From Candidatus Eiseniibacteriota bacterium (GTDB lineage Bacteria; Eisenbacteria; RBG-16-71-46): a DNA stretch of 57,759 bases. The stretch is from positions 1-57,759 of the forward strand of contig JANLWK010000222.1 of the NCBI GenBank assembly GCA_031364505.1. The letters run 5' to 3'. This document shows positions 1 to 57,759 of this stretch, piece after piece (positions within the stretch are counted from its first letter, which is position 1; the number at the start of each line of letters is the position of its first letter). Position numbers and translations under genes: made by a program. Below the pieces are notes generated by a model. It saw only the letters and a program-made list of their open reading frames with translations. It was not told where the DNA came from and ran no database searches.

Positions 1-46
1 AACGGGATTTTGAGTCCCGCGCGTCTGCCAGTTTCGCCACTCCGGC
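1..46 (-). tRNA. tRNA-Leu(CAA), 5' portion only (truncated by window edge)
   Basis: Reverse complement of 1-46 reads GCCGGAG-TG-GCG-AAACTGGCAGA-CGC-G-CGGGA-CTCAAAA-TCCCG-TT. This gives the acceptor strand, D arm and anticodon arm with anticodon CAA. The long D loop is typical of class II tRNA-Leu. The variable arm onward lies outside the window. Confidence 0.8.
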
Positions 47-201
47 ACGGAGCTAAGCGCCTTGAGGGGGCGAGGCTACCTGATTCGCGGGCGGCGCGAA
101 ACACACCTTGTCGTTCAGGCGACATGGTTTGGAACATCTTCTGCACGTTGTCAGGAGTGTCTGGCCGATTTAGCGCACCCCGACCGTTGCGGGAGGCAAT
201 C

Positions 202-507
202 ATGTGGCTCGAACTCGATCCGAGTGAGCTGGAACTGGTGCTCGGCATCTTCGAATCCGCTCATCGCGAGCGGCTGCTCCAGGTGCATCGTGCGGACTCG
301 GTGCGGTTCCGCTCGCGGCTTGATCGCGAGGCGGTGATGATCGAGCGGGTGCACGACCGGTTGTCCGAGGCGATTGCGGCGCCCGCGGCGATGCATGCGG
401 ACGACGCGGTGGATATCAGCGCGGAAGATTCGTTCCCGGCCAGCGATCCGCCGGCGCACGGGTCGTCCGCGACGTCGTCACGCCGGAGCCTCACGTCGCA
501 CGACTGA
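202..507 (+). CDS. hypothetical small protein (101 aa)
   Basis: ATG at 202 is preceded by GGGAGG (191-196). Third-position GC is high. No recognisable family. Confidence 0.55.
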   Translation: MWLELDPSELELVLGIFESAHRERLLQVHRADSVRFRSRLDREAVMIERVHDRLSEAIAAPAAMHADDAVDISAEDSFPASDPPAHGSSATSSRRSLTSHD

Positions 508-541
508 AGGGCCAAGCCTGTTCGGTCGCGTTCGGGGCGTC

Positions 542-1156
542 TCACCGCGCCGCGTCGTCGGGGGCGCGGCGCATCACCTCTGCGCGGACCTGAGCGAGGA
601 GGTCGCGGGCCGACTTGCGCAGGGCGCCGCGGCAGAGGGCGCGCGCCACGGCGGCCCGGGGCTCCGCGGTAAGGTGGTATTCGACGTGCGTGGAGGTCGA
701 GTCGTCGCGCACGAGCCACTCACCGTCATAGGCGGCGAAGTCCCGGGCGGCGACGTCGTGGAAGGCGATGCGCGTGCAGGGCGTCTCCTCCAGGGCCAGC
801 AGGACCTGCATTCGCTTGCGGAACACGAACACGCCGCCGACGGCGTCCTGGCGCAGCAGCACGCGGCCGTCCGGTTGGCGCTCCATGCGGCTCGCGCGCA
901 CGGCGCTGACGAAGCGGCCGATCCCCTCGTAGTCGGTGAGCACGCTCCAGACCACGCCGGGTTTCACCGGAGCGTCGAAGGAGCCCGCCACCTGGCAGGC
1001 GCCGCCCAAGGCGCTCAATTCGATCACGACCTGCCCCCGGGCAGGTTCGTTCGGCGATGCTGAACCGGACGTGACCCACAGTGCGATCGTGATCGCGGTG
1101 GCCATCGCGCGGCGGCCGAAGCCGCCGCGCTCCTGGCTGTTCGTACGCCCGCTCAT
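542..1156 (-). CDS. SRPBCC (START/polyketide cyclase-dehydrase-like) family protein with N-terminal signal-like segment
   Basis: C-terminal 204 aa of ORF 542..1597, starting at ATG 1156 (MSGRTNSQ...). The sequence pattern (VWSVLTDYEGIGRFVSAV...VEYHLTAEP) is typical of SRPBCC ligand-binding proteins. The upstream part of the ORF is Arg-rich junk. Confidence 0.75.
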   Translation of the reverse strand: MSGRTNSQERGGFGRRAMATAITIALWVTSGSASPNEPARGQVVIELSALGGACQVAGSFDAPVKPGVVWSVLTDYEGIGRFVSAVRASRMERQPDGRVLLRQDAVGGVFVFRKRMQVLLALEETPCTRIAFHDVAARDFAAYDGEWLVRDDSTSTHVEYHLTAEPRAAVARALCRGALRKSARDLLAQVRAEVMRRAPDDAAR

Positions 1157-1179
1157 CGTGCGCTCCGTGCGCGTCGTCG

Positions 1180-2571
1180 TCAGAACGACACGACGGCTTC
1201 GAACATCGCGCCGTTGAACTTGGCGCCGTTGCGGATGTCGCTCGCGGGAAAGTCGTAGTACTTCTGCTGCACCCACTCGAGCTTGGCTTCGAGGTTGTTC
1301 GTCAGGAACCAGCCGGCGCCGGCCTGCGTGCGGTCGACCTTCAACTCCTGCGTGATGCCCTGGAGCTTGCCCTTCGCGACCCCGTACCGGCCGACGACGT
1401 AGACCTGGTTGTCGAACAGCCGGTACAGCCCCTCGCCGGCGTACTGCTTCCACGTGCGCTTGCTCGCCTCGTTCGCGGCGCGGCCCCGGGCCTCCTCGAT
1501 GTTGCCGAACAGCTCGAGCCCGTGGCACTTGATGAACGGGTTCACGACCCATGCGCGCACGCGGTTCGAGAATCCGGGCCGCACGTCGCCGGACCACGCC
1601 TGCGCGGCCTCGGTCGCGCTGGGGTTCTCGAGCACGTAGTAGTAGCGGGATCCCGAGCGGCTGCCCGTGTAGAGCGTGTTGTTGATGGAGCCGTTCGACA
1701 GGTACATCGATCCCGTCAGGCGCGCGCGCAGTGTCGGCTTGAGCTGCTTGTCGACGCCGAGCTTCGCCATGTAGCTCGGCGACCGCTGCTCGGGCTTGGT
1801 GACGTTGCCGCGCACCTCGCCGCCGGTCACCGCGACCATACCGAGCAGGTCGTGGCCGCGGAGGTAGGCTTCGCCGCCGATCTCGGTCGTGAAGGCGTCC
1901 ATCAGCAGGTTGCCGACGAGCGGGTTCAGCATCGCCTGGCCGTTGTCACTGCGACGGAAGTGCATGTCGCCGTAGTTGATCTCGAAGTGTCCGACGCGCA
2001 GCGTCAGCACGTCGAACAGCCGGTCCAGCGTCGCGTTCTCCCAGGGCGAGCCGTCGATGAGCAGATAGCCGTCCTTGACCCACGTCTCGTTGTGGTGGCG
2101 GCTGGACAGGTAGCTCGTGAGCGCGACGCGGATGCCTTTGGCGAGCTGCGCGTCCATGTAGAGGTTGGCCTCGGCGTTGTTGAACCCGGAGCCGATGCGG
2201 ATCGGGCGGTTCACGTCGACGCCGCTCACCACGTTCGGCGTGGCGCCGTTGGTGTGTCGCAGCGCCTGGAACTGCTGCGTGAACGCGGCACCCCACTCGA
2301 GCGCGAAACCCTGGTACGCGGCGCCCTCGTCCTTGGGCGGCTCGAACTGGTTGAGGCTCCGTGCGTCGTGCGTGCGGAAGTGCGACAGGCCGGTGGTGCG
2401 CAGGAGCGCGCGGCTCGTCACCGGCACGGCGGCCGGATTGAGCGGCTGCAGCGACGTGTCGGGTGCCACGGCGTCCTGCGCGGCGACGGGCGCGACGAGA
2501 GTTGCGAGCAGTGCCGCGACCAGCGCGACACGAGCGGTGTTGCGGCGGCCAACCTGCGTCAGCGAATGCAT
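1180..2571 (-). CDS. outer-membrane beta-barrel porin-like protein
   Basis: ATG at 2571 is preceded by AAGGAG (6-nt spacer). Signal peptide ...LVAPVAAQD. Alternating beta-strand pattern. Terminal ...AVVSF with C-terminal Phe, typical of OMPs. An alternative ATG at 2595 overlaps the upstream stop (ATGA). Confidence 0.8.
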   Translation of the reverse strand: MHSLTQVGRRNTARVALVAALLATLVAPVAAQDAVAPDTSLQPLNPAAVPVTSRALLRTTGLSHFRTHDARSLNQFEPPKDEGAAYQGFALEWGAAFTQQFQALRHTNGATPNVVSGVDVNRPIRIGSGFNNAEANLYMDAQLAKGIRVALTSYLSSRHHNETWVKDGYLLIDGSPWENATLDRLFDVLTLRVGHFEINYGDMHFRRSDNGQAMLNPLVGNLLMDAFTTEIGGEAYLRGHDLLGMVAVTGGEVRGNVTKPEQRSPSYMAKLGVDKQLKPTLRARLTGSMYLSNGSINNTLYTGSRSGSRYYYVLENPSATEAAQAWSGDVRPGFSNRVRAWVVNPFIKCHGLELFGNIEEARGRAANEASKRTWKQYAGEGLYRLFDNQVYVVGRYGVAKGKLQGITQELKVDRTQAGAGWFLTNNLEAKLEWVQQKYYDFPASDIRNGAKFNGAMFEAVVSF

Positions 2572-2591
2572 GGAGTTCTCCTTGACCATGG

Positions 2592-3260
2592 TCATTGCCC
2601 TGCGCGGGGCGTGGCAACGGCTTCGCCGGCCCCCGCGACGATCAGCAGTCGATAGTGAACGGTGACGCGATCCCCGACACGCATCGTGCCGAGCATCAGC
2701 GTCGGCGGCTTGATGCCGTACTCGCTCATGCGCAGGGCATACGAGCCCTCGACCCACACGCCGGATCCCGACCGGATCGCGCGCGCATCGAGCGTGATGG
2801 GCTTCGAGACTTCGGCGATCGTGAGCGTGCCCGTGGCATGAATCGTGGTGGTGTCGGCACGCGTCTCGAGCACGGGCGGCGCGGCGGCGAGCCGGAACAC
2901 CACCTCGGGGTAGCGGTCGGCCTTCATCGCCTTCCGGAGGTTCTTGTCGAGGGCCGCCTTGCCGGAGCGCAGACTCGCGACCGGCACGTGAACCACGATA
3001 TCTCGCAGCCCGCCCGATCCGAGCAGCCGGACCCATTCGCCGCGTGTGGCGGCGGAGTCACGCCGCGCGTCGATCCTGACCGCCTTCGAGTGGGCCGTGT
3101 ACTCGTGGATCGTCGACGTGCCATCGATCCAGAGATCGCTGCCCGGCCCGAGCGTCACGGCTGAGGCGTGCGCGGCCGTGTCGGCCGCGGCCAGGATCGG
3201 CGTGATGACCATTGCGGCGATCAACGCCATAGTGCGCAGACAGGTTGAGCGATTGGTCAT
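2592..3260 (-). CDS. YceI-like (polyisoprenoid-binding) periplasmic protein
   Basis: 222-aa ORF with signal peptide. YceI-like pattern (GTSTIHEY...LDKNLRKAMKADRYPEVVF...ATGTLTIAEVSKPITL). Its start overlaps the USP stop (ATGA at 3257-3260). Confidence 0.85.
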   Translation of the reverse strand: MTNRSTCLRTMALIAAMVITPILAAADTAAHASAVTLGPGSDLWIDGTSTIHEYTAHSKAVRIDARRDSAATRGEWVRLLGSGGLRDIVVHVPVASLRSGKAALDKNLRKAMKADRYPEVVFRLAAAPPVLETRADTTTIHATGTLTIAEVSKPITLDARAIRSGSGVWVEGSYALRMSEYGIKPPTLMLGTMRVGDRVTVHYRLLIVAGAGEAVATPRAGQ

Positions 3261-3730
3261 GACGGTCCGTCCTTTGGGTCATCCGCCGTCTGCGGGCCCT
3301 TGACGACGAGAACGCTGCACGGCGCGTGGGTCACGAGATGGCTCGACACGCTGCCGAGCATCAGCCGGGCGATACCGGTGCGGCCGTGCGAGCCGACGAC
3401 CAGCAGGTCGGTCCGCTCCATCCGGGCGGCATCGAACAGTACCTCGCGGGGGTCGCCGATCAGCACGCGGCCCTCGGTGGGAAAGCCGGATTCGCGGAGC
3501 GCCCGCTCGGCGGACGCCACCAGCTCCTCGAGCCGGCGGCGCTGTTCATCCAGCAGCTCGGCCGCCACGATCGGGATGTCGAGACCGTTCGTGGTCGCGG
3601 CCCCGATGCCGACGGGTTGCATGACGCTGGCGACGACGACGCTGCTGCCGGCGGGCCAGCGCATCCGGCGCACGAACGCGAGCGCTCGCTCCGAGTGCGG
3701 CGACGCGTCGAGTGCGATGAGAATCCTCAT
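3257..3730 (-). CDS. universal stress protein (UspA family)
   Basis: Start ATG 3730 (MRILIALDASPHSERAL...) preceded by AGGAGG. C-terminal G-x2-G-x9-GSVS ATP-binding motif (VGSHGRTGIARLMLGSVSSHLV). Confidence 0.88.
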   Translation of the reverse strand: MRILIALDASPHSERALAFVRRMRWPAGSSVVVASVMQPVGIGAATTNGLDIPIVAAELLDEQRRRLEELVASAERALRESGFPTEGRVLIGDPREVLFDAARMERTDLLVVGSHGRTGIARLMLGSVSSHLVTHAPCSVLVVKGPQTADDPKDGPS

Positions 3731-3832
3731 GAGGCCACCTCCTTTCGTCTGCACCCAGCATCGACGTTTCAGGGATAGGGCATCTATGGGACTCATCGGG
3801 ACCTCAGGCTACGCCTTTGGTAGCATGGGTGC

Positions 3833-4672
3833 ATGCCAGCCCCGATGAAACGAACCGCCCGGCCATCGCCCGCGGCTCGCGCCGGGAAGTCCGGCCGGCG
3901 CGTTCGCGCGGCGCGTCCTCGATCGGCACGGGTGAGCGTGGTGATCGCCGACAGCCAGGCGATCGACCGCGGCGGGCTGGTCGAGCTGCTCGAGGCGGAG
4001 TCCGACTTCGACGTGATCGGCGAGGCCGCGACGGTGGCCGAGGCGATCCAGCAATGCCGGGCGCTCGGCCCCGATGTGCTTCTGCTGTCGCTCAACCTAC
4101 CGGGGCAGGAGCAGGCGGCCGCGATCCCGACGATCCGCGAGGCGCTCGCCACGCTCCGCATCGTCGCCCTGTCCGAGCGGGGCGTGTCGAATTGCCTGGT
4201 ACTCAACCCGCCGTACCGCCAGCAGTCGGCGGCCGAGCTGGATCTCGTGTGCGCAGTCGGCGTCGACTGCCTGCAGCTCGCGGTGGCACAGGGCGCGATG
4301 GCGACGGTGCGGCGGAGCGCCGATCCCGAAGACCTGTTCCGCGCGATCCGCAACGTGGCCTCCGGAGGCGCGTGGTACGACCCGACGACGGCGCGCGGCA
4401 TCATGTCGGCCACGGCGCCCCAGTCGGGCCCCCAGGGTCCGAGGTCCGGCCGCGACCCGAACCGGGCGATCCTGTCGCCGGGCGAATCGAAGGTCGCGGC
4501 GCTGATCGCCGAGGGCCGGTCGAACAAGGAGATCTCGACCGCGCTCGCGATCAGCGAGGCGACCGTGAAGAAGCACGTCGGCCACATCCTCACCAAGCTC
4601 GGTCTCGCCGACCGGCTGCAGGTGGGCCTGCTGCTCGCCCGCAACCCGCTCGTGCTCAAGCCACGATCGTGA
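3833..4672 (+). CDS. LuxR/NarL-family response-regulator-like protein with Asp-less (pseudo) receiver domain
   Basis: C-terminal LuxR HTH (LSPGESKVAALIAEGRSNKEISTALAISEATVKKHVGHILTKLG). The N-terminal CheY-like fold has Ser in place of the phospho-acceptor Asp (DVLLLSLNLPG) and a roughly 35-aa insertion. The start may instead be an internal Met or GTG. Confidence 0.8.
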   Translation: MPAPMKRTARPSPAARAGKSGRRVRAARPRSARVSVVIADSQAIDRGGLVELLEAESDFDVIGEAATVAEAIQQCRALGPDVLLLSLNLPGQEQAAAIPTIREALATLRIVALSERGVSNCLVLNPPYRQQSAAELDLVCAVGVDCLQLAVAQGAMATVRRSADPEDLFRAIRNVASGGAWYDPTTARGIMSATAPQSGPQGPRSGRDPNRAILSPGESKVAALIAEGRSNKEISTALAISEATVKKHVGHILTKLGLADRLQVGLLLARNPLVLKPRS

Positions 4673-4768
4673 GCGTACGCTGCATCCGCACGCGGTGATG
4701 GATGCCAAGTCGGTTAGTATGGCCGGCGGCTCTGGCTCGTCCGTGGTCGCTTGCAAAAGGAGTCCGTC

Positions 4769-5350
4769 ATGATGAAGCGCCTGATCCCCCTGTTCCTGCT
4801 CGTCGCCATCGGGCTGCCGATTGCCGGGCCGGCGTTCGCTCGCCGCGTCGTCGTTCGAGGCGGCGTCGGCCGCAAGCGCACCGTGGTCGTCGTCCACCGC
4901 GGCTGGCCGGTCCGCCGCTCGCTTCGCGCGGTCTACGTCCACCCGGTGCGGGTGGCGCCCCGGGTCACGGTCCTCCGCTACGGCCGGCCCCTGATGTTCA
5001 CGTCCGCCCTGATCGCCGTCGACGCCCGCCCCGCGGCCGACCGCATCGCGTGGGAGGACGCCGAAACCCTGTCGAAGAACGAGGACTGGACGGAGTTCAC
5101 GCTCAATTGCGACGCTCGCGGAAAGAAGCTCTGGCTCGACATCACGGCGGGCAGGATCCAGTTCGACTGGGCCGAGATCGTGTTCGAGAGCGGTGATGCG
5201 CGGGTCGTGGACTTCGCCGAGAAGACGCACGGCGAGGGACTCTACTCGCTGCTCGATTTCGCCGACGGGCGCAAGGTGGACCACGTCCGCGTGGTGGCGC
5301 GCGCCAAGTCGGAGACGGCCCGCGTCGCCCTGCGCATGGAGAAGGAATAG
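4769..5350 (+). CDS. hypothetical secreted protein
   Basis: ATG 4769 is 7 nt after AAAGGAG. Signal peptide MMKRLIPLFLLVAIGLPIAGPAFA. No confident family assignment. Confidence 0.65.
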   Translation: MMKRLIPLFLLVAIGLPIAGPAFARRVVVRGGVGRKRTVVVVHRGWPVRRSLRAVYVHPVRVAPRVTVLRYGRPLMFTSALIAVDARPAADRIAWEDAETLSKNEDWTEFTLNCDARGKKLWLDITAGRIQFDWAEIVFESGDARVVDFAEKTHGEGLYSLLDFADGRKVDHVRVVARAKSETARVALRMEKE

Positions 5351-5391
5351 CGGCCCGACCGCGGCTTAGGGCCTTGGGAGACCCAACGACG

Positions 5392-6936
5392 ATGGACGCG
5401 AAGTTCCTGGACCAGATCCAGCAGGCGTACCCCGCCGGCGGCGAGACGATCACGCTCGGCGCCCCGGTGCTCGACGGCGAGTGCCATCCCCAGTCGCTGA
5501 TCCAGCTGCCGGTGTCGATGATGAACCGCCATGGCCTGATCGCGGGCGCCACGGGAACCGGCAAGACGAAATCGCTCCAGCTCATCGCCGAGCAGCTCTC
5601 GACGAAGGGCGTGCCGGTGTTCCTCGCCGACGTCAAGGGTGACCTGTCGGGGATGGGGGTCGCGGGCACGACGAACGACCGCGTGGCGCAGCGGTCGAAG
5701 GACACGGGCTGGAACTGGGCGGGTACCGCGTTCCCCGTCGAGTACCTGAGCCTGACGGGCCAGGCGGGCGCGCAGCTTCGCGCCACCGTCTCGTCGTTCG
5801 GGCCGCTGCTGCTCGCCAAGGTGCTGAGCCTGAACGAGACGCAGGCGAGCGTGCTGGCGCTGGTGTTCAAGTACTGCGACGACCGCAAGCTGCCGCTGCT
5901 CGACTTCTTGGACCTGCGCGCCGTGCTCCAGCACCTGACGGGCGAGGGCGCGGCCGATCTCAAGGACTACGGCGGTATGTCCAAGGCCACCGTCGGCGTG
6001 CTGCTGCGCGAGATGGTCGAGCTGGAGCAGCAGGGCGCGGGCGCGTTCTTCGGTGAGCCCGAGTTCGACCTGGCCGACCTGATGCAGACCGAGCGCGACG
6101 GCCGCGGGCTCGTGAGCATCCTCGAGCTGCAGGACGTGCAGGACCGGCCAGCGATGTTCTCGACCTTCATGATGTGGATGCTGGCGCGGCTCTACCACGA
6201 GCTGCCCGAGGTCGGCGACGTCGACAAGCCGAAGCTCGTGTTCTTCTTCGACGAGGCGCACCTGCTGTTCGATGGCGCGAGCAAGGAGTTCCTGGCGCAG
6301 GTGCAGCAGGTCGTGCGGCTCGTGCGATCCAAGGGCGTCGGTGTGTTCTTCATCACCCAGAGTCCGAAGGACGTCCCGGCCGACGTGCTCGGCCAGCTCG
6401 GCAACCGCGTGCAGCACGCGCTGCGCGCATTCACGCCGGACGACGAGGCCGGGCTCCGGGCGGCGGCCCGCACATTCCCGAAGACGGCGTTCTACGACAT
6501 CGAGAAAACGCTGCAGTCGCTCGGCATCGGCGAGGCGCTCGTCACCGTGCTGTCGACGAGCGGCGTGCCCACGCCGCCGGTGGCGACGCGGATGATCCCG
6601 CCGGCCTCGCGCATGGGCCCGCTCACCGGCCCCGAGATGGCGCAGCGCCTGTCGGCGTCGCAGCAGGTGAAGGAGTACGCGCAGGCGGTCGATCGCGAGA
6701 GTGCCCGCGAGATGCTCGCGGCGAAGATGACGGCGGACGCCGGGGACGAGGCTTCCGCGAAGGCGGGGAAGGCCGCGCCCGCGCCGGCCCCCAGTGGCCT
6801 CGATGCGCTGGCGGGGGCGCTCAACTCGCCGATCGTCAAGACCATCGCCGGGCGCGCGACCACACAGGTGCTGCGCGGCGTGATGGGCGCGCTGCTCGGC
6901 ACGCCGGCGCGCCGCCGGCGCCGCAGCATCTTCTAG
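5392..6936 (+). CDS. HerA-like / DUF853 family P-loop NTPase (YjgR-like)
   Basis: ATG 5392 follows GGGAG. Walker A GATGTGKTKS. Walker B-like KLVFFFDEAH. Length and layout are typical of DUF853 ATPases. Confidence 0.85.
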   Translation: MDAKFLDQIQQAYPAGGETITLGAPVLDGECHPQSLIQLPVSMMNRHGLIAGATGTGKTKSLQLIAEQLSTKGVPVFLADVKGDLSGMGVAGTTNDRVAQRSKDTGWNWAGTAFPVEYLSLTGQAGAQLRATVSSFGPLLLAKVLSLNETQASVLALVFKYCDDRKLPLLDFLDLRAVLQHLTGEGAADLKDYGGMSKATVGVLLREMVELEQQGAGAFFGEPEFDLADLMQTERDGRGLVSILELQDVQDRPAMFSTFMMWMLARLYHELPEVGDVDKPKLVFFFDEAHLLFDGASKEFLAQVQQVVRLVRSKGVGVFFITQSPKDVPADVLGQLGNRVQHALRAFTPDDEAGLRAAARTFPKTAFYDIEKTLQSLGIGEALVTVLSTSGVPTPPVATRMIPPASRMGPLTGPEMAQRLSASQQVKEYAQAVDRESAREMLAAKMTADAGDEASAKAGKAAPAPAPSGLDALAGALNSPIVKTIAGRATTQVLRGVMGALLGTPARRRRRSIF

Positions 6937-6941
6937 CGTCG

Positions 6942-9122
6942 ATGGCGGGAGGGCGCGGCAAGTCGCCGCGGCGCCACGCCGCACCCGTGGCGTCACGCGG
7001 AGACTCAGGCGTCGCGGCACGCGGCGTTGGCGCGGCGGCGAGCGGCATCGAGCGTCCCGGGGGCTCGCTCGACTCGGGCCTCGTCGCGTGGCTCGGGCTC
7101 GGGCTCATTCTCGCCGCGACCGTCATCCTTTATATCCCCGCGCTCGGCACCCAGTTCTTCGCCGACGACTTCCTGTTCCTGGACCAGGTCCGCGGGCGAT
7201 CGCTGTGGGAGTCGCTGCGCGCACCCGATCCGCTGAGCAACTTCTTCCGTCCCGTGAGCCGGCAGCTCTACTTCTGGGCCGTCGCGGGGCTGACGCACGA
7301 GTCCCCGGTCGCATTCCGCATCGGCAACCTGATCACGCTGCTCGTGTGCGTCGTCCTGCTGCACCGGCTGGTGCGCCGGCTCGCGGGTGAGCGCGCCGCG
7401 CTGATCGGCGCCGCGTTCTTCGCGCTCAACTACGCCGCCGACGTGCCGGTGCGCTGGGCGTGCGGCAGCCAGGAGTTGCTCGCCGTCGCCGGCGCGCTCG
7501 CGGCGATCCTGCTCCACGTCTCGGGCCGCCGCGTGGCGGCCGGTGTGGCGATGCTGTTCGCGGCGCTGTCGAAGGAAGTGGTGCTGCTCACGCCGCTCAT
7601 CGCCATCGTCGCCGATCACGCGCCGAACGAGCGCTGGTCCACGACCGCGCGCCGCGCGTGGCCGCTCGCGGGGGCGGTGCTGGTGTGGGGCGCGGTGTTC
7701 CTGTCGATGCCGCATCGCCGCGCCGCGCAGGCGACCGAGGTCGAGTTCGATCTCGTGAGGAGCCCGATCTCGGCGGTCGTCCATCTCCTGCAGGTCGTGG
7801 GTGGGATCGAGTGGCGCATCGGCGGGTTCGGCGCGCTGCCGCGCGCCGTGCCGCCGTTCGTGCCGCTCGCCGCGGCCGTCGGCGCCGTCGCCCTCGCGTG
7901 GAACGCCGGCAGTGCCTCGTGCGCCCCGGCGGAGTCGCGACGGCGCAATGCCCAGGCGCAGCGGGCGCACGTGCTGCGGACCGGGGCGGTGTGGATCCTG
8001 CTCGCGACGGCGCCGGTGATCGCGGTGGCGCTGCTGTGGAGCGCCTACTATTACCTGTTCGCGATGTGCGGTGTGGCGCTCGTGCTGGGCGTGCTGCTCG
8101 CGCGCGCGCGCGCGTGGGTCACGTGTGCCGTGCTCGCCGTGCTGGCGTGGGGCTCAACCAGTGCGCGCGACCTCGACGAGTTCGGCGTGGGCCGCGATCC
8201 GTGGACACCGGCGTCGCACATCAACCGTGCCTACATCGAGCGCTCGAACCGTGTGACCGCGAGGTACCTCGCATCGCTCCATCGCGCGGTGCCGAAGTTC
8301 CCGCCGGGGAGCACCGTGTTCTTCGGCGGCCTGATGGGCAACGTCGCGTTCCAGCGCGCCGACGGACCGCTGCTGCGCTGGGCGTACCGCGACAGCAGTC
8401 TCAAGTCCCACTACCTGACCGCGTTCTCGAGCGAGACCGCGCAACCGGGGCCGCTCTATTTCTTCGTCGGGTCGGGCGATACGCTGTCACAGCAGGTGGG
8501 GTCGAGCGACAAGATCTACCAGTGGGTCGCCTTCGGCATGATCGTCAGCGACCAGGCGAAGGGAGCCCGCGACGCGCTCGACGTGGCGCTGAGACGCGTG
8601 CCGGGTGACCGCGAGGCCGCCTACTGGATCGCATGGGTGAATCTGGGCCTGGGGGATCGCGCGGCGGCGATGCCGTACCTGGCAGCGGCGGGCTACGCGA
8701 CCGCGGGCCTAGGTGGCACGCCACCCGGCGAGCGCGAAGCCGTGCTCGCGCAGGTCGCCGCGGGCGACACGGCGGGCGCGGTGGCCCGCATGCGCGACGC
8801 GACGCGCGCGCGTCCGCTCGATGCGTCGGCGCACGCGTTGCTCGCAGACCTGCTGCTGATCCGGGACCACCAAGACCCCGACGCGGCGATCGAGGCTTAC
8901 GCGGCGCGCGTACTGACGCCCGAGGAGCCGTACGGCTGGCGTCGATGGGCGATGATCCAGGCCTCGACGGACCGGACGCTCGAGGCGCTTTCGTCCTTCA
9001 ACCGTTACTTCAAGCTCGGGGGCCAAACCGCGGCGGCGGATACCGAAGCCCACCAATACGCCGACGCGATCCGCAACTCGATCCCGCGCGGCTCGGTGGA
9101 TCCCGAGGTCATGCCGGAGTAG
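6942..9122 (+). CDS. TMTC-like polytopic membrane protein (GT-C fold candidate) with C-terminal TPR repeats
   Basis: ATG 6942. The N-terminal motif FFADDFLFLDQ...FFRPVSRQLYFW...HRLV resembles the DUF1736/TMTC family. About 9 or more hydrophobic helices are followed by a TPR-like C-terminal third. Confidence 0.75.
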   Translation: MAGGRGKSPRRHAAPVASRGDSGVAARGVGAAASGIERPGGSLDSGLVAWLGLGLILAATVILYIPALGTQFFADDFLFLDQVRGRSLWESLRAPDPLSNFFRPVSRQLYFWAVAGLTHESPVAFRIGNLITLLVCVVLLHRLVRRLAGERAALIGAAFFALNYAADVPVRWACGSQELLAVAGALAAILLHVSGRRVAAGVAMLFAALSKEVVLLTPLIAIVADHAPNERWSTTARRAWPLAGAVLVWGAVFLSMPHRRAAQATEVEFDLVRSPISAVVHLLQVVGGIEWRIGGFGALPRAVPPFVPLAAAVGAVALAWNAGSASCAPAESRRRNAQAQRAHVLRTGAVWILLATAPVIAVALLWSAYYYLFAMCGVALVLGVLLARARAWVTCAVLAVLAWGSTSARDLDEFGVGRDPWTPASHINRAYIERSNRVTARYLASLHRAVPKFPPGSTVFFGGLMGNVAFQRADGPLLRWAYRDSSLKSHYLTAFSSETAQPGPLYFFVGSGDTLSQQVGSSDKIYQWVAFGMIVSDQAKGARDALDVALRRVPGDREAAYWIAWVNLGLGDRAAAMPYLAAAGYATAGLGGTPPGEREAVLAQVAAGDTAGAVARMRDATRARPLDASAHALLADLLLIRDHQDPDAAIEAYAARVLTPEEPYGWRRWAMIQASTDRTLEALSSFNRYFKLGGQTAAADTEAHQYADAIRNSIPRGSVDPEVMPE

Positions 9123-9171
9123 CGGGCGGTCATCACGTCGCGGCGGTGGCGGGCGAACGCCGCGCGGGCCG

Positions 9172-12100
9172 TCAGGCGAGGAGGTAGTCGAGGTCCTTCG
9201 GGGTGAGCGTGCGCGCGAAGCCGTCTTCGCCGAGTACGTCCGCGGCGAGCGCCGCCTTGCGCTGCTGCAGCTCGTAGATCTTCTCCTCGATCGTGCCCGC
9301 GGCGAGCATCCGGTAGGCGATCACGGTGCGCGTCTGGCCGATCCGGTGCGTGCGGTCGATCGCCTGCGCCTCGACGGCGGGGTTCCACCACGGATCGAAC
9401 AGCACGACGTAGCTCGCGGCGGTGAGGTTGAGCCCGGAACCGCCGGCCTTGAGCGAGATCAGGAACACGCTCGGATCGGGGTCGTTCTCGAACGCGTCGA
9501 TGACCGCTTCGCGCCGCGTCGTGGCGCCCGTCATCATGTGGTGCCGCACACCGCGCGCCGTCATCGCGGCGGCGAGCAGCTTGAGGCACTGCACGAACTG
9601 CGAGAACACGAGCACCTTGCGGCCCTCGGCGAGCAGCGGCTCGAGGATCTCGAACAGGGCGTCGAACTTGCCGGATCCCAGAGCGTCGCGCCCGCCCACG
9701 AGCGCCGGGTGGCAGCAAACCTGGCGCAGGCGGGTGAGTGCCGCGAGGATCTCGAAGCGGTGCCCCATGATGCCGTCGGGGGTTCCCTTGAACCGCTCGA
9801 CCGTCGCCCGGCTCTGCATCAGCTCGGCGAGGTAGAGCTTGCGCTGTCCGGGCGTCAGCTCGCACTCGCGGCGCTCCTCGATGCGATCGGGCAGCTCGGG
9901 CGCCACCTGTTCCTTGAGCCGGCGCATCAGCACGGGCCGCAGGCGCGCGGCGAGCAGCCGGCGCGTGTGCGCGGGCGCCGAGGGACGGTCGTAGCGCGCG
10001 GCGAACGCCGTGCGGCGGCCGAGGTAGCCGGGGTTCACGAACTGCATGATGCTCCACAGGTCGAGCGCGCGGTTCTCGATGGGCGTGCCGGTCAGGGCGA
10101 GGCGGTGGCGCGCGTCGAGCTCGAGCACGGCGCGGGTCACCGAGGCGCCCGGGTTCTTGATGTTCTGGGCCTCGTCGAGAATGGCGGCGAGCAGGGGCAG
10201 CGAGCGCCACTTCTCGACGTCGCGCCGCAGCAGCGCGTACGTGGTGAGCACGACGTCGTGATGCGGGACCTGCCGGCGCAGCGCGTGGCGTTCCGCGCCA
10301 CTCGTCAGCTCGAGCACGCGCAGGTTCGGCGTGAACCGCTCGGCCTCGCGCCGCCAGTTGTGCACGACCGACGCGGGGCACACGACGAGCACGGGGCCGC
10401 CGCCGGGTTCGCGCGCGCGCAGCCACTCGATCCACGCCAGCGCCTGGATCGTCTTCCCGAGGCCCATGTCGTCGGCGAGGATCGCCCCCAGCCCGAGGCC
10501 CGACACGAACGCGAGGAAGTCGAGGCCGTCGCGCTGATACGGCCGCAGGATCGGGTCCAAGTGCTCGGATACCGCGACGCGCGGCGGGCCCACGAAATTG
10601 AGGACACGCTCGCGCATGCGCGCGATCTCGCGAATCGTGCGCGGATCGCCGCCATACGTCTCGAGCGCCTCGAGGCGGTCGGGACGCGCCTGCGCGAGCT
10701 GCGCCACCGACAGGCGCTGCTCGCCCTCGCCGGCCTCGAGCCCGAGGTCCGCGAGCAACTCGGCGGTGGCGTCCATCGCGTCGATGCCGTCGCGCCGGAT
10801 CCATCCCGAGGTCAGTTTCACGAACCGCGTGCGCGCGGCGCGCAGCTTCGCGAGGTCGGCTTCGGTGATCGCCTGGCCCTCGAGCCGCCATTCCGCGGAT
10901 ACCGTGAACCAGTCGACCCCGCTCGCCGTCACGGTGACACTCGGATGGACGGTGCGGCCCTCGGCGAGCAGGTGCCGCATCCGCGGGTTGCCGAGGTACA
11001 GCACGTCGCCCGGCCGCCGCTCCCACGCCGCGGCGAACGCCTCGAGGCTCCGCGCGCCGAGGCGGAACCGCATGCGGCCGTCCGCCGGCTCGGCGCCACG
11101 CGCCGGCTCGGCACCGCGCGCGGGTCGCTTCGGAGCGCGCGCGAACGGGAGCTGGGCGAGCCACTGCCGCGCGGGCTCGACCCGCTCGGCGTCCGGCATG
11201 TCGATCCACACCGCTCCGGTCGGGTCGTCGGTGCCGTGCTCGGCGTACGCGACTTCGTCCCCATACTCATCGACTCGCGGCGCGTCGTCGGACTCGGCGT
11301 CGGGCGCCTCGCCTTCGACGGGCTCGCCCATCGGGGCGCGCTCGATCGCGACCGCGGATTCGTCCGGGGCGATCCGGATCCACTGCCCATCAGCCCCCAG
11401 CTCGAATCCTTCCTGCGGCGGTGCCGCGGGATTCCACGACGCCTCGCCCGTGTGCGCGAACAACCGGACGTCGAGCCAGTCGTCGTCGCCGAGATCGAGC
11501 GTGATCACCGGCCGGACCTGGTGGACGCGGATGTGCGGGGAGAGCGCGTCGGCCACGCTGGCGAAGCTCGAGGCGAGCAGCGCGAGGAAGCGCGCCCGTC
11601 CATGTTCCGGCACCACGAGGCTTCCGGTCGACGCAAAGCGCTGCATGAGCGGACGCGGCGGCTCCTCGGCCAGACGCCAGAACGTGCCGCCTTCGAGCAC
11701 GAGACTCGGATGCAGGTCGTCGTCCGACGGCATGTAGACGACGTCGTGGAGTGGAATCAGCCGGCCGTCGGGCCAGCGCACGGCGAGCGCCACGCGCATG
11801 TCGGCTCCCTCTCCGGTGCAGGAGGGGACGATCTCCGGCTGCGTGTCGCCCAGCCGGAGCCGCGAGCCGGCGACGGCGCCGCCACGGGCGAGGGACGCAC
11901 CGCCGTCCTTCGTCCACGTCGCGAGCGGTGAGCCCGAGACGTTGTCGAGCAGCCGGTTCACCGTGCTCGCCTTGAGCGCGAAGCGCAGGCCCTGGTCGAG
12001 CGGCTCGGCCTGCCGCAGCGCGTTCGCGAGCACGCGCAGCAGCCGCGCCTGCGGCGGGGACAGCAGGCGCGGGTCGCGGCGCAGGTCGGCCGCGAGCTGG

Positions 12101-13005
12101 AGCAGGTGCCGCGCGGAACGCGCGCCGTCGGCGAGCCGCGGCGTCGTGGCGCGGACCTCCATCCACACGCCGCCGGGCCGCTCCGCTTCGGTGTGAAGCC
12201 CGAACACCGCCCGCACGACGCAGGCCGGCGCCTCGCCGTGGCGGCGCGCCCAATGGACGAGGTCGCTCGCCATGTCCGCGCGCACGCGCTCGGGCTCGGC
12301 GAAGTCGCCGCGAGGGATGTCGCCGAGGAACGGCGGGCGCTGCTCGCCGCTTCGCTTGGTCCGGGCCGGACGCTCGGGTGTCGAGTCCCCGCCGTTCCGC
12401 GCGCGGCCGATCTCGCCGGCCAGCGCGTACGCGTGCTTGCAGATGGGACCCGATCCGCACGTGCACTCCGGGTGGGCGGTGGAGCCGTCCCATTCCCAGC
12501 GCGTGCGGTAGTTGCGGTCGCCACGCACCGTCGCACTGATCCGGTTCCGCTCGACCTCGAGTGCTCCCACGCGCCGCTCGTTCAGGACCGAGCGACCGCG
12601 ACTCTGGATCTGCGCGGGGAAGTGGGCGGCATTCGCCCGGATGGCATCGACCTTCTTCGCCGCGAACGCGTGGATCGGAGATTCGACTTGATTGTGCAGG
12701 GGCGCCCTCCTCAGGGTCGTGAGATCCGCCGCGGGGCGCCTGCCCCCGGCGATGGGCCGAACCGCAGAGGATACACCAGTTCGGAGAGAACGCCGTGGTC
12801 CCCCGATCGGGCGCTGCCCGCCTGCGCCGGACGAGGGTTTCGCCTCGCCCGGGAAACGTGCTCGACCAGCCGCTCGCGCTGCCTGCGATGAACGCAGCGC
12901 CGTCCGCCACGAGCGCACCTTCACTGCACACCCGGCGCGGTTCGCTGCATCGCGCGTGACGCGCGGTCGCCGATCGCGCAGGGTGGCGTCGTCGCTCATC
13001 GCCAC
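9172..13005 (-). CDS. SWIM zinc-finger + SNF2-family helicase (SNF2 N-terminal and helicase C domains)
   Basis: SWIM CxC...CxH (HPECTCGSGPICKHAYA). SNF2 motifs LADDMGLGKTIQ, DEAQNIKNP, and helicase C motif ...FDPWWNPAVEAQAIDRTHRIGQ. Start uncertain: the first about 100 codons from ATG 13005 look non-coding. A CTG at 12699 lies 6 nt after GAGGAGG. Confidence 0.85.
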   Translation of the reverse strand: MAMSDDATLRDRRPRVTRDAANRAGCAVKVRSWRTALRSSQAARAAGRARFPGEAKPSSGAGGQRPIGGPRRSLRTGVSSAVRPIAGGRRPAADLTTLRRAPLHNQVESPIHAFAAKKVDAIRANAAHFPAQIQSRGRSVLNERRVGALEVERNRISATVRGDRNYRTRWEWDGSTAHPECTCGSGPICKHAYALAGEIGRARNGGDSTPERPARTKRSGEQRPPFLGDIPRGDFAEPERVRADMASDLVHWARRHGEAPACVVRAVFGLHTEAERPGGVWMEVRATTPRLADGARSARHLLQLAADLRRDPRLLSPPQARLLRVLANALRQAEPLDQGLRFALKASTVNRLLDNVSGSPLATWTKDGGASLARGGAVAGSRLRLGDTQPEIVPSCTGEGADMRVALAVRWPDGRLIPLHDVVYMPSDDDLHPSLVLEGGTFWRLAEEPPRPLMQRFASTGSLVVPEHGRARFLALLASSFASVADALSPHIRVHQVRPVITLDLGDDDWLDVRLFAHTGEASWNPAAPPQEGFELGADGQWIRIAPDESAVAIERAPMGEPVEGEAPDAESDDAPRVDEYGDEVAYAEHGTDDPTGAVWIDMPDAERVEPARQWLAQLPFARAPKRPARGAEPARGAEPADGRMRFRLGARSLEAFAAAWERRPGDVLYLGNPRMRHLLAEGRTVHPSVTVTASGVDWFTVSAEWRLEGQAITEADLAKLRAARTRFVKLTSGWIRRDGIDAMDATAELLADLGLEAGEGEQRLSVAQLAQARPDRLEALETYGGDPRTIREIARMRERVLNFVGPPRVAVSEHLDPILRPYQRDGLDFLAFVSGLGLGAILADDMGLGKTIQALAWIEWLRAREPGGGPVLVVCPASVVHNWRREAERFTPNLRVLELTSGAERHALRRQVPHHDVVLTTYALLRRDVEKWRSLPLLAAILDEAQNIKNPGASVTRAVLELDARHRLALTGTPIENRALDLWSIMQFVNPGYLGRRTAFAARYDRPSAPAHTRRLLAARLRPVLMRRLKEQVAPELPDRIEERRECELTPGQRKLYLAELMQSRATVERFKGTPDGIMGHRFEILAALTRLRQVCCHPALVGGRDALGSGKFDALFEILEPLLAEGRKVLVFSQFVQCLKLLAAAMTARGVRHHMMTGATTRREAVIDAFENDPDPSVFLISLKAGGSGLNLTAASYVVLFDPWWNPAVEAQAIDRTHRIGQTRTVIAYRMLAAGTIEEKIYELQQRKAALAADVLGEDGFARTLTPKDLDYLLA

Positions 13006-13058
13006 CGCCGTCCCAGGGCATCAAGCCTGGAGGCGGAGGCCACCTCGAGGAGGTCACC

Positions 13059-14159
13059 GTGATCGGAATGCTGTCCGTCCCACTCGTCGCGCTGATGGCC
13101 ACGGCCCCCGCCGCCGCGCCGCGCGCCAAGTACACACGCAACGTCGCGATCGTCATCTACGAAAACGCGGAGCCGCTCGACTGGAGCGGCCCGTTCGAGG
13201 TCTACAACGACGCCGCGGGCTTCGGAAGCTCGCACGGTGATAACGCCTTCAATGTGTATCTCGTGTCGAAGACGACCGAACCGCTGAACTCGCAGGGCAT
13301 GAAGGTCGTGCCCCAGTACTCGATCGAGAACGCACCGAAGCCCGACATCGTGCTGTTCCCCGGCGGGCCATCGTCCAAGATCACCGACGATCCGGCCTTC
13401 TTCGCCTGGGCGGAGCGCGCCTCGAAGGAAGCCGAGATCGCGCAGTCGGTGTGCACGGGCGCCTTCGTGCTCGCCAAGGCGGGGCTGCTCGACGGACTCG
13501 AGGTGACGACGCATCACGGCTCGATCGACCGGCTGCAGAAGCTGACGCCCAAGGCGACGGTCCGGACCGGGCGGCGCTACGTCGACAACGGCCACGTCGT
13601 GACGACCGCGGGCATCTCGGCCGGCATCGACGGATCGCTGCACGTGGTGGCGCGCCTGCTCGGACGCCGCGTCGCCGACCAGGTGGCGACTTACATGGAA
13701 TACGCGTGGACGCCCGAGGCGACGCTCGCGCGCGGCTACTCGTACTTCAACCCCAGCGCCACGGCGAGCGGCCGGCGCGTGCAGGCGGGGGAGATGCAAC
13801 TCGACGAGAAGCACTTCGCCGACGCCGAGCAGACGTTCCGCGACGTGCTCGTGGCCGATGATGGCGATCGCGACGCGCGCAACATGCTGGCGCAGGCGCT
13901 CGTCGGCCAGGAGCGGCATGCCGAGGCCGCGCCGGAGCTGGTGCGCAGCGTCGAAGGGTCGAAGGACCACATGGTGCCGTACGTGCTGTACCAGGCCGCC
14001 GTCCAGTACGCGCTCGCGGGACAGCGGGACGAGGCGCTCGGCACCCTGCGCAAGGCGATCGATGCCGGGTATTCGGGCCGGCAGGCGGTGACGAACGAAC
14101 CGGCGTTCGCGGGGCTCAAGGCCGACCCGCGCATGAAGGAGCTGTTGAGCGCACTCTGA
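13059..14159 (+). CDS. DJ-1/PfpI (ThiJ) family protein with signal-like N-terminus and TPR-like C-terminal extension
   Basis: GTG 13059 is 7 nt after GAGGAGG. Nucleophile elbow AQSVCTGAFVLAKAG. The GGP... motif is conserved. C-terminal helical repeats. Confidence 0.82.
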   Translation: MIGMLSVPLVALMATAPAAAPRAKYTRNVAIVIYENAEPLDWSGPFEVYNDAAGFGSSHGDNAFNVYLVSKTTEPLNSQGMKVVPQYSIENAPKPDIVLFPGGPSSKITDDPAFFAWAERASKEAEIAQSVCTGAFVLAKAGLLDGLEVTTHHGSIDRLQKLTPKATVRTGRRYVDNGHVVTTAGISAGIDGSLHVVARLLGRRVADQVATYMEYAWTPEATLARGYSYFNPSATASGRRVQAGEMQLDEKHFADAEQTFRDVLVADDGDRDARNMLAQALVGQERHAEAAPELVRSVEGSKDHMVPYVLYQAAVQYALAGQRDEALGTLRKAIDAGYSGRQAVTNEPAFAGLKADPRMKELLSAL

Positions 14160-14206
14160 GCGCGAGCGCGGTCGGAGACGGTGAGGCGGGCGCCCGAGCG
14201 GCGGCC

Positions 14207-14557
14207 CGCCTCGTTCGTCTTCCCGCGAAAACCCTGAGCCATGCCGCGCGCCTGCAGGGCCACGAGGTCGCCGTCGCGCACGACGGCGCCGAGGCACTCG
14301 AGTGCTTCGCCCGCGCCCCGTTCGATGCCGCGATCAGCGACATCGGCATGCCGCGCATCAACGGCTACGACGTGGCCCGCAGGGTCCGCGAGCGCTCTCT
14401 CTCGGTGCTGCTCATCGCGCTGACCGGCTGGGGCCAGGGCGAGGACAAGCAGCGCGCCTACGACGCCGGCTTCGACAGCCACCTGACGAAGCCCGTGCAC
14501 CCAGACCAACTCGTGCAGGCCCTCGCGGTCCTGTCGCGCGAGGCCCGCGGAGCCTAG
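14207..14557 (+). pseudogene. relic of a CheY-like receiver domain (N-terminal beta1/acidic pocket missing, no usable start)
   Basis: The frame of ORF 14348..14557 reads upstream as ...RLVRLPAKTLSHAARLQGHEVAVAHDGAEALECFARAPFDAAISDIGMPRINGYDVARRV...LTGW...LTKPV. Phospho-acceptor D, T and K are present. The beta1 strand and DD pocket are absent. There is no ATG/GTG/TTG before 14348. Confidence 0.7.
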
Positions 14558-14706
14558 TGCGCGGACCGAATGACGCGCCCCGGACGCGCTTGCGGCCGGC
14601 CCGTCATCCGGGTAATTTGTCCGACCTCCGCGCCGGCCCGCACATCGCCACGCCGACGCCCGCGCTGCGCGCCCAACCCGCGCAAGCCGTTGCGAAAAAA
14701 TTGAGT

Positions 14707-14782
14707 GGGGCTGTAGCTCAGTTGGGAGAGCGCTTGACTGGCAGTCAAGAGGTCGACGGTTCGATCCCGTTCAGCTCCACCA
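14707..14782 (+). tRNA. tRNA-Ala(GGC)
   Basis: GGGGCTG acceptor with the G3:U70 Ala identity pair. D arm GCTC/GAGC. Anticodon stem CTTGA/TCAAG with loop CTGGCAG (anticodon GGC). T arm GACGG-TTCGATC-CCGTT. Encoded CCA. Confidence 0.95.
14738..14782 (+). repeat. direct repeat copy 1 (3' part of functional tRNA-Ala; attL-like)
   Basis: CTGGCAGTCAAGAGGTCGACGGTTCGATCCCGTTCAGCTCCACCA. Confidence 0.9.
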
Positions 14783-14821
14783 AATCTACGCTGCGCCTTG
14801 TCATCGGGCGCGTACGCTGGT

Positions 14822-15409
14822 CTACGCGGCTTGGCTCTTCTTCGTCGCGACCGTCCAGGCGTTCTGCCGCACATGGGCGGTTATCCGTTCTGTGCGCGGG
14901 CGCTCGAATTTGGTCTTGGCTGCAAGCTCACGGAAGAGCGCGGCAAAGCCCCACAACGTTTCGAGGTGGCTTCCCTCGAGAGCGCTGTTGCCAGGCTTCG
15001 TGACGTAGTCGTGGAACGCTTGAAGCAAGACCCACCGCACGCCAAGTTCCTCGGCGAAACTCAGACCAGTCACAACCTTGGCTTCCCTGTCTGCGATGGT
15101 CTCGCGTCTGGGAGACTTCAGAAGGTGGGCTAGTCCCGCTTGACTCAGCCCGCATGCCCGTCGGAGGAAACGCAACTCCGGTCCGGTGCGAGCCCCAGGT
15201 CGCATGAGAAGATCCAGCGCGATCACCTGCAGGAGTTGGGGCTCCTTGGTGATCCGGACGGATGCTTCGCCGCAGTTGCTGCACTCCGTCTTCGTGACGC
15301 CTCCAGACAACCACACGTTATCCAGTCCGGACTCCTTGTACTGGTACGCGGAGAGATCGCGGGCGGACGCGGCCGATCGGCCGCAGTTCGGGCAGACGGT
15401 TCGGCTCAC
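14822..15409 (-). CDS. MqsA/YgiT-type zinc-finger + HTH antitoxin (195 aa)
   Basis: GTG 15409 is 6-7 nt after AGGAGG and overlaps the toxin-frame stop (GTGA). CPNC...(32 aa)...CSNC zinc ribbon, followed by an HTH (LRFLRRACGLSQAGLAHLL). It is currently the 3' part of the 334-aa ORF 14822..15826. Confidence 0.75.
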   Translation of the reverse strand: MSRTVCPNCGRSAASARDLSAYQYKESGLDNVWLSGGVTKTECSNCGEASVRITKEPQLLQVIALDLLMRPGARTGPELRFLRRACGLSQAGLAHLLKSPRRETIADREAKVVTGLSFAEELGVRWVLLQAFHDYVTKPGNSALEGSHLETLWGFAALFRELAAKTKFERPRTERITAHVRQNAWTVATKKSQAA

Positions 15410-15730
15410 TTGTGCCTCCTGTGCTTGCGAGTCTGCGTGTCCATCATGATGGTTACGGCGGTGCAGGGGCCATCCGCTCGAAGATCCAGGACGAGACGTG
15501 TCTTGCGGCCCCTCGAGGCACGTTCCCAAGAGTCGCACTCGAAATGCTCTCGTCTTCTCGTTGAATACCAGCGGACCCGGCTCGAGGTGATGCGACCGCA
15601 GCAGGTGGTAGACATCCTGAGCCGTGAATCGGCGCGCTCCAGAGGACTCCCAAAAGTGCGCGGCGTACACAAGCTCGCGGGGGCCATGAACAAGACTGTG
15701 GATGCTTGCTGCCGCGTCCTTGCGCGTCAC
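15406..15730 (-). pseudogene. DUF4258-like toxin gene interrupted by a +1 frameshift in a G4 run
   Basis: GTG 15730 follows GGAGGA. N-terminal part is in the frame of ORF 14822..15826 (...AAHFWESSGARRFTAQDVYHLLRS...RVRLLGTCLEG). C-terminal part is in the frame of ORF 15406..15693 (RKTRLVLDLRADGPCTAVTIMMD...*). The switch is at plus-strand CCCC 15509-15512. Confidence 0.65.
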
Positions 15731-15762
15731 GTCCGTCCTCCGAAACGGCAGCTTACCACGTA

Positions 15763-15779
15763 TGTACGTCGAACGTACA
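15763..15779. promoter_or_regulatory. palindromic operator candidate upstream of the DUF4258/MqsA-like module
   Basis: TGTACGT-cga-ACGTACA, a perfect 7-bp inverted repeat, lies 33 nt upstream of the toxin GTG (15730). Confidence 0.45.
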
Positions 15780-15954
15780 GTGATCGTTGCAGGACCTCCG
15801 CTCCGAGCGCCGTCCAATGTAGCCAACGGTAACCGGAGGCAACGACACGAACCGTGTCGAACGGGGAGTTGCGAATCCCTGCGGAGGGCCCAACCGCCCT
15901 CCCTCGTTACGTTTCGTGCTGGTTCGTGACGTTTCGTTACCGAGCGCCAACGGC

Positions 15955-15999
15955 CTGGCCGTCAAGAGGTCGACGGTTCGATCCCGTTCAGCTCCACCA
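15955..15999 (+). repeat. direct repeat copy 2 (displaced tRNA-Ala 3' fragment; attR-like)
   Basis: CTGGCCGTCAAGAGGTCGACGGTTCGATCCCGTTCAGCTCCACCA; 44/45 identical to 14738-14782. No 5' half of a tRNA lies upstream. Confidence 0.9.
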
Positions 16000-16587
16000 T
16001 TCTTCACAAGAAGTTGCGATCGCCTTGGGGGTCTCGTTCCCTCCGAGGAGCGAGAAGCGTTCGATCGCCCGCAGGGCGAGCAGCCCGGCTGCACTCCCTG
16101 CAACGCCGCCGAGGGGTGATTCCATGGCCGTACCGCGCGCGTTGAACTGCTGGCTCGTCGCGACCCTGATCCTGTTCCTGAGCTGCGCGATCGTGCCGTC
16201 GTGGGCGAGTGCCGTGCGGTCTTCTCGCAGCCAGCGAACACCTCCGCCGATCCGCACGGTGTCGGGTACGCCGATTTCCTCTCGCATGTACATCCGGCCG
16301 TGCACTTGTTCCATCGCCACCTGCACGACCTCGGTCTTGCTCTCGCTGTGCTTCCGAAGCGTGTCTCCATTGGGAAGGATAAAGAGCTTCGTTTGCGCGC
16401 CGGCATATCGCCAGCGGTTCCCGACAGCCATCGGGTAATAGCTCGGCACGCCGTGAACACGGAGCTGCGACGCCGAGTGGTCTGGTCGCAGTGACGACGA
16501 TGGGGTCGTCGGGAGGCGATCGACCCGGCTACAGCCCGCGAGGGCGAGGGTGGGAAGGAGCAGGAGCAAGCAGCGGGCGCGGCGCAT
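15988..16587 (-). CDS. hypothetical lipoprotein
   Basis: Lipobox LALAGC after MRRARCLLLLLPT. The last four codons and the stop (...EEWWS*) are encoded inside the attR-like repeat. Confidence 0.7.
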   Translation of the reverse strand: MRRARCLLLLLPTLALAGCSRVDRLPTTPSSSLRPDHSASQLRVHGVPSYYPMAVGNRWRYAGAQTKLFILPNGDTLRKHSESKTEVVQVAMEQVHGRMYMREEIGVPDTVRIGGGVRWLREDRTALAHDGTIAQLRNRIRVATSQQFNARGTAMESPLGGVAGSAAGLLALRAIERFSLLGGNETPKAIATSCEEWWS

Positions 16588-16676
16588 TTCGAGGCCCTCC
16601 GAACCCGAGGGGAGATTCCAAGCCTAGCACCGTCCGCGCACGGATGCGGCCCCACCCAAATCACCCCAAGCACATC

Positions 16677-16830
16677 TTGACGAATATGTCCGATCGGACA
16701 TATTTTGAAGTCCCAGTTCTCCAGAATCGGAGCGACGCTGGATCTTCTCTTTCGTGCCCTGTTCGCAACAGGCGCGACGATTGACGACATCGCTCGAGAG
16801 ATCCGTCACAAGAAGCGGAGAGCAGCCTAG
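16677..16830 (+). pseudogene. internally deleted ghost of a HigB(Gp49/DUF891)-HigA(XRE) module, paralogous to 20068-20767
   Basis: It retains TTGACG, the operator palindrome and the first 8 toxin codons (MSDRTYFE vs MSDQTYKE). It then jumps to the last 30 antitoxin codons (LDLLFRALFATGATIDDIAREIRHKKRRAA*, 28/30 identical to 20678-20767), which are in a different frame. Confidence 0.8.
16684..16703. promoter_or_regulatory. perfect 20-bp palindrome (orphan operator) between TTGACG and TATTTT
   Basis: ATATGTCCGATCGGACATAT equals its own reverse complement. It is flanked by TTGACG (16677-16682) and TATTTT (16701-16706, 18-nt spacer). Confidence 0.6.
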
Positions 16831-16916
16831 TCGACCGCGTTCACCCGCACAGCCGATGCAACGGTGTGCGCAGACGGCACTGCGCCCGTGCGCCAGCGTC
16901 ACCGCACCCTCGGCGG

Positions 16917-17465
16917 CTAGGGCTCCCCGAGCCGGATGAAGCGGACTTCGGTGCTCGACGTCATCGCGACGGGAACGACGAGGTAGGCCGCTCCGGCGAC
17001 GGTCTCGCGCTTCTTGAACTTGCCTTGGCCCGCCTTGTCGAGGCCGAACTCCTGCGTGGTGCGAACCACGAACAGCCCGCCGGCCTCGGGCTCATGGAGC
17101 GAGTTCTCCACCTCCGTGCGCAGCCGCAGGCGCCCGTGAGTGAACGCGAAGTCCTTCCCTGAAACGAAGGTTCCTTCCTTCACGACCCCGCTGTCCCCGA
17201 GCGCCCGGACCGCGAGCGCCGTGTCGCCGATCGACCGGACCGAGATGGTGCGGATCGCCGCGTGGCGCAGCGTCGTGTCGCCGGGCCAGATGGTCTGCGA
17301 CAGGTAAGTGAAAACCTTGGGATCGCCCTCGCCGAGATTCTGGTAGGTACCCGCGAGGTCCTGGAGCCTGCGAGGCGCCCCGAATCCCACATTGGCGGGC
17401 GGCTTCGAAGCGAAGCAACCCATCAGTGCGACGGCGAGGATCGACGAGAACAGCGCGGACTTCAT
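16917..17465 (-). CDS. hypothetical lipoprotein
   Basis: ATG 17465. MKSALFSSILAVALMGC lipobox. Confidence 0.7.
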   Translation of the reverse strand: MKSALFSSILAVALMGCFASKPPANVGFGAPRRLQDLAGTYQNLGEGDPKVFTYLSQTIWPGDTTLRHAAIRTISVRSIGDTALAVRALGDSGVVKEGTFVSGKDFAFTHGRLRLRTEVENSLHEPEAGGLFVVRTTQEFGLDKAGQGKFKKRETVAGAAYLVVPVAMTSSTEVRFIRLGEP

Positions 17466-17788
17466 GACGAAGTGGCGCCTCTGATGGTGTTGCGATCGAT
17501 TGTCCATTTCACTCCCGCCAAGCACTGTAGGCCTGGCCGAACGCCGGGGGGAGTGCTAGTTGAAGTTCCTACCCGCTTTGAGAAGGATCTGCCGGCGGGC
17601 CGGGGCGTGGCATGACTCGGAGCGGTGCGGGACTCGTGAGACGATAACGAGTTACACGTTCCTTGCCGGCTCGGGCCTTGGACGGCACGGAACTCGCGTG
17701 TACTCACTGCCGGCACGCATCCGTCCAAGGTGCCGAGGCGAGCCCACGGACATGCAATCACTCCCCGAACGCGAAGGATGGACTCACC

Positions 17789-18220
17789 ATGAAGCATATT
17801 CGACTTGCCGGCCTGTGTGGCGTCGCATTGACCCTGTTGCTCGGCGCACCCAACACGGCTCGGGCGACGGTGACGTATCAGATGGGAGCGAGCACTGAGA
17901 TTCCGGCCGCGCAGGGGAAGGTGCGACTGCACCAGACGAAGAACGGCAACACGGAGATCAAACTCGCGGTCAAGCATCTCGCGCCGCCGGGGCGAATCGT
18001 CCCGGGCAGTGATCTCTTCGTCGTGTGGGTGAGGGGCCTGGCTCCGGGTTCGGCGGCTCAGAATCTGGGGGCCTTGAAGGTCGACAAGCGTCTGAATGGA
18101 AAGCTGGCCACCACGACGCCGCTGACCTCATTCGATCTCTTCATCACGTGCGAACAGTCGCCGTTGGCCACCATCCCTGCTTCGCCGGAATTGATGCCCG
18201 TCCATTACGACAAGCAGTAG
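17789..18220 (+). CDS. hypothetical secreted protein (143 aa)
   Basis: ATG 17789 follows GAAGGA. Signal peptide ...LLLGAPNTARA. All-beta-looking sequence with weak resemblance to RskA C-terminal-type domains (tentative). Confidence 0.65.
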   Translation: MKHIRLAGLCGVALTLLLGAPNTARATVTYQMGASTEIPAAQGKVRLHQTKNGNTEIKLAVKHLAPPGRIVPGSDLFVVWVRGLAPGSAAQNLGALKVDKRLNGKLATTTPLTSFDLFITCEQSPLATIPASPELMPVHYDKQ

Positions 18221-18239
18221 CTCAGGGACGTCGACCGAT

Positions 18240-18272
18240 CACTGCCCCGCCTGTCGCACAGGCGGGGCAGTG
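18240..18272. terminator. bidirectional hairpin between convergent genes
   Basis: CACTGCCCCGCCTGT-cgc-ACAGGCGGGGCAGTG: a perfect 15-bp GC-rich stem with a 3-nt loop, lying between stops at 18220 (+) and 18291 (-). There is no clear U-tract. Confidence 0.6.
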
Positions 18273-18290
18273 TCAGTTCCACCGTTCTCG

Positions 18291-19769
18291 TCAGTTCTGC
18301 TGGCTCACCGGTTGTCCGTTCGCCACCTGGGCACGGACGAAGAGGTACTCGCCGTCCCGCCGGTTCGTGCGCATGAGCTTGTTCCGGATCTGGTCGGCGC
18401 CCTCCTTGTCGCCGGCCTTCTCGCGCGCCGCGGCGCATCTCCATTGCGCGTAGCTATCCTGGGCGATGCAACGGGAGAGCGCCGCCGCGGCCCCCTTCGC
18501 GTCGCCGCGCGCCAGCGCGAGCTCGCCACGTCCGAGCTGCACGATGGATTGGAGTCCGGCGTTGGTCGGGGTCGCCCGGGCATCCGCCTCGAGCAGCGCC
18601 AGCGTCTGGGCCGCCGCGTCGATCTTGCCGCTCCGGGCTTCGGCCAGCATGCGATTCGTGAGCCCGGTGCGGCGCGCCGCGTTCACGGTGCCGCCGGGAA
18701 GTCCGGGCTTCGCGCCACGCTCGATGCCCTCGATGGCCGCGGCGATCGCTTCATCGTACTTACCGACATCCACCAGCTGCTTCGACCGGGTGATCGGGAC
18801 GAACACGTACGTGCCTTCCTCGTTCGCGGCCTTGGCCGCCTCGTCCAGCGCGTCCCACGTCTTCATCGCGTCCTCGAACCGACCGGCGGCGAGCTGGCTC
18901 CAGGCGCGATTGAACTCGAGCCCCAGTCGATCGACCGGCCGAGCCGCGGCCTTCTGGGCCGCGTCGAGCGCCTCCGTGCCACCATTCCAATCGTTGCGCA
19001 AGAACCTCGTCTGCGCCACGCCCTGCAGCGCGATGTAGAAGTCCGACGACGTGTCGAAGGCCTTCTGGAAGCTCGCCTCGGCATCGGCCAGACGGCTGGC
19101 GGTCATTTGGGCTTCGGCCAGCGAGTCGAACGTGTTGGGCTCGTTCGGCTCGAGCTCGCAGTACTTCTTGAACGCGGAGATGGCCTGGTCGTTCTTGTCC
19201 TGCGTCAGGTAGACGTAGCCGAGTGAGTTGTACGCGGCGCCCGACTTGGGATTGAGCCGGGTCGCCCGCTCGAGCGCGGTCGCGGCCAGGTCCCACTTGC
19301 GCTCACCGGTATAGACCCCGCCCAGCGTGAAGTGGACGTGCCAGTCGCCCGGCGCCAGCCTGGCCAGCTTCTCCCAGGCCGTGCGCGACTCGAGCTCCTT
19401 GCCTTGCGTGCCCGTGAGTAGCGCCTGGATCTCGAGCTTCTCCGTCTCGGGCAGCGAGGCGCCGAGCTGTTTCGCCTTCTCGAGCTCCGCCAGTCCTTCT
19501 GCTCCGGGTGACACCGATCCAAGATAGGCGTGCGCCAGCGCGAAGGCGGGATCCAGCTCGACGGCCTTCCGCATGCCCGCCTGGCCCTCGGCCACGCGCA
19601 CGTTGTCGAGCAGGTCACGCGCCGCCTGGAACGCCGCGACCGCCTCGGGCGACTTCGAGGTGATCGTGACCGAATTGGTCTTGGCCGCCGTCCTCGTGGC
19701 CCCGAGCCACAGGCCCGTGACCGCGAACACGGCCACGACCAGGAACATTGCCCTTCTCATGGTGTCCAT
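18291..19769 (-). CDS. secreted TPR-repeat protein
   Basis: 492-aa ORF. Signal peptide MRRAMFLVVAVFAVTG.... Repeated A-x-Y/F-x-L-G...A TPR signatures throughout. Confidence 0.8.
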   Translation of the reverse strand: MDTMRRAMFLVVAVFAVTGLWLGATRTAAKTNSVTITSKSPEAVAAFQAARDLLDNVRVAEGQAGMRKAVELDPAFALAHAYLGSVSPGAEGLAELEKAKQLGASLPETEKLEIQALLTGTQGKELESRTAWEKLARLAPGDWHVHFTLGGVYTGERKWDLAATALERATRLNPKSGAAYNSLGYVYLTQDKNDQAISAFKKYCELEPNEPNTFDSLAEAQMTASRLADAEASFQKAFDTSSDFYIALQGVAQTRFLRNDWNGGTEALDAAQKAAARPVDRLGLEFNRAWSQLAAGRFEDAMKTWDALDEAAKAANEEGTYVFVPITRSKQLVDVGKYDEAIAAAIEGIERGAKPGLPGGTVNAARRTGLTNRMLAEARSGKIDAAAQTLALLEADARATPTNAGLQSIVQLGRGELALARGDAKGAAAALSRCIAQDSYAQWRCAAAREKAGDKEGADQIRNKLMRTNRRDGEYLFVRAQVANGQPVSQQN

Positions 19770-20073
19770 CCTTCCGGCACGGCTTGGAAATACCGAGCCT
19801 TGAGCCGTTGCGAGAGATGCCCGGTCGCGCGCTCGATCCGTCGGGATGCCCGTTCCGCCGACGGATCAGAGCTGCATCAACGGTATAGGACCGTCGTACG
19901 CGATCAACCGCGCTCGACTGATTCATCCGCGCCGGTAGGAGCGGGAGGACGCGATGGTCGGGAATTCACCTGCTGGAGCGGCCCCTTGGCGTGACAGGAC
20001 CGGTGCGGATTTGGGACCACGATCGCAGCTGAAGCTGGGATGAGGCGTCGCAGGGCCGACAGCGCGATTGACG

Positions 20074-20093
20074 ATATGTCGGATCAGACATAC
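20074..20093. promoter_or_regulatory. imperfect palindromic operator overlapping the higB-like start
   Basis: ATATGTCGGATCAGACATAC is symmetric at 8 of 10 pairs. It lies between TTGACG (20068-20073) and TACAAG (20091-20096, 17-nt spacer) and contains ATG 20076. Confidence 0.5.
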
Positions 20094-20414
20094 AAGGAAC
20101 TCGTGTGGCTTGCAGGGGCGATCGCCACGCCACCACTCTCGAGGGAAGCCCGCATCGAGGCAGGCGTGCTGCTGAGGAAGCCGCAACAGGGAGAGAAGCT
20201 ATCCCTACCGCGCTCGCGGCCGATGCCGACGATTGGACCAGGATGTCACGAGTTGCGAATGCAGGATCGTGACGTCACGTGGCGGATCTTTTACTACATC
20301 GACACCGATGCCGTTGTTCTGCTCGAGGTCACCAACAAGAAGACTCGAGAGACATCGCAGCGAGTACTCGAAGCATGTAGGGCGAGATTGGCCCGCTACA
20401 AGGCAGTCGGCTAA
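20076..20414 (+). CDS. RelE/ParE-superfamily toxin, HigB / phage Gp49-like (DUF891)
   Basis: KELVWLAGA...ARIEAGVLLRKPQQGEKLSLPRSRPMPTIGPGCHELRMQDRDVTWRIFYYIDTDAVVLLEVTNKKTRET matches the Gp49-like toxin pattern (W.G.S...G..L..lQ.G..p...kpm..iG.G..ElR......yRv.Y......v.lL..F.KKt..T). An alternative GTG start is at 20103. Confidence 0.8.
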   Translation: MSDQTYKELVWLAGAIATPPLSREARIEAGVLLRKPQQGEKLSLPRSRPMPTIGPGCHELRMQDRDVTWRIFYYIDTDAVVLLEVTNKKTRETSQRVLEACRARLARYKAVG

Positions 20415-20437
20415 TCTCGACTTGGAGGAAGCGAACC

Positions 20438-20767
20438 ATGAAGTCAGCGAAGAAGAAGCGACTCGAGTCGGCGGCATGGAAGGTCGGTTCAGCGACCGAG
20501 TTTCTGGGTCTAACGCAGGCGGAAGCGGAGCTCGTCGAGATGAAGCTTGCTCTTGGCCACGTTTTGAAGCGCTATCGCGCGCGCAGGCGACTCACACAGG
20601 AAGCGCTTGCGAGCAAGCTCGGCTCGAGCCAATCGCGAGTCGCAAAGCTCGAATCGGGGTTTCGAGGAGTTACGCTGGATCTACTTTTTCGAGCCCTCTT
20701 TGCAGCGGGTGCGACAACGGACGACATCGCCCGAGAGATTCGCCACAAGAAGCGCCGAGCTGCATAA
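20438..20767 (+). CDS. XRE-family HTH antitoxin (HigA-like)
   Basis: ATG 20438 follows GGAGGAAG. HTH LTQEALASKLGSSQSRVAKLESG. It lies 23 nt downstream of the toxin. Confidence 0.85.
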   Translation: MKSAKKKRLESAAWKVGSATEFLGLTQAEAELVEMKLALGHVLKRYRARRRLTQEALASKLGSSQSRVAKLESGFRGVTLDLLFRALFAAGATTDDIAREIRHKKRRAA

Positions 20768-20881
20768 CCAGAAAACGATTCAAACGGTGCTCCGATACGT
20801 CCGGCTGGCGCGGCGAAGACCTCGTAGGCGCAATTCTCGGCCCCATCGATCGCCTGGATGTTCTTCATTGAACTCTCGCAC

Positions 20882-21790
20882 CTAATCCAAATACTTCCTC
20901 AAGAACGCCACCGCGCTCGGCCATGCCGCTTGAGTCGCCTTGAGGTTGGCGCCTTCGCGGGCATCTTGCTGGCGCAGGAAGCCGTGGCCGGCGCCGGCGT
21001 AGAGGTGCGGGTCGTAGGTGCGGCCGAGTTTCGCGAGGGCCTGTTTCGCGGGTTCGATCGTGGCGTCCACGCGGGCGTCGTCGCCGCCGTAGTGGCCCTG
21101 CACGGGCGTCTCGATCTGCAGCAGCGTGGCGCTGTCGGGGGACGTGCCGTAGAACACGATCGCGGCGGCGGGCGACGGGCGTGACGCGGCGTACTCGAAG
21201 CTCTTGCCGCCGCCCCAGCAGAAGCCCATCGTCGCGAACTTGCCGTTGGCGGCGGGGAGCGCGCGCCCGAAGTCGCGGGCCGCGTCGAGTCGGGCGCGCG
21301 TGTCTTCCGGCGTGAGTGCGCGCACGAGGGCGACGACGTCATCGCGGCTCGCCACGGAGTCGGTTCCGCCGCCTCCGGGGCCGCGGCCCGAGATCAGGTC
21401 GGGAGCGAGGGCGATGAAGCCTTCACGCGCGAGCTGATCGGCGACGCCGCGCATCCAGTCGCTGAGGCCGTAGATTTCGTGGATCAGGATCACGACACCG
21501 GCCTTGTCGGCACGCTCCGGATAGACGACCCACGCGTGCATCGGCTTCTCGCCGCCCGGCAGGGGCACGTCGACGTACTCGCCGTGGCGCGGCGAAGTGT
21601 CGAGAGCGGACTTCGCCGTGACCTCCGACGGCGGGAGGGCGCGCTGCGAGTTGGTGGCCGGTGACGCGGAACCAGATGCTGACCCAGGTGCCGACTCGGC
21701 TGCCGCCCCGGTTCCGGCCTGGTCGGTGTTCTTGCAGGCCGCGGTCGTGAGCGCCAGCACCACGGCCAACGTGATCGACATCGCTCGCAT
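20882..21790 (-). CDS. dienelactone hydrolase family protein, lipoprotein-type signal
   Basis: ATG 21790 follows GGGAGG. LTTAAC lipobox. HEIYGLSDWMRGVADQLAREGF. Nucleophile MGFCWGGG. C-terminal GAGHGF. Confidence 0.88.
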   Translation of the reverse strand: MRAMSITLAVVLALTTAACKNTDQAGTGAAAESAPGSASGSASPATNSQRALPPSEVTAKSALDTSPRHGEYVDVPLPGGEKPMHAWVVYPERADKAGVVILIHEIYGLSDWMRGVADQLAREGFIALAPDLISGRGPGGGGTDSVASRDDVVALVRALTPEDTRARLDAARDFGRALPAANGKFATMGFCWGGGKSFEYAASRPSPAAAIVFYGTSPDSATLLQIETPVQGHYGGDDARVDATIEPAKQALAKLGRTYDPHLYAGAGHGFLRQQDAREGANLKATQAAWPSAVAFLRKYLD

Positions 21791-21821
21791 GTGCACACCT
21801 CCCTGATCAGTCATCGGATCA

Positions 21822-22790
21822 TCACTTCACGGCGCTCGGCAGATGGATCGGCGGGAGAATAGCCTCGATCTCGGCGCGGTGTCCCTCGAACTGCGGGGGG
21901 AGCATGAGCCGTTGTCCGAGATGTTCCAGCGACTCGTCGACCTGGAAGCCAGGAGGCAGGGTCGCGAGCTCGAACAGCACGCCGCCCGGCTCGCGGAAGT
22001 AGACGGAGTGAAAATACTTCCGGTCGATCACGGGCGTCGGCGCGAGACCAGCGTCCTCGGCGCGCACGCGCACGGCGAGCTGTGCCGCATCATCGTCCAC
22101 TGCCCACGCCACGTGGTGCACCGTGCCGACTCCGCCGGTACCGCGGCCGAACCCGCCGATCGAGCGCACGTCGACACGCGCGCCCGGCCCACCGTCGCCC
22201 ACCGCGTATCGCCGTGTCGTGTCGTCGTCGCGGACCGCCCGGAAGCCGAGCGTCTCCACGAGCACGCGCTCGGTGGGATCGCCCGCGTCGACCCACAGCG
22301 TGACCGCGTGGAAGCCGTGAAGCGCGTGCTCGATCGCGATGCCCGGCGCTTCGCCCCACGCGGGCCGCGTGATCGCGCCGGCGTGGCCGACGATCTCGAG
22401 CATCAACCCGTCGGGGTCCTTGAACGCGAGCACCGTCTCCGCGTCGTCGTTGCGAGGGCCGCGCTTCCTCGGGCCCTGGTACTCGATGCCGTGACGCACG
22501 AGCCGTTCGATCCAGAATCCGATCGATGCCACCGGCGCCGAGAACGACGTGACCGCGACCTGGCCCGCACCCACGCGGCCGCCCCGCGCGCCGGGCCACG
22601 GGAAAAACGTCATGATGCTGCCGGGAGTGCCGCGCTCGTCGCCGTAGTAGAGATGGTAAGTGTGCGGATCGTCGAAGTTGACCGTGCGTTTGACGAGGCG
22701 CAGGCCGAGGAATCCCGCGTAGAAGTCGACGTTGCGCTGCGGATCGCCGGCGATCGCGGTGACGTGGTGAATCCCGAGCACGTTGCTCAT
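21822..22790 (-). CDS. two-domain VOC/glyoxalase-fold ring-cleaving dioxygenase (MhqO/YfiE-like)
   Basis: ATG 22790 follows GGGGAGG. GIHHVTAIAGDPQRNVDFY...LRLVKRTVNFDDPHTYHLYYGD... and a second module ...HHVAW...YFHSVYFREPGGVLFELAT. Confidence 0.88.
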   Translation of the reverse strand: MSNVLGIHHVTAIAGDPQRNVDFYAGFLGLRLVKRTVNFDDPHTYHLYYGDERGTPGSIMTFFPWPGARGGRVGAGQVAVTSFSAPVASIGFWIERLVRHGIEYQGPRKRGPRNDDAETVLAFKDPDGLMLEIVGHAGAITRPAWGEAPGIAIEHALHGFHAVTLWVDAGDPTERVLVETLGFRAVRDDDTTRRYAVGDGGPGARVDVRSIGGFGRGTGGVGTVHHVAWAVDDDAAQLAVRVRAEDAGLAPTPVIDRKYFHSVYFREPGGVLFELATLPPGFQVDESLEHLGQRLMLPPQFEGHRAEIEAILPPIHLPSAVK

Positions 22791-22858
22791 GACACCTCCC
22801 CCTGACCACAACGTCCTGCATGATGCCTGTCCCGCGCGCATTGCGGTAGATTGCTCCG

Positions 22859-23638
22859 ATGCCACCGGCCGACCGGCTCCTCGGGCACCTCGGGCTCAGG
22901 CGCGAGGCGCCCGCTCTCGACTACCTGCATCGCATCATTCGCGAGCACCAGACGCGCGTGCCGTTCGAGACGCTGACCAAGCTCATCGACTACGAGCCCG
23001 GGCTCCAGCGTGGCGACTTCCTGCCGTCGATTCCAGATTACGTCGACCGGATCGTGACCCGCGGCGCGGGCGGCCTGTGTTGGACACTCGCACGCGGGCT
23101 CCACTTCCTGCTCGCCGACCTCGGGTTCGACGCATCACTCATGGTCATGAATCCCGGGCACTGCTGCGTGCGCGTCGAATTGCCGGAGGGCTCGTACTAC
23201 GCGGATGTCGGATACGCGGCGCCGATCTTCCAGGCGTACCCGCTGTTCGAATCGTTCACGCTGACCTCGCACCGCGAGACGTTCCAGTACGACGTCGGCG
23301 AGGAGGGAATCGTGGTGACGCGCGAGCCCGGGCCGGCGAAGACGCTGGACCCCACGCCGCGTCGCATCGAAGACCTGCGCGAGCACATCGCGGCGGCGAA
23401 CGACTGGAGCGCGGCCACGAGCTTCCTGCACCGGCTCACCTACGCCGCCTATCCCGGCGGCGTGTACACGAGCCTCCGGAGCGGCACGCTCACGCGCTAC
23501 CTGCCGGGCGGCCCCGAGAAGCGCGAGCTCGCGCCCGACGAGGCGCCCGACGCGATCGCCGACATCTTCGGCGCGGACCCGGCGCTCTACCTCGAGGCGG
23601 CGGACGTCCTCCGTCGCTACCGCCCGACGCCCGAGTAG
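22859..23638 (+). CDS. arylamine N-acetyltransferase (NAT) family protein
   Basis: Catalytic Cys in RGAGGLCWTLARG. His (NPGHCCVRV) and Asp (YYADVGY) are in the expected order. Confidence 0.82.
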   Translation: MPPADRLLGHLGLRREAPALDYLHRIIREHQTRVPFETLTKLIDYEPGLQRGDFLPSIPDYVDRIVTRGAGGLCWTLARGLHFLLADLGFDASLMVMNPGHCCVRVELPEGSYYADVGYAAPIFQAYPLFESFTLTSHRETFQYDVGEEGIVVTREPGPAKTLDPTPRRIEDLREHIAAANDWSAATSFLHRLTYAAYPGGVYTSLRSGTLTRYLPGGPEKRELAPDEAPDAIADIFGADPALYLEAADVLRRYRPTPE

Positions 23639-23841
23639 GGCTTCGTTGAAGAACCTTCCTACGCAATAGGCGTTTTTGGCGCCCATTGCGCCCACGGGTC
23701 GCCGCAAGCAACGACGCAGGTCGTTTCGCGACACCGAGAGCAGGCTTCCCCGCGCCTTGGCATCAAACTGGCGTGGCATGTCGAAGGCGCCGCGCCGGGC
23801 GCTTCGCCCTCAGCCAGACATGCACCTTGGGACCCGCCTCC

Positions 23842-24402
23842 ATGAGCCTTCCGGACACCGAAGCCGAGACCATCCAACGGCTCGCACACGGCGATGAAAA
23901 GGCTCTTGTCCAGCTCTACGACCGCTACAGCGCGCTCGTGTACTCGGTGCTGCTTCGCATCCTGCCCCGGCCTTCCGATGCGCAGGAGGTGCTCGAGGAC
24001 ACGTGGGTGCAGGTATGGCAGACCGCGGCGACGTTCGACCGCTCGCACGGAACGTTTTCCGCCTGGGTGCTGACGATTGCCAGGGCCCGCGCCATCGAGC
24101 GAATGCGCAGCCCGGACCAGGCGAACGAGGCGCTCGAGAGTCTTGGCGCGTCGGAGCGCCGGGCCATCGAGCTTGCCTATTTTGGATGCCTTTCCCCGGT
24201 CCAAATCGCCGAGCGCCTCGACTCTTCACTGGACACCGTGAAGTCGTGGATGCGCAGCGGCCTGCTGCGGCTACGTGATGCGGCTGCGCCGGCGAGGGGG
24301 GTGCTGGGCCCGGGCGGAGCGACCGATCACATGAACTCAACACCTTGCTGGGTGGGGAACTCTCCCGCCAGCAGCGCCACTACACAGGGAGGTTTGGAAT
24401 GA
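23842..24402 (+). CDS. ECF-type sigma-70 family RNA polymerase sigma factor
   Basis: Region 2 (DAQEVLEDTWVQVWQ...FSAWVLTIARARAIERMR). Region 4 (SERRAIELAYFGCLSPVQIAERLDSSLDTVKSWMRSGLLRLR). About 40-aa C-terminal tail. Its stop overlaps the next start (ATGA, 24399-24402). Confidence 0.85.
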   Translation: MSLPDTEAETIQRLAHGDEKALVQLYDRYSALVYSVLLRILPRPSDAQEVLEDTWVQVWQTAATFDRSHGTFSAWVLTIARARAIERMRSPDQANEALESLGASERRAIELAYFGCLSPVQIAERLDSSLDTVKSWMRSGLLRLRDAAAPARGVLGPGGATDHMNSTPCWVGNSPASSATTQGGLE

Positions 24403-25271
24403 GCACGATCACGGTCGGTCAGGAAAACTCGACGAACATCGATCTCTACTACGAGGATCACGGCACGGGCCGGCCCGTCGTGTTGGTGCATGGATGGCCG
24501 CTGAGTGGGGCATCGTGGGAGAAGCAAGTGGCGGCGCTGATTGCAGCGGGCCACCGAGTCATCACGTACGACCGCAGAGGATTCGGACGATCCAGCCAGC
24601 CGGTGACGGGCTACGACTACGATACCCTCGCCGCCGACCTCGACACGTTGTTGAGTACGCTCGACCTGCGCGACGTCATGTTGGTCGGTTTCTCGATGGG
24701 GGGCGGGGAGGTCGCGCGCTTCCTGGCGAAGTACGGATCGGCGCGTATCAGCAAGGCGGTGTTCGTGTCCGCGATCCCGCCGTTCCTGCTGAAGACGCCC
24801 GACAATCCGGAGGGAGTCGATGGGAGTGTCTTCAAGGGAATCGAAGAGGCCATCATCGCCGATCGCCCCGCGTTCCTGTCCGCCTTCTTCGAAAAGTTCT
24901 ACAACGTCGATGTGCTGAGAGGGTCGCTCGTCAGCGACCAGGTCCTCCAGTACAGCTGGAATGTCGCGATCGGTGCCTCGGCCAAGGGCACCCTCGACTG
25001 CGTCTCCGCCTGGTTGACCGACTTCCGCAAGGATCTCCCGAGAGTCGACGTGCCCACGCTGGTGCTTCACGGCGATGCCGACCGGATTCTTCCCATCGCC
25101 GCCACGGGATTCCCGCTTGCCAAGAGCGTCAAAGGAGCCCAACTCGTCGTCGTGAACGGCGGGCCGCACGGCATCCTATGGACCCACTCGGAGCAGGTGA
25201 ATGCTGCCCTCCTGAGCTTCCTCGGCGCGGAATCTCAGAACGTCGTTCACACCGGGCCGGCCATCGCCTGA
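24399..25271 (+). CDS. alpha/beta hydrolase, non-haem haloperoxidase/arylesterase-like
   Basis: VLVHGWPLSG, nucleophile GFSMGGGE, HGDADRILP, ...GPHG. ATG 24399 is 8 nt after GGGAGG. Confidence 0.88.
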   Translation: MSTITVGQENSTNIDLYYEDHGTGRPVVLVHGWPLSGASWEKQVAALIAAGHRVITYDRRGFGRSSQPVTGYDYDTLAADLDTLLSTLDLRDVMLVGFSMGGGEVARFLAKYGSARISKAVFVSAIPPFLLKTPDNPEGVDGSVFKGIEEAIIADRPAFLSAFFEKFYNVDVLRGSLVSDQVLQYSWNVAIGASAKGTLDCVSAWLTDFRKDLPRVDVPTLVLHGDADRILPIAATGFPLAKSVKGAQLVVVNGGPHGILWTHSEQVNAALLSFLGAESQNVVHTGPAIA

Positions 25272-25277
25272 TCGCTA

Positions 25278-25367
25278 CCCGAAGCCATCGCCGACATCTT
25301 CGTCGCGGACCCGGCGCCGTACCTCGAGGCGGCCGAGGCGCTTCGTAATCGTCCGGAAGTGACGTGA
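25278..25367 (+). pseudogene. 29-codon remnant of a second NAT gene 3' end
   Basis: PEAIADIFVADPAPYLEAAEALRNRPEVT* aligns with the end of the NAT at 23548-23638 (PDAIADIFGADPALYLEAADVLRRYRPTPE*). There is also clear nucleotide similarity. Confidence 0.7.
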
Positions 25368-25402
25368 TGCCGAACGCGCGCCCGCTGAGGTAGATTGCAC
25401 CG

Positions 25403-28400
25403 GTGACCCTTGCCCCATCGACCCGCCTCGGCAACTACGAAATCCTCGGCTCCCTCGGCGCCGGCGGCATGGGCGAGGTGTATCGCGCCAAGGACTTACG
25501 CCTTGGACGTGAAGTAGCGCTCAAAGTGCTGCCGGCCGACATGGCGGGCGATGCCGAGCGCCTCGAACGGTTCGAGCGTGAGGCGCGCACGGTGGCGGGG
25601 CTCAATCACCCGAACATCGTGGTGCTCCATTCGGTCGAGGACGACGGCGGCATCCGATTCCTCACGATGGAGCTGGTCGAGGGTGATGGTCTCGACCGCC
25701 ACGTTGCCGCGGGCGGCCTGCCCGTCGAGCGGGTCGTGGAGTTGGGGATCGCGCTCGCGGACGCGCTGACAGCCGCGCACGAAAAGGGCGTGGTGCACCG
25801 CGACCTCAAGCCCGCGAACGTGATGGTGACGCGCGACGGGCGGGTGAAGGTCCTCGACTTCGGGCTCGCGAAGCTCGTCACCACCGGTTCCGTTGTCGAC
25901 GCCTCGCAGGCGGTGACCGTCGCGGCGCTGTCGGCCACGGGGCAGGTCGTCGGCACCGTGCCGTACATGGCGCCCGAGCAGGTGCGTGGCGAGTCGGTCG
26001 ACCACCGCACGGACCTGTTCGCGCTCGGCGTCGTCCTCTACGAGCTGACCGCCGGGCGCAGGCCGTTCGAGGGCGCGACGCCGATGGTGATCACTTCGGC
26101 GATCCTGTGCAATACGCCGCCCGCGCTGACGAGCCTGCGCGCCGACGTGCCGTCGGATCTCGACCGCATCGTCGCGCGCTGCCTGGAGAAGGAGCCGCGG
26201 GAACGCTTTCAGACGGCCCTCGACGTGAGCAACGAACTGCGGCGCATGCGGCCGGGGCGTGACGCGGCGGTGGTGCGAAAGGCGCCGCCGGTTCCGTCGA
26301 CGCCGCTGCTCGGTCGCGAGGCGACGCTCGCGGCCGCGGCGGAGCGTGTGCGCGGCGGCGCGCGCGTGCTCACGATCAGCGGCTACGGCGGCACGGGCAA
26401 GACGCGCTTCTCGATCGAGCTGTGCCGGCGCCTGGCACCCGAGTACGCGGGCGGCGCGGCATTCGTCTCGCTCGCGTCCGTGACCGCGGCGGCGGACGTG
26501 CTGCCGACGGTCGTCGTGGCACTCGACATCGCCGAGGCACACGGCCGCTCGGCGCTCGATGCGCTCGCCACCGTCATCGGCGAGCACCGCGTGCTGCTCG
26601 TGCTGGACAACCTGGAACAGGTGCTCGACGCCGCCGTCGACGTCGCGGCGCTCGTCGCGCGCTGCCCCGCGCTGCAGGTGATCGCCACGAGCCGCGCGCC
26701 ACTCAAGATCGGGGCGGAGACGGAGTTCAGCCTGCCCCCGCTCGACCTGCCGGCGGCCGGCGCGACGTCGATCGAGGCACTCGCGAGCTGTCCGTCGGTC
26801 GCGCTGTTCGTCCAGCGGGCCGAGAAGGTGAAGCCCGGCTTCGCGCTCACCGCGGCCAACGCCGACGCGATCGCCGCGATCTGCCGGCGGCTCGATGGCC
26901 TGCCGCTCGCGCTCGAACTGGCGGCGGCGCGCGTGCGCACGCTCGAGCCCGCGGGGCTGCTCCAGCGACTCGATCACGCGCTCGACCTGCTGACCTCCGG
27001 CGACCGCGACCTGCCGCTGCGCCAGCGGACGCTGCGCGCGACGATCAGCTGGAGCTACTCGCTCCTCGACGCTGCCGAGCAGCGGCTGCTCCGGCGGCTG
27101 TCCGTCTTCCACGAGGGTTGGACATTCGAGGCGATGGAGCGCGTCTGCTACGCCGAGGCCGAGCGTCATCGCGCGCTCGACGAGCTCGATTCGCTGGTCG
27201 AGAAGGGCCTCGTGCGCGTCGTGGGCCAGGGCGTGCGCTATGCGCTGCTCGAGACGATCCGGGCGTTCGCGGCCGAGCAGCTTCACGCGGGTGGCGAGGT
27301 GGACGCCACGCGTCACGCGCATGCCGCGTATTGCGTCGCGTTCTCCCGAGAGGTAGCCGACGGCATCTTCGGGACGGCGCAGCTCGAGGCCATGCGGCGC
27401 GGCCGTGACGACAACGCGAACACGCAGGCGGCGATCCTGTGGCTCACCGCATGCGCGCAGGCAGGGGACGTGGCGGCGCTGGAGCAGGCGCTCCTGCTCT
27501 GCGGCCAGCTCGACTGGTACTGGCACATCTGCGCGCAACACCTCACCGCGCGCGTGTGGCTGGATACGCTGCTCGCACTCGCGGCCGATCGTCCGCCGAG
27601 CCGCGGTCGCGCGCTCTCGTGGCTGGCGACCGGCATGGTGTCGACGACGACCGGCGAGTGGGACCGCTCGCTCCGCGAGTGGGGGAACGGCTTCGCGGAC
27701 GGGCAGGCGGTGGGCGACGCGCGGGCCGCGGCCGAGGGCATCATGGGCGTGGGCTACTGCCACCTGAGCATGGGACACATGGACGAAGCGATCGCGGCGC
27801 TCGACGATGCCATCGCTCGCAGCGCGACGATCCGATTCGACTTCATGCGGGCACTGGCGACGTCGCTGAAAGGGATTCTGCTGTTCTCCACGGGACACGC
27901 CGATGCGGGGATGGCCCTGGCCGAGGAAGCGCGACAGAGCTTCGTGCGTCTCGACGACTACGAGGGGCGCGGCGTGGCGCACAGCCTGCTCGCCCAGATG
28001 GCCTTCGCGAAGGGCGACCATGCCCGCGCGCTCGCGCACTACCACGACGCGCTCGAGTCGCTCGAGACCGTGGGCGACCACCCCGAGATCGCGCGCGTGC
28101 ACTGCGAGATGGGCTGGACCGCGCTGGCCTCCTCGAATGCGCGCGCCGCGCAGGACGCATTCGAGCGCGCGGTACACGCGTACGACGTGGTCGGCAGCCC
28201 GCGCGGCACCGGCCTGGCTTTGATGGGACTCGCGGCGGTCGAGGCCGCCGAGGGCCGAACGGAAAGCGCCGTGTCGATCGCGGCGGCGGCGCACGCGCTG
28301 TCGGAGCGCGCAGGAGTGGTGATCTTGCACCCGATGGCGCCGGACCTCTCCAGCCGGATCGATGCACTCAAGGCGTCGATCCCCGCGGGAGCGCTGGACG

Positions 28401-28474
28401 GTCTCGAGGCGAGCGCGGCCGCACTCACACCGGCGGCGGTCCTCGCGATGATCGGGGACGTCGTGCGCCGATGA
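25403..28474 (+). CDS. Ser/Thr protein kinase fused to STAND-type P-loop NTPase and TPR domains (PknK-like)
   Basis: GxGxxG/VALK, HRDLKPAN, DFG and APE kinase motifs. Then Walker A GYGGTGKTRF and Walker B LLVLDNLEQV. Then a long helical/TPR C-terminus. GTG start at 25403. Confidence 0.88.
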   Translation: MTLAPSTRLGNYEILGSLGAGGMGEVYRAKDLRLGREVALKVLPADMAGDAERLERFEREARTVAGLNHPNIVVLHSVEDDGGIRFLTMELVEGDGLDRHVAAGGLPVERVVELGIALADALTAAHEKGVVHRDLKPANVMVTRDGRVKVLDFGLAKLVTTGSVVDASQAVTVAALSATGQVVGTVPYMAPEQVRGESVDHRTDLFALGVVLYELTAGRRPFEGATPMVITSAILCNTPPALTSLRADVPSDLDRIVARCLEKEPRERFQTALDVSNELRRMRPGRDAAVVRKAPPVPSTPLLGREATLAAAAERVRGGARVLTISGYGGTGKTRFSIELCRRLAPEYAGGAAFVSLASVTAAADVLPTVVVALDIAEAHGRSALDALATVIGEHRVLLVLDNLEQVLDAAVDVAALVARCPALQVIATSRAPLKIGAETEFSLPPLDLPAAGATSIEALASCPSVALFVQRAEKVKPGFALTAANADAIAAICRRLDGLPLALELAAARVRTLEPAGLLQRLDHALDLLTSGDRDLPLRQRTLRATISWSYSLLDAAEQRLLRRLSVFHEGWTFEAMERVCYAEAERHRALDELDSLVEKGLVRVVGQGVRYALLETIRAFAAEQLHAGGEVDATRHAHAAYCVAFSREVADGIFGTAQLEAMRRGRDDNANTQAAILWLTACAQAGDVAALEQALLLCGQLDWYWHICAQHLTARVWLDTLLALAADRPPSRGRALSWLATGMVSTTTGEWDRSLREWGNGFADGQAVGDARAAAEGIMGVGYCHLSMGHMDEAIAALDDAIARSATIRFDFMRALATSLKGILLFSTGHADAGMALAEEARQSFVRLDDYEGRGVAHSLLAQMAFAKGDHARALAHYHDALESLETVGDHPEIARVHCEMGWTALASSNARAAQDAFERAVHAYDVVGSPRGTGLALMGLAAVEAAEGRTESAVSIAAAAHALSERAGVVILHPMAPDLSSRIDALKASIPAGALDGLEASAAALTPAAVLAMIGDVVRR

Positions 28475-30117
28475 TCACGCTCACCAACATCTCCAAGCAA
28501 TACGGGCGGCAGGTGCTGTTCGTCGAGACCTCGTTCCAGCTGAATCCGGGCGAGAAGGCGGGGCTCGTCGGTCCGAACGGCGCGGGGAAGACGACTGTCT
28601 TTCGCATGATCGTGGGCGAGCAATCGCCCGACGAGGGCGAAGTCACGGTGCCGCGCCGGCTGAGCATCGGGTACTACCGCCAGGACACCGGCGAGATGTC
28701 CGGCCGCTCGGTGCTCGACGAGACCATCGCGAGCAGCGGGGCGCTCGGCGACCTGCACCACGAGCTGAAGGACCTCGAGGCGGCGATGGCCGACCCTGAA
28801 CGGGTATCCGACCTCGACCGCATCCTCGAGCGCTTCGGCCACGTCCAGGAGGAGTACCAGCGCGGCGGCGGCTACGACCTCGAGTCGCGGGCGCGCGAGA
28901 TCCTCACGGGGCTGGGACTCGACGCCGTTCAGATCGAGGGTGACGCGGGCGCGCTGTCCGGCGGATGGAAGATGCGGGTGGGGCTCGCGCGCATCCTGCT
29001 CGGCAAGCCGGACGTGCTGCTGATGGACGAGCCGACCAACCATCTCGACATCGAGTCGATCCTGTGGCTCGAACGCTTCATCCGCGACTACGCGGGCGCG
29101 GTGCTGATGACCTGCCACGACAAGGACTTCATGAACCGTATCGTCGACCGCATCGTCGAGATCGACGGCGGCGAGTTCACCACCTACACCGGCGACTATG
29201 ACTTCTACGTGCGCCAGCGCGCCATCGCGAACGCGAATCGCGAGGCCGCGCACGCGCGCCAGCAGGCCATGCTGGCGAAGGAGCGGCGCTTCATCGAGCG
29301 CTTCCAGGCGCACGCGGCGAAGGCGGCCCAGGTGCAGAGCCGCGTGAAGAAGCTCGAGAAGATCGAGATGGTCGAGCTGCCGCGCACGCGCAAGGTCGTG
29401 GAGTTCCGCTTCGCCCAGCCGCCACGCTCGGGCGAGGACGTCGTCGAGCTGCGGGGGATCCGCAAGGCCTACGGTGACCGTGTGATCTACGACGGGTTCG
29501 ACTTCAGCATCCGGCGCAACGAACGCTGGTGCGTGATGGGCCGGAACGGCGCGGGCAAGACGACGCTGCTGCGCCTGGTCGCCGGCGCGATGACGCCCGA
29601 CGCGGGCACCGTGCGGCTCGGCGCCTCGCTCACGGTCGGCTACTTCGCGCAGCAGGCGCTCGACCTGCTCGACCCGACGCGGTCGGTGTTCGAGCAGATC
29701 CAGCACGACTTCCCGCAGGCGGGCCAGGGCGCGCTCAAGAACCTGCTCGGCGCCTTCCAGTTCTCGGGCGGCGACGTGGACAAGCCGATCCGCGTGCTCT
29801 CGGGCGGCGAGAAGTCACGCCTCGTGCTCGCGCGGATGCTGTTCCAGCCGCCGAACTTCCTCATCCTCGACGAGCCCACGAACCACCTCGATCTCGAGAC
29901 GAAGGAGATGCTGGTGGAGTCGCTCAAGGACTTCGAGGGCACGATGCTGTTCGTGAGCCACGATCGCACGTTCCTCCGCGGCCTGAGCAACCGCGTGCTC
30001 GAACTGCGCCCCGGCGACGGCAATGGCGTGCCCGCGCGCCCGCCGTTCGAGTACGGCGGCTCGTACGTCGAGTACGTGGAGCGCACCGGGAGCGAGGCGG
30101 CGGGAGTCCACGGCTGA
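28471..30117 (+). CDS. ABC-F family ATPase (two ABC domains, no TMD)
   Basis: ATG 28471 overlaps the kinase stop (ATGA). Two Walker A motifs (GPNGAGKTT, GRNGAGKTT) and two LSGG signatures, separated by a basic helical linker. Confidence 0.9.
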   Translation: MITLTNISKQYGRQVLFVETSFQLNPGEKAGLVGPNGAGKTTVFRMIVGEQSPDEGEVTVPRRLSIGYYRQDTGEMSGRSVLDETIASSGALGDLHHELKDLEAAMADPERVSDLDRILERFGHVQEEYQRGGGYDLESRAREILTGLGLDAVQIEGDAGALSGGWKMRVGLARILLGKPDVLLMDEPTNHLDIESILWLERFIRDYAGAVLMTCHDKDFMNRIVDRIVEIDGGEFTTYTGDYDFYVRQRAIANANREAAHARQQAMLAKERRFIERFQAHAAKAAQVQSRVKKLEKIEMVELPRTRKVVEFRFAQPPRSGEDVVELRGIRKAYGDRVIYDGFDFSIRRNERWCVMGRNGAGKTTLLRLVAGAMTPDAGTVRLGASLTVGYFAQQALDLLDPTRSVFEQIQHDFPQAGQGALKNLLGAFQFSGGDVDKPIRVLSGGEKSRLVLARMLFQPPNFLILDEPTNHLDLETKEMLVESLKDFEGTMLFVSHDRTFLRGLSNRVLELRPGDGNGVPARPPFEYGGSYVEYVERTGSEAAGVHG

Positions 30118-30270
30118 ATCTACGCCGCGTCGGACGCCCCCTGTCTCATCAAGAGATCGTAAGTCTGCGGGCATGCGGCTATAATGAGGCGTCGGTGCCG
30201 CCTCTGGGACGTCGGTGCGGGCCGGCCCTACGCGCGTCAGGCGCACCTTGCCCAGCATCCCGGAGAGCCG

Positions 30271-33200
30271 ATGCAGAGGCCGCGAACCCATTTCCGATTG
30301 CTGGTCGCCGCATGCGCAGTCACGCTGTTCGCACTCGCGATGCGAGCCACCACGGCGGCGGCTACGGAGTCCTCGGTCGAGGTGATGGCGGGTGTCACCG
30401 GTCTCACGGCCGCGGTCGTGACGCCGACCGATGCTGTGAGCCGGGCGACGATCGAGGGCTGGGTCGATCAGCTCCGCACCGGCTGGACCCCGAACCTCGG
30501 CCAGATCGGCGACGCATCCGGACGCCCATGCCCGAATGTATTGTTCGCGACCACCGTCGGCGCCACGCGGGTTCTCGTGACCACGACCGGGCTCTCGCAC
30601 TACTTCTTCGCTCGCGAGGACGAAGGAGACGGAGCAGACGAGGAGGCCGAGCGCATCGCGGGGCGCGATGGTCGAAGCCATGAACCGCTCGAACGCGAGG
30701 CCCGGTGGAACCGCCTCGACGTCACGCTCGCCGGGGCGAGCATCCGCGGCGACCACGTGCGTCTCGAGGAGCCGCTGGCGGAGCAGGGGAGCACGAGCTA
30801 CTACCTGGCCCACTGCCCGGCGGGCGTGCGCGACCTGCCGTCGTACGGCCGGATCACGTTCTCCGATGTCTACCCGGGCATCGACTGGGTCGTGCGCAGT
30901 GTGCCGGGCGACGGCGTCCACCAGGACTTCGTCGTGCATCCCGGCGCCGACGCCGCCCGCATCCGGCTCGAGTACGCGGGCGCGAGCGCCATCGACGTAT
31001 CCGACGATCAGCGCACGCTGCGCATCCGCACGCCGCTCGGCGAGGTGAAGGAGGGGGCGCTGCGGTGCACGCAGGCCGATGGCGCCACATCCGTCGGCGC
31101 CCGCTTCCGAGTCGACGGCCACGCGGTGTCGGTGGTTCTGGATGCGTACGACCATGCGAAACCGCTCGTGATCGACCCGCCGCTCGTGTGGTCCACGTAC
31201 TACGGTGGGGGGTCGTTCGACGGGCCGCGCGCGATCGTCTGCGACAACGTCAACGACGTCGTGTACGTGGTCGGATACACGAACTCGACGAATCTGCCGG
31301 TGATGAACCCCGGGGGCGGCACCTACTTCGAGGGCGTGGCGCCGGCCGGCCAGGACGCGTTCATCTGGAAATTTAGCCAGGCGGGCGTGCGGCTGTGGGC
31401 GACGTACTACGGTGGCACGGGCGTGGAGTTCCTCGCGGACGGCGCGGTCGACGCGGCCGGCAACTTCTACGCGGCGGGCTACACCGTCTCGACGGATCTG
31501 CCCACCTACAACCTCGCGGGCGCCTACTTTCAGGGCGCGAACGGGGGCAACGCTGACGCGTTCCTGCTGAAGTTCGACGCGAGTGGCGCGCGGCAGTGGG
31601 CCACGTACTACGGCGGCAAGGGAGCCGACCAGGTCGATGCACTAACCACGGACGCGAGCGGACGGCTCTACGCCTGCGGCATGACGACCTCGAGCACGCC
31701 GCCGCTCGTCAATCCCGGCGGCGCGTACTTCCAGCCCGCGCCGAACTCCGTGGTCGAGGCGTTGCTCCTGAGATTCAGCGCGGCCGACTCGCTCGAGTGG
31801 GCGACCTTCTTCGGCGGGACGTCGTACGACGACGCCACCGGCATCGCGGTCTCCGGCAACAAGCTCTACGTCACCGGTTTCACGCAGTCGCCCGCCTCGT
31901 TCCCCGTGCTCAACCCGGGCGGCGGCGCCTACTTCCAGGGCACGTTCCAGGGCAACGTCGACGCCTTCCTCTCGCGTTTCACGCTGGCCGGTGCGCTGAC
32001 CTGGTCGACGTTCTACGGCGCCGCGGGCCAGGAGTACGGCGACCAGGTCGCGGTCGACGCCAACGGCAACGTCTTCATCATGGGCGACACCGATTCGCCC
32101 GCCTTCCCGACGCTCAATCCGGGCGGCTCGGCGTACTACCAGGCATCGCCCGCGGGCAGCAGCGATCTGTACATCGTGAAGTTCGACTCGTCGAACGTCC
32201 GACTGTGGGGGACGTGCTACGGCGGAACGAACCTCGAGAACACGGGCGGATCGGACCGGCCGCTGGCGCTCGACGCCCAGGGCAACGTCTACGTGACGGG
32301 CCAGACCGCCTCGAGCGACCTGCCGGTCCTGAACCCCGGCGGCGGATCCTTCTACCAGGCCACGCCGGGTGGTCAGCGCGACTCGTTCCTCGGTCAATTC
32401 AAGAACAGCGGCTCGATGCTGTGGTCGACGTATCTGGCCTCGAACGGCGGCGACTTCGGCACGGGTGTCGCGATCGGCAACGGCGGCTGCCTGTTCGCGA
32501 CCGGCGAATCGAGCGGCACCAACAATTTCGTCACCGTGAACCCCGGTCCGGGAACCTGGTACCAGCCGGCGAACGCCGGCGGCGACGACGGCTACATCAC
32601 GCGCTTCTGCACGCCGCCGTCGTCCTGCTGCCTCGACTTCACGTGCGTTCCGGTGTTCTCGCAGAGCCAGTGCACGGCCATGGGCGGTACGGCGTTCTAC
32701 CCGAACCAGCCCTGCTCGACCATCTCCTGCACCATCCTGTGCAAGATCTGCGGCACGAAGTATCTCGACTCGAATCGAAACGGCGTGCAGGACGTCGGCG
32801 AGGCCGCCCTGCCGGGCTGGACGATCCAGTTGCTGTATCCCAACGGGACGCTGTTCGCGTCCGCGACGACCGACGGATCGGGCAACTACTGTTTCAATGA
32901 CATCCCCTGCGGCCCGTGGAAGGTGAACGAGGCGATGCAGCCGGCGTGGGTCCAGACCGCGCCGTCGCCGGCCGTCCATACGCTCAATCTGCCGACCGGC
33001 GCGACGCAGAACGGCGTGAACTTCGGCAACTACTCCTGCGGCACGCCGCTGAACTGCCTGCTCGCCCCGCCGCGGCTCGCCGCGTGGTGGGCGTTCGACT
33101 TCGATCCGGGCGCCACGAGCACCGTCGACGTGGCGCACCTGAACCCCGCGCGCAACGTGGCGCAGCTCCAGCTCGACGCCACGTCCGCGCAGTCGCCGGG

Positions 33201-34794
33201 AGCGCTGTGCCTGATGTCGGCATTCGACCATGCCCGCGTTCCGAACGCGGATCAGCTCGGTCTCCAGTTCGGCGCGGGATCGTTCTCCATCGCCGCGTGG
33301 CTCAACGTCGGCGCCAGCACCGCCGGGCCGCGTACCATCGTCGAGAAGCGCGTGCCGCTCGCGGGCTCGTCGACGGGGCAGTCGCTCGGTTGGGCGCTCT
33401 ATCTCACCGGGAACCAGAGTCACTTGGAGATCGGCACGGGCGGCGCGCCGCAGGTCGTGACGGGCCCCGATGTGCCGGCCGACACGTGGACGCATCTCGC
33501 CGTGTCGATCGACCGGGTCGCGCACGAGGGCCGCTGGTACCTGGATGGCAGCCCGATCGCCGCGTTCGACTTCGCGCCCATCGCGGGCAACGTGTCGAGC
33601 GGCGGCGACCTCTATATGGGGAGTGTGAGCCCGGCGTTCGGGACCGGGGCGGCGTTCCAGGGGTGCATTGGCGATCTCGAACTGTTCGCGGCGCCGATGT
33701 CGCCGGCGGCCGCGGCGAAGGCCGCCACGACGGGTCCGATCACCTGGTGCCCCGAATACGCCGTGATGCCGCAGGTCACGTCCATCTGCCAGTCGCAGAC
33801 GACCGCACAGGTTTGCTTCAACATCTGCAACAACACCGGCGTGCCGCGGATCTATCACTGGTCACTCGCGGGCCTTCCCGCGGGCCCCGGCTGCACCCTG
33901 GCCGGTCCGACGCTGTTCGTCCCGGCCTCGGGCGCCGTCACCGTTCCCGCCGGCGGTTGTTCACCGCCCATCTGCGTCACGATCACGCGGCCGGCCGGGC
34001 TCACCGCGCAGAACGCCACCGCGTGCTTCGCGCTCACGTTCATCAACGACGCGACCGGAGCGTGCCGTTCGAAGACGGGCACGCTGCGCGCGGACAACAC
34101 CTGCTGGTGCCTGACCCCGATCCCCGCCGGCGTCGTCTCCGTGCCGGCCGGCGCCGGGGGTGCGACGATCGGCATCGGCGTTCACGCGCCGTGCGACCCG
34201 CCCGCGCTCCTGGCGTATCGGATCAGCGCCGTGTGGCTCGACCCCGACCACGAGGACCCACTGGCGCTGAGCCTCGACGGCCTGCAGCCGGGCACGCCGG
34301 TGACGGGACTCCTGAACTCGGCACGCGGCGGCGAGCAGATGATCCACGTGACCGCGACCCTGCCGAACGGCTACGACTTCGCGACGAACTACGAAGTCGT
34401 GGTCGAGGCCGACGTCGACGGCAATGGCTTGGACGAGCGGTTGTGCGGCACCGTCGTCACCGCGGCGACGTACGACAGCACCGAACGTGTCGGCGTGAAT
34501 GCGGACGCGCCGATGGATCAGGCGGTCCGACTGCTGACGAACCCCAATCCGTTCATCAGCGGAACGACGATCGGGCTCGTGATGCCGCGCGCCGAAGCAA
34601 CCACGCTCGGCGTCTACGACCTGAGCGGACGTCTCGTGCGCACGCTCCAGCGCGGGCCGCTCACCGCGGGCAGCCATCGATTCGAGTGGAACGGTCGCGA
34701 CGACTCGGGACGCCGCACGCCGGCGGGCGTCTACTTCGTGAGCTTCGACGGCCCGAGCCATCACGTGAAGGCAAAACTCACCAAGCTGCGGTGA
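30271..34794 (+). CDS. 1507-aa secreted surface protein: SBBP beta-propeller repeats, SdrD-B/Cna-B-like domain, LamG-like domain, FlgD-Ig/T9SS-type C-terminal sorting domain
   Basis: Signal peptide after ATG 30271. Many repeats of WSTYYGG...D.A..VA.D..GN.Y..G.T.S..FP. YLDSNRNGVQDVGEAALPGW...DGSGNYCF. LamG-like WTHLAVSID...WYLDGS. C-terminal NPNPF...YDLSGRLVRTL...GVYFV. Confidence 0.85.
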   Translation: MQRPRTHFRLLVAACAVTLFALAMRATTAAATESSVEVMAGVTGLTAAVVTPTDAVSRATIEGWVDQLRTGWTPNLGQIGDASGRPCPNVLFATTVGATRVLVTTTGLSHYFFAREDEGDGADEEAERIAGRDGRSHEPLEREARWNRLDVTLAGASIRGDHVRLEEPLAEQGSTSYYLAHCPAGVRDLPSYGRITFSDVYPGIDWVVRSVPGDGVHQDFVVHPGADAARIRLEYAGASAIDVSDDQRTLRIRTPLGEVKEGALRCTQADGATSVGARFRVDGHAVSVVLDAYDHAKPLVIDPPLVWSTYYGGGSFDGPRAIVCDNVNDVVYVVGYTNSTNLPVMNPGGGTYFEGVAPAGQDAFIWKFSQAGVRLWATYYGGTGVEFLADGAVDAAGNFYAAGYTVSTDLPTYNLAGAYFQGANGGNADAFLLKFDASGARQWATYYGGKGADQVDALTTDASGRLYACGMTTSSTPPLVNPGGAYFQPAPNSVVEALLLRFSAADSLEWATFFGGTSYDDATGIAVSGNKLYVTGFTQSPASFPVLNPGGGAYFQGTFQGNVDAFLSRFTLAGALTWSTFYGAAGQEYGDQVAVDANGNVFIMGDTDSPAFPTLNPGGSAYYQASPAGSSDLYIVKFDSSNVRLWGTCYGGTNLENTGGSDRPLALDAQGNVYVTGQTASSDLPVLNPGGGSFYQATPGGQRDSFLGQFKNSGSMLWSTYLASNGGDFGTGVAIGNGGCLFATGESSGTNNFVTVNPGPGTWYQPANAGGDDGYITRFCTPPSSCCLDFTCVPVFSQSQCTAMGGTAFYPNQPCSTISCTILCKICGTKYLDSNRNGVQDVGEAALPGWTIQLLYPNGTLFASATTDGSGNYCFNDIPCGPWKVNEAMQPAWVQTAPSPAVHTLNLPTGATQNGVNFGNYSCGTPLNCLLAPPRLAAWWAFDFDPGATSTVDVAHLNPARNVAQLQLDATSAQSPGALCLMSAFDHARVPNADQLGLQFGAGSFSIAAWLNVGASTAGPRTIVEKRVPLAGSSTGQSLGWALYLTGNQSHLEIGTGGAPQVVTGPDVPADTWTHLAVSIDRVAHEGRWYLDGSPIAAFDFAPIAGNVSSGGDLYMGSVSPAFGTGAAFQGCIGDLELFAAPMSPAAAAKAATTGPITWCPEYAVMPQVTSICQSQTTAQVCFNICNNTGVPRIYHWSLAGLPAGPGCTLAGPTLFVPASGAVTVPAGGCSPPICVTITRPAGLTAQNATACFALTFINDATGACRSKTGTLRADNTCWCLTPIPAGVVSVPAGAGGATIGIGVHAPCDPPALLAYRISAVWLDPDHEDPLALSLDGLQPGTPVTGLLNSARGGEQMIHVTATLPNGYDFATNYEVVVEADVDGNGLDERLCGTVVTAATYDSTERVGVNADAPMDQAVRLLTNPNPFISGTTIGLVMPRAEATTLGVYDLSGRLVRTLQRGPLTAGSHRFEWNGRDDSGRRTPAGVYFVSFDGPSHHVKAKLTKLR

Positions 34795-36545
34795 TGCGCT
34801 CGGTCAAACGCGAGCCCGTGCCTTCGGCGTTCGAGGAGGCCCACGCGCTGCGCATGGCGCGCGTGCTCGTCGTCATCCTCGCGCTGCTCGCCGTCGCGCG
34901 GGCGGTGCTCACGTTCGTGCCGACGATGTGGGCGTGGTCGCTCAACCTCCAGCGGTTTCTCGAGCCCGCCATGGCGTGGGGGCCATGGCTGCTCGCGGCC
35001 GCGTCGCTCGTCCCGTCGATCACTCGTCGCGCGGTGCCGTTCATGCAGCGCATCGGCGACGCCATCGCCGATCATCCGATCGCCGCGGGGTGGACGATGG
35101 CCGCGATCGCGGCGTGCTTAGTCGCGGTGTTTCCGGATCGCACGCGCTTCGTCGGCGACTTCCTGTTGCGGCAGGGCACGGTGGAGCAGGGCGGGGCGCC
35201 GTCGCAGTTGTTCCCGCAGGCGCTGCCGCTCGACGTGCTCCTCCACTACCGCCTGCCGCACGTGTTCACGAGCGCGGGAGTGCTCGACGCCAACGGCGCG
35301 GCACGGCTGCTCGGCGCATGCGAAGCGGCGGCGCTGGCCGCGCTCGCCGGGGCTTTCGCCCGCGCACTGGCATTGCGGGGAGTCCCGGCCGCCACGGCCG
35401 CAGCCATCGTATTCTTCGGTGGTTACGTCGGGATCTTCACCGGGTTTGGGAAGGCCTTCGCGGAGCTGGTCCTGGTGGTCGCGGCGCTCGGCGTCCTGGG
35501 TCTCGGCGTCGTCCGCCACGGCCGTGGACTGCTGCCGCTCGGCCTCGTGTTCGCTGCGGCACTCGCGCTTCACCGCTCGGCGCTCGTGACGGTGCCAGCG
35601 GTGGCGATGGCGTGGCGGATCGGCCTGCGCGCCGATCGCGACGCGCGGCGAACGCCACGCCGGTGGCTCGTGCTGTCCATTCCCATCGTGGCGCTGGCCG
35701 TGATGCTGCCCCGGCTCATCGCCATCATGCGCGTGTGGGACGCCGCACACATCGCGCCTCATGACGTTCAGGTCGCGGGCGGCCCGTTGCGTGCGGCTCT
35801 CGCGGGACTGCGTGTTCCCGACATGGCGAACCTCGTCGTGTTCCTCTCGCCACTGTCCGTCGCCGTGGTGCCGCTGTTGTGCGTGGCGCGTGGGGCGAGC
35901 CCGCGCGGGCGGGAGCTGGCATTCCTGCTCGCGTTGAGCCTGCCCATCGTCCTGGCGCTGCCGTTCATTCACCCGGCGCAGGGGCTCTACCGGGACTGGG
36001 ACGACTTCGTGACGTTGGGGGCCGCGACTTCGCTCGTCGCGGCGTGGCTCGTGGCGGAGACCCTGCGCGCCGCACCGCGCTTCGCGTGGGTCGGCGTTGC
36101 GACGTCACTGGCCGTCGCCGCTCCATGCGTGCAGTGGGTGGTTCACTGGGCCGATGCGGACTCGGGGCTCGAACGGGTCGAAGCGTTCATGCGCGAGCCG
36201 CCCGCGCGAACCACGGCCGAGCGCTCGACGACGTGGGACTACCTCGGCATCCGCAATCTCCGGATCGGTCGGCTCGACGCCGCGGCGGCGGCGTTCGCGA
36301 GATCGAGCGAGGCGGCGCCGAACCCGCGCGTCCTCCTCGAGTTGGGCTACGCCGAGCGGGCGCGCGGCGATCTGCGTGGCGCGGCACGCGCGTACCAGCG
36401 CGTCCTCGAACGCGACTCGACGCACGTCGTGGCATGGACGCTGTACGGAACAGCGTCGGCCCAGCTGGGCGACACGCTGGCGGTGGTCGAGGCCGAGGCG
36501 GCGCTGGCGCGACTCGATTCCCTGTCGGCAAGACGCCCGCGCTGA
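34794..36545 (+). CDS. polytopic membrane protein with C-terminal TPR repeats
   Basis: ATG 34794 shares one nt with the upstream TGA (TGATG). About 10 hydrophobic helices are followed by a TPR-like tail (...LELGYAERARGDLRGAARAYQRVLERDSTHVVAW...). Confidence 0.75.
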   Translation: MRSVKREPVPSAFEEAHALRMARVLVVILALLAVARAVLTFVPTMWAWSLNLQRFLEPAMAWGPWLLAAASLVPSITRRAVPFMQRIGDAIADHPIAAGWTMAAIAACLVAVFPDRTRFVGDFLLRQGTVEQGGAPSQLFPQALPLDVLLHYRLPHVFTSAGVLDANGAARLLGACEAAALAALAGAFARALALRGVPAATAAAIVFFGGYVGIFTGFGKAFAELVLVVAALGVLGLGVVRHGRGLLPLGLVFAAALALHRSALVTVPAVAMAWRIGLRADRDARRTPRRWLVLSIPIVALAVMLPRLIAIMRVWDAAHIAPHDVQVAGGPLRAALAGLRVPDMANLVVFLSPLSVAVVPLLCVARGASPRGRELAFLLALSLPIVLALPFIHPAQGLYRDWDDFVTLGAATSLVAAWLVAETLRAAPRFAWVGVATSLAVAAPCVQWVVHWADADSGLERVEAFMREPPARTTAERSTTWDYLGIRNLRIGRLDAAAAAFARSSEAAPNPRVLLELGYAERARGDLRGAARAYQRVLERDSTHVVAWTLYGTASAQLGDTLAVVEAEAALARLDSLSARRPR

Positions 36546-36658
36546 GTTAGATTCCCCGGTATTGCCCCTCCGAGGACGGCGGAGGGCCGCAGCGTCGATT
36601 GGTCACGCCATGTCCCGTCGATAGGTTCCGTCCTACCAGACGTCAGGAGGGTTTCGTG

Positions 36659-37225
36659 ATGCGTCGGACCAGACTCGCCGGTGCGTGTCTCACCGTGTCG
36701 GCCATCGCTCTCGGTGTCCTGTCCTATTCGTGCACGACGAGCCAGCAGAGCGCGACCACGGCACCCAAGGTGGATCCGGTGGTGCGTGGCCGCTACCTCG
36801 TCACGATCATGAGCTGCAATGATTGCCACACGCCCGGGTACTTCTATGGGGCTCCGGATACGATGCGGCGGCTCTCGGGCAGTGACGTCGGCTGGGTCGG
36901 ACCGTGGGGAGTCGTGCACGCCCGCAACCTGACGCCCGACTCGACGACCGGGATCGGATCGTGGACGAGCGACCAGATCGTCACGGCACTGATGACGGGG
37001 GGAACGCCGGACGGCTCGCAGCTCGCGCCGATCATGCCGTGGGGCAACTACTCGGGCATCCTCGATCACGACGACGCGCTGGCGATCGCCGCATATCTCA
37101 AGAGCCTCCCGCCGGTCGGGCACAAGAACCTCGACCGGATTCCGCCGGGACAGAAGCCCACGGGTAACAACGTCACCTTCCCGCCGCCGCCGGCGTGGGA
37201 CGTTCCGCCGCCCGCGCATCCGTGA
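36659..37225 (+). CDS. mono-haem c-type cytochrome, lipoprotein-like N-terminus
   Basis: AGGAGG lies 8 nt upstream of ATG 36659. CNDCH haem-binding motif. Distal Met candidate in APIMPW. Confidence 0.82.
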   Translation: MRRTRLAGACLTVSAIALGVLSYSCTTSQQSATTAPKVDPVVRGRYLVTIMSCNDCHTPGYFYGAPDTMRRLSGSDVGWVGPWGVVHARNLTPDSTTGIGSWTSDQIVTALMTGGTPDGSQLAPIMPWGNYSGILDHDDALAIAAYLKSLPPVGHKNLDRIPPGQKPTGNNVTFPPPPAWDVPPPAHP

Positions 37226-37869
37226 TCGAACCGACTCCCCCTCACGGGGGACAACCGATCGTCCGCTTCGGCGCGCCGCTGCAGGGGGCGCGCGGGGCGG
37301 CGATCATGATTCACGGCCGGGGGGCCGCGCCCAGGAACATCCTCGACCTGGTGCCGGCGATCGGGCACGTGGGAATGGCGTACCTGGCGCCCGCGGCCGC
37401 CGGCGGCACGTGGTACCCGAACAGCTTCATGGCGCCGACCGAAACGAACGAACCGGGCATCACGTCCGGGATCTCGGTCGTACACGCCCTGATCGACGAG
37501 GTGATGGCCGCGGGCATTCAGTCCGATCGCATCGTCCTGCTGGGCTTCTCGCAGGGCGCGTGCCTCGCGTGCACGGCCGCACAGCGGCGTCCCATTCGAT
37601 ACGGCGGCGTCGTGACGTTCACCGGCGGGCTGATCGGGCCGCCGGGCACCGCGTGGAACGAGGGCGGCCGCTTCGACTCGACGCCCGTGTTCCTCGGCTG
37701 CAGCGACCACGACGCGCACGTGCCCGAGTCGCGCGTCCGCGAGACGGCCGCCGTCTTCGAGCGCATGGGGGCCGACGTCACGACGCGCATCTATCCCGGC
37801 ATGGGCCATCTCGTGAACGACGACGAAATCGCCGTGGCCCGGGGACTGATGGCGCGGCTCGTCGCCTAG
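37222..37869 (+). CDS. phospholipase/carboxylesterase-family alpha/beta hydrolase
   Basis: GTG 37222 overlaps the cytochrome stop (GTGA). GFSQGA nucleophile elbow. Downstream D (CSDHDAHVP) and H (GMGHLV). Confidence 0.8.
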   Translation: MIEPTPPHGGQPIVRFGAPLQGARGAAIMIHGRGAAPRNILDLVPAIGHVGMAYLAPAAAGGTWYPNSFMAPTETNEPGITSGISVVHALIDEVMAAGIQSDRIVLLGFSQGACLACTAAQRRPIRYGGVVTFTGGLIGPPGTAWNEGGRFDSTPVFLGCSDHDAHVPESRVRETAAVFERMGADVTTRIYPGMGHLVNDDEIAVARGLMARLVA

Positions 37870-37890
37870 CCTCCCGATCCCCTCGATCCC

Positions 37891-38952
37891 ATGACGCTCG
37901 CGTTCGCGTACGTCCGGCACCCGGTTCGCGTCGTCTTCGGCGCCGGCGTTGTCGCGACGCTGGCATCTGAGCTCGAGCGTCTGGGCGCGGAGCGAGTGCT
38001 GCTGCTCTCGACGCCGGGGCGGGCGGGGGAGCGTGAAGCGGTCGCGTCGGCCCTCGGCGGCCGGCTCGCCGGCCGCTTCGACGCCGCGCGGACGCATGTG
38101 CCGGACGAGATCGTGCGCGACGCCATGGTCCTCGTCGGCAGCGCGAAGCCCGGCGCCCTGCTCACACTCGGCGGCGGCTCGGCGATCGGGCTCGGCAAGG
38201 CGCTCGCCGTGGAGACCGGGCTGCCACTGGCCGCGATTCCCACGACCTACTCGGGCTCCGAGATGACTTCGATCTGGGGCGTCACCGGTGTGGAGACGAA
38301 ACGCACGGGGCGCGATCCGCGCGCCGCGCCGAGGCTGGTGCTCTACGATCCCGAGCTCACCTACGGGCTTCTGCCGGGCGTGAGTGCCGCGAGCGGGATG
38401 AACGCGATCGCCCATTGCGTGGAGGCCGCGTATGCGCACGACGGCGGGCCCGTGTCGCGGCTGCTCGCGATGGACGGCATCCGGCGTTTCGCCCGCGCGC
38501 TGCGCGCCATCATGGCGTCACCGCGGGATCCCGACGCCCGCGCCGAAGCGCTCGCCGGGGCCCATCTCGCCGGGTGCGCCCTGGAGATGACCTCCATGGG
38601 ATTGCACCACAAGCTGGCGCACACGCTGGGCGGCAGCTTCGGCCTGCCGCACGCCGACACGCACGCGGCTCTGCTGCCGTGGGTGATGGAGTACAACGCG
38701 CCGGCCGCGCGGGAGGCGATGGCCGGCATCGCCGCGGCACTCGGGTCGGACGACGCGGTCGCCGGCATGATCGCGCTCGCACGGACATTGCGAACACCGA
38801 GTCTCGCGGATCTCGGATTCACCGCGGAGATGATCCCTCGGGCGGCGGCACTCGCGTGCGCGACGAGCTACCCGAACCCGCGCACGGTCGACGAGCCGGG
38901 CGTGCGGTGGACTTTGGAGCGCGCCCTGGCGGGCGCGGAGTCGGCCGGCTAG
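37891..38952 (+). CDS. maleylacetate reductase (iron-containing alcohol dehydrogenase family)
   Basis: GGGSAIGLGKA, IPTTYSGSEMT and HKLAHTLGGSFGLPHADTHA are typical of maleylacetate reductases. Confidence 0.85.
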   Translation: MTLAFAYVRHPVRVVFGAGVVATLASELERLGAERVLLLSTPGRAGEREAVASALGGRLAGRFDAARTHVPDEIVRDAMVLVGSAKPGALLTLGGGSAIGLGKALAVETGLPLAAIPTTYSGSEMTSIWGVTGVETKRTGRDPRAAPRLVLYDPELTYGLLPGVSAASGMNAIAHCVEAAYAHDGGPVSRLLAMDGIRRFARALRAIMASPRDPDARAEALAGAHLAGCALEMTSMGLHHKLAHTLGGSFGLPHADTHAALLPWVMEYNAPAAREAMAGIAAALGSDDAVAGMIALARTLRTPSLADLGFTAEMIPRAAALACATSYPNPRTVDEPGVRWTLERALAGAESAG

Positions 38953-39500
38953 CGCGCCAGGCGGTCCCGCGTCGCCATCAGAGCTTCGATCGCGTCCGCG
39001 AGGTGCTCCTCGGTGATGTGATGATCGCCCCGTTCGACGCGTAGCCGCTGCGCCGTCATCAGGATGTCGACCGCGCGGTAGCCGTCGGGCGTCTCGAACT
39101 TGTAGCAGGCCAGCTCGACCTTCATGCCGTTCGGGTCCGTGAGATAAATCGAGTCCATGAACCCGCGATCGCGCTGGATGAACTCGATTCCGTGCTCGCG
39201 CAGCCGCGCCGGCACCTGGCTGAACGTCGCCCGCGACACGTTGAACGCCAGGTGCTCGACGCAGCCGGCCTCACGCGGGGCCGGCCGCCCGGCGTCCGCC
39301 CGCTCCTCGTTCGTGAACACCGTGAGCAGGCGCCCATCACCGGGATCGAAGTAGAGATGATTCTCGTCCGGCTTCCCGAGATTCGGCTGCTCGAGCACGA
39401 ACGGCATGCCGAGCACGCCTTGCCAGAAGTCGATCGCGCTCCGGCGCGTGGACCCGACGATCGTGGTGTGATGAACGCCCTGCACCTGGATTGTTTTCAT
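38949..39500 (-). CDS. VOC (glyoxalase/bleomycin-resistance/dioxygenase) family protein
   Basis: ATG 39500 (MKTIQVQGVHHTTIVG...). HLAFNV...DPNGMKVEL. Convergent 4-nt overlap with the maleylacetate reductase gene. Confidence 0.82.
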   Translation of the reverse strand: MKTIQVQGVHHTTIVGSTRRSAIDFWQGVLGMPFVLEQPNLGKPDENHLYFDPGDGRLLTVFTNEERADAGRPAPREAGCVEHLAFNVSRATFSQVPARLREHGIEFIQRDRGFMDSIYLTDPNGMKVELACYKFETPDGYRAVDILMTAQRLRVERGDHHITEEHLADAIEALMATRDRLAR

Positions 39501-39576
39501 GCGGGACTCCGTGGGGGCCACGACCATCGACGCGCGAAGTATGGGACTGCCCGGCCGGGCCGACAACCCGGCGAGA

Positions 39577-41646
39577 CTAGCGACTCATGAGCTCGATCGT
39601 TCCCGCGACGCGCGGATCGCCGGAGCGCCGGTCCTCGGGGATCGCCTGGAGAAGTCGCCGTGATCCCGCCCTGTCGCCGGCCGCGAGGCGAATCCAGGCT
39701 CGATGGGCGTTGGCCACATGTGCGTCGAGACCATGCGCCTCCGCCCGGTCGATGCGCGCTGCCGCGGTCTCGAGCGAGTCGGCCATGATTTCGAGGCGGA
39801 TCGAGCCCACGACGGCGGCTTCGAGGGCGGGATTCATGTCCGCCGCGGCGTGGAGATAGTTCCGCGTGCCGGGGACGTCGCCGCGCGCTTCGCGCCGGGC
39901 CGCCTCGCCGAGCAGGTCCTGGGCGAGCCGCGCGCGAGACGTGCCGGCCGCCGCGAGGAACGCCCGGGCGCTGTCCGCCTTCCCGTTGATCGCGAGCACC
40001 GTCGCGTAGCGAGCGTTGAGCCCACGCGCTTGCGGGGCGAGCTCCACGGCGCGTCGTGCGCTGGTCTGCGCTTCGCGATTCCGGCCCAGGCGGAAGTGCG
40101 CGGTGGCGAGGTCGTCGTAGACGCCCGCGCGCATCAGGCGCGCCGACGGTGTGTCCGAACCACGCAACAGGCCGCGCTCGTCGAGCGCCGTGGCGCGTTC
40201 CAGCCACTCCGCGGCACGCCCGGGGTCGTCCTGGGACAACCACGCCTGGCCGAGCGTCGTCGCGTAGTCCCAGCCGTCCCGGGCCGGATCGTGAGGAACG
40301 AGGGGCTGCAACGCGATCGCGCAGGCGGCGACCACGACCGCGAGGCTCACCGCCATCACGCCTCGGCGCGCGAACGCCGGCGCCGTCCCGGTGAGCGCGA
40401 TGCCCGCGAGCACCGCGAGATAGGGGACGAGATGCAGTCGATATCGATCGACGACGAAGAACATCGACGTTCCGACGGCGAGCGCGGCCACGCATCCGGT
40501 GAGCATGCGCGCCGGCCAGTGGCGTCGCCCCAGGAAGGCGCCGAGGAGGCCGCCGGCCAACAGAGTCACGAACTCCCACCGGATCGGCCATCCCAGTGAT
40601 CCGGCGGCGCGCTCGTACGTCGTGGCGCCGACGATCTGCGGAAGTTCGTCGCGATTGAATAGCAGCCCCAGTTTGAGCAGGAGCAGCCGTGCCTCGCGAC
40701 GCGGGTGTTCGCGCATCCACGCCCATGCCGCCGAGCTCCAGTAGCGGTCGCTCTCCGCGGCGTCGAGCCGCAGGCCCGCCGTGTGCTCGAGGTAGTAGCG
40801 CCCGTCGGCGGAGACGCCACTCCCCGCGCCTCGCGCCGAGGCGGGGTCGGATTCGTCGATGAACGGGACGTAGGTACCGTTCGCGAAAGGGCCATTTCCG
40901 ACGTAGAGGTTGTATCCACCGCTGTACGTGAACGGAATCGGCGCGCCGGCGGACCGCGCGTGGTGGAACGCCGTGAGGACGGCCACGAGCGCCGGGAGTG
41001 CCATGAGCATCGCGGCGGTGCGGAGTCGCGAGGGACTTCGATGGATCAGCGCGAGCCCGTAGGGAACGAGCAGGAGAACGAACACGGGGCGGCCGAGCGC
41101 CATGAGGGCCGTCAGCCCACCGACCGAAGCGGCGGCCATGCGTCCACTCCGCACCGTGAACCACAGTGCCGCGGATCCGAGGAAGAACAGGAGGCTCTCG
41201 CTCAGGACCTGGACGTCGAAGAACACGCTCATGCTGTATCCGGCGAGCACGATGCCGACGATGCCGGCCGCACGCGCGCTGGTGAGCCGGCGGACCGCGT
41301 CGGTCAGGACGACGACGGAGGCGGATCCCAGTACGACCTGCGCGGCGAGCACCGCGCCGATGCGATCGCCGAGCAGTGACCGGACGACCGCGAGCGCGTA
41401 GGGATAGAGAGGACCGAGGAAGAACGGCTGGGCGGGGAGCCAGTGGCCGGCGCGAATCTCGGTCGACCAGTCCCAGTAGATCGCGGAGTCGGCGTTCAGG
41501 TATTCGACGAGAGGAGTGCGCCCGAGTCTGAGCAGTACACCCGCACGCCAGGCGAGCGAGAGTAGGAACAACCCGCACAGGAACCATCGCCATCGGCGCG
41601 GCTCGACCTCGCTGCTGGACCGCCCGGCTCGTTTCGATGGAGGCAT
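39577..41646 (-). CDS. ArnT/PMT-like (GT39/GT83-type) membrane glycosyltransferase candidate with C-terminal TPR repeats
   Basis: 689-aa ORF. N-terminal 420 aa are polytopic (DSAIYWDWS...PFFLGPLYPY...). The C-terminal 250 aa form TPR repeats. Confidence 0.78.
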   Translation of the reverse strand: MPPSKRAGRSSSEVEPRRWRWFLCGLFLLSLAWRAGVLLRLGRTPLVEYLNADSAIYWDWSTEIRAGHWLPAQPFFLGPLYPYALAVVRSLLGDRIGAVLAAQVVLGSASVVVLTDAVRRLTSARAAGIVGIVLAGYSMSVFFDVQVLSESLLFFLGSAALWFTVRSGRMAAASVGGLTALMALGRPVFVLLLVPYGLALIHRSPSRLRTAAMLMALPALVAVLTAFHHARSAGAPIPFTYSGGYNLYVGNGPFANGTYVPFIDESDPASARGAGSGVSADGRYYLEHTAGLRLDAAESDRYWSSAAWAWMREHPRREARLLLLKLGLLFNRDELPQIVGATTYERAAGSLGWPIRWEFVTLLAGGLLGAFLGRRHWPARMLTGCVAALAVGTSMFFVVDRYRLHLVPYLAVLAGIALTGTAPAFARRGVMAVSLAVVVAACAIALQPLVPHDPARDGWDYATTLGQAWLSQDDPGRAAEWLERATALDERGLLRGSDTPSARLMRAGVYDDLATAHFRLGRNREAQTSARRAVELAPQARGLNARYATVLAINGKADSARAFLAAAGTSRARLAQDLLGEAARREARGDVPGTRNYLHAAADMNPALEAAVVGSIRLEIMADSLETAAARIDRAEAHGLDAHVANAHRAWIRLAAGDRAGSRRLLQAIPEDRRSGDPRVAGTIELMSR

Positions 41647-41830
41647 GGCGTCTCCCGTGCGCTCGATCTGTCGCGCGTGCCCATCCTAGGTTATTCTGGG
41701 GCCGGAGCGTCTCCACGGACGGAGGATCCCCGTGTCACATGGAAGTGCGGCAGTATCCGGCGGCCCACGAGCCGTCGAGCCCCCATTGCGCGAGGTGACT
41801 CGCGACCCCGTCGCCCTCGGCGCGGGGCTC

Positions 41831-43258
41831 ATGTCCGACGCCGTTCTCCTCGCGTCCCTCGTGGGGCTGTGCGTCGCGGCGCGGATCGTCCTGTTCTTCA
41901 AGATCCCCTATTGCGCTGAAGACGCGTACATCACGTTCCGGTATGCGTCGAACTGGGCCCACGGCCTCGGGCCCGTCTACAACGCGGGGGAGAAGGCGTG
42001 GGGGTTCACGTCCGCCCTGTGGACGAGCGTGCTGGCGATGGCGGCGTTCGCGCATGCCCCGCTCGAGCTGGCCGCGCGGTGGCTGCTCGTCGCGTGCGAT
42101 GTCGTGACGCTCGTGCTCGGCTGGCGGCTGTTGCGTGAACGCTCGCTCCTCGCGGCGGTGGCGTTCTGCGCGTTCTTCGCGCTGTGGCCACGGCTGGCGC
42201 AGATGCCGGCGTCGGGGCTCGAGAGCAGCCTCGTCACGTGCCTGCTGCTCGCGGCGGTGTCGCTGGGGCGGAGCCGGTGGGGCGGGCTGCTCAACGGCCT
42301 GCTCGCGCTGAGCCGTCCGGAGGGCGCCCTCATGAGCGCGATCCTCGCGTGGCGCCTGTCGGCGCGGCAGCGATGGGTGTGGCTCGGTATCGCGGCACTC
42401 CAGGGCCTGTTCGCGCTGTACTTCGGCCACCTGTTGCCCTCGAGCGTGAGCAGCAAGTCGACCGTGTACGGCATCCAGGCGTTCAAGGGTCTCTACTGGC
42501 TCGAGTGGCTGATCCCCGGCATGCAGGCCGAGACGCTCGATGGGCTGGCGCTCGCGCCCATTTCGCTGCTCATCCTCACGGGCTTGATCGCGGCGGTCGC
42601 GCACTGGCGCCGCGCCACCGATGACTCGCCGTTGCCCGTGCTGTTCGGCTGCGGGTTGCTCGTCCTCACCATCTACATGGTGATGGGCGTGCCGTGGTTC
42701 TACTGGTACGCGCCGACGCCGATGGTCGCGATCCTCGTTCCCGTGTTCTTCGGGCTCGGCATCGCGAACGTCCTGCGCTGGACGCTCGCGCCGCTCGTCG
42801 TGGCGATCGTGTTCTCGTGGGGCAGCCTCTCCGCCCACGTGTTGCGCCGGCAGACGCACGACGTCGCGGTGTTCGCGAACATCGGCCGCACGCTGCGCGC
42901 CGACGCGGCGGGGCGCGACGGCAGCGTGATGCTCGAGCCGATCGGAGTCATCGGCTACCTGAGCGGCCTGCGCGTGATCGATGAGGTGGGACTCGTGACG
43001 CCGTGGGTTGCCGAGGAGCGCCGAAAGGGCGACGGGTGGTACGCGCGCGTCATCTTGCGCGAGCATCCCGACTATGTCGTGATTCGCCGGAACTGGCTCC
43101 AGGGCCGCGTGGCGTGGGCCGGTGTCGGCGCGCCCTTCACGTCGGAAGAGCAGGCGGCGAGCACGATGCGAGAATACGAGCCCGTCCGCATGCGCATCGA
43201 TACCGAAGACCTGCCCGCGGGTGCCGCGGGCCTGCAGTTGCTGCGGCGCAAGCGATAG
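41831..43258 (+). CDS. polytopic membrane protein (GT-C-like; DAYITFRY motif)
   Basis: ATG 41831 (MSDAVLLASLVG...); a GTG at 41732 is the alternative. AEDAYITFRYASNWAHGLGPVYNAGE is followed by about 10 helices and a soluble C-terminal domain. Confidence 0.72.
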   Translation: MSDAVLLASLVGLCVAARIVLFFKIPYCAEDAYITFRYASNWAHGLGPVYNAGEKAWGFTSALWTSVLAMAAFAHAPLELAARWLLVACDVVTLVLGWRLLRERSLLAAVAFCAFFALWPRLAQMPASGLESSLVTCLLLAAVSLGRSRWGGLLNGLLALSRPEGALMSAILAWRLSARQRWVWLGIAALQGLFALYFGHLLPSSVSSKSTVYGIQAFKGLYWLEWLIPGMQAETLDGLALAPISLLILTGLIAAVAHWRRATDDSPLPVLFGCGLLVLTIYMVMGVPWFYWYAPTPMVAILVPVFFGLGIANVLRWTLAPLVVAIVFSWGSLSAHVLRRQTHDVAVFANIGRTLRADAAGRDGSVMLEPIGVIGYLSGLRVIDEVGLVTPWVAEERRKGDGWYARVILREHPDYVVIRRNWLQGRVAWAGVGAPFTSEEQAASTMREYEPVRMRIDTEDLPAGAAGLQLLRRKR

Positions 43259-43287
43259 GCTCGGCGCACTCTCGAGAGGACCATTCG

Positions 43288-44217
43288 ATGCCATCCGTGA
43301 AGACGCGACCCATTGCCGTGCGACAGGCGCGCCCCGACGACATGCTCGGCTGCGCGCGCGTGTTCGTTCGGTCATCGACCGACCTGGGCCGCCGCCAGGG
43401 GAGCGTGCTGCCACCCGCGCGGCCGCGCGATGTGGTGCCCGCGCTCGCGCACCTGCAGCGAACCGATCCGCGCGGCTTCCACGTCGCCACGCAGGGCGGG
43501 CGCGTCGTGGCGTTTGCGTCGACGATCCTGCGCGGCAACGTTCACTTCCTCTCGATGTTCTGGACGCTGCCGACACTTCAGAACCGGGGCGTCGGCCGGC
43601 GGTTGCTGACGCGGGCATTCGAGCAACCGAAGCCGCCGGCCTCGGCGGTGCGCTGCGTGTTCGCATCGCTCGACACGCGCGCCCAGGCGCTGTACCTCAA
43701 GTTCGGCATGTATCCGCGCGGCATGTTCTACATGGTCAAGGGCAAGCCGAAGCGGTCGCCGCGCCCGAAGCGTGCCGTCCAGCTCGTGCAGGTGGGCGAG
43801 GTGAGCAAGGTGTCGCGCGAGATGCTCGCGATCGCGGCGCGGTTCGACCGCGTGTTTCGCGCCTCGCGCCGCGACGAGGACATCCGGTTCGTGATGGGTT
43901 CGCCGGGTGCGCGCTTCTTCCGCGTGCGCGCGGGCCGGTCCGACATCGGCTACGCCATCGCCAACGAGAAGGGTCGCATCGGGCCCGCCGGCGTCGTCGA
44001 TCCGCGATACGCGGCGGGGCTCATGTGGGCGATCAAGGAAGCCGTCCGCGGGATGGGCGCCGAAGGCACGATCTCGATCGTGCCGGGCGTGAACGCGGGG
44101 GCGCTCGACGTGCTGTTCGGCGCGGGCTTGCGCACGGAGTTCTTCGGCGCCTGGATGTCGGCGAAGCCGGTCGGAGCGTTCGAGGGCTACGTGCTCGCGG
44201 GCGGCATGTTGTTGTAG
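43288..44217 (+). CDS. GNAT-family N-acetyltransferase with C-terminal extension
   Basis: ATG 43288 follows GAGAGGA. Acetyl-CoA motif LQNRGVGRRLL. Confidence 0.78.
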   Translation: MPSVKTRPIAVRQARPDDMLGCARVFVRSSTDLGRRQGSVLPPARPRDVVPALAHLQRTDPRGFHVATQGGRVVAFASTILRGNVHFLSMFWTLPTLQNRGVGRRLLTRAFEQPKPPASAVRCVFASLDTRAQALYLKFGMYPRGMFYMVKGKPKRSPRPKRAVQLVQVGEVSKVSREMLAIAARFDRVFRASRRDEDIRFVMGSPGARFFRVRAGRSDIGYAIANEKGRIGPAGVVDPRYAAGLMWAIKEAVRGMGAEGTISIVPGVNAGALDVLFGAGLRTEFFGAWMSAKPVGAFEGYVLAGGMLL

Positions 44218-44254
44218 GCCAGCCGATTCCCACGCTGGCTTCGCGCGATCTCTC

Positions 44255-44848
44255 ATGTCGAGCGGCTGGAATCACAACTCGCACTACCACGACGTGCTGC
44301 TGCGCGCCGTTCCGCGACCGTGTGGTCGCGCGCTGGACGTCGGCTGTGGGCAAGGCGATTTCGCCCGCCGGCTCGCGGTCGTCGCGGATCGCGTGGACGC
44401 GATCGATCGCGATGCGGCGATGATCGCGGCCGTGCGCCAGCGCTGCGCGGATCTGCCGAACGTGCATGTCGTGCAGGCCGACTTCCTGCGCTGGGGCGAC
44501 GCGGGTGCGTACGACTACGTGTCGATGATCGCCACCCTGCACCACATGCCCATGCGCGAGGCGTTGACGCACGCGGCGGACCTGCTGCGGCCCGGCGGGC
44601 GGCTCGCGCTGCTCGGACTGTATCGCGTCGCGTCCATCACGGATCTCGCGTCGTGTGCGGTCGCCTATCCCGTGAGCTGGTTCCACCGCGCAACGCGGGT
44701 CACGGCGGGCGATGCCGCACCGATCCAGGCGCCCGCGATGACGTTCGCGGAGATCCGTGGCGAGGTGGCGACGGTGCTGCCCGACGCCACGAGCCGCCTG
44801 CACCTGCTGTGGCGCTACTCGCTCATCTGGACGAAGCCCGCCGGCTGA
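44255..44848 (+). CDS. class I SAM-dependent methyltransferase
   Basis: Motif I ALDVGCGQGDF; post-I DAIDRD; motif III LRPGGRLAL. Confidence 0.85.
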   Translation: MSSGWNHNSHYHDVLLRAVPRPCGRALDVGCGQGDFARRLAVVADRVDAIDRDAAMIAAVRQRCADLPNVHVVQADFLRWGDAGAYDYVSMIATLHHMPMREALTHAADLLRPGGRLALLGLYRVASITDLASCAVAYPVSWFHRATRVTAGDAAPIQAPAMTFAEIRGEVATVLPDATSRLHLLWRYSLIWTKPAG

Positions 44849-44851
44849 CGC

Positions 44852-46336
44852 TCAGCGCACCGATGGATGCGTCGCCGTCGAGTCGGTGCCGTCGAGCGGG
44901 ACGAACCGCAGCGCGGGGTAGGTGATCGTCCGGCCGGACACGTCCTGTCCGCGCAGGAAGTCCTTGATCACCGGGACGGCGGTGTCGTTCTGGAACAGCG
45001 TCTGTTCGTGGCCCGCGTTCGCGACGACGAGGTGCGTCGCGTTGGGCATGCCCCACGCTAGCTCGTCACCCTGGCTGGGCGGTGTGTTGAAGTCGAGGTC
45101 GCCGCTGACGATCAGCGTGCGCACCGGTGACACGAGCGGGGCGCGAAACGCATCGCCGAGGTCGGGCACCGGCCATCGGTCGCCGGCGGGGAACGGGAAG
45201 TTGACGACGTCAGCGAACCGGCTCGTACGCGCCTGGTCCTCGATCAGCGCGAGCCGGCCCGCGGTCGTCCCCGAGGCGACGTCCATGGATTCGGCCATGC
45301 CGTGCGTGCCGTATGGATTGCGTGCCCGCTTGCGCATGAACCACGCGAGCACGGACGGATCCCCGTGGTCGAGGCTCCACAGCAGGCGCGGGAACACGAC
45401 GAGGTCCGTCGCGTCGCCCACGTCGAAGCGCATGATCATGCGCAGCCCAAAGCCGCCGACCGGGATGCGCAGCGTGTCGCGGCCGCTCGGGGCCGGGACC
45501 GTGAAGACCATCGGGTCGCGATCCAGCCGCGCCACGACGCGATCGAACAGTGCCACGAGATCGGGTACGCGCGCGCCGATGCGCGGGTCGGCGGCCGCCA
45601 GCAGCCCGAGCCTGCGGAGCTGGGTGTCCATCAGCCAGGGCAGCTTCTGCGTCTGGTCCGGCCCTTCGACGCCGCACAGCACCGCGCTCTCGATGCGATC
45701 GCCGTAGCGCCGCAATGTGGCGCACGCCAGGTGTGTTCCGTACGAGAACGCCAGCAGCGAGACGCGCTCGACGCCGAGGGCGGCACGCAGAGCATCGAGA
45801 TCGGTGGCGCTCTCGACACTGTTGTAACCGGCCAGATCGACACCGCGCGCGCGGAATGACGTCAGTGCCCGGCGTCGCGACTCCGCTTCGTGTGCCCTCG
45901 CCGAGTCGGCGCTGAGGAAGAAGAAGCGCGCAGGGGGGCCGTCCCAATCCCAGGTCAACACGGAGTCGTTCGTGCCGCGCTGGTCGATCAGGACCACGTC
46001 CGAGACCTCGAGGAACGGCACCCAGAAATCGAGTGCGTGTGGGTCCTCGGTTACGGCGGTGCTGCCGGGGCCGCCATTCAGGAAGAACAACGGTGCGCGC
46101 GGCGCCGCCGCCGTGGACTTGAGGCGCAGGAAGCCGACGGCGATCGAGCGCGAGCGCGGCTTCGAGCGATTCTCGGGCACCATGAGCCGTCCGGACTCGG
46201 CCTCGATCCGGATGCCCGCATGCGACACCAGCATCTTGTGCTCGAGGGCGAGCGGGTCGGTGGCCGGGACCGCGATCCGCGTGGCCAACGCGATGAACAG
46301 GACGCCGGCGAGCCATGCCACGCGCGCGGGCGTCAT
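44852..46336 (-). CDS. secreted alpha/beta hydrolase (S33 prolyl/tripeptidyl aminopeptidase-like)
   Basis: ATG 46336 overlaps the TetR stop (ATGA). NGGPGS oxyanion motif. Nucleophile AFSYGT. C-terminal GHE. Confidence 0.8.
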   Translation of the reverse strand: MTPARVAWLAGVLFIALATRIAVPATDPLALEHKMLVSHAGIRIEAESGRLMVPENRSKPRSRSIAVGFLRLKSTAAAPRAPLFFLNGGPGSTAVTEDPHALDFWVPFLEVSDVVLIDQRGTNDSVLTWDWDGPPARFFFLSADSARAHEAESRRRALTSFRARGVDLAGYNSVESATDLDALRAALGVERVSLLAFSYGTHLACATLRRYGDRIESAVLCGVEGPDQTQKLPWLMDTQLRRLGLLAAADPRIGARVPDLVALFDRVVARLDRDPMVFTVPAPSGRDTLRIPVGGFGLRMIMRFDVGDATDLVVFPRLLWSLDHGDPSVLAWFMRKRARNPYGTHGMAESMDVASGTTAGRLALIEDQARTSRFADVVNFPFPAGDRWPVPDLGDAFRAPLVSPVRTLIVSGDLDFNTPPSQGDELAWGMPNATHLVVANAGHEQTLFQNDTAVPVIKDFLRGQDVSGRTITYPALRFVPLDGTDSTATHPSVR

Positions 46337-47022
46337 CGGGAGGTCCGCGTCGTTAGGTAGGCGTACAACGTCCGCACCAGCTCCGCGCGCAACGTCGCGC
46401 GGGTCATCGGTGTCACGCGCGAATGCGGGGCCTCGCCGAACAGCAGCTTCTCGCGGGCCACGGCGCACACGAGGTAGACGCCGAACCGGATCGCCGCCTC
46501 GGCGTCATCGTGGGTGATGCGCCGCCGGTGACGGATCAGCGCCTGTACCGCGTGGTCGAACACGCGTCGCCTCCGCCGCACGAGATCGTCCGGCAGCGCC
46601 TCCGGGCGCATGCGCGTGAACAGCGCCAGCGCGCGGATCAGCCAGCGGCGCTCCGTGTACTGGGCGATCAGCACGTCCACGAGCGCGGCGCTGGCGGCGC
46701 CGAGATCGAGTGAATCCCAGTCGACGCGCCCGAGCCGGGCGGCGAACCGCGGCTCCAGGTCCTCGTGATAGCGCTGATACAGGAAGGGAAGCAGCGCCTC
46801 CTTGCTCGCGAAGCGCGCGTAGAAGGAGCCGGTGGGCCGGCCCGCCATCCGCACGATGTCCTGGATCGAGATCTCCTCGAATGGGCGCGTACGCAGCAGC
46901 GCCTCAGTCGCGGCGGCGAAGCGCTCGGCCGTCTCGTGGCCCCGGCGTTGGATGGGGGCCGTGCGGCTCCAGCGTGACGGCGTGGAGGATGAGTGAGGGC
47001 GTGTGGCTGCGGGCGTCGACAT
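46333..47022 (-). CDS. TetR/AcrR-family transcriptional regulator
   Basis: HTH ISIQDIVRMAGRPTGSFYARFASKEALL. The start ATG abuts the palindrome 47022-47044. Confidence 0.85.
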   Translation of the reverse strand: MSTPAATRPHSSSTPSRWSRTAPIQRRGHETAERFAAATEALLRTRPFEEISIQDIVRMAGRPTGSFYARFASKEALLPFLYQRYHEDLEPRFAARLGRVDWDSLDLGAASAALVDVLIAQYTERRWLIRALALFTRMRPEALPDDLVRRRRRVFDHAVQALIRHRRRITHDDAEAAIRFGVYLVCAVAREKLLFGEAPHSRVTPMTRATLRAELVRTLYAYLTTRTSR

Positions 47023-47044
47023 AAATAGAACGATGTTCTATTTA
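47022..47044. promoter_or_regulatory. TetR-type operator candidate
   Basis: TAAATAGAAC-gat-GTTCTATTTA: perfect 10-bp inverted repeat arms in the only AT-rich patch of this region, directly upstream of the TetR gene. Confidence 0.6.
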
Positions 47045-47082
47045 GTGACTGTCGTCAAGGCCGCCGCGCTCCGGCCCTCCGG

Positions 47083-48558
47083 CTATGGGGTTCGGGGCCC
47101 GCGGCTCGTGACCCGTACGACCAGCGCCTGGAATCGCGGCTCCCCGCGGAGCGGCTCGAGATCGGTGTCAACCGCCATGCCGTTGCCGACGGTGCCGCCT
47201 TCGCCGATCGCGGTCTCGAGCGCACGGAGCGCATCCTGCTTGCGGCCCAGCCGCGCGTACCCGCATGCGAGGTTGTAGGACGCCACGCCGCGTGTCGAGG
47301 GGCCGGGAGGGATGCCGGCTTCGAACGCCTGCTCGTAGCGGCGCACGGCGGCCTCGTTGCGGTTGAGCGCCAGCTCGGCGAACGCGAGCTGGCCGAAATG
47401 GAGGCTCATGTTCCAGCCCTGGCCGATGGCGCGCTCGAGCAGCCGCGCTCCCTCGGCGTAGCGTTGCTGGCCGACCAGCGCGCTGCCGTAGTGCGCGATC
47501 ACGGCGACATTCGTGCTGTCCGTCCGGTAGACGCGCTCGAGTGCCGCCATCGCCTCGGGGAACCGGCGCAGGTCCTGGAGCACGCGTGCGTAGCTCATCA
47601 GCGCTTCGGGGTCGTCGGGATGCGTCTCGAGCCACGGCCCGAGCAGCGCGGCCGCGCGCGGTGAATCGTTGCCGTAGAGGGCGGCCATCAGTTCCCGTTC
47701 GTCGGAATGCGCCCACGCGGGTTGCGGCACCGGCTGCAGGTGCGAGCGCCAGAAACCGATCGTGCGCTGCACGATCCGGCGCGCGTCGTCGTTGTCGGCG
47801 AACGCGTCGAATGCGTGCGGCATGCCGGCGGCGAATTCCAGCGTCCACGGCGCGCCCGTCGCGATCACGCGATGCCACAGCGAGTCGAGCGGCGCCCCCA
47901 TGCGCGGCGCGTCGCTGGCGGCGACGACGAACAGCACCGGCAGGTCGCGACGGAGTGAGTCCGTCGGCGGGCCGCCGTAGTAGAGCACCGCGGCCTTGAT
48001 GCTCTTCGGCGCGTCGGCCGCGAGCAGGAATTGCGTGGCGCCCGTCACGTTGGCGGATGCCGCGTAGACACCGACGCGCGTCCCATCGATGCCCGGCGGC
48101 GCGTCGCGAGACTCGAGGAACGCGAACAGCCGCCTCAGCGAGCCCGGGATGTCCGCCGAGTCCGCTTGCATCGAGACGCCCGCGAATCCCTGCGTCGCCA
48201 TGAGCCGCGGCCACGTCCGGTAGATGCCCCAGTCCTTGAGCGAGTCGTTCCGCCGGTCGCCGATGGTGTTGAGGAACACGACGACCGGCAGCCGCTCACC
48301 CTTCGCGAGCTTCGGCGGCAGGTACACATCGATCGCCCGCGAATGTGTCGCATCCTTCCAATACGGCACGTTCGCAAGGAGCCGCACGTCCCTCGTCGCG
48401 GGGACGTCGTAGACGACGCCCCAACGCGTCGGATTCAGGCGGTCGGCGCGCGCCTGGGCGTGCGCGACGGGAGGGGCAGGCGTGAGGACGAGGGCGGCGA
48501 AAACGAAGGCGAGCGCGAAGCGACTCGCCGGGCGGCGTGAACGCGGAAGTGGATTCAT
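47083..48558 (-). CDS. secreted alpha/beta-hydrolase-fold (dienelactone hydrolase-like) protein fused to C-terminal TPR repeats
   Basis: ATG 48558 (MNPLPRSRRPASRFALAFVFAALVL...AHA signal). The N-terminal 280 aa look hydrolase-like (LPVVVFLN...GVYAASAN...PHAFD). The C-terminal 200 aa form TPR repeats. Confidence 0.75.
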   Translation of the reverse strand: MNPLPRSRRPASRFALAFVFAALVLTPAPPVAHAQARADRLNPTRWGVVYDVPATRDVRLLANVPYWKDATHSRAIDVYLPPKLAKGERLPVVVFLNTIGDRRNDSLKDWGIYRTWPRLMATQGFAGVSMQADSADIPGSLRRLFAFLESRDAPPGIDGTRVGVYAASANVTGATQFLLAADAPKSIKAAVLYYGGPPTDSLRRDLPVLFVVAASDAPRMGAPLDSLWHRVIATGAPWTLEFAAGMPHAFDAFADNDDARRIVQRTIGFWRSHLQPVPQPAWAHSDERELMAALYGNDSPRAAALLGPWLETHPDDPEALMSYARVLQDLRRFPEAMAALERVYRTDSTNVAVIAHYGSALVGQQRYAEGARLLERAIGQGWNMSLHFGQLAFAELALNRNEAAVRRYEQAFEAGIPPGPSTRGVASYNLACGYARLGRKQDALRALETAIGEGGTVGNGMAVDTDLEPLRGEPRFQALVVRVTSRGPRTP

Positions 48559-48719
48559 GTCCCGACTGTGAAAACGCCGGCGACTGCCGTCAATGCCCCT
48601 GACACGAGCGGGCGGATTGTTCACACCAGCGTCGTAACTGCAGGGATCAGTGGCATCAACGGCCGCATCGCTGCCGCCCCACATTGCACGCCAAAGTGCC
48701 CGGGAGCATCATCGAAGGG

Positions 48720-50111
48720 ATGCATCCAGAATATCGCTGGATCACCGTGGAAGCCGGCCGGCACCAGTTCCTGCGCCCCGTGTTTTCGTCGCTGGGCGCA
48801 TCGTCCATCCGGATCCTGGTCGAGGATGTCGACCCGGCCGTGCCGTTCGATCGTTCGCAGTGCGGCGGCCTCGTGCTGGCGGTCGGCGAGTGCCAGGGGC
48901 GCGCGGTCGCGGTCGCGTGGAGCGACTTCCGCGTGGACGGCGGTTGCTACAACCACGCGAACGCCTCACGCTTCACCGCCTTCCTCCGCGAGCTGGGGAA
49001 CGACGCCGGCGGTGGACCTCCGCTCTTCTACGTCGTGAACTCTGCCGGCGTCAGCCTGGTCCAGGGACGCACACTGTTCGCCGACGCGTTCCGGCTGTGG
49101 CCCGAGCTGCTCGCGTACTCGCGCGAGCACGTCGTCGTGACGTGCGCGGTCGGCAAGTGCCTCGGACTGGCGACCCTGTTGTTCGGGCTCGGCCACTACC
49201 GCATGGCGGTCATGGGTCGCACGCACATCAACCTCACGGGCCCCGAGGTCCTGGAGCTGTTCTTCGGCGATCGCGTGGACTTCGCGCGCCAGGCCGCGGC
49301 GGAGTCGTCGTACGACCGGAACGATCTCGTGCACGAGCTGGTGCCGTCGGTCGAGGTGGCGTTCGAGCGGTGGAAGGGGTTGCTCGGCCTCGGGCACGAG
49401 TCCACGCCCGTCACCACGGAGCAGGATCCCGTGACGATCGAATTCCTCGGCGCCTTCCTCGATCCGGGGCCACAGGAGCTGGTGCCCGGCTGGTGTTCGA
49501 CGCTGCGGCTGTTCCTGGGTGCGAGGCGGGGCCGGCCGATCGGGATCTTCATCAACCCGCTGCGCCGCCCCGAAAACCTCATCACCGTGCGCACGCTCGA
49601 CAAGTACGCGGCGGGGCTCGACCTGTTCCGGGCGCTGCGTGTCCCGATCGTGAGCGTCCTCGACTCTCCGGGCGTGGATCCGCGCTTCGAGCAGAGCGAC
49701 GCCAACAACATCCGCCGGATGCTCGCGGTGGGCGAGAAGATCATCACGTACCCGCACCCGTTCATGGGAGTGATCGCGGGGCGTTGCTTCGGCGGCGCGT
49801 CCACGCTCTCGATGCCCAAGATCTTCGGCGGCCGCCGATCGCTGGCGCTGCGCGGCAGCACGTTCGGCGTGATGCAGAGCAGCATCATCGACCGGGTGTT
49901 GCAGCAGAGCCCGCGGTTGCGCGAGCTGTGGCGGGCGTCGGAGGCGGAGCAGGTGCCCGGGCTCGAGGATCTCCTGGGGTCGGGCATGCTGGACGCGGTG
50001 ATCGATCTCCACGAGCTGCCCGACGAGATCGATCGCCTGCTGACCGAGGCCGCGGCGTCCGCTTCGCGGCGTGACGGCGCTCCACGCGTGGCCACGAGCG
50101 GTCCACGATGA
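48720..50111 (+). CDS. carboxyltransferase-domain protein (both CT sub-domains fused; acyl-CoA carboxylase CT / decarboxylase-like)
   Basis: N-terminal half: ...AWSDFRVDGGCYNHANASRF...VVNSAGVSLVQG...TGPEV. C-terminal half: RPIGIFINP...LDKYAAGLDLFRALRVPIVSVLDSPGVDP...GRCFGGAS. Start is ATG 48720, or TTG 48684 as the alternative. Confidence 0.75.
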   Translation: MHPEYRWITVEAGRHQFLRPVFSSLGASSIRILVEDVDPAVPFDRSQCGGLVLAVGECQGRAVAVAWSDFRVDGGCYNHANASRFTAFLRELGNDAGGGPPLFYVVNSAGVSLVQGRTLFADAFRLWPELLAYSREHVVVTCAVGKCLGLATLLFGLGHYRMAVMGRTHINLTGPEVLELFFGDRVDFARQAAAESSYDRNDLVHELVPSVEVAFERWKGLLGLGHESTPVTTEQDPVTIEFLGAFLDPGPQELVPGWCSTLRLFLGARRGRPIGIFINPLRRPENLITVRTLDKYAAGLDLFRALRVPIVSVLDSPGVDPRFEQSDANNIRRMLAVGEKIITYPHPFMGVIAGRCFGGASTLSMPKIFGGRRSLALRGSTFGVMQSSIIDRVLQQSPRLRELWRASEAEQVPGLEDLLGSGMLDAVIDLHELPDEIDRLLTEAAASASRRDGAPRVATSGPR

Positions 50112-51100
50112 GAGCCGCGATCGCGGGGACCGGCTTCTACGTCCCGGGCCCGCCGATCACGAACGCCGAACTGATCGAGCGCTACCGGCTCCGGATCAGG
50201 CCGTCGTTCGCGACGCGGAGCATCGGAGTCGAGACGCGCCACTTCGCAGGACCAGGGCAGGCCACGAGCGACCTGGCCGCCGAAGCCGCGGCGCGCGCGC
50301 TCGATGCGAGCGGGGTTCCCGGCACGTCGATCCGCCGCATCATCCTCGCCACGGTCTCCGGCGACTACCCGACGCCGGCGACGGCGTGCGTCGTCCAGCG
50401 CAAGCTGGGACTTCGAGGATGCGCCGCCATCGACCTCGTCGGCGCCTGTTCCGGCTTCCTGCAGGCGCTCGATCTCGGCGCCCGGTGCGTCGCGACGGGA
50501 GAGGGCCCGGTCCTCGTGATCGGGGCCGACGTGCGTTCGCGCCAGCTGAATGTGACCGACCTGCGCACGCTGTTCCTGTACGGCGACGGGGCCGGTGCGG
50601 TCGTCCTCGTGCCGTCGCGGGGCGACGAGGGGCTGCATCACTCGATCCTGTTCGCCGACGGCGCGGGTGCGGAGGCCGTGTACATCCCGGCGGGCGGCTC
50701 GCGCGAACCGCTCACCGCCGACGGAATCGCGCGACATCGTGGCACCATCACGATGCCCGATGGACCGCTCGTCGCCGATGCCGCGCGGGCGGGGTTCCGC
50801 GCGCTGACGAATCGGCTGGTCGCCGAAACGGGCGTGACGCTCGGCGAGATCGGGTGCTTCTGCATGCACCAGCCCAACCTGTTCCTGCTGCGTCGCGTCC
50901 TCGAGGACCTCGGCATCCCCGAAACCAAATCCTGGATCAACTTCCCGCGCTACGCGAACACGACGTCGGCCTCGGTCGCGATCGCGCTGGCCGAAGCGGC
51001 GCACGCGGGGCACATCGCACCGGGCAGCTGGCTCTGCCTGGGCGCGGTCGGTGCGGGATTCGCGGGCGCGATCCAACTCATTCGCTGGGGGAAACCCTGA
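50108..51100 (+). CDS. KASIII (FabH-like 3-oxoacyl synthase III / thiolase-fold condensing enzyme)
   Basis: ATGA overlap with the upstream stop. Cys (VGACSGF), His (CMHQPN), Asn (YANTTSAS). 330 aa. Confidence 0.88.
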   Translation: MRAAIAGTGFYVPGPPITNAELIERYRLRIRPSFATRSIGVETRHFAGPGQATSDLAAEAAARALDASGVPGTSIRRIILATVSGDYPTPATACVVQRKLGLRGCAAIDLVGACSGFLQALDLGARCVATGEGPVLVIGADVRSRQLNVTDLRTLFLYGDGAGAVVLVPSRGDEGLHHSILFADGAGAEAVYIPAGGSREPLTADGIARHRGTITMPDGPLVADAARAGFRALTNRLVAETGVTLGEIGCFCMHQPNLFLLRRVLEDLGIPETKSWINFPRYANTTSASVAIALAEAAHAGHIAPGSWLCLGAVGAGFAGAIQLIRWGKP

Positions 51101-51105
51101 TCCTC

Positions 51106-51801
51106 GTGACGGGGGCGAGCCGCGGGATCGGCTACGCGTGTGCCCGGGCGCTGCTCGAGCGCACGGACGCGAACATCATGCTGACGGGGCGCGACCCGGA
51201 ACGACTGTGCGCCGCGCGTGAAGCACTGCCGCCGGAACAGCGGGAGCGCGTGCTCACTCGCGCCCGCGACCAGGCGAATCCCCGCGCGGTCGACGCGCTG
51301 ATCGCGGAACTGTCCGCGCCCGGCCTGTCGGTGGAAGGTGCCATCCTCACCGTGGGCGAGAACCCGCTCTATGAGGAGGGGCCGCGCCGCCTGCACGCGC
51401 TGGACGCCGGCACGATCGAGACGACGGTGCGCACGAACTGCACGGAGTTGTTGAGGTTGTCCGCCGCGCTACTCGGCCGGTTCCGCGAGCAGCGCTCGGG
51501 TGTGCTGATCTGGATCGGCTCCCAGGCGGCGCGCTACGGCATTCCGGGTGCCGCCCTCTACGGGGCGACGAAGGCATTCCTGTCCGGGCTCGCGTGCGCC
51601 GCGGATCACGAGTACGCCGGCCGCGGCGTTCGCGTGCACCTGCTGCACCCCGGCGTCGTGCGCACGCCGCGGACGCACGATGTCGCCGACGCGTTCGCCG
51701 CGCGCCACGGGCTCGTCGTGGCCGAGGCGCCCGACGTGGCGCGCCGCGTCGTGGACGTGTTCCTCACCGGCACCCCCGCGGGCGTGGAGCAGGACATATG
51801 A
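51106..51801 (+). CDS. short-chain dehydrogenase/reductase (SDR)
   Basis: TGASRGIG cofactor motif; YGATK catalytic motif. GTG 51106 is the nearest canonical in-frame start upstream of the cofactor motif, but it cuts the beta1 strand. An in-frame CTG at 51097 (CTGA overlap with the KASIII stop) would give MILVTGASRGIG. Confidence 0.8.
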   Translation: MTGASRGIGYACARALLERTDANIMLTGRDPERLCAAREALPPEQRERVLTRARDQANPRAVDALIAELSAPGLSVEGAILTVGENPLYEEGPRRLHALDAGTIETTVRTNCTELLRLSAALLGRFREQRSGVLIWIGSQAARYGIPGAALYGATKAFLSGLACAADHEYAGRGVRVHLLHPGVVRTPRTHDVADAFAARHGLVVAEAPDVARRVVDVFLTGTPAGVEQDI

Positions 51802-52577
51802 TCGCCCTCGACGTGTTGTGGTGGGTCGGCTGGATGTACTTCACGGCGTGGGTCGCGCTGCCGCTCGCGCTGAGCCTCGTCGCGGGCCCCGTGATCGGCG
51901 GCCTCGCCTGGGCCCTGCTCGCCCCCTGGTCCGCGCTGGCCGGGATGGCGCTCGCGCACCGGCTGCTGCCTTCGCCCGCCGCCGGAACGTTCCGCATGTT
52001 CTCCGACCGCGACAGCATCCGCTGGGCGCTCAAGGGCTGGCCGCCCGCGGTGTACCTCGCGGTATTCCAGCCCGTGTTCTTCCTGAGCCCCGCCTTCCAG
52101 CGCGTGGTCCTGCGCGCGTTCGGCGCGCGGCTCGGGTCCGGCGCGCAGGTGACCACGCGCACCAGCGTGCGCGAACCCCACCTGCTCGAGCTGGGCCGCG
52201 ATTGTATGGTGGGCGAGTTCGTCCACCTCGTGTGCTCGTACCAGCCGAAGCCGCGCACGCTGGTGGTGGGACGAATACGCATCGGCGACGAGGCGATGAT
52301 CGGCGCCTACGGCGTGCTGGGCGCCGGCTGCCGCGTCGGCGCGCGGAGCATCCTGGAATTCCGCGTGGCCCTCGGCGCCGACGCCTCGATCGGCGAGGAC
52401 GCGCGAATCGGCTCCGGGACGACCATCTACAATCGCGCGCGCATCGGCAACGGTGTCCGCATCGGCAAGCAATGCTCGATCGCGATCGGCGCGGTGGTCC
52501 CCGACGGCGCGCGGCTGCCCGACGGTACCGTGTGGCCGGCAGGCCCCGACGCATCGGGTGGGGTGGGGACGACGTGA
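51798..52577 (+). CDS. membrane-anchored hexapeptide-repeat (LbH) acyl/acetyltransferase
   Basis: ATGA overlap. Two to three N-terminal TM helices. Then tandem [LIV]-G-x4 hexapeptides (IGDEAMIGAYGVLGAGCRVGARSIL...IGEDARIGSGTTI...IGNGVRIGKQCSI). Confidence 0.8.
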   Translation: MIALDVLWWVGWMYFTAWVALPLALSLVAGPVIGGLAWALLAPWSALAGMALAHRLLPSPAAGTFRMFSDRDSIRWALKGWPPAVYLAVFQPVFFLSPAFQRVVLRAFGARLGSGAQVTTRTSVREPHLLELGRDCMVGEFVHLVCSYQPKPRTLVVGRIRIGDEAMIGAYGVLGAGCRVGARSILEFRVALGADASIGEDARIGSGTTIYNRARIGNGVRIGKQCSIAIGAVVPDGARLPDGTVWPAGPDASGGVGTT

Positions 52578-54238
52578 TCGCAAATTTCATGTTCGAGCGG
52601 AGCTACCGGCGCTTCGTCGCGGCGCGCGAGCAGCCGCTGCGCGCGCAGGCCGCCCGGCTGCGTGCCATCCTCGGCCAGGCGCGGGACACCACGGTCGGCC
52701 GGCGCGCGGACTTCGCCCGCATCCGGAGTATCCGCGACGACGCGGCGATGATCGGCGCGTTCCGCCGGGAGGTACCGGTGCGCACGTGCGCCGAGATGCG
52801 CGACGATCTCGACGCGGTCTATGCCGGCGACTGGCGACGAATGTGCCCGAGCCGGCCGGTATTCTTCGCCATGACTGCCGGATCCACGGGGCACTACAAG
52901 TACGTCCCGGTCACCGCGGAGTTCCGGCGCGAGTTGCGCGAGGCGGCGCTGGTCTTCAGCGGCGCGATGCAGGCGTGCTATCCCGCCGTTCGCCGGCTGC
53001 GATCTCAGTTTCTCGTGGGATCCGCGGAAGGCGGCCGATCGCCGGCAGGAATCCCGCAAGGGTTCGCGTCGGGATTCAACTACAAGAACTTCCCGTGGCT
53101 CGTGCGCCGCCGGTTCACGGTGCCGTACTGGGTGTTCACCATCGAGGACACCGAGGAGCGCAATTACGCCGCCGGGCGCATCCTCGTATCCGAGCGACGG
53201 CTGGGCGCGCTCGTTGCCATCTCGCCCGTCAACCTGATCAACCTGCGCCAGGCGCTCGACCGCAACGCCGCGCGACTCTGCGACGACATCGCCGCGGGCA
53301 CGCTCGACGTGCGCGGGGCCTCGGCCGTGCGCGGGAGTTTCCACACGCGGCCCGACCCCGCGCTCGCCGGGGCGCTGCGCGACGCCTGTCGCGGTGGCGG
53401 AAGGCTGCCCACGCGCCTGCTGTTTCCGGGGCTCGAGGTGCTCGTGTGCTGGCAGGGAGGCAACATGGGCTATTCCCTCGACGCGCTGGACGCCGCCTTC
53501 GAGATGCGCCACCGCCTCGAGTTCCCGGTGTCGGCGAGCGAGGGCGTGTTCGCGATCCCGCACCGCGCCGACCGGCCGGGTGGCGTGCTGGCGATCACGT
53601 CGCACTTCCTTGAGTTCCTGCCCGACTCGGGCGGGAGCGCCGCCACCGGCGAGGCGTTGCGCGCCGACCAGCTCGAGCCCGGCGGCGAGTACCGGATCGT
53701 GGTGACGAACGGCGGCGGGCTCCATCGTTACGACATGGAGGACATCGTGCGCGTCACCGAGATCGTCGGCCGCACACCGGCCATCGAGTTCGTGGCGAAG
53801 GCGGGCCGTCGCACTTCCGTGAGCAACGAGCGACTCACCGAGCTCGACGTGACGCACGCCATGCTTGCGGCCAGCCGGGCGTGCGGACGCTGGTTCGATG
53901 CGTTCCTGTTCGTCCCCTGCACCGACCGCCGCTACCGTGTCGTGCTGGACGGCGCCGAGCTGCGCGGCGCCGGGGGAGGCGAACACGGGTTGCCGGAACT
54001 CGCGGCGGAGTTGGAGCGTCAGCTGCGAGCCGCGAGCAAGGGTTACGACTTCGAGCGCGACGACGCGCTGCTCGAGCCGCTCGAGGTCGTGGTGACCGCG
54101 CCGGGCGAGCTGGTCGAGCACCTGCGCCGTGCACAGGGTGCGCCGGCGATCCCGAGTGCCCAGGACAAGCCCGTGCGGCTCACCGCGGAGTTCGACCTGC
54201 ACCGGCGCCTCGCGATCCGGAGGGCGCATGCGGCTTAG
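52574..54238 (+). CDS. GH3-family (PF03321-like) adenylating acyl-acid amido synthetase homologue
   Basis: GTGA overlap. The three GH3/ANL nucleotide motifs are recognisable: TAGSTGHYKYVP (SSGTT-like), SASEG (YxxSE-like), HRYDMEDIV (YRxGD-like). 554 aa. Confidence 0.78.
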   Translation: MIANFMFERSYRRFVAAREQPLRAQAARLRAILGQARDTTVGRRADFARIRSIRDDAAMIGAFRREVPVRTCAEMRDDLDAVYAGDWRRMCPSRPVFFAMTAGSTGHYKYVPVTAEFRRELREAALVFSGAMQACYPAVRRLRSQFLVGSAEGGRSPAGIPQGFASGFNYKNFPWLVRRRFTVPYWVFTIEDTEERNYAAGRILVSERRLGALVAISPVNLINLRQALDRNAARLCDDIAAGTLDVRGASAVRGSFHTRPDPALAGALRDACRGGGRLPTRLLFPGLEVLVCWQGGNMGYSLDALDAAFEMRHRLEFPVSASEGVFAIPHRADRPGGVLAITSHFLEFLPDSGGSAATGEALRADQLEPGGEYRIVVTNGGGLHRYDMEDIVRVTEIVGRTPAIEFVAKAGRRTSVSNERLTELDVTHAMLAASRACGRWFDAFLFVPCTDRRYRVVLDGAELRGAGGGEHGLPELAAELERQLRAASKGYDFERDDALLEPLEVVVTAPGELVEHLRRAQGAPAIPSAQDKPVRLTAEFDLHRRLAIRRAHAA

Positions 54239-55253
54239 CGTGCCGGGCGTGCGCGTCGCGGACGTGGAATCGTGTGACTTCGCGATGATCCCGAGCATGG
54301 ACACGCGATCGCTGCTGCGGGCCGCGCGCCCGGAGGACTGGGAACGTTATCTCGAGTCACCGGTGTCGCGCCGGCTGCTGGCCGAGCTGGGCGTCGAGCG
54401 GCGCTACATGACGCACGTGCCCGGCCGCTTGCCCGACCCGGCGCGCCTCACCGCGCTCGACCTCGGGATCTCCGCCGTCGAGCGACTCCGCGCGCGGCGA
54501 CCGGACCTGCTCGCGCACCTCGATGCGATCGTGTTCGTGAGCACGTCGAATCCGAGCCCGTGCAATTGCCAGGCCTCGCTGCTCGCGGAACGGCTCGGCC
54601 TGGCCGCGTCGTGTTACGACATCAAGGCGGGCTGCAGCAGCGGGGTGCTGGGGATCGCCCAGGCGGCGCTCCTCGTGGCGGCGGGATGCGAGCGCGTGCT
54701 CGTGGTCATGGCCGAGAACCTGTCGCAGCTCATGCCCGCCGACGACCTGCGCGCGCTGCTCACGGTGGGCGATGGCGCCGCATGCGCCGTGGTCGAGCGG
54801 CACGAGGGACCCGGGTTCGTGAGCGTCCTGCACGAGACCGATTCGCGCTTCGCCGGCACGATGGCCGTGCGCGCGCCGTTTCCGCCCGCCGTCCCGGACG
54901 CGCGGTACGTGTACGAATTCGCCGACACGCAGGCCGTGCGTGATGCCCTGCACGAACGTTGGCGCGACGTGTTCGGCGAGAGCATGCGGGCCGCCGGCAT
55001 GCGGCCCGGCGATCTGGCGCACGCATTCTTGCACCAGACCCACGCCGCCCAGGTCGACGACCTCGTGCGAGACGTCGGCCTCGATCCCGCGCGCGTCGTG
55101 CGCGTGGTGCACGAGCACGGCAACATGGGCTCGCCGACCTTCGCGGTGGCGATGTCGCGGGCGTTCGCGCGCATCGAGCCCGGCCAGCGTTTCCTGATGC
55201 AGGCGGTGGGAGGCGGCCTGAGCTCCTGCGCGATCGTCGCGGAGCACCGGTGA
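54228..55253 (+). CDS. second, divergent KASIII/thiolase-fold condensing enzyme
   Basis: ATG 54228 follows GGAGGG and overlaps the GH3 3' end by 11 nt. Cys (KAGCSSG), His (FLHQTHA), Asn (HGNMGSP). Confidence 0.8.
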   Translation: MRLSVPGVRVADVESCDFAMIPSMDTRSLLRAARPEDWERYLESPVSRRLLAELGVERRYMTHVPGRLPDPARLTALDLGISAVERLRARRPDLLAHLDAIVFVSTSNPSPCNCQASLLAERLGLAASCYDIKAGCSSGVLGIAQAALLVAAGCERVLVVMAENLSQLMPADDLRALLTVGDGAACAVVERHEGPGFVSVLHETDSRFAGTMAVRAPFPPAVPDARYVYEFADTQAVRDALHERWRDVFGESMRAAGMRPGDLAHAFLHQTHAAQVDDLVRDVGLDPARVVRVVHEHGNMGSPTFAVAMSRAFARIEPGQRFLMQAVGGGLSSCAIVAEHR

Positions 55254-57538
55254 CACGACCGGCGGGACCGGGCAGGACATCGCTGGCGCTCGCGATCGTG
55301 CGCGGGCGCGGCTGGATCGGCGCCGCGTGGGTGCTGGTGGCGGCGCTGCTGCTGCCGCAGGCGCGGCGTGCTCCCGACGTGCTCGACGTGGGCGCCCACA
55401 TCCGCGGCAGCGAATCCGCCGCCGTCGAGCAACTGCTCGCCGGCCCGCTCGCCTCGTCGTATGCGCGTTACGCGGTCCTCGTGGTGGGAGGGATCCCGTC
55501 GCCGAACACGCCCGCGGGCACCGCCGCACTCGAGCGTATCGTGTGGCCGCTGCGGGATGCGCCGGCGGTGGCCGGCGTCTTCTCGTATCTCGACTACCCG
55601 GACACGCTGTTCGTGTCACCGCGCGGGCGGGGGACGCTCGTGCTCGTCGGGTTCGCGTCCGACCAGGGCTCGCCCGATCGCCTCGTGCCACCGTTGCGCA
55701 GCCTCACCGCCCACCTGGCCGACAGCCTGCGCGCCGACTTCCCCTCCGTGACCCTGCGATGGACCGGGGAGACCGCGCTGAACGTCGACCTGCGCCGCGC
55801 GAGCGGCCTGGACGTCGGCGCGGCCGAGCGCCGGGCGCTGCCGCTCACAGCGCTGTTCCTCCTGCTGGCGTTCGGCGCGCTGGTCGCGGCATTGCTCCCG
55901 GTGCTCGCCGGTCCGCTCGCGATCGCGATCACGCTGGGCGCCGCGGTGATGGTGGCCCTCGTGTGGCCGCTCTCGATCCTGTTGCAGAGCGTCGTGGCGA
56001 TGCTCGGGCTCGGGCTCGGCATCGACTACGCGCTGCTGATGGTGAGCCGGTTCCGCGAGGGGCTCGCCGGTGGCGAAACGCCGGAGGCCGCGGCGGAAAC
56101 GGCGGCGCGTCACGCGGGTCACACCATCCTGCTCTCGGCCGCGGCCGTCGCCCTCGGATTCGCCGTCCTGCTGAGCGTGCCTCTCAACGAGATGCGCGCG
56201 ATCGCCGTGGGCGGCCTGCTGGTGGTCGTCGTGTCGGCGCTACTCGCCACCACGCTGCTCCCCGGCGTGCTGGCGGCACTCGGGCACCGCGTGGACTGGG
56301 GCCGGCTGGGATGGCGGCCGGCCGCCCGCTCGGGCGCGGAGGGATGGCGGCGATGGGGGCGCTGGATCACCGCGCGCCCGTGGATCGCGCTCGTCGCGGG
56401 CGTCCTTCCGCTCGCGCTGCTCGCCGCGCAGGCGCCGCGAATGCGGACCGGGCTGCCGCGCGGCGACTGGCTGCCGGCGTCCATGGAGTCGGTACGGGCG
56501 CTCGACGACCTGGCCTCGATGGGGCGCCGCGGCGTGGTGCAGGCCGTACGCGTGGTCATCGAGTTCCCGGATGCCGGCCCGGAGCGGCGCATCGCGGACT
56601 GGCGAGCGCTGGCGCGTTTCGACGCGGCGCTACGCGCCGATCCGAGAGTCGAACGCGTGCGCTCGGTGTTCGCGGTGGCGGAGGCTTCGCACCTCGACTG
56701 GGCCGACATGGTTACGCTGCCGGAGGGGCTCGCCCCGCCGCTCACACGCGGACTCGTCAGCGCGGAGGGCGCGAGCGCTCTGCTCGAGCTGGTGCCGCGC
56801 GACGAGCTGAAGCCCGAGGAGGCGGTCGCGCTGGCGCGCGAGCTTCGCGCGAACGCGGCGCGGCGAATCGGCGTCCCGGGCGCTCGCGTGCGCGTCGGCG
56901 GCCTGCCCGCCTTCAACGCCGACTACCAGGACGCGGTCGCCGGACGCTTCTGGCAGATTGTCGGGTTGATCGTCGCAGGCACGCTGCTCGCGCTGTTCCT
57001 CGGGTTCCGCTCGGTGCTCGTGCCGCTCAAGGCGGTCGTGCTGAACCTGCTCACCGTCGCAGCGACATTCGGGGCGGTGGTGCTGGTGTTCCAGGAGGGC
57101 CACGGGGGCGGCGTCTTCGGTGTGCGCGAGCCGCTCGGGGCCGTGTTCTCGTCGCTGCCCGTGATGGTGTTCGCCATCGTGTTCGGCCTCAGCATGGATT
57201 ACGAGGTGTTCCTGATGACGCGCGTGCGGGAGGGATGGATGGCGGGGGCGGGCAACCGCGAGGCCATCGTGGACGCGCTGGGGACGACCGCGCAGGTGAT
57301 CACCAGCGCGGCCGCCATCATGCTCGTCGTGTTCGCCGCGTTCACGCTCGGCGACTTCCTGATCACGAAGATGCTCGGCTTTGCCCTGGCCGTCGCCGTC
57401 CTGCTCGACGCGACGATCGTACGCATGGTGATCGGCCCCGCGCTGCTGCAGCTCGCGGGCCGCTGGAACTGGTGGCCGGGTGCGGGCCGGAGACGGCCCG
57501 AAACGCCCGGCGACACCGCCCCTACATCATCGGTTTGA
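55250..57538 (+). CDS. MMPL-family (RND superfamily) membrane transporter
   Basis: GTGA overlap. Two 6-TM modules, each carrying the MMPL signature (GIDYALLMVSRFRE; GLSMDYEVFLMTRVRE). Two periplasmic loops. Confidence 0.88.
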   Translation: MTRPAGPGRTSLALAIVRGRGWIGAAWVLVAALLLPQARRAPDVLDVGAHIRGSESAAVEQLLAGPLASSYARYAVLVVGGIPSPNTPAGTAALERIVWPLRDAPAVAGVFSYLDYPDTLFVSPRGRGTLVLVGFASDQGSPDRLVPPLRSLTAHLADSLRADFPSVTLRWTGETALNVDLRRASGLDVGAAERRALPLTALFLLLAFGALVAALLPVLAGPLAIAITLGAAVMVALVWPLSILLQSVVAMLGLGLGIDYALLMVSRFREGLAGGETPEAAAETAARHAGHTILLSAAAVALGFAVLLSVPLNEMRAIAVGGLLVVVVSALLATTLLPGVLAALGHRVDWGRLGWRPAARSGAEGWRRWGRWITARPWIALVAGVLPLALLAAQAPRMRTGLPRGDWLPASMESVRALDDLASMGRRGVVQAVRVVIEFPDAGPERRIADWRALARFDAALRADPRVERVRSVFAVAEASHLDWADMVTLPEGLAPPLTRGLVSAEGASALLELVPRDELKPEEAVALARELRANAARRIGVPGARVRVGGLPAFNADYQDAVAGRFWQIVGLIVAGTLLALFLGFRSVLVPLKAVVLNLLTVAATFGAVVLVFQEGHGGGVFGVREPLGAVFSSLPVMVFAIVFGLSMDYEVFLMTRVREGWMAGAGNREAIVDALGTTAQVITSAAAIMLVVFAAFTLGDFLITKMLGFALAVAVLLDATIVRMVIGPALLQLAGRWNWWPGAGRRRPETPGDTAPTSSV

Positions 57539-57759
57539 TGATCGAGAACCACGCACCCTGCGGATCGCGGATCACGGCGAAGCGGCCGATCGTCGGGATG
57601 TCCGTGGGCTTCATCTCGACCGTGGCGCCGAGCGTCTCGGCCGTGGCCGCGGCCCTGTCGCAGTCGTCGACGGCGAAGTAGATCATCCAGTGCGGATGCG
57701 TGAGTGTCATCGCGGGCGTTGCGATCATCATGCCGCCGACTTGCACGCCGCCCTGCTTG
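57522..57759 (-). CDS. VOC/glyoxalase-fold protein, C-terminal part only (5' end outside window)
   Basis: ...HWMIYFAVDDCDRAAATAETLGATVEMKPTDIPTIGRFAVIRDPQGAWFSII. The frame stays open to the window edge (KQGGVQVGG...). It converges on and overlaps the MMPL 3' end by 17 nt. Confidence 0.75.
   Translation of the reverse strand, partial: KQGGVQVGGMMIATPAMTLTHPHWMIYFAVDDCDRAAATAETLGATVEMKPTDIPTIGRFAVIRDPQGAWFSIIKPMM

What the first reader, a model, noticed from the sequence alone, without database searches (positions are those of the whole stretch)
48720..57538. Seven-gene overlap-coupled operon (carboxyltransferase, KASIII, SDR, TM-hexapeptide acyltransferase, GH3, KASIII-like, MMPL): candidate undescribed lipid or beta-lactone-type pathway
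Seven same-strand ORFs have essentially no intergenic space. Junctions are ATGA at 50108, CTGA at 51097 (or GTG 51106), ATGA at 51798, GTGA at 52574, an 11-nt overlap at 54228, and GTGA at 55250.

Motif-level calls:
- a carboxyltransferase with both CT halves; no biotin carboxylase or BCCP was recognised in any gene of this window
- a KASIII with an intact Cys-His-Asn triad
- an SDR (TGASRGIG, YGATK)
- a hexapeptide acyltransferase with its own TM anchor
- a GH3-family adenylating enzyme
- a second, very divergent KASIII-like protein, also with Cys-His-Asn
- an MMPL exporter

There is no ACP, PKS, NRPS or glycosyltransferase. The chemistry set is two FabH/OleA-like thiolases, a ketoreductase and an adenylating enzyme. 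This parallels OleA-OleD-OleC and the lipstatin/nocardiolactone LstAB/NltAB-LstD-LstC logic. Here, however, the ANL beta-lactone synthetase position is taken by a GH3 protein, and a carboxyltransferase, an LbH acyltransferase and an MMPL exporter are added.

I cannot place this composition in any characterised cluster I know. Plausible products are an exported head-to-head condensed beta-hydroxy or beta-lactone lipid, or an N-acyl amino acid lipid.
Basis: partly seen in the sequence, partly recalled or inferred. Interest (0 to 1): 0.82.

Follow-up and report, generated by a model that had tools for sequence, protein, structure and literature searches.

The report
Conserved GH3–FabH lipid-type operon, uncharacterised
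Seven tightly packed genes in a Gemmatimonadota contig form a real, widely conserved operon whose core (two FabH-type condensing enzymes, a reductase, a carboxyltransferase and a plant-hormone-type GH3 ligase) recurs in other phyla and matches no described pathway; it probably makes and exports an acyl–amino-acid-type amphiphile.

Summary
Seven same-strand ORFs (48720-57538) overlap or abut, and Pfam confirms every family call: carboxyltransferase (CT), KASIII, SDR, a membrane-anchored left-handed beta-helix acyltransferase (TM-LbH), GH3, a second KASIII and MMPL.

The same order is kept in 16/16 Gemmatimonadota genome loci and 32/32 metagenome loci with GH3 at 50% identity or more. Flanking genes are not conserved.

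The core (CT, two distinct KASIII paralogs, GH3, usually SDR) recurs in shuffled order in Pelomonas/Roseateles isolates, Pseudomonadales MAGs and other contigs. There it comes with either the LbH or a 468-aa ATP-grasp-like protein, and with an MFS in place of the MMPL.

GH3 proteins at 35% identity or less mostly lack these partners.

No ACP, BCCP or thioesterase occurs in any variant.

Both KASIIIs keep Cys-His-Asn but are FabH-like, not OleA-like.

The only characterised bacterial GH3 (OlsH) joins 3-hydroxy fatty acids to ornithine.

My best model: CoA-based condensation and reduction make a beta-hydroxy, possibly alpha-branched, acyl acid. GH3 amidates it, LbH tailors it and MMPL exports it. 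The product is unknown.

No description was found in the searchable literature. I rate it a new variant of a known kind, interest about 0.62.

The parts
48559..48719 (.). Probable divergent promoter region between the operon and the upstream minus-strand TPR protein gene.
   Evidence: The minus-strand ORF 47083-48684 has a signal-peptide-like sequence starting at its internal Met43. That start would leave about 160 bp upstream of g1. No consensus sigma-70 site was found. This part is inferred.
48720..50111 (+). g1: divergent acyl-CoA carboxylase (YCC) beta-subunit-type carboxyltransferase with both crotonase halves. An alternative TTG start lies at 48684.
   Evidence: Pfam PF01039, 59 bits. 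The family profile aligns full length to PccB-type structures at 117-127 bits. The C-domain oxyanion G-G-A motif is invariant. PccB D422 is replaced by T/S/A. The N-domain motif 'AGG' is 'LGL'.
50108..51100 (+). g2: KASIII-a, a near-FabH condensing enzyme.
   Evidence: PF08541/PF08545. NCBIfam FabH subfamily, 238 bits against a cut-off of 249. PDB FabH, 163 bits. Cys-His-Asn is invariant in 16/16 orthologs. Thr or Ser sits at the EcFabH Phe87 position in 22/22 sequences.
51097..51801 (+). g3: classical SDR ketoreductase, with a CTG start at the position of ATG/GTG in orthologs.
   Evidence: PF00106, 105 bits. The motifs TGxxxGxG, Ser and YxxxK are invariant across 23 sequences. Start-codon comparison.
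51798..52577 (+). g4: left-handed beta-helix (hexapeptide) acyltransferase with a hydrophobic N-terminal membrane anchor.
   Evidence: PF00132, 48 bits. The best NCBIfam hit is the Pls/PosA C-terminal domain at 66 bits. The best PDB hits are LpxA/LpxD. Hydropathy peak at residues about 10-43. Orthologs occur in L017, L020, L024, L029 and L054.
52574..54238 (+). g5: GH3-family adenylating acyl-acid amido synthetase.
   Evidence: PF03321, 138 bits, and GH3_M, 64 bits. Residues 40-517 align with rice GH3.8 (7dk8). The motifs TxGSxGxxK, SASEG, RYxxED and the C-terminal QxKP are invariant or nearly so in 22 sequences. The OlsH model scores only 69 bits against a cut-off of 620.
54228..55253 (+). 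g6: KASIII-b, a divergent FabH-type paralog.
   Evidence: PF08541/PF08545. The best PDB hit is FabH 1ub7 at 88 bits. Cys-His-Asn is invariant in 14/14 orthologs. It is orthologous to a separate KASIII in the distant clusters.
55250..57538 (+). g7: MMPL-family RND exporter.
   Evidence: PF03176, 237 bits. The MmpL3 domain model scores 251 bits. Two Asp-Tyr pairs (GIDYALL at aa 259, SMDYEVF at aa 650) lie in membrane segments. It is present in Gemmatimonadota loci only. Other lineages have an MFS or no transporter.

Best explanation
The region is a translationally coupled seven-gene operon of a Gemmatimonadota bacterium. It belongs to a wider, previously undescribed family of gene clusters. The core of that family is a YCC-type carboxyltransferase, two different FabH-type condensing enzymes, a GH3 ligase and usually an SDR.

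Proposed mechanism:
1. The carboxyltransferase, working with the cell's housekeeping biotin carboxylase/BCCP, supplies a dedicated (alkyl)malonyl-CoA extender. (Inferred.)
2. The two KASIII enzymes, which keep an intact Cys-His-Asn triad, carry out decarboxylative Claisen condensation(s) on CoA-linked substrates without a dedicated ACP. (The triad is shown; the substrates are inferred.)
3. The SDR reduces the beta-keto group. This gives a beta-hydroxy, possibly alpha-branched, acyl unit. (Inferred.)
4. The GH3 enzyme adenylates a carboxylate and joins it to an amine such as an amino acid, as the characterised OlsH does with 3-hydroxy fatty acids and ornithine. (Inferred by homology.)
5. The membrane-anchored LbH acyltransferase adds or transfers a second acyl group. 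(Inferred.)
6. The MMPL pump moves the amphiphilic product out of the cytoplasmic membrane. (Inferred.)

The product is most likely an exported N-acyl amino-acid-type lipid or lipoamino acid. Its structure is not known.
For: The operon is real and conserved.
- The junctions overlap.
- The order is identical in 16/16 Gemmatimonadota genome loci and in 32/32 metagenome loci.
- Flanking genes are not conserved, so the seven genes form a discrete unit.

The functional linkage extends beyond one lineage.
- All seven full-length GH3 representatives scoring about 297-453 bits had at least one KASIII gene beside them; CT, SDR and a second KASIII were also present wherever the contig reached.
- These loci have different orders and G+C contents: L017-L024, Pelomonas sp. 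BJYL3 (L026), a Pseudomonadales MAG (L029), L027/L028 and L054.
- The next representative, at 224 bits, has a different context.
- Only 6 of 42 loci with GH3 at 35% identity or less have any partner-type gene.

The enzymes look active.
- Cys-His-Asn, the SDR triad, the GH3 nucleotide motifs and the CT C-domain oxyanion hole are invariant across the family.
- Both MMPL Asp-Tyr pairs are present.

Evidence for amide chemistry.
- OlsH, the only characterised bacterial GH3, makes N-(3-hydroxyacyl)ornithine from the free acid plus ATP.
- Variant clusters pair GH3 with a translationally coupled 468-472-aa ATP-grasp-like protein.
- Others pair it with an ICMT/PEMT-type membrane methyltransferase or a JmjC/cupin hydroxylase plus an MFS.
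- A RimK-GH3 fusion exists elsewhere.

Evidence that the CT is a genuine carboxyltransferase.
- It aligns full length with PccB-type structures.
- The remote variant L061 has a canonical CT in the same setting.
- MccB is a precedent for a cluster-encoded beta-subunit that uses the housekeeping alpha-subunit.

Evidence for larger acyl primers.
- The residue at the EcFabH Phe87 position is small in both paralogs. I recall this as the mtFabH-type open pocket.
- L061 carries a fatty acyl-AMP ligase.
Against: - No thioesterase is present to release a free acid for GH3.
- No ACP, BC or BCCP is present in any variant. Several hand-overs between enzymes are therefore unexplained.
- The GH3 is far from OlsH (69 bits against a cut-off of 620). 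Its acyl and amine substrates cannot be read from the sequence.
- The CT has Leu where PccB has Gly183 in the biotin-side oxyanion hole. It could therefore be a biotin-independent decarboxylase instead.
- A bulky Trp/Ile aligns with PccB Phe160, which in YCC beta-subunits goes with substrates of C4 or shorter. This argues against long alpha-branches.
- The LbH has no invariant His, and it is missing from some variants.
- Exporters differ among variants (MMPL, MFS or none). Whether the product is a membrane lipid or a secreted small molecule is open.
- No experiment exists on any member of this cluster family.
Confidence: 0.45

Rival explanations
1. This is a mycolate-like head-to-head condensation system. 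The CT carboxylates a fatty acyl-CoA at C2, the role of AccD4. GH3 activates a second fatty acid as the acyl-AMP, the role of FadD32. A KASIII performs the decarboxylative Claisen condensation, the role of Pks13-KS. The SDR reduces the beta-keto group, the role of CmrA. The LbH transfers the alpha-alkyl-beta-hydroxy acyl chain to an acceptor. The MMPL flips it outward, the role of MmpL3. GH3 here is an activating enzyme, not an amide synthetase.
For: - There is a one-for-one functional parallel between the two gene sets.
- The SDR's second-best NCBIfam hit is mycolate reductase (84 bits), and the MMPL's best hit is the MmpL3 domain model (251 bits).
- A dedicated CT is invariant in the core.
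- The remote variant L061 combines a CT with a FadD32-like fatty acyl-AMP ligase and two KASIIIs.
Against: - In L061 the FAAL occurs in addition to GH3, so GH3 is not filling that role there.
- No GH3 enzyme is known to transfer to a thiol or a carrier.
- No ACP or PKS is present.
- A bulky residue sits at the PccB Phe160 position.
- All the NCBIfam scores lie far below the equivalog cut-offs.
Confidence: 0.15
2. This is an Ole/lipstatin-type pathway. The two KASIIIs act as an OleA/LstAB-like pair that condenses two acyl-CoAs. The SDR acts as OleD. GH3 replaces the ANL beta-lactone synthetase OleC and closes a beta-lactone, which is then exported.
For: - The set contains two thiolase-fold enzymes, a reductase and an adenylating enzyme.
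- A beta-hydroxy acid adenylate could lactonise.
- No thioesterase or amine-supplying gene is present in the operon.
Against: - Both KASIIIs score much better against FabH than against OleA structures: 163 versus about 54 bits, and 88 versus about 34 bits.
- The NCBIfam PRK09258 model, which I recall as OleA-like, scores 95 bits against 238 for FabH.
- The invariant CT has no role in an Ole-type non-decarboxylative condensation.
- There is no OleB.
- The partner ATP-grasp-like and methyltransferase genes point to carboxylate and amide chemistry instead.
Confidence: 0.07
3. The cluster decorates a glycan or protein rather than making a free lipid. KASIII and the SDR make a short 3-hydroxyacyl group such as 3-hydroxybutyryl. 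The LbH N-acylates an amino sugar. GH3 amidates a sugar or other carboxylate with an amino acid.
For: - The LbH orthologs score best against LpxD, NeuD/PglB/VioB and WcaF sugar acyltransferase models.
- In L027/L028 the cluster lies between flhB and flhA, a typical place for flagellin-modification genes.
- The bulky residue at the CT Phe160 position suggests short substrates.
Against: - No glycosyltransferase, sugar-nucleotide or nonulosonate gene occurs in any variant.
- Dedicated MMPL or MFS exporters are present.
- The LbH is absent from several variants.
- The flanks of the Gemmatimonadota operon are unrelated to glycan synthesis.
Confidence: 0.1
4. The seven genes are a fortuitous juxtaposition of unrelated genes, or are not co-expressed.
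For: No transcript data exist.
Against: - The stop and start codons overlap.
- 48 of 48 related loci keep the order.
- The core recurs in shuffled form in other phyla.
Confidence: 0.01

Closest known systems
OlsH/OlsI ornithine-lipid pathway of Singulisphaera acidiphila (PMC12493201)
   Same: A bacterial GH3-family enzyme in a lipid operon. It performs an ATP-dependent, ACP- and CoA-independent N-acylation of an amino acid with a (3-hydroxy) fatty acid, followed by a second acylation. A modifying methyltransferase lies in the same operon; compare the ICMT/PEMT gene beside GH3 in L022.
   Different: The GH3 here scores 69 bits against the OlsH model, whose cut-off is 620. There is no OlsI-type alpha/beta-hydrolase. 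The cluster has its own condensing enzymes, reductase, carboxyltransferase, LbH acyltransferase and MMPL exporter. The amine substrate is unknown.
Mycolic acid condensation and export system (FadD32-Pks13-AccD4, CmrA, MmpL3); recalled knowledge
   Same: The functional set matches: an adenylating enzyme, a carboxyltransferase beta-subunit, a Claisen condensing enzyme, a beta-ketoreductase and an MMPL exporter.
   Different: There is no PKS or ACP. The condensing enzymes are free-standing FabH-type proteins. The adenylating enzyme is GH3, not a FAAL. The host is a diderm Gemmatimonadota. All similarity scores lie far below the equivalog cut-offs.
OleABCD / lipstatin LstABCD / nocardiolactone Nlt beta-lactone pathways; recalled knowledge
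   Same: A pair of thiolase-fold enzymes, a reductase and an adenylating enzyme, with no ACP.
   Different: The KASIIIs are FabH-like, not OleA-like. The core includes a CT, which implies decarboxylative chemistry. The adenylating enzyme is GH3, not an ANL enzyme. There is no OleB.
Cluster-encoded YCC beta-subunits such as MccB/SamR0483 of the stambomycin cluster (PMC5187497)
   Same: A stand-alone carboxyltransferase beta-subunit inside a biosynthetic cluster, with no BC/BCCP gene nearby. A non-acidic small residue replaces PccB Asp422.
   Different: The profile scores only about 95 bits against MccB. The N-domain Gly-Gly motif is changed to Gly-Leu. A bulky Trp/Ile sits where MccB has Gly161. 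The extender would feed KASIII enzymes, not a modular PKS.
Pls/PosA C-terminal membrane-embedded LbH-like domains (NCBIfam TIGR02353)
   Same: The window's LbH protein has this model as its best NCBIfam hit (66 bits), and it combines membrane segments with a beta-helix.
   Different: It is a free-standing 259-aa protein with no A or T domain. Distant orthologs score better against LpxD/NeuD/WcaF models.

Membership tests
GH3 acyl-acid amido synthetase family (PF03321) | The Pfam N-terminal and central GH3 domains score above their gathering thresholds. | tested here: met
   138 and 64 bits against a cut-off of 23.6.
GH3 acyl-acid amido synthetase family (PF03321) | The three nucleotide-binding motifs are present, and the protein aligns over its full two-domain length with a solved GH3. 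| tested here: met
   TAGSTGHYK, SASEG and RYDMED are present and invariant or nearly so in 22 sequences. Residues 40-517 align with 7dk8.
GH3 acyl-acid amido synthetase family (PF03321) | ATP-dependent amide formation between an acyl acid and an amine. | not testable with these tools
   This needs an enzyme assay.
OlsH lyso-ornithine lipid synthetase (NCBIfam NF052613 equivalog) | The score reaches the curated cut-off of 620 bits. | tested here: not met
   69 bits, N-terminal third only. The Pelomonas homolog scores 107 bits.
OlsH lyso-ornithine lipid synthetase (NCBIfam NF052613 equivalog) | An operon partner of the OlsI alpha/beta-hydrolase O-acyltransferase type. | tested here: not met
   None is present in the seven-gene unit or in any variant cluster.
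FabH / KASIII condensing enzymes | ACP_syn_III and ACP_syn_III_C domains plus the Cys-His-Asn triad. | tested here: met
   Both g2 and g6 have the domains. The triad is invariant in 16/16 and 14/14 orthologs and in the distant members.
FabH / KASIII condensing enzymes | The score reaches the NCBIfam FabH subfamily cut-off (249 bits for PRK09352). | tested here: not met
   g2 scores 238 bits, just below the cut-off. g6 scores 111 bits. The EcFabH arginines R36, R151 and R249, which I recall as ACP/CoA contacts, are not conserved.
OleA-type head-to-head thiolases | Closer to OleA than to FabH. | tested here: not met
   OleA structures (3row, 3s21, 4ku*) score about 54 bits for g2 and about 34 bits for g6. 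FabH scores 163 and 88 bits.
Acyl-CoA carboxylase (YCC) carboxyltransferase beta-subunit | Two crotonase-fold halves that align with PccB-type structures. | tested here: met
   Family profile positions 39-444 align with PccB residues 78-517 at 117-127 bits.
Acyl-CoA carboxylase (YCC) carboxyltransferase beta-subunit | Both oxyanion holes are present (PccB G182-G183 and G419-A420). | tested here: inconclusive
   The C-domain G-A pair is invariant. In the N-domain, G182 is conserved but G183 is Leu in the window protein and all 12 Gemmatimonadota orthologs aligned.
Acyl-CoA carboxylase (YCC) carboxyltransferase beta-subunit | A biotinylated BC/BCCP partner is available. | tested here: not met
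   No BCCP motif occurs in the window. No BC/BCCP gene occurs in any variant cluster. A partner encoded elsewhere in the genome cannot be checked.
Classical SDR ketoreductase | The TGxxxGxG motif and the Ser-Tyr-Lys triad. | tested here: met
   Invariant in 23 sequences. PF00106 scores 105 bits.
Hexapeptide (LbH) acyltransferase | Hexapeptide repeats above the Pfam threshold, plus an N-terminal membrane segment. | tested here: met
   PF00132 scores 48 bits against a cut-off of 27. A hydropathy peak lies at residues 10-43.
Hexapeptide (LbH) acyltransferase | A conserved catalytic His, typical of many LbH acyltransferases (recalled knowledge). | tested here: inconclusive
   No His is invariant among 20 sequences. 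An invariant Gly-Glu pair is present instead.
MMPL (RND) lipid exporters | The MMPL domains and the Asp-Tyr proton-relay pairs. | tested here: met
   PF03176 scores 237 bits. DY pairs lie at aa 259 and 650. The MmpL3 equivalog cut-off of 1400 bits is not reached; the score is 251.

The most novel reading that the evidence does not exclude
Gemmatimonadota, and some Proteobacteria, use an ACP-free and PKS/NRPS-free route to a new lipid class. A dedicated carboxyltransferase and two FabH-type enzymes perform a mycolate-like decarboxylative head-to-head condensation. The resulting alpha-branched beta-hydroxy acid is then amide-linked to an amino compound by a GH3 ligase and exported by an MMPL pump to the outer membrane. 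This would be a convergent, diderm counterpart of the FadD32-AccD4-Pks13-CmrA-MmpL3 system, combined with OlsH-type aminolipid chemistry.
Probability: 0.15. Interest if true: 0.85.

Novelty: new variant of a known kind. Interest (0 to 1): 0.62.

Why it matters
Only one bacterial GH3 enzyme has been characterised (OlsH, 2025), although thousands of homologs exist. This cluster family ties a distinct GH3 subfamily to a fixed set of partners: two FabH paralogs, a divergent carboxyltransferase and a reductase. The set is found in at least Gemmatimonadota, Burkholderiales and Pseudomonadales.

That gives a concrete, testable route to a new amphiphile class built without ACP, PKS or NRPS. Gemmatimonadota are abundant in soil and poorly cultured, and their envelope lipids are little known.

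The Pelomonas sp. BJYL3 and Roseateles flavus variants occur in isolates, so genetics and lipidomics are feasible now. The divergent carboxyltransferase and the GH3/ATP-grasp-like pairs could also be useful amide-forming and carboxylating biocatalysts.

Tried and rejected
1. OleA/beta-lactone assignment. I rejected it as the leading model because both KASIIIs are FabH-like and a CT is part of the core.
2. Pls/PosA relationship of the LbH as a defining feature. It holds only for the Gemmatimonadota protein (66 bits). Distant orthologs score better against LpxD/NeuD/WcaF models.
3. Extra conserved genes (ACP, BCCP, thioesterase) in the flanks. None were found. Flanks are unrelated between loci, and the upstream window genes are a TPR protein, TetR, hydrolases, a methyltransferase and a GNAT.
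4. The eighth ORF overlapping the MMPL stop (ATGA at 57535). It is only 48 codons before its stop, and nothing conserved lies downstream in the other loci. I do not regard it as a gene.
5. Taxonomy of the low-GC variant loci by exact cluster look-up. No named members were returned. The profile search gave only MAG names: Pseudomonadales and Gammaproteobacteria.
6. Classifying the 468-aa GH3 partner. It has only a sub-threshold CP_ATPgrasp_2 hit (25.6 bits against a cut-off of 32), no NCBIfam hit and no PDB sequence homolog.
7. One look-up was wasted on a 566-aa isoform that is not on record.
8. Confirming whether OlsG belongs to the PEMT Pfam family, and two further literature searches. The paper tool failed from then on.
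9. Structure prediction was not run. Sequence evidence already fixed the folds, and the tool reports no pocket geometry.

Full report
**1. Observation**

- ATGA at 50108
- CTGA at 51097
- ATGA at 51798
- GTGA at 52574
- an 11-nt overlap at 54228-54238
- GTGA at 55250

Pfam places every product in the predicted family above the curated threshold:

| Gene | Family | Score |
|---|---|---|
| g1 | Carboxyl_trans | 59 bits |
| g2 | ACP_syn_III/_C | – |
| g3 | adh_short | 105 bits |
| g4 | Hexapep | 48 bits |
| g5 | GH3 + GH3_M | 138 and 64 bits |
| g6 | ACP_syn_III/_C | – |
| g7 | MMPL | 237 bits |

The odd CTG at 51097 lies exactly where 12 orthologs have ATG or GTG inside an ATGA/GTGA overlap. It is therefore the homologous start. 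The public gene call for GH3 is five residues shorter.

No + strand promoter-like or terminator-like site lies inside the unit. No BCCP biotinylation motif exists in any frame of the window. The short ORF that overlaps the MMPL stop runs only 48 codons before its stop, and I do not regard it as a gene.

**2. Conservation**

A scan of one genome per species with the GH3 protein found 16 loci. All are Gemmatimonadota or unclassified MAGs, at 54-74% identity. In every one the genes lie in the order CT, KASIII-a, SDR, LbH, GH3, KASIII-b, MMPL, as far as the contig reaches.

Genes flanking the unit are unrelated between loci, except in near-identical genomes. The window's own upstream genes are a miscellany: a TPR protein, TetR, hydrolases, a methyltransferase and a GNAT. 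The seven genes are therefore a discrete module.

A metagenome scan added 80 loci.
- All 32 loci with GH3 at 50% identity or more keep the canonical order. Eleven of them hold all seven genes.
- Of 42 loci with GH3 at 35% identity or less, only six have any partner-type gene nearby.

**3. The cluster family beyond Gemmatimonadota**

An exhaustive search of 50%-identity representatives showed a steep score ladder:
- the orthogroup at 697 bits
- seven full-length representatives at 297-453 bits (36-48% identity)
- a drop to 224 bits and below

Every one of those representatives sits beside genes of the same families, in different orders and in DNA of 36-70% G+C.

| Locus | Gene arrangement |
|---|---|
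| L017 | KASa-SDR-CT-KASb-(LbH, reverse)-GH3 |
| L020 | KASb?-KASa-SDR-LbH-CT-GH3 |
| L024 | GH3-KASa-SDR-LbH-CT |
| L022/L023 | KASb, then CT-SDR-KASa (reverse), then GH3-methyltransferase |
| L018 | GH3-MFS-(JmjC)-(SDR)-(KASa) |
| L021/L026 | KASb, then CT-SDR-KASa (reverse), then GH3 and a 472-aa protein |

L026 is the genome of the isolate Pelomonas sp. BJYL3. The same 90%-identity cluster includes Roseateles flavus.

A profile search added members annotated as Pseudomonadales and Gammaproteobacteria MAGs.
- L029 has KASb, CT, a TM-LbH ortholog, SDR, KASa and GH3.
- L027/L028 have CT-MFS-GH3-468aa-KASa-GH3-468aa-SDR-KASb, lodged between flhB and flhA.

The first representative below the score gap, at 224 bits, lies next to a radical-SAM gene only.

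The two KASIII paralogs are separately orthologous across all variants. The LbH and the 468-472-aa protein appear to be mutually exclusive. That protein has a weak, sub-threshold CP_ATPgrasp_2 hit. The transporter is an MMPL, an MFS or absent. No variant carries an ACP, BC/BCCP or thioesterase gene.

**4. The enzymes**

*GH3.* The protein aligns over residues 40-517 with rice GH3.8. Its P-loop (TxGSxGxxK), SASEG and RYxxED motifs and a C-terminal QxKP are invariant or nearly so in 22 sequences. It is not an OlsH equivalog: it scores 69 bits against a cut-off of 620.

*KASIII-a.* This is almost a FabH. It scores 238 bits against a cut-off of 249 and 163 bits against FabH structures.

*KASIII-b.* This paralog is more divergent, with 88 bits against FabH 1ub7.

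*Both KASIIIs.*
- OleA structures score far lower than FabH for both.
- Cys-His-Asn is invariant in both.
- The residues I recall as the ACP/CoA-binding arginines of E. coli FabH are not conserved.
- The Phe87 position is Thr/Ser in KASIII-a and a small residue in KASIII-b. From memory, this resembles the open pocket of the long-chain M. tuberculosis FabH.
I identified positions by motif, not by number.

*CT.* The protein is a full-length but very divergent YCC beta-subunit. The family profile scores 117-127 bits against PccB-type structures.
- The C-domain oxyanion G-G-A motif is invariant.
- PccB Asp422 is replaced by Thr/Ser/Ala. MccB has a non-acidic residue at this position, and in PccB replacing the Asp with Ala allows longer substrates.
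- PccB Gly183 is Leu.
- A Trp/Ile aligns with PccB Phe160, a position that is bulky in short-chain enzymes.

*SDR.* It has the classical motifs.

*LbH.* It has a hydrophobic N-terminus. Its best NCBIfam hit is the Pls/PosA terminal domain, but distant orthologs look more like LpxD/NeuD/WcaF. No His is invariant.

*MMPL.* It has both Asp-Tyr pairs.

**5. Mechanism**

What is shown:
- an intact, conserved set of active-looking enzymes
- tight coupling of the seven genes
- co-inheritance of the core across phyla

Everything below is inferred.

The invariant presence of a private carboxyltransferase next to two condensing enzymes with decarboxylation-competent triads suggests decarboxylative Claisen condensation. 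The extender would be one that housekeeping acetyl-CoA carboxylase does not supply. The SDR would then give a beta-hydroxy, possibly alpha-substituted, acyl unit.

The only bacterial GH3 with a known function joins free 3-hydroxy fatty acids to ornithine using ATP, without CoA or ACP.

The variable partners of this GH3 subfamily all fit a product that carries an amino-acid-like head group:
- an ATP-grasp-like protein
- an ICMT/PEMT-type membrane methyltransferase
- a JmjC hydroxylase
- exporters

I therefore favour an exported N-acyl amino-acid-type amphiphile (confidence 0.45).

The main gaps are these:
- no thioesterase or carrier protein
- an unknown amine substrate
- unknown chain length
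- the altered biotin-side motif of the CT

**6. Rivals**

*Mycolate-like scheme, with GH3 in the FadD32 role (0.15).* It is attractive because the functions map one-for-one. The remote variant L061 also combines a canonical CT, a FadD32-like fatty acyl-AMP ligase, two KASIIIs, GH3 and an LbH. But in L061 the FAAL coexists with GH3, which argues that GH3 does something else.

*Ole/lipstatin beta-lactone reading (0.07).* It is weakened by the FabH-like nature of both KASIIIs and by the CT.

*Glycan or protein decoration (0.10).* It is suggested by the sugar-acyltransferase-like LbH scores and the flagellar location of L027/L028. However, no sugar-pathway genes accompany any variant.

*Chance juxtaposition.* This is excluded.

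**7. Comparison with the known, and novelty**

Four full-text searches returned only the OlsH paper and a review of aminolipids as relevant. No paper combined GH3 with FabH, a carboxyltransferase or an MMPL. The review lists orders that carry OlsH homologs and does not mention Gemmatimonadota.

The paper tool failed for later queries, and MIBiG/antiSMASH could not be run. The novelty claim is therefore limited to what could be searched.

All components belong to known families, and the general logic resembles OlsHI: a lipid or amide assembly line with an exporter. I therefore rate this a new variant of a known kind rather than categorically new.

The interest lies in three things:
- the unusual and conserved enzyme combination
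- its spread across phyla
- the existence of cultured carriers, which makes it directly testable

Noticed in passing
window 51097-51108: The SDR gene appears to start with CTG, inside a CTGA overlap with the KASIII-a stop. All 12 orthologs examined have ATG or GTG at the same position.
   Followed up: yes
L027 5674-21409 and L028 3220-17353: A variant cluster with duplicated GH3 + 468-aa pairs, CT, MFS, SDR and two KASIIIs is inserted between the flagellar export genes flhB (Bac_export_2) and flhA (FHIPEP). Whether this placement is functional is unknown.
   Followed up: partly
L026 11844-13262; L027 11661-13067 and 15864-17270: A 468-472-aa protein is translationally coupled to GH3 in the Pelomonas and L027 variants (53-55% identical between the two variants). 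It has only a sub-threshold CP_ATPgrasp_2 hit, no NCBIfam hit and no PDB sequence homolog. It seems to replace the LbH.
   Followed up: partly
L061 2816-16012: A remote variant (GH3 31% identical): canonical carboxyltransferase, FadD32-like fatty acyl-AMP ligase, KASIII, a second ANL enzyme, KASIII, GH3 and LbH. A penicillin-amidase (N-acyl amidase) gene lies on the opposite strand. No SDR was detected. About 700 nt between GH3 and the LbH remain unassigned.
   Followed up: partly
P0266, P0184, P0200, P0159: Other bacterial GH3 proteins are fused to a RimK-type ATP-grasp domain, a HAD hydrolase, DUF2062 or a cyclic-nucleotide-binding domain.
   Followed up: no
L082, L086, L087, L098: Distant GH3 genes (24-30% identity) lie near MMPL, AcrB-type RND and MFS transporter genes and 3beta-HSD/epimerase-type reductases. 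Transporter genes thus lie near GH3 in at least four unrelated loci.
   Followed up: partly
L029 11734-12123 and L024 5854-6249: A small (about 130 aa) hydrophobic protein with no Pfam hit follows GH3 in L029 (and in L030) and the CT in L024. The L029 and L024 proteins are weakly similar (24%, E = 2e-5).
   Followed up: no
window 47083-48684 (-): The upstream divergent gene encodes a TPR-repeat protein whose longest ORF begins 42 codons before a signal-peptide-like Met. The real start is probably at about 48558. Its N-terminal half looks hydrolase-like to the eye, but Pfam hit only the TPR repeats.
   Followed up: no
window 9172-13020 (-), 25394-28474 (+), 30163-34794 (+): Three very large ORFs (1283, 1027 and 1544 aa) with coding-type GC3 lie elsewhere in the window. 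I did not examine them.
   Followed up: no
P0013: One 74%-identical GH3 ortholog is deposited as 'Candidatus Eisenbacteria bacterium'. All other named orthologs are Gemmatimonadota. This could be a binning error or lateral transfer.
   Followed up: no

What the first reader, a model, noticed from the sequence alone, without database searches (positions are those of the whole stretch)
52574..54238. Bacterial GH3-family enzyme embedded in a fatty-acid-type operon
GH3 proteins are best known as plant acyl-acid amido synthetases (JAR1, PBS3, IAA-amido synthetases). They have an ANL-like adenylating fold. Bacterial homologues are, to my knowledge, functionally uncharacterised.

This ORF keeps the three nucleotide-binding motifs: TAGSTGHYKYVP, SASEG and HRYDMEDIV. 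It is translationally coupled on both sides, with a GTGA overlap upstream and an 11-nt overlap downstream, to an acyltransferase and a condensing enzyme. That genomic context gives a concrete substrate hypothesis: the product of the neighbouring KASIII/SDR enzymes.
Basis: partly seen in the sequence, partly recalled or inferred. Interest (0 to 1): 0.62.

Follow-up and report, generated by a model that had tools for sequence, protein, structure and literature searches.

The report
GH3 ligase in conserved lipid cassette
The gene is a real bacterial relative of the plant GH3 hormone-conjugating enzymes, sitting inside a conserved, mobile seven-gene cassette that probably builds and exports an unknown amide-linked lipid; one bacterial GH3 enzyme has already been characterised, so this is a new variant, not a first.

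Summary
ORF 52574-54238 (+) encodes a 554-aa GH3-family adenylating enzyme (Pfam PF03321 4.5e-40, GH3_M 1e-17). Its AlphaFold model matches only plant GH3 structures at the top. The three nucleotide motifs and a C-terminal lysine are invariant in relatives, and both gene overlaps are as described.

The gene lies in a seven-gene operon: carboxyltransferase, FabH-like KASIII, SDR, membrane hexapeptide acyltransferase, GH3, divergent KASIII, MMPL exporter. The same order recurs in all 19 Gemmatimonadota and unclassified-MAG loci (complete wherever the contig reaches), with unrelated flanks. The five-enzyme core (CT, two KASIII, SDR, GH3) recurs, rearranged, in Gammaproteobacteria.

The claim that bacterial GH3s are uncharacterised is outdated. 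OlsH (2025) makes N-acyl-ornithine, and the Legionella legionellol cluster (2016) has the same five-enzyme core. This protein is not an OlsH equivalog (69 bits against a 620-bit cut-off).

Best reading (about 0.5): GH3 adenylates a cassette-made hydroxy or branched fatty acid and joins it to an amine. The hexapeptide acyltransferase then modifies the product and MMPL exports it. Substrates and product are inferred, not shown. Verdict: new variant of a known kind, moderate interest.

The parts
48720..50111 (+). Divergent carboxyltransferase (acyl-CoA carboxylase beta-subunit-like), first gene of the cassette. Alternative starts are TTG 48684 and GTG 48696. No biotin carboxylase or BCCP gene lies in the cassette.
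   Evidence: Pfam PF01039 3.6e-16. PDB best match is PccB, 6e-14. GC3 is 0.90 and its stop forms an ATGA overlap with the next gene. Conserved in 16 of 16 loci long enough to show it.
50108..51100 (+). KAS1: FabH-like beta-ketoacyl synthase III with a Cys114-His254-Asn284 triad.
   Evidence: NCBIfam PRK09352 1.2e-70. PDB FabH 8.5e-47. The triad is invariant in 15 relatives, including Legionella lol8.
51097..51801 (+). Short-chain dehydrogenase/reductase (ketoreductase type). The start is either CTG 51097 or GTG 51106.
   Evidence: Pfam adh_short 2.5e-29. All 19 homologues have ATG or GTG where the window has CTG. The C at 51097 is seen in contigs of three sediment metagenomes.
51798..52577 (+). 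Membrane-anchored left-handed beta-helix (hexapeptide) acyltransferase: two N-terminal transmembrane helices followed by an LbH domain. Translationally coupled to the GH3 gene.
   Evidence: Pfam Hexapep 1.7e-12. NCBIfam best hit is TIGR02353, the Pls/PosA NRPS terminal domain, 4.5e-18. PDB profile best hits are LpxD 4.5e-19 and LpxA 4e-16. AlphaFold model pLDDT 78, helices 2-29 and 31-56. Alignment.
52574..54238 (+). GH3-family acyl-acid amido synthetase (the finding), 554 aa.
54228..55253 (+). KAS2: divergent KASIII-like enzyme with a Cys136-His269-Asn299 triad and a subfamily signature D-x-K-x-G-C-S.
   Evidence: Pfam ACP_syn_III and ACP_syn_III_C. PDB FabH 5.7e-24, covering only residues 77-337. 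Triad and Lys133 are invariant in 16 relatives, including Legionella lol4.
55250..57538 (+). MMPL-family RND lipid exporter, last gene of the cassette. Its GTG start forms a GTGA overlap with the KAS2 stop.
   Evidence: Pfam MMPL 4.8e-70. NCBIfam MmpL3 domain 250 bits, below the 1400-bit cut-off. Conserved in 14 of 14 Gemmatimonadota-type loci long enough to show it.

Best explanation
The ORF encodes a catalytically competent GH3-type, ATP-dependent acyl-acid amido synthetase. It belongs to a small, distinct bacterial GH3 subfamily (about 8-10 clusters at 50% identity).

The gene works inside a self-contained, horizontally mobile 8.8-kb operon: carboxyltransferase, FabH-like KASIII, SDR, membrane hexapeptide acyltransferase, GH3, second KASIII, MMPL exporter.

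Proposed mechanism:
1. The carboxyltransferase supplies a malonyl or alkylmalonyl extender unit.
2. The two KASIII enzymes and the SDR build a 3-hydroxy, possibly 2-branched, fatty acid.
3. GH3 adenylates its free carboxylate. Like OlsH and the plant GH3s, it then passes the acyl group to an amine (an amino acid or a related amine), giving an N-acyl amino-lipid.
4. The membrane LpxD/LpxA/Pls-like acyltransferase adds a further acyl group to the 3-hydroxyl or to a head-group amine.
5. MMPL moves the product to the envelope or out of the cell.

Shown here: family membership, intact motifs, the fold, operon structure and conserved linkage. Inferred: every substrate, the order of steps and the product.
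For: **GH3 identity and competence**
- Pfam 4.5e-40 and 1e-17.
- AlphaFold model pLDDT 87.5, pTM 0.86.
- The 30 best Foldseek PDB hits are all plant GH3 structures (E down to 4e-29, TM 0.78 to AtGH3.15). PaaK-type ligases follow.
- The P-loop, SASEG, RYxxxD and C-terminal QxKP residues are invariant across 27 relatives.

**Linkage**
- The same seven genes in the same order occur in all 19 loci from Gemmatimonadota and unclassified MAGs, complete wherever the contig is long enough.
- Flanking genes share nothing between loci.
- The five-enzyme core (CT, two KASIII, SDR, GH3) recurs, rearranged, in gammaproteobacterial loci (LbH too in L021/L022) and in metagenome contigs.
- All strong GH3 hits in the window's own phylum sit in the cassette. 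Two congeners lack it.

**Chemistry precedent**
- OlsH, a bacterial GH3, joins free fatty acids, including 3-hydroxypalmitate, to ornithine with ATP and Mg2+, without CoA or ACP (PMC12493201).
- OlsH is the only NCBIfam model this protein hits.

**Accessory genes next to GH3 in variant clusters**
- They include an isoprenylcysteine-carboxyl-methyltransferase-like enzyme (L049, L052) and a weakly ATP-grasp-like 468-aa protein (L051, twice).
- Both fit a product with a lipid-anchored free carboxylate, as in an N-acyl amino acid. This is inference.

**Other parts**
- The LbH domain is closest to LpxD and LpxA, which transfer 3-hydroxyacyl chains.
- Both KASIII enzymes keep the Cys-His-Asn triad.
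Against: - No substrate or product is known, and no expression data exist. Only DNA runs hold the sequence.
- The cassette has no thioesterase to free the acid that GH3 needs, no ACP, and no gene that makes or marks a particular amine.
- The protein is far from OlsH: 69 bits against a 620-bit cut-off, matching only residues 16-200.
- No OlsI-like or OlsG-like neighbour was found.
- In the only experimentally touched cluster with the same core (Legionella lol), inactivating the GH3 gene did not change the measured product (PMC5640695).
- The carboxyltransferase is very divergent. It may not be a carboxylase at all.
Confidence: 0.5

Rival explanations
1. Legionellol-type surfactant pathway. The five-enzyme core (carboxyltransferase, two KASIII, SDR, GH3) builds a secreted polyketide-like amino-polyol surfactant, as in Legionella pneumophila. 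GH3 performs a late or dispensable step, for example N-acylating the scaffold amine with a hydroxy fatty acid, rather than making a membrane lipoamino acid.
For: - The published lol1-lol10 table lists GH3, a carboxylase, two KASIII enzymes, a reductase and an exporter (PMC5640695).
- I fetched the L. pneumophila locus. ORF sizes match the table.
- The matches are one-to-one but distant: lol1 to GH3 at 25-27% identity (E 6e-30 to 1e-41); lol4 to KAS2 type (3e-26) rather than KAS1 (1.6e-5); lol8 to KAS1 type (2e-40); lol7 to SDR; lol3 to CT (5e-6 to 3e-12).
- lol4 shares the KAS2 signature D-x-K-x-G-C-S.
- Acylated legionellols carry C12/C14 hydroxy fatty acids.
Against: - Similarity to the lol proteins is no higher than to generic FabH or other bacterial GH3s.
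- The cassette lacks the lol acyl-CoA dehydrogenase, both ANL ligases, the ACP and the MFS pump. It has an LbH acyltransferase and MMPL instead.
- Legionellol chemistry is itself unexplained by its genes.
Confidence: 0.17
2. Mycolate/Ole-like head-to-head condensation. GH3 acts like FadD32: it activates a long fatty acid as acyl-AMP and hands it to a thiol (the KAS2 cysteine, CoA or ACP). The carboxyltransferase makes a 2-carboxyacyl-CoA, a KASIII joins the two chains, and the SDR reduces the 3-keto group. The LbH enzyme transfers the 2-alkyl-3-hydroxy acid to a carrier and MMPL exports it.
For: - The parts list parallels AccD4, FadD32, Pks13, CmrA and MmpL3.
- The second-best NCBIfam hit of the SDR is mycolate reductase (84 bits). 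The best hit of the exporter is the MmpL3 domain.
- GH3 and KAS2 are translationally coupled by an 11-nt overlap.
- L051 has two GH3s and two KASIII enzymes.
Against: - All of these hits are far below the family cut-offs (84 against 380 bits; 250 against 1400 bits).
- The carboxyltransferase is not close to AccD4, AccD5 or AccD6.
- No GH3 enzyme is known to use a thiol acceptor. OlsH needs neither CoA nor ACP.
- GH3 and KAS2 are not adjacent in the gammaproteobacterial versions.
- Both KASIII enzymes resemble FabH, not OleA. OleA matches cover only the C-terminal 80 residues.
Confidence: 0.13
3. Beta-lactone route. GH3 replaces the ANL enzyme OleC/LstC: it adenylates a 3-hydroxy acid made by KASIII and SDR, and the 3-hydroxyl attacks intramolecularly to close a beta-lactone.
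For: A KASIII pair, an SDR and an adenylating enzyme is the gene logic of the Ole, lipstatin and nocardiolactone pathways (from established knowledge). GH3 has the ANL-like fold.
Against: - The cassette has no OleB-type hydrolase.
- GH3 keeps the residues and architecture of the amide-forming family. Its only characterised bacterial relative makes an amide.
- There is no precedent for a GH3 lactone synthetase.
Confidence: 0.06
4. The GH3 acts on a small non-lipid acid (an auxin-like or aromatic acid), and its place in the operon is incidental.
For: Plant GH3s conjugate IAA, JA and benzoates. The best structural matches are those enzymes.
Against: The linkage to the same lipid genes across three phyla, with sharp cassette boundaries and translational coupling, argues against an incidental neighbour.
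Confidence: 0.03

Closest known systems
OlsH (Sinac_1599) of Singulisphaera acidiphila, the GH3-like lyso-ornithine-lipid synthetase (PMC12493201; NCBIfam NF052613)
   Same: It is a bacterial GH3-family enzyme with the three nucleotide motifs, encoded in a lipid operon beside an acyltransferase. It makes an amide from a free (3-hydroxy) fatty acid and an amine using ATP and Mg2+, without CoA or ACP. It is the only NCBIfam model this protein hits.
   Different: - The match is 69 bits against an equivalog cut-off of 620, over residues 16-200 only.
- The OlsH operon is GH3, N-methyltransferase OlsG and alpha/beta-hydrolase OlsI. It has no KASIII, SDR, carboxyltransferase or exporter.
- Here the acyltransferase is a membrane hexapeptide protein, and no OlsI/OlsG-like gene is nearby.
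- The amine specificity here is unknown.
Legionella pneumophila legionellol (lol1-lol10, lpg2225-lpg2234) surfactant cluster (PMC5640695)
   Same: It has the same five-enzyme core plus an exporter: GH3 (lol1), carboxyltransferase (lol3), two different KASIII enzymes (lol4 matching KAS2, lol8 matching KAS1) and an SDR (lol7). The pairings are reciprocal-type and lol4 shares the D-x-K-x-G-C-S motif.
   Different: - Identity is only 18-34%.
- lol also has an acyl-CoA dehydrogenase, two ANL ligases, an ACP and an MFS pump, and it lacks the hexapeptide acyltransferase and MMPL.
- The lol1 knock-out left legionellol unchanged, so the role of GH3 is unknown there too.
Plant GH3 acyl-acid amido synthetases (AtGH3.15, GH3.5/6, JAR1, PBS3, OsGH3.8)
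   Same: Same fold (TM up to 0.78), the same three nucleotide-binding motifs, the same C-terminal lysine motif, and a two-domain ANL-like architecture.
   Different: Sequence identity is 17-22%. The plant enzymes are stand-alone and act on hormones, not on lipid-operon products.
OleABCD / lipstatin LstABCD beta-lactone and olefin pathways; mycolate condensation system (AccD4, FadD32, Pks13, CmrA, MmpL3)
   Same: The gene logic is similar: condensing enzyme(s), a ketoreductase and an adenylating enzyme, with or without a carboxyltransferase and an MmpL exporter.
   Different: The adenylating enzyme here is GH3, not an AMP-binding (PF00501) ANL enzyme. The KASIII enzymes resemble FabH rather than OleA or Pks13. 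All specific family hits fall far below their cut-offs.

Membership tests
GH3 family (Pfam PF03321 / PF23571) | Significant match to the GH3 N-terminal and central domain models | tested here: met
   PF03321 at 138 bits (cut-off 23.6, E 4.5e-40). PF23571 at 64 bits (cut-off 23.6).
GH3 family (Pfam PF03321 / PF23571) | Three nucleotide-binding motifs (P-loop S/T-G-S/T-x-G-x-x-K, SSE-type, YRxGD-type) and a C-terminal catalytic lysine | tested here: met
   The motifs are TAGSTGHYK (101-109), SASEG (320-324), RYDMED (385-390) and QDKP (530-533). They align to the plant motifs and are invariant in 27 relatives.
GH3 family (Pfam PF03321 / PF23571) | Two-domain ANL-like GH3 fold | tested here: met
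   AlphaFold model pLDDT 87.5. The top 30 Foldseek hits are all plant GH3 structures, E down to 4e-29.
GH3 family (Pfam PF03321 / PF23571) | ATP-dependent adenylation of a carboxylic acid followed by amide formation | not testable with these tools
   This needs an enzyme assay.
OlsH lyso-ornithine lipid synthetase (NCBIfam NF052613 equivalog) | Score at or above the equivalog cut-off of 620 bits over the full length | tested here: not met
   69.3 bits, residues 16-200 only.
OlsH lyso-ornithine lipid synthetase (NCBIfam NF052613 equivalog) | Operon with the OlsI alpha/beta-hydrolase O-acyltransferase (and the OlsG methyltransferase) | tested here: not met
   The cassette has no alpha/beta hydrolase. 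The nearby hydrolase at 44852-46468 is not conserved with the cassette and hits no Ols model.
OlsH lyso-ornithine lipid synthetase (NCBIfam NF052613 equivalog) | Ornithine as the acceptor | not testable with these tools
   This needs an assay.
Legionellol (lol) type cluster | Core of GH3, carboxyltransferase, two distinct KASIII enzymes and an SDR, with an exporter | tested here: met
   Composition. Distant one-to-one homology to the L. pneumophila proteins.
Legionellol (lol) type cluster | Acyl-CoA dehydrogenase, two ANL ligases, ACP and MFS pump | tested here: not met
   None of these is present in the cassette, which has essentially no intergenic space.
Ole / Lst beta-lactone pathway | OleA-type condensing enzyme, OleC AMP-binding lactone synthetase and OleB hydrolase | tested here: not met
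   The best KAS hits are FabH. OleA structures match only KAS2 residues 253-335 at about 1e-7. The adenylating enzyme is GH3, and there is no OleB in the cassette.
Mycolate condensation system | Pks13, FadD32, AccD4, CmrA and MmpL3 equivalogs | tested here: not met
   No PKS or FAAL is present. The SDR scores 84 bits against a 380-bit cut-off, and MMPL 250 bits against 1400. The carboxyltransferase is closest to PccB at only 6e-14.

The most novel reading that the evidence does not exclude
The GH3 enzyme does not make an amide here. Instead it plays the FadD32/OleC role in a non-actinobacterial head-to-head condensation pathway. It would hand an acyl-adenylate to a KASIII thiol, or close a beta-lactone. 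The cassette would then make an exported mycolate-like 2-alkyl-3-hydroxy lipid in Gemmatimonadota and their relatives. That would be the first GH3 with a non-amine acceptor.
Probability: 0.12. Interest if true: 0.8.

Novelty: new variant of a known kind. Interest (0 to 1): 0.45.

Why it matters
Bacterial GH3 enzymes number in the thousands (3,859 clusters at 50% identity hit this query), but only one, OlsH, has a demonstrated function.

This subfamily comes with a compact, self-contained 8.8-kb cassette. It could be expressed whole to find a new exported lipid of Gemmatimonadota-type soil and sediment bacteria, whose envelope lipids are poorly known.

It may also clarify the Legionella legionellol cluster, which shares the five-enzyme core and whose chemistry and GH3 role have been unexplained since 2016. 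ATP-driven, CoA-independent amide formation on fatty acids is also of interest for making N-acyl amino acid surfactants.

Tried and rejected
- **LbH fold search.** Foldseek of the hexapeptide acyltransferase model against the PDB gave no hits at all, probably because the repeats are masked. I used sequence profiles instead.
- **Finding Legionella.** A class-level sample of 400 gammaproteobacterial genomes held no lol-like GH3 context. A second homologue search named no Legionella protein. I reached L. pneumophila through a Legionella outer-membrane protein family and then a family-level GH3 search. Only 13.1 kb of that genome could be fetched, so lol9 and lol10 were not examined.
- **Papers not held.** PMC3194911 (the bbc surfactant locus) and PMC4463453 (OlsG) were unavailable. 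I could not state the OlsG family and dropped an OlsG/ICMT parallel.
- **Expression.** Only DNA metagenome runs hold the sequence, so there is no expression evidence.
- **Promoter and terminator scan.** It found nothing inside the operon, which is uninformative.
- **Ols-like neighbours.** None were found.
- **OleA-like and mycolate-like readings.** I considered both and ranked them low because every specific hit is far below its cut-off.
Full report
**1. The observation**

The ORF at 52574-54238 (+) is real. It runs from GTG to TAG and encodes 554 aa. Its third-position GC is 0.89, like its six neighbours (0.87-0.93). The long antisense ORF over the same DNA lacks this signature.

Family evidence:
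- Pfam gives the GH3 N-terminal domain at E 4.5e-40 and the GH3 central domain at 1e-17.
- The best solved-structure sequence match is rice GH3.8 at 2.5e-19.

They align to the plant P-loop, SSE and YRxGD motifs. In an alignment of 27 relatives down to 39% identity, the key residues are invariant: T101-G103-S104-G106-K109, S322-E323, R385-Y386-D390 and the C-terminal Q530-K532-P533.

Both overlaps are as described. There is a GTGA overlap with the upstream stop and an 11-nt overlap with the downstream ATG at 54228. Relatives begin M-I-A-S, which supports the GTG at 52574 over the gene caller's ATG five codons later.

**2. Structure**

An AlphaFold model built on those 27 sequences has mean pLDDT 87.5 and pTM 0.86. 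Its 30 best PDB matches are all plant GH3 enzymes, with E down to 4e-29 and TM 0.78 to AtGH3.15. PaaK-type adenylating ligases come next. The enzyme looks like an intact GH3 acyl-acid amido synthetase.

**3. The operon**

Seven same-strand genes with overlapping or abutting ends run from about 48720 to 57538:
- a divergent carboxyltransferase;
- a FabH-like KASIII (KAS1);
- a short-chain dehydrogenase;
- a hexapeptide acyltransferase with two N-terminal membrane helices;
- GH3;
- a second, divergent KASIII (KAS2);
- an MMPL-family exporter.

Both KASIII enzymes keep the Cys-His-Asn triad in every relative examined. The acyltransferase's beta-helix is closest to LpxD and LpxA among solved structures (4.5e-19 and 4e-16). 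Its best curated-family hit is the terminal membrane domain of the Pls/PosA poly-amino-acid synthetases (4.5e-18). The cassette has no ACP, thioesterase, biotin carboxylase or BCCP gene.

**4. Conservation**

A scan of one genome per prokaryotic species found 24 loci.
- All 19 loci from Gemmatimonadota and from unclassified MAGs of the window's own family hold the same genes in the same order, complete wherever the contig is long enough. GH3 identity is 51-75%.
- The conserved block stops exactly at the carboxyltransferase and the MMPL gene. No flanking ORF of two reference loci has a counterpart in loci of other lineages.

In the window's own phylum (206 species genomes), 10 genomes have a GH3 match. 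Five are strong full-length matches, all in the window's family, and all sit in the cassette. A sixth same-family genome has the cassette broken by several frame changes. Two congeners have no match.

In a quick tree, the window's clade sits inside a strongly supported 13-sequence group (SH-aLRT 97). The other nine sequences in that group are all from Gemmatimonadota. The cassette is therefore accessory and has moved between phyla.

An exhaustive search of 1.84 billion representative proteins shows a clear score gap. About ten clusters score above 297 bits and the next scores 224. This is a small, distinct clade within a superfamily of 3,859 clusters. The sequence is held by freshwater-sediment metagenomes.

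**5. Variants**

| Locus | Gene content |
|---|---|
| L021, L022 (gammaproteobacterial MAGs) | KAS2, CT, LbH, SDR, KAS1 and GH3 (39% identity), rearranged; no MMPL |
| L049 and L023 (one genome, split) | L049: KAS1-SDR-CT-KAS2, an isoprenylcysteine-carboxyl-methyltransferase-like gene, GH3. L023: a second GH3 paired with the LbH gene |
| L052 (metagenome contig) | GH3 followed by the same kind of methyltransferase |
| L051 (metagenome contig) | CT, an MFS pump, two KASIII enzymes, an SDR, and two GH3 paralogues each followed by a 468-aa protein with sub-threshold ATP-grasp similarity |

The invariant core is therefore CT, KAS1, SDR, KAS2 and GH3. The exporter and the enzyme partnered with GH3 vary.

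**6. What is already known**

Rivera-Najera et al. (J Biol Chem 2025, PMC12493201) showed the following about OlsH of Singulisphaera acidiphila:
- It forms N-acyl-ornithine from free fatty acids, ATP and Mg2+, without CoA or ACP.
- Deleting it removes the ornithine lipid.
- OlsI then O-acylates the product.

NCBIfam has an OlsH model. It is the only NCBIfam model this protein hits, but at 69 bits against a 620-bit cut-off, so the protein is not an OlsH equivalog.

Earlier, Johnston et al. (2016, PMC5640695) described the L. pneumophila legionellol cluster. It has GH3, a carboxylase, two KASIII enzymes, a reductase, extra ligases, an ACP and an MFS pump. Knocking out KASIII lpg2228 abolished the surfactant, but knocking out the GH3 did not change it.

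I fetched that locus. The ORF sizes match the published table, and the proteins pair one-to-one with the cassette's, though distantly:
- lol1 to GH3: 25-27% identity, E 6e-30 to 1e-41.
- lol4 to KAS2 type: 3e-26, against 1.6e-5 to KAS1.
- lol8 to KAS1 type: 2e-40.
- lol7 to SDR.
- lol3 to CT: 5e-6 to 3e-12.

lol4 also shares the KAS2-specific D-x-K-x-G-C-S motif around the catalytic cysteine. These similarities are not much stronger than to generic FabH or to other bacterial GH3s. A common origin of the two cores is therefore plausible but not shown.

**7. How it most likely works**

I commit, at about 0.5, to an OlsH-like role.
1. The KASIII, SDR and carboxyltransferase enzymes make a 3-hydroxy, possibly 2-branched, fatty acid.
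2. GH3 adenylates its carboxylate and transfers it to an amine, giving an N-acyl amino-lipid.
3. The membrane LpxD/LpxA/Pls-like acyltransferase adds another acyl group.
4. MMPL exports the product.

Support comes from three things:
- the intact amide-forming family features;
- the OlsH precedent with 3-hydroxy fatty acids;
- the enzymes that sit beside GH3 in variant clusters. These are an ICMT-like carboxyl methyltransferase and a possible ATP-grasp ligase. Both would act on a lipid-anchored free carboxylate such as that of an N-acyl amino acid.

The weak points are real:
- nothing in the cassette releases a free acid;
- no gene points to a particular amine;
- the carboxyltransferase is too divergent to assign;
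- the Legionella GH3 knock-out had no reported effect.

**8. Rivals**
- **Legionellol-type surfactant pathway (0.17).** GH3 would do a late N-acylation.
- **Mycolate/Ole-like head-to-head condensation (0.13).** GH3 would act as the acyl-AMP loader.
- **Beta-lactone synthetase role (0.06).**
- **Incidental small-acid conjugase (0.03).**

The specific family hits behind the mycolate and Ole analogies all fall far below their cut-offs. The KASIII enzymes resemble FabH rather than OleA.

**9. Verdict**

GH3 genes in bacterial lipid operons are common; this scan's own notes list dozens (unchecked). A specialist would therefore not be very surprised. This particular seven-gene cassette, its GH3 subfamily and its product were not described in the literature I could search. 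It is compact enough to test directly. I rate it a new variant of a known kind, interest 0.45.

Noticed in passing
window 51097-51108: The SDR gene has CTG at 51097, where all 19 homologues have ATG or GTG as the start (M/V-I-L-V-T-G-A-S). The next in-frame start, GTG 51106, would remove the first Rossmann strand residues. The C is present in contigs from three sediment metagenome runs, so it is not a one-off assembly error. This is either a rare CTG start or a weakened gene.
   Followed up: partly
L051:6914-19096 (JGI metagenome 3300045974): This variant cluster has two GH3 paralogues. Each is followed by a 468-aa protein with no family assignment and only sub-threshold ATP-grasp similarity (E 4e-4 to 1.5e-3). 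The cluster also holds a CT, an MFS pump, two KASIII enzymes and an SDR.
   Followed up: partly
L049:9068-9685 (-) and L052:11752-12297 (+): A membrane methyltransferase of the isoprenylcysteine-carboxyl type (NF040696, 1e-12 to 2e-29, below cut-off) sits directly beside GH3 in two gammaproteobacterial-type clusters that have no LbH gene beside GH3.
   Followed up: partly
window 54228-55253; L061:6923-7984: KAS2-type enzymes and Legionella lol4 share an invariant Asp-x-Lys-x-Gly-Cys-Ser motif around the catalytic cysteine. FabH has no lysine at that position. This may mark a separate KASIII subfamily.
   Followed up: partly
L065 (G081:C5:166000-179346): A same-family genome carries the cassette with the carboxyltransferase, LbH and GH3 genes each split over several frames, at a contig end. 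The cause is either decay of the cassette or indel errors in the assembly.
   Followed up: no
L044:8592-11180 and L045:7915-10500: Two unrelated gammaproteobacterial genomes encode 861-862-aa proteins in which a GH3 domain is fused to an N-terminal extension. They sit in operons that lack the cassette genes.
   Followed up: no
L021:11731-12141 and L022:11683-12084: A small ORF (133-136 aa) with no significant family match (only hits far below the cut-offs, E 0.002-0.07) directly follows GH3 in both gammaproteobacterial loci.
   Followed up: no
window 51798: One small contig in run X1 has T instead of A at the first base of the LbH start codon (ATG to TTG, still a start codon). This is a strain variant.
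   Followed up: no
window 30163-34794 (+), 9172-13020 (-), 5197-6936 (+), 25394-28474 (+): The rest of the window holds four large genes with no Pfam-level link to lipid synthesis. They are a 1543-aa surface-type protein (DUF7948, SBBP beta-propeller, LamG, FlgD-Ig), a 1282-aa SNF2 helicase, a HerA-like ATPase, and a Ser/Thr kinase with TPR repeats.
   Followed up: no
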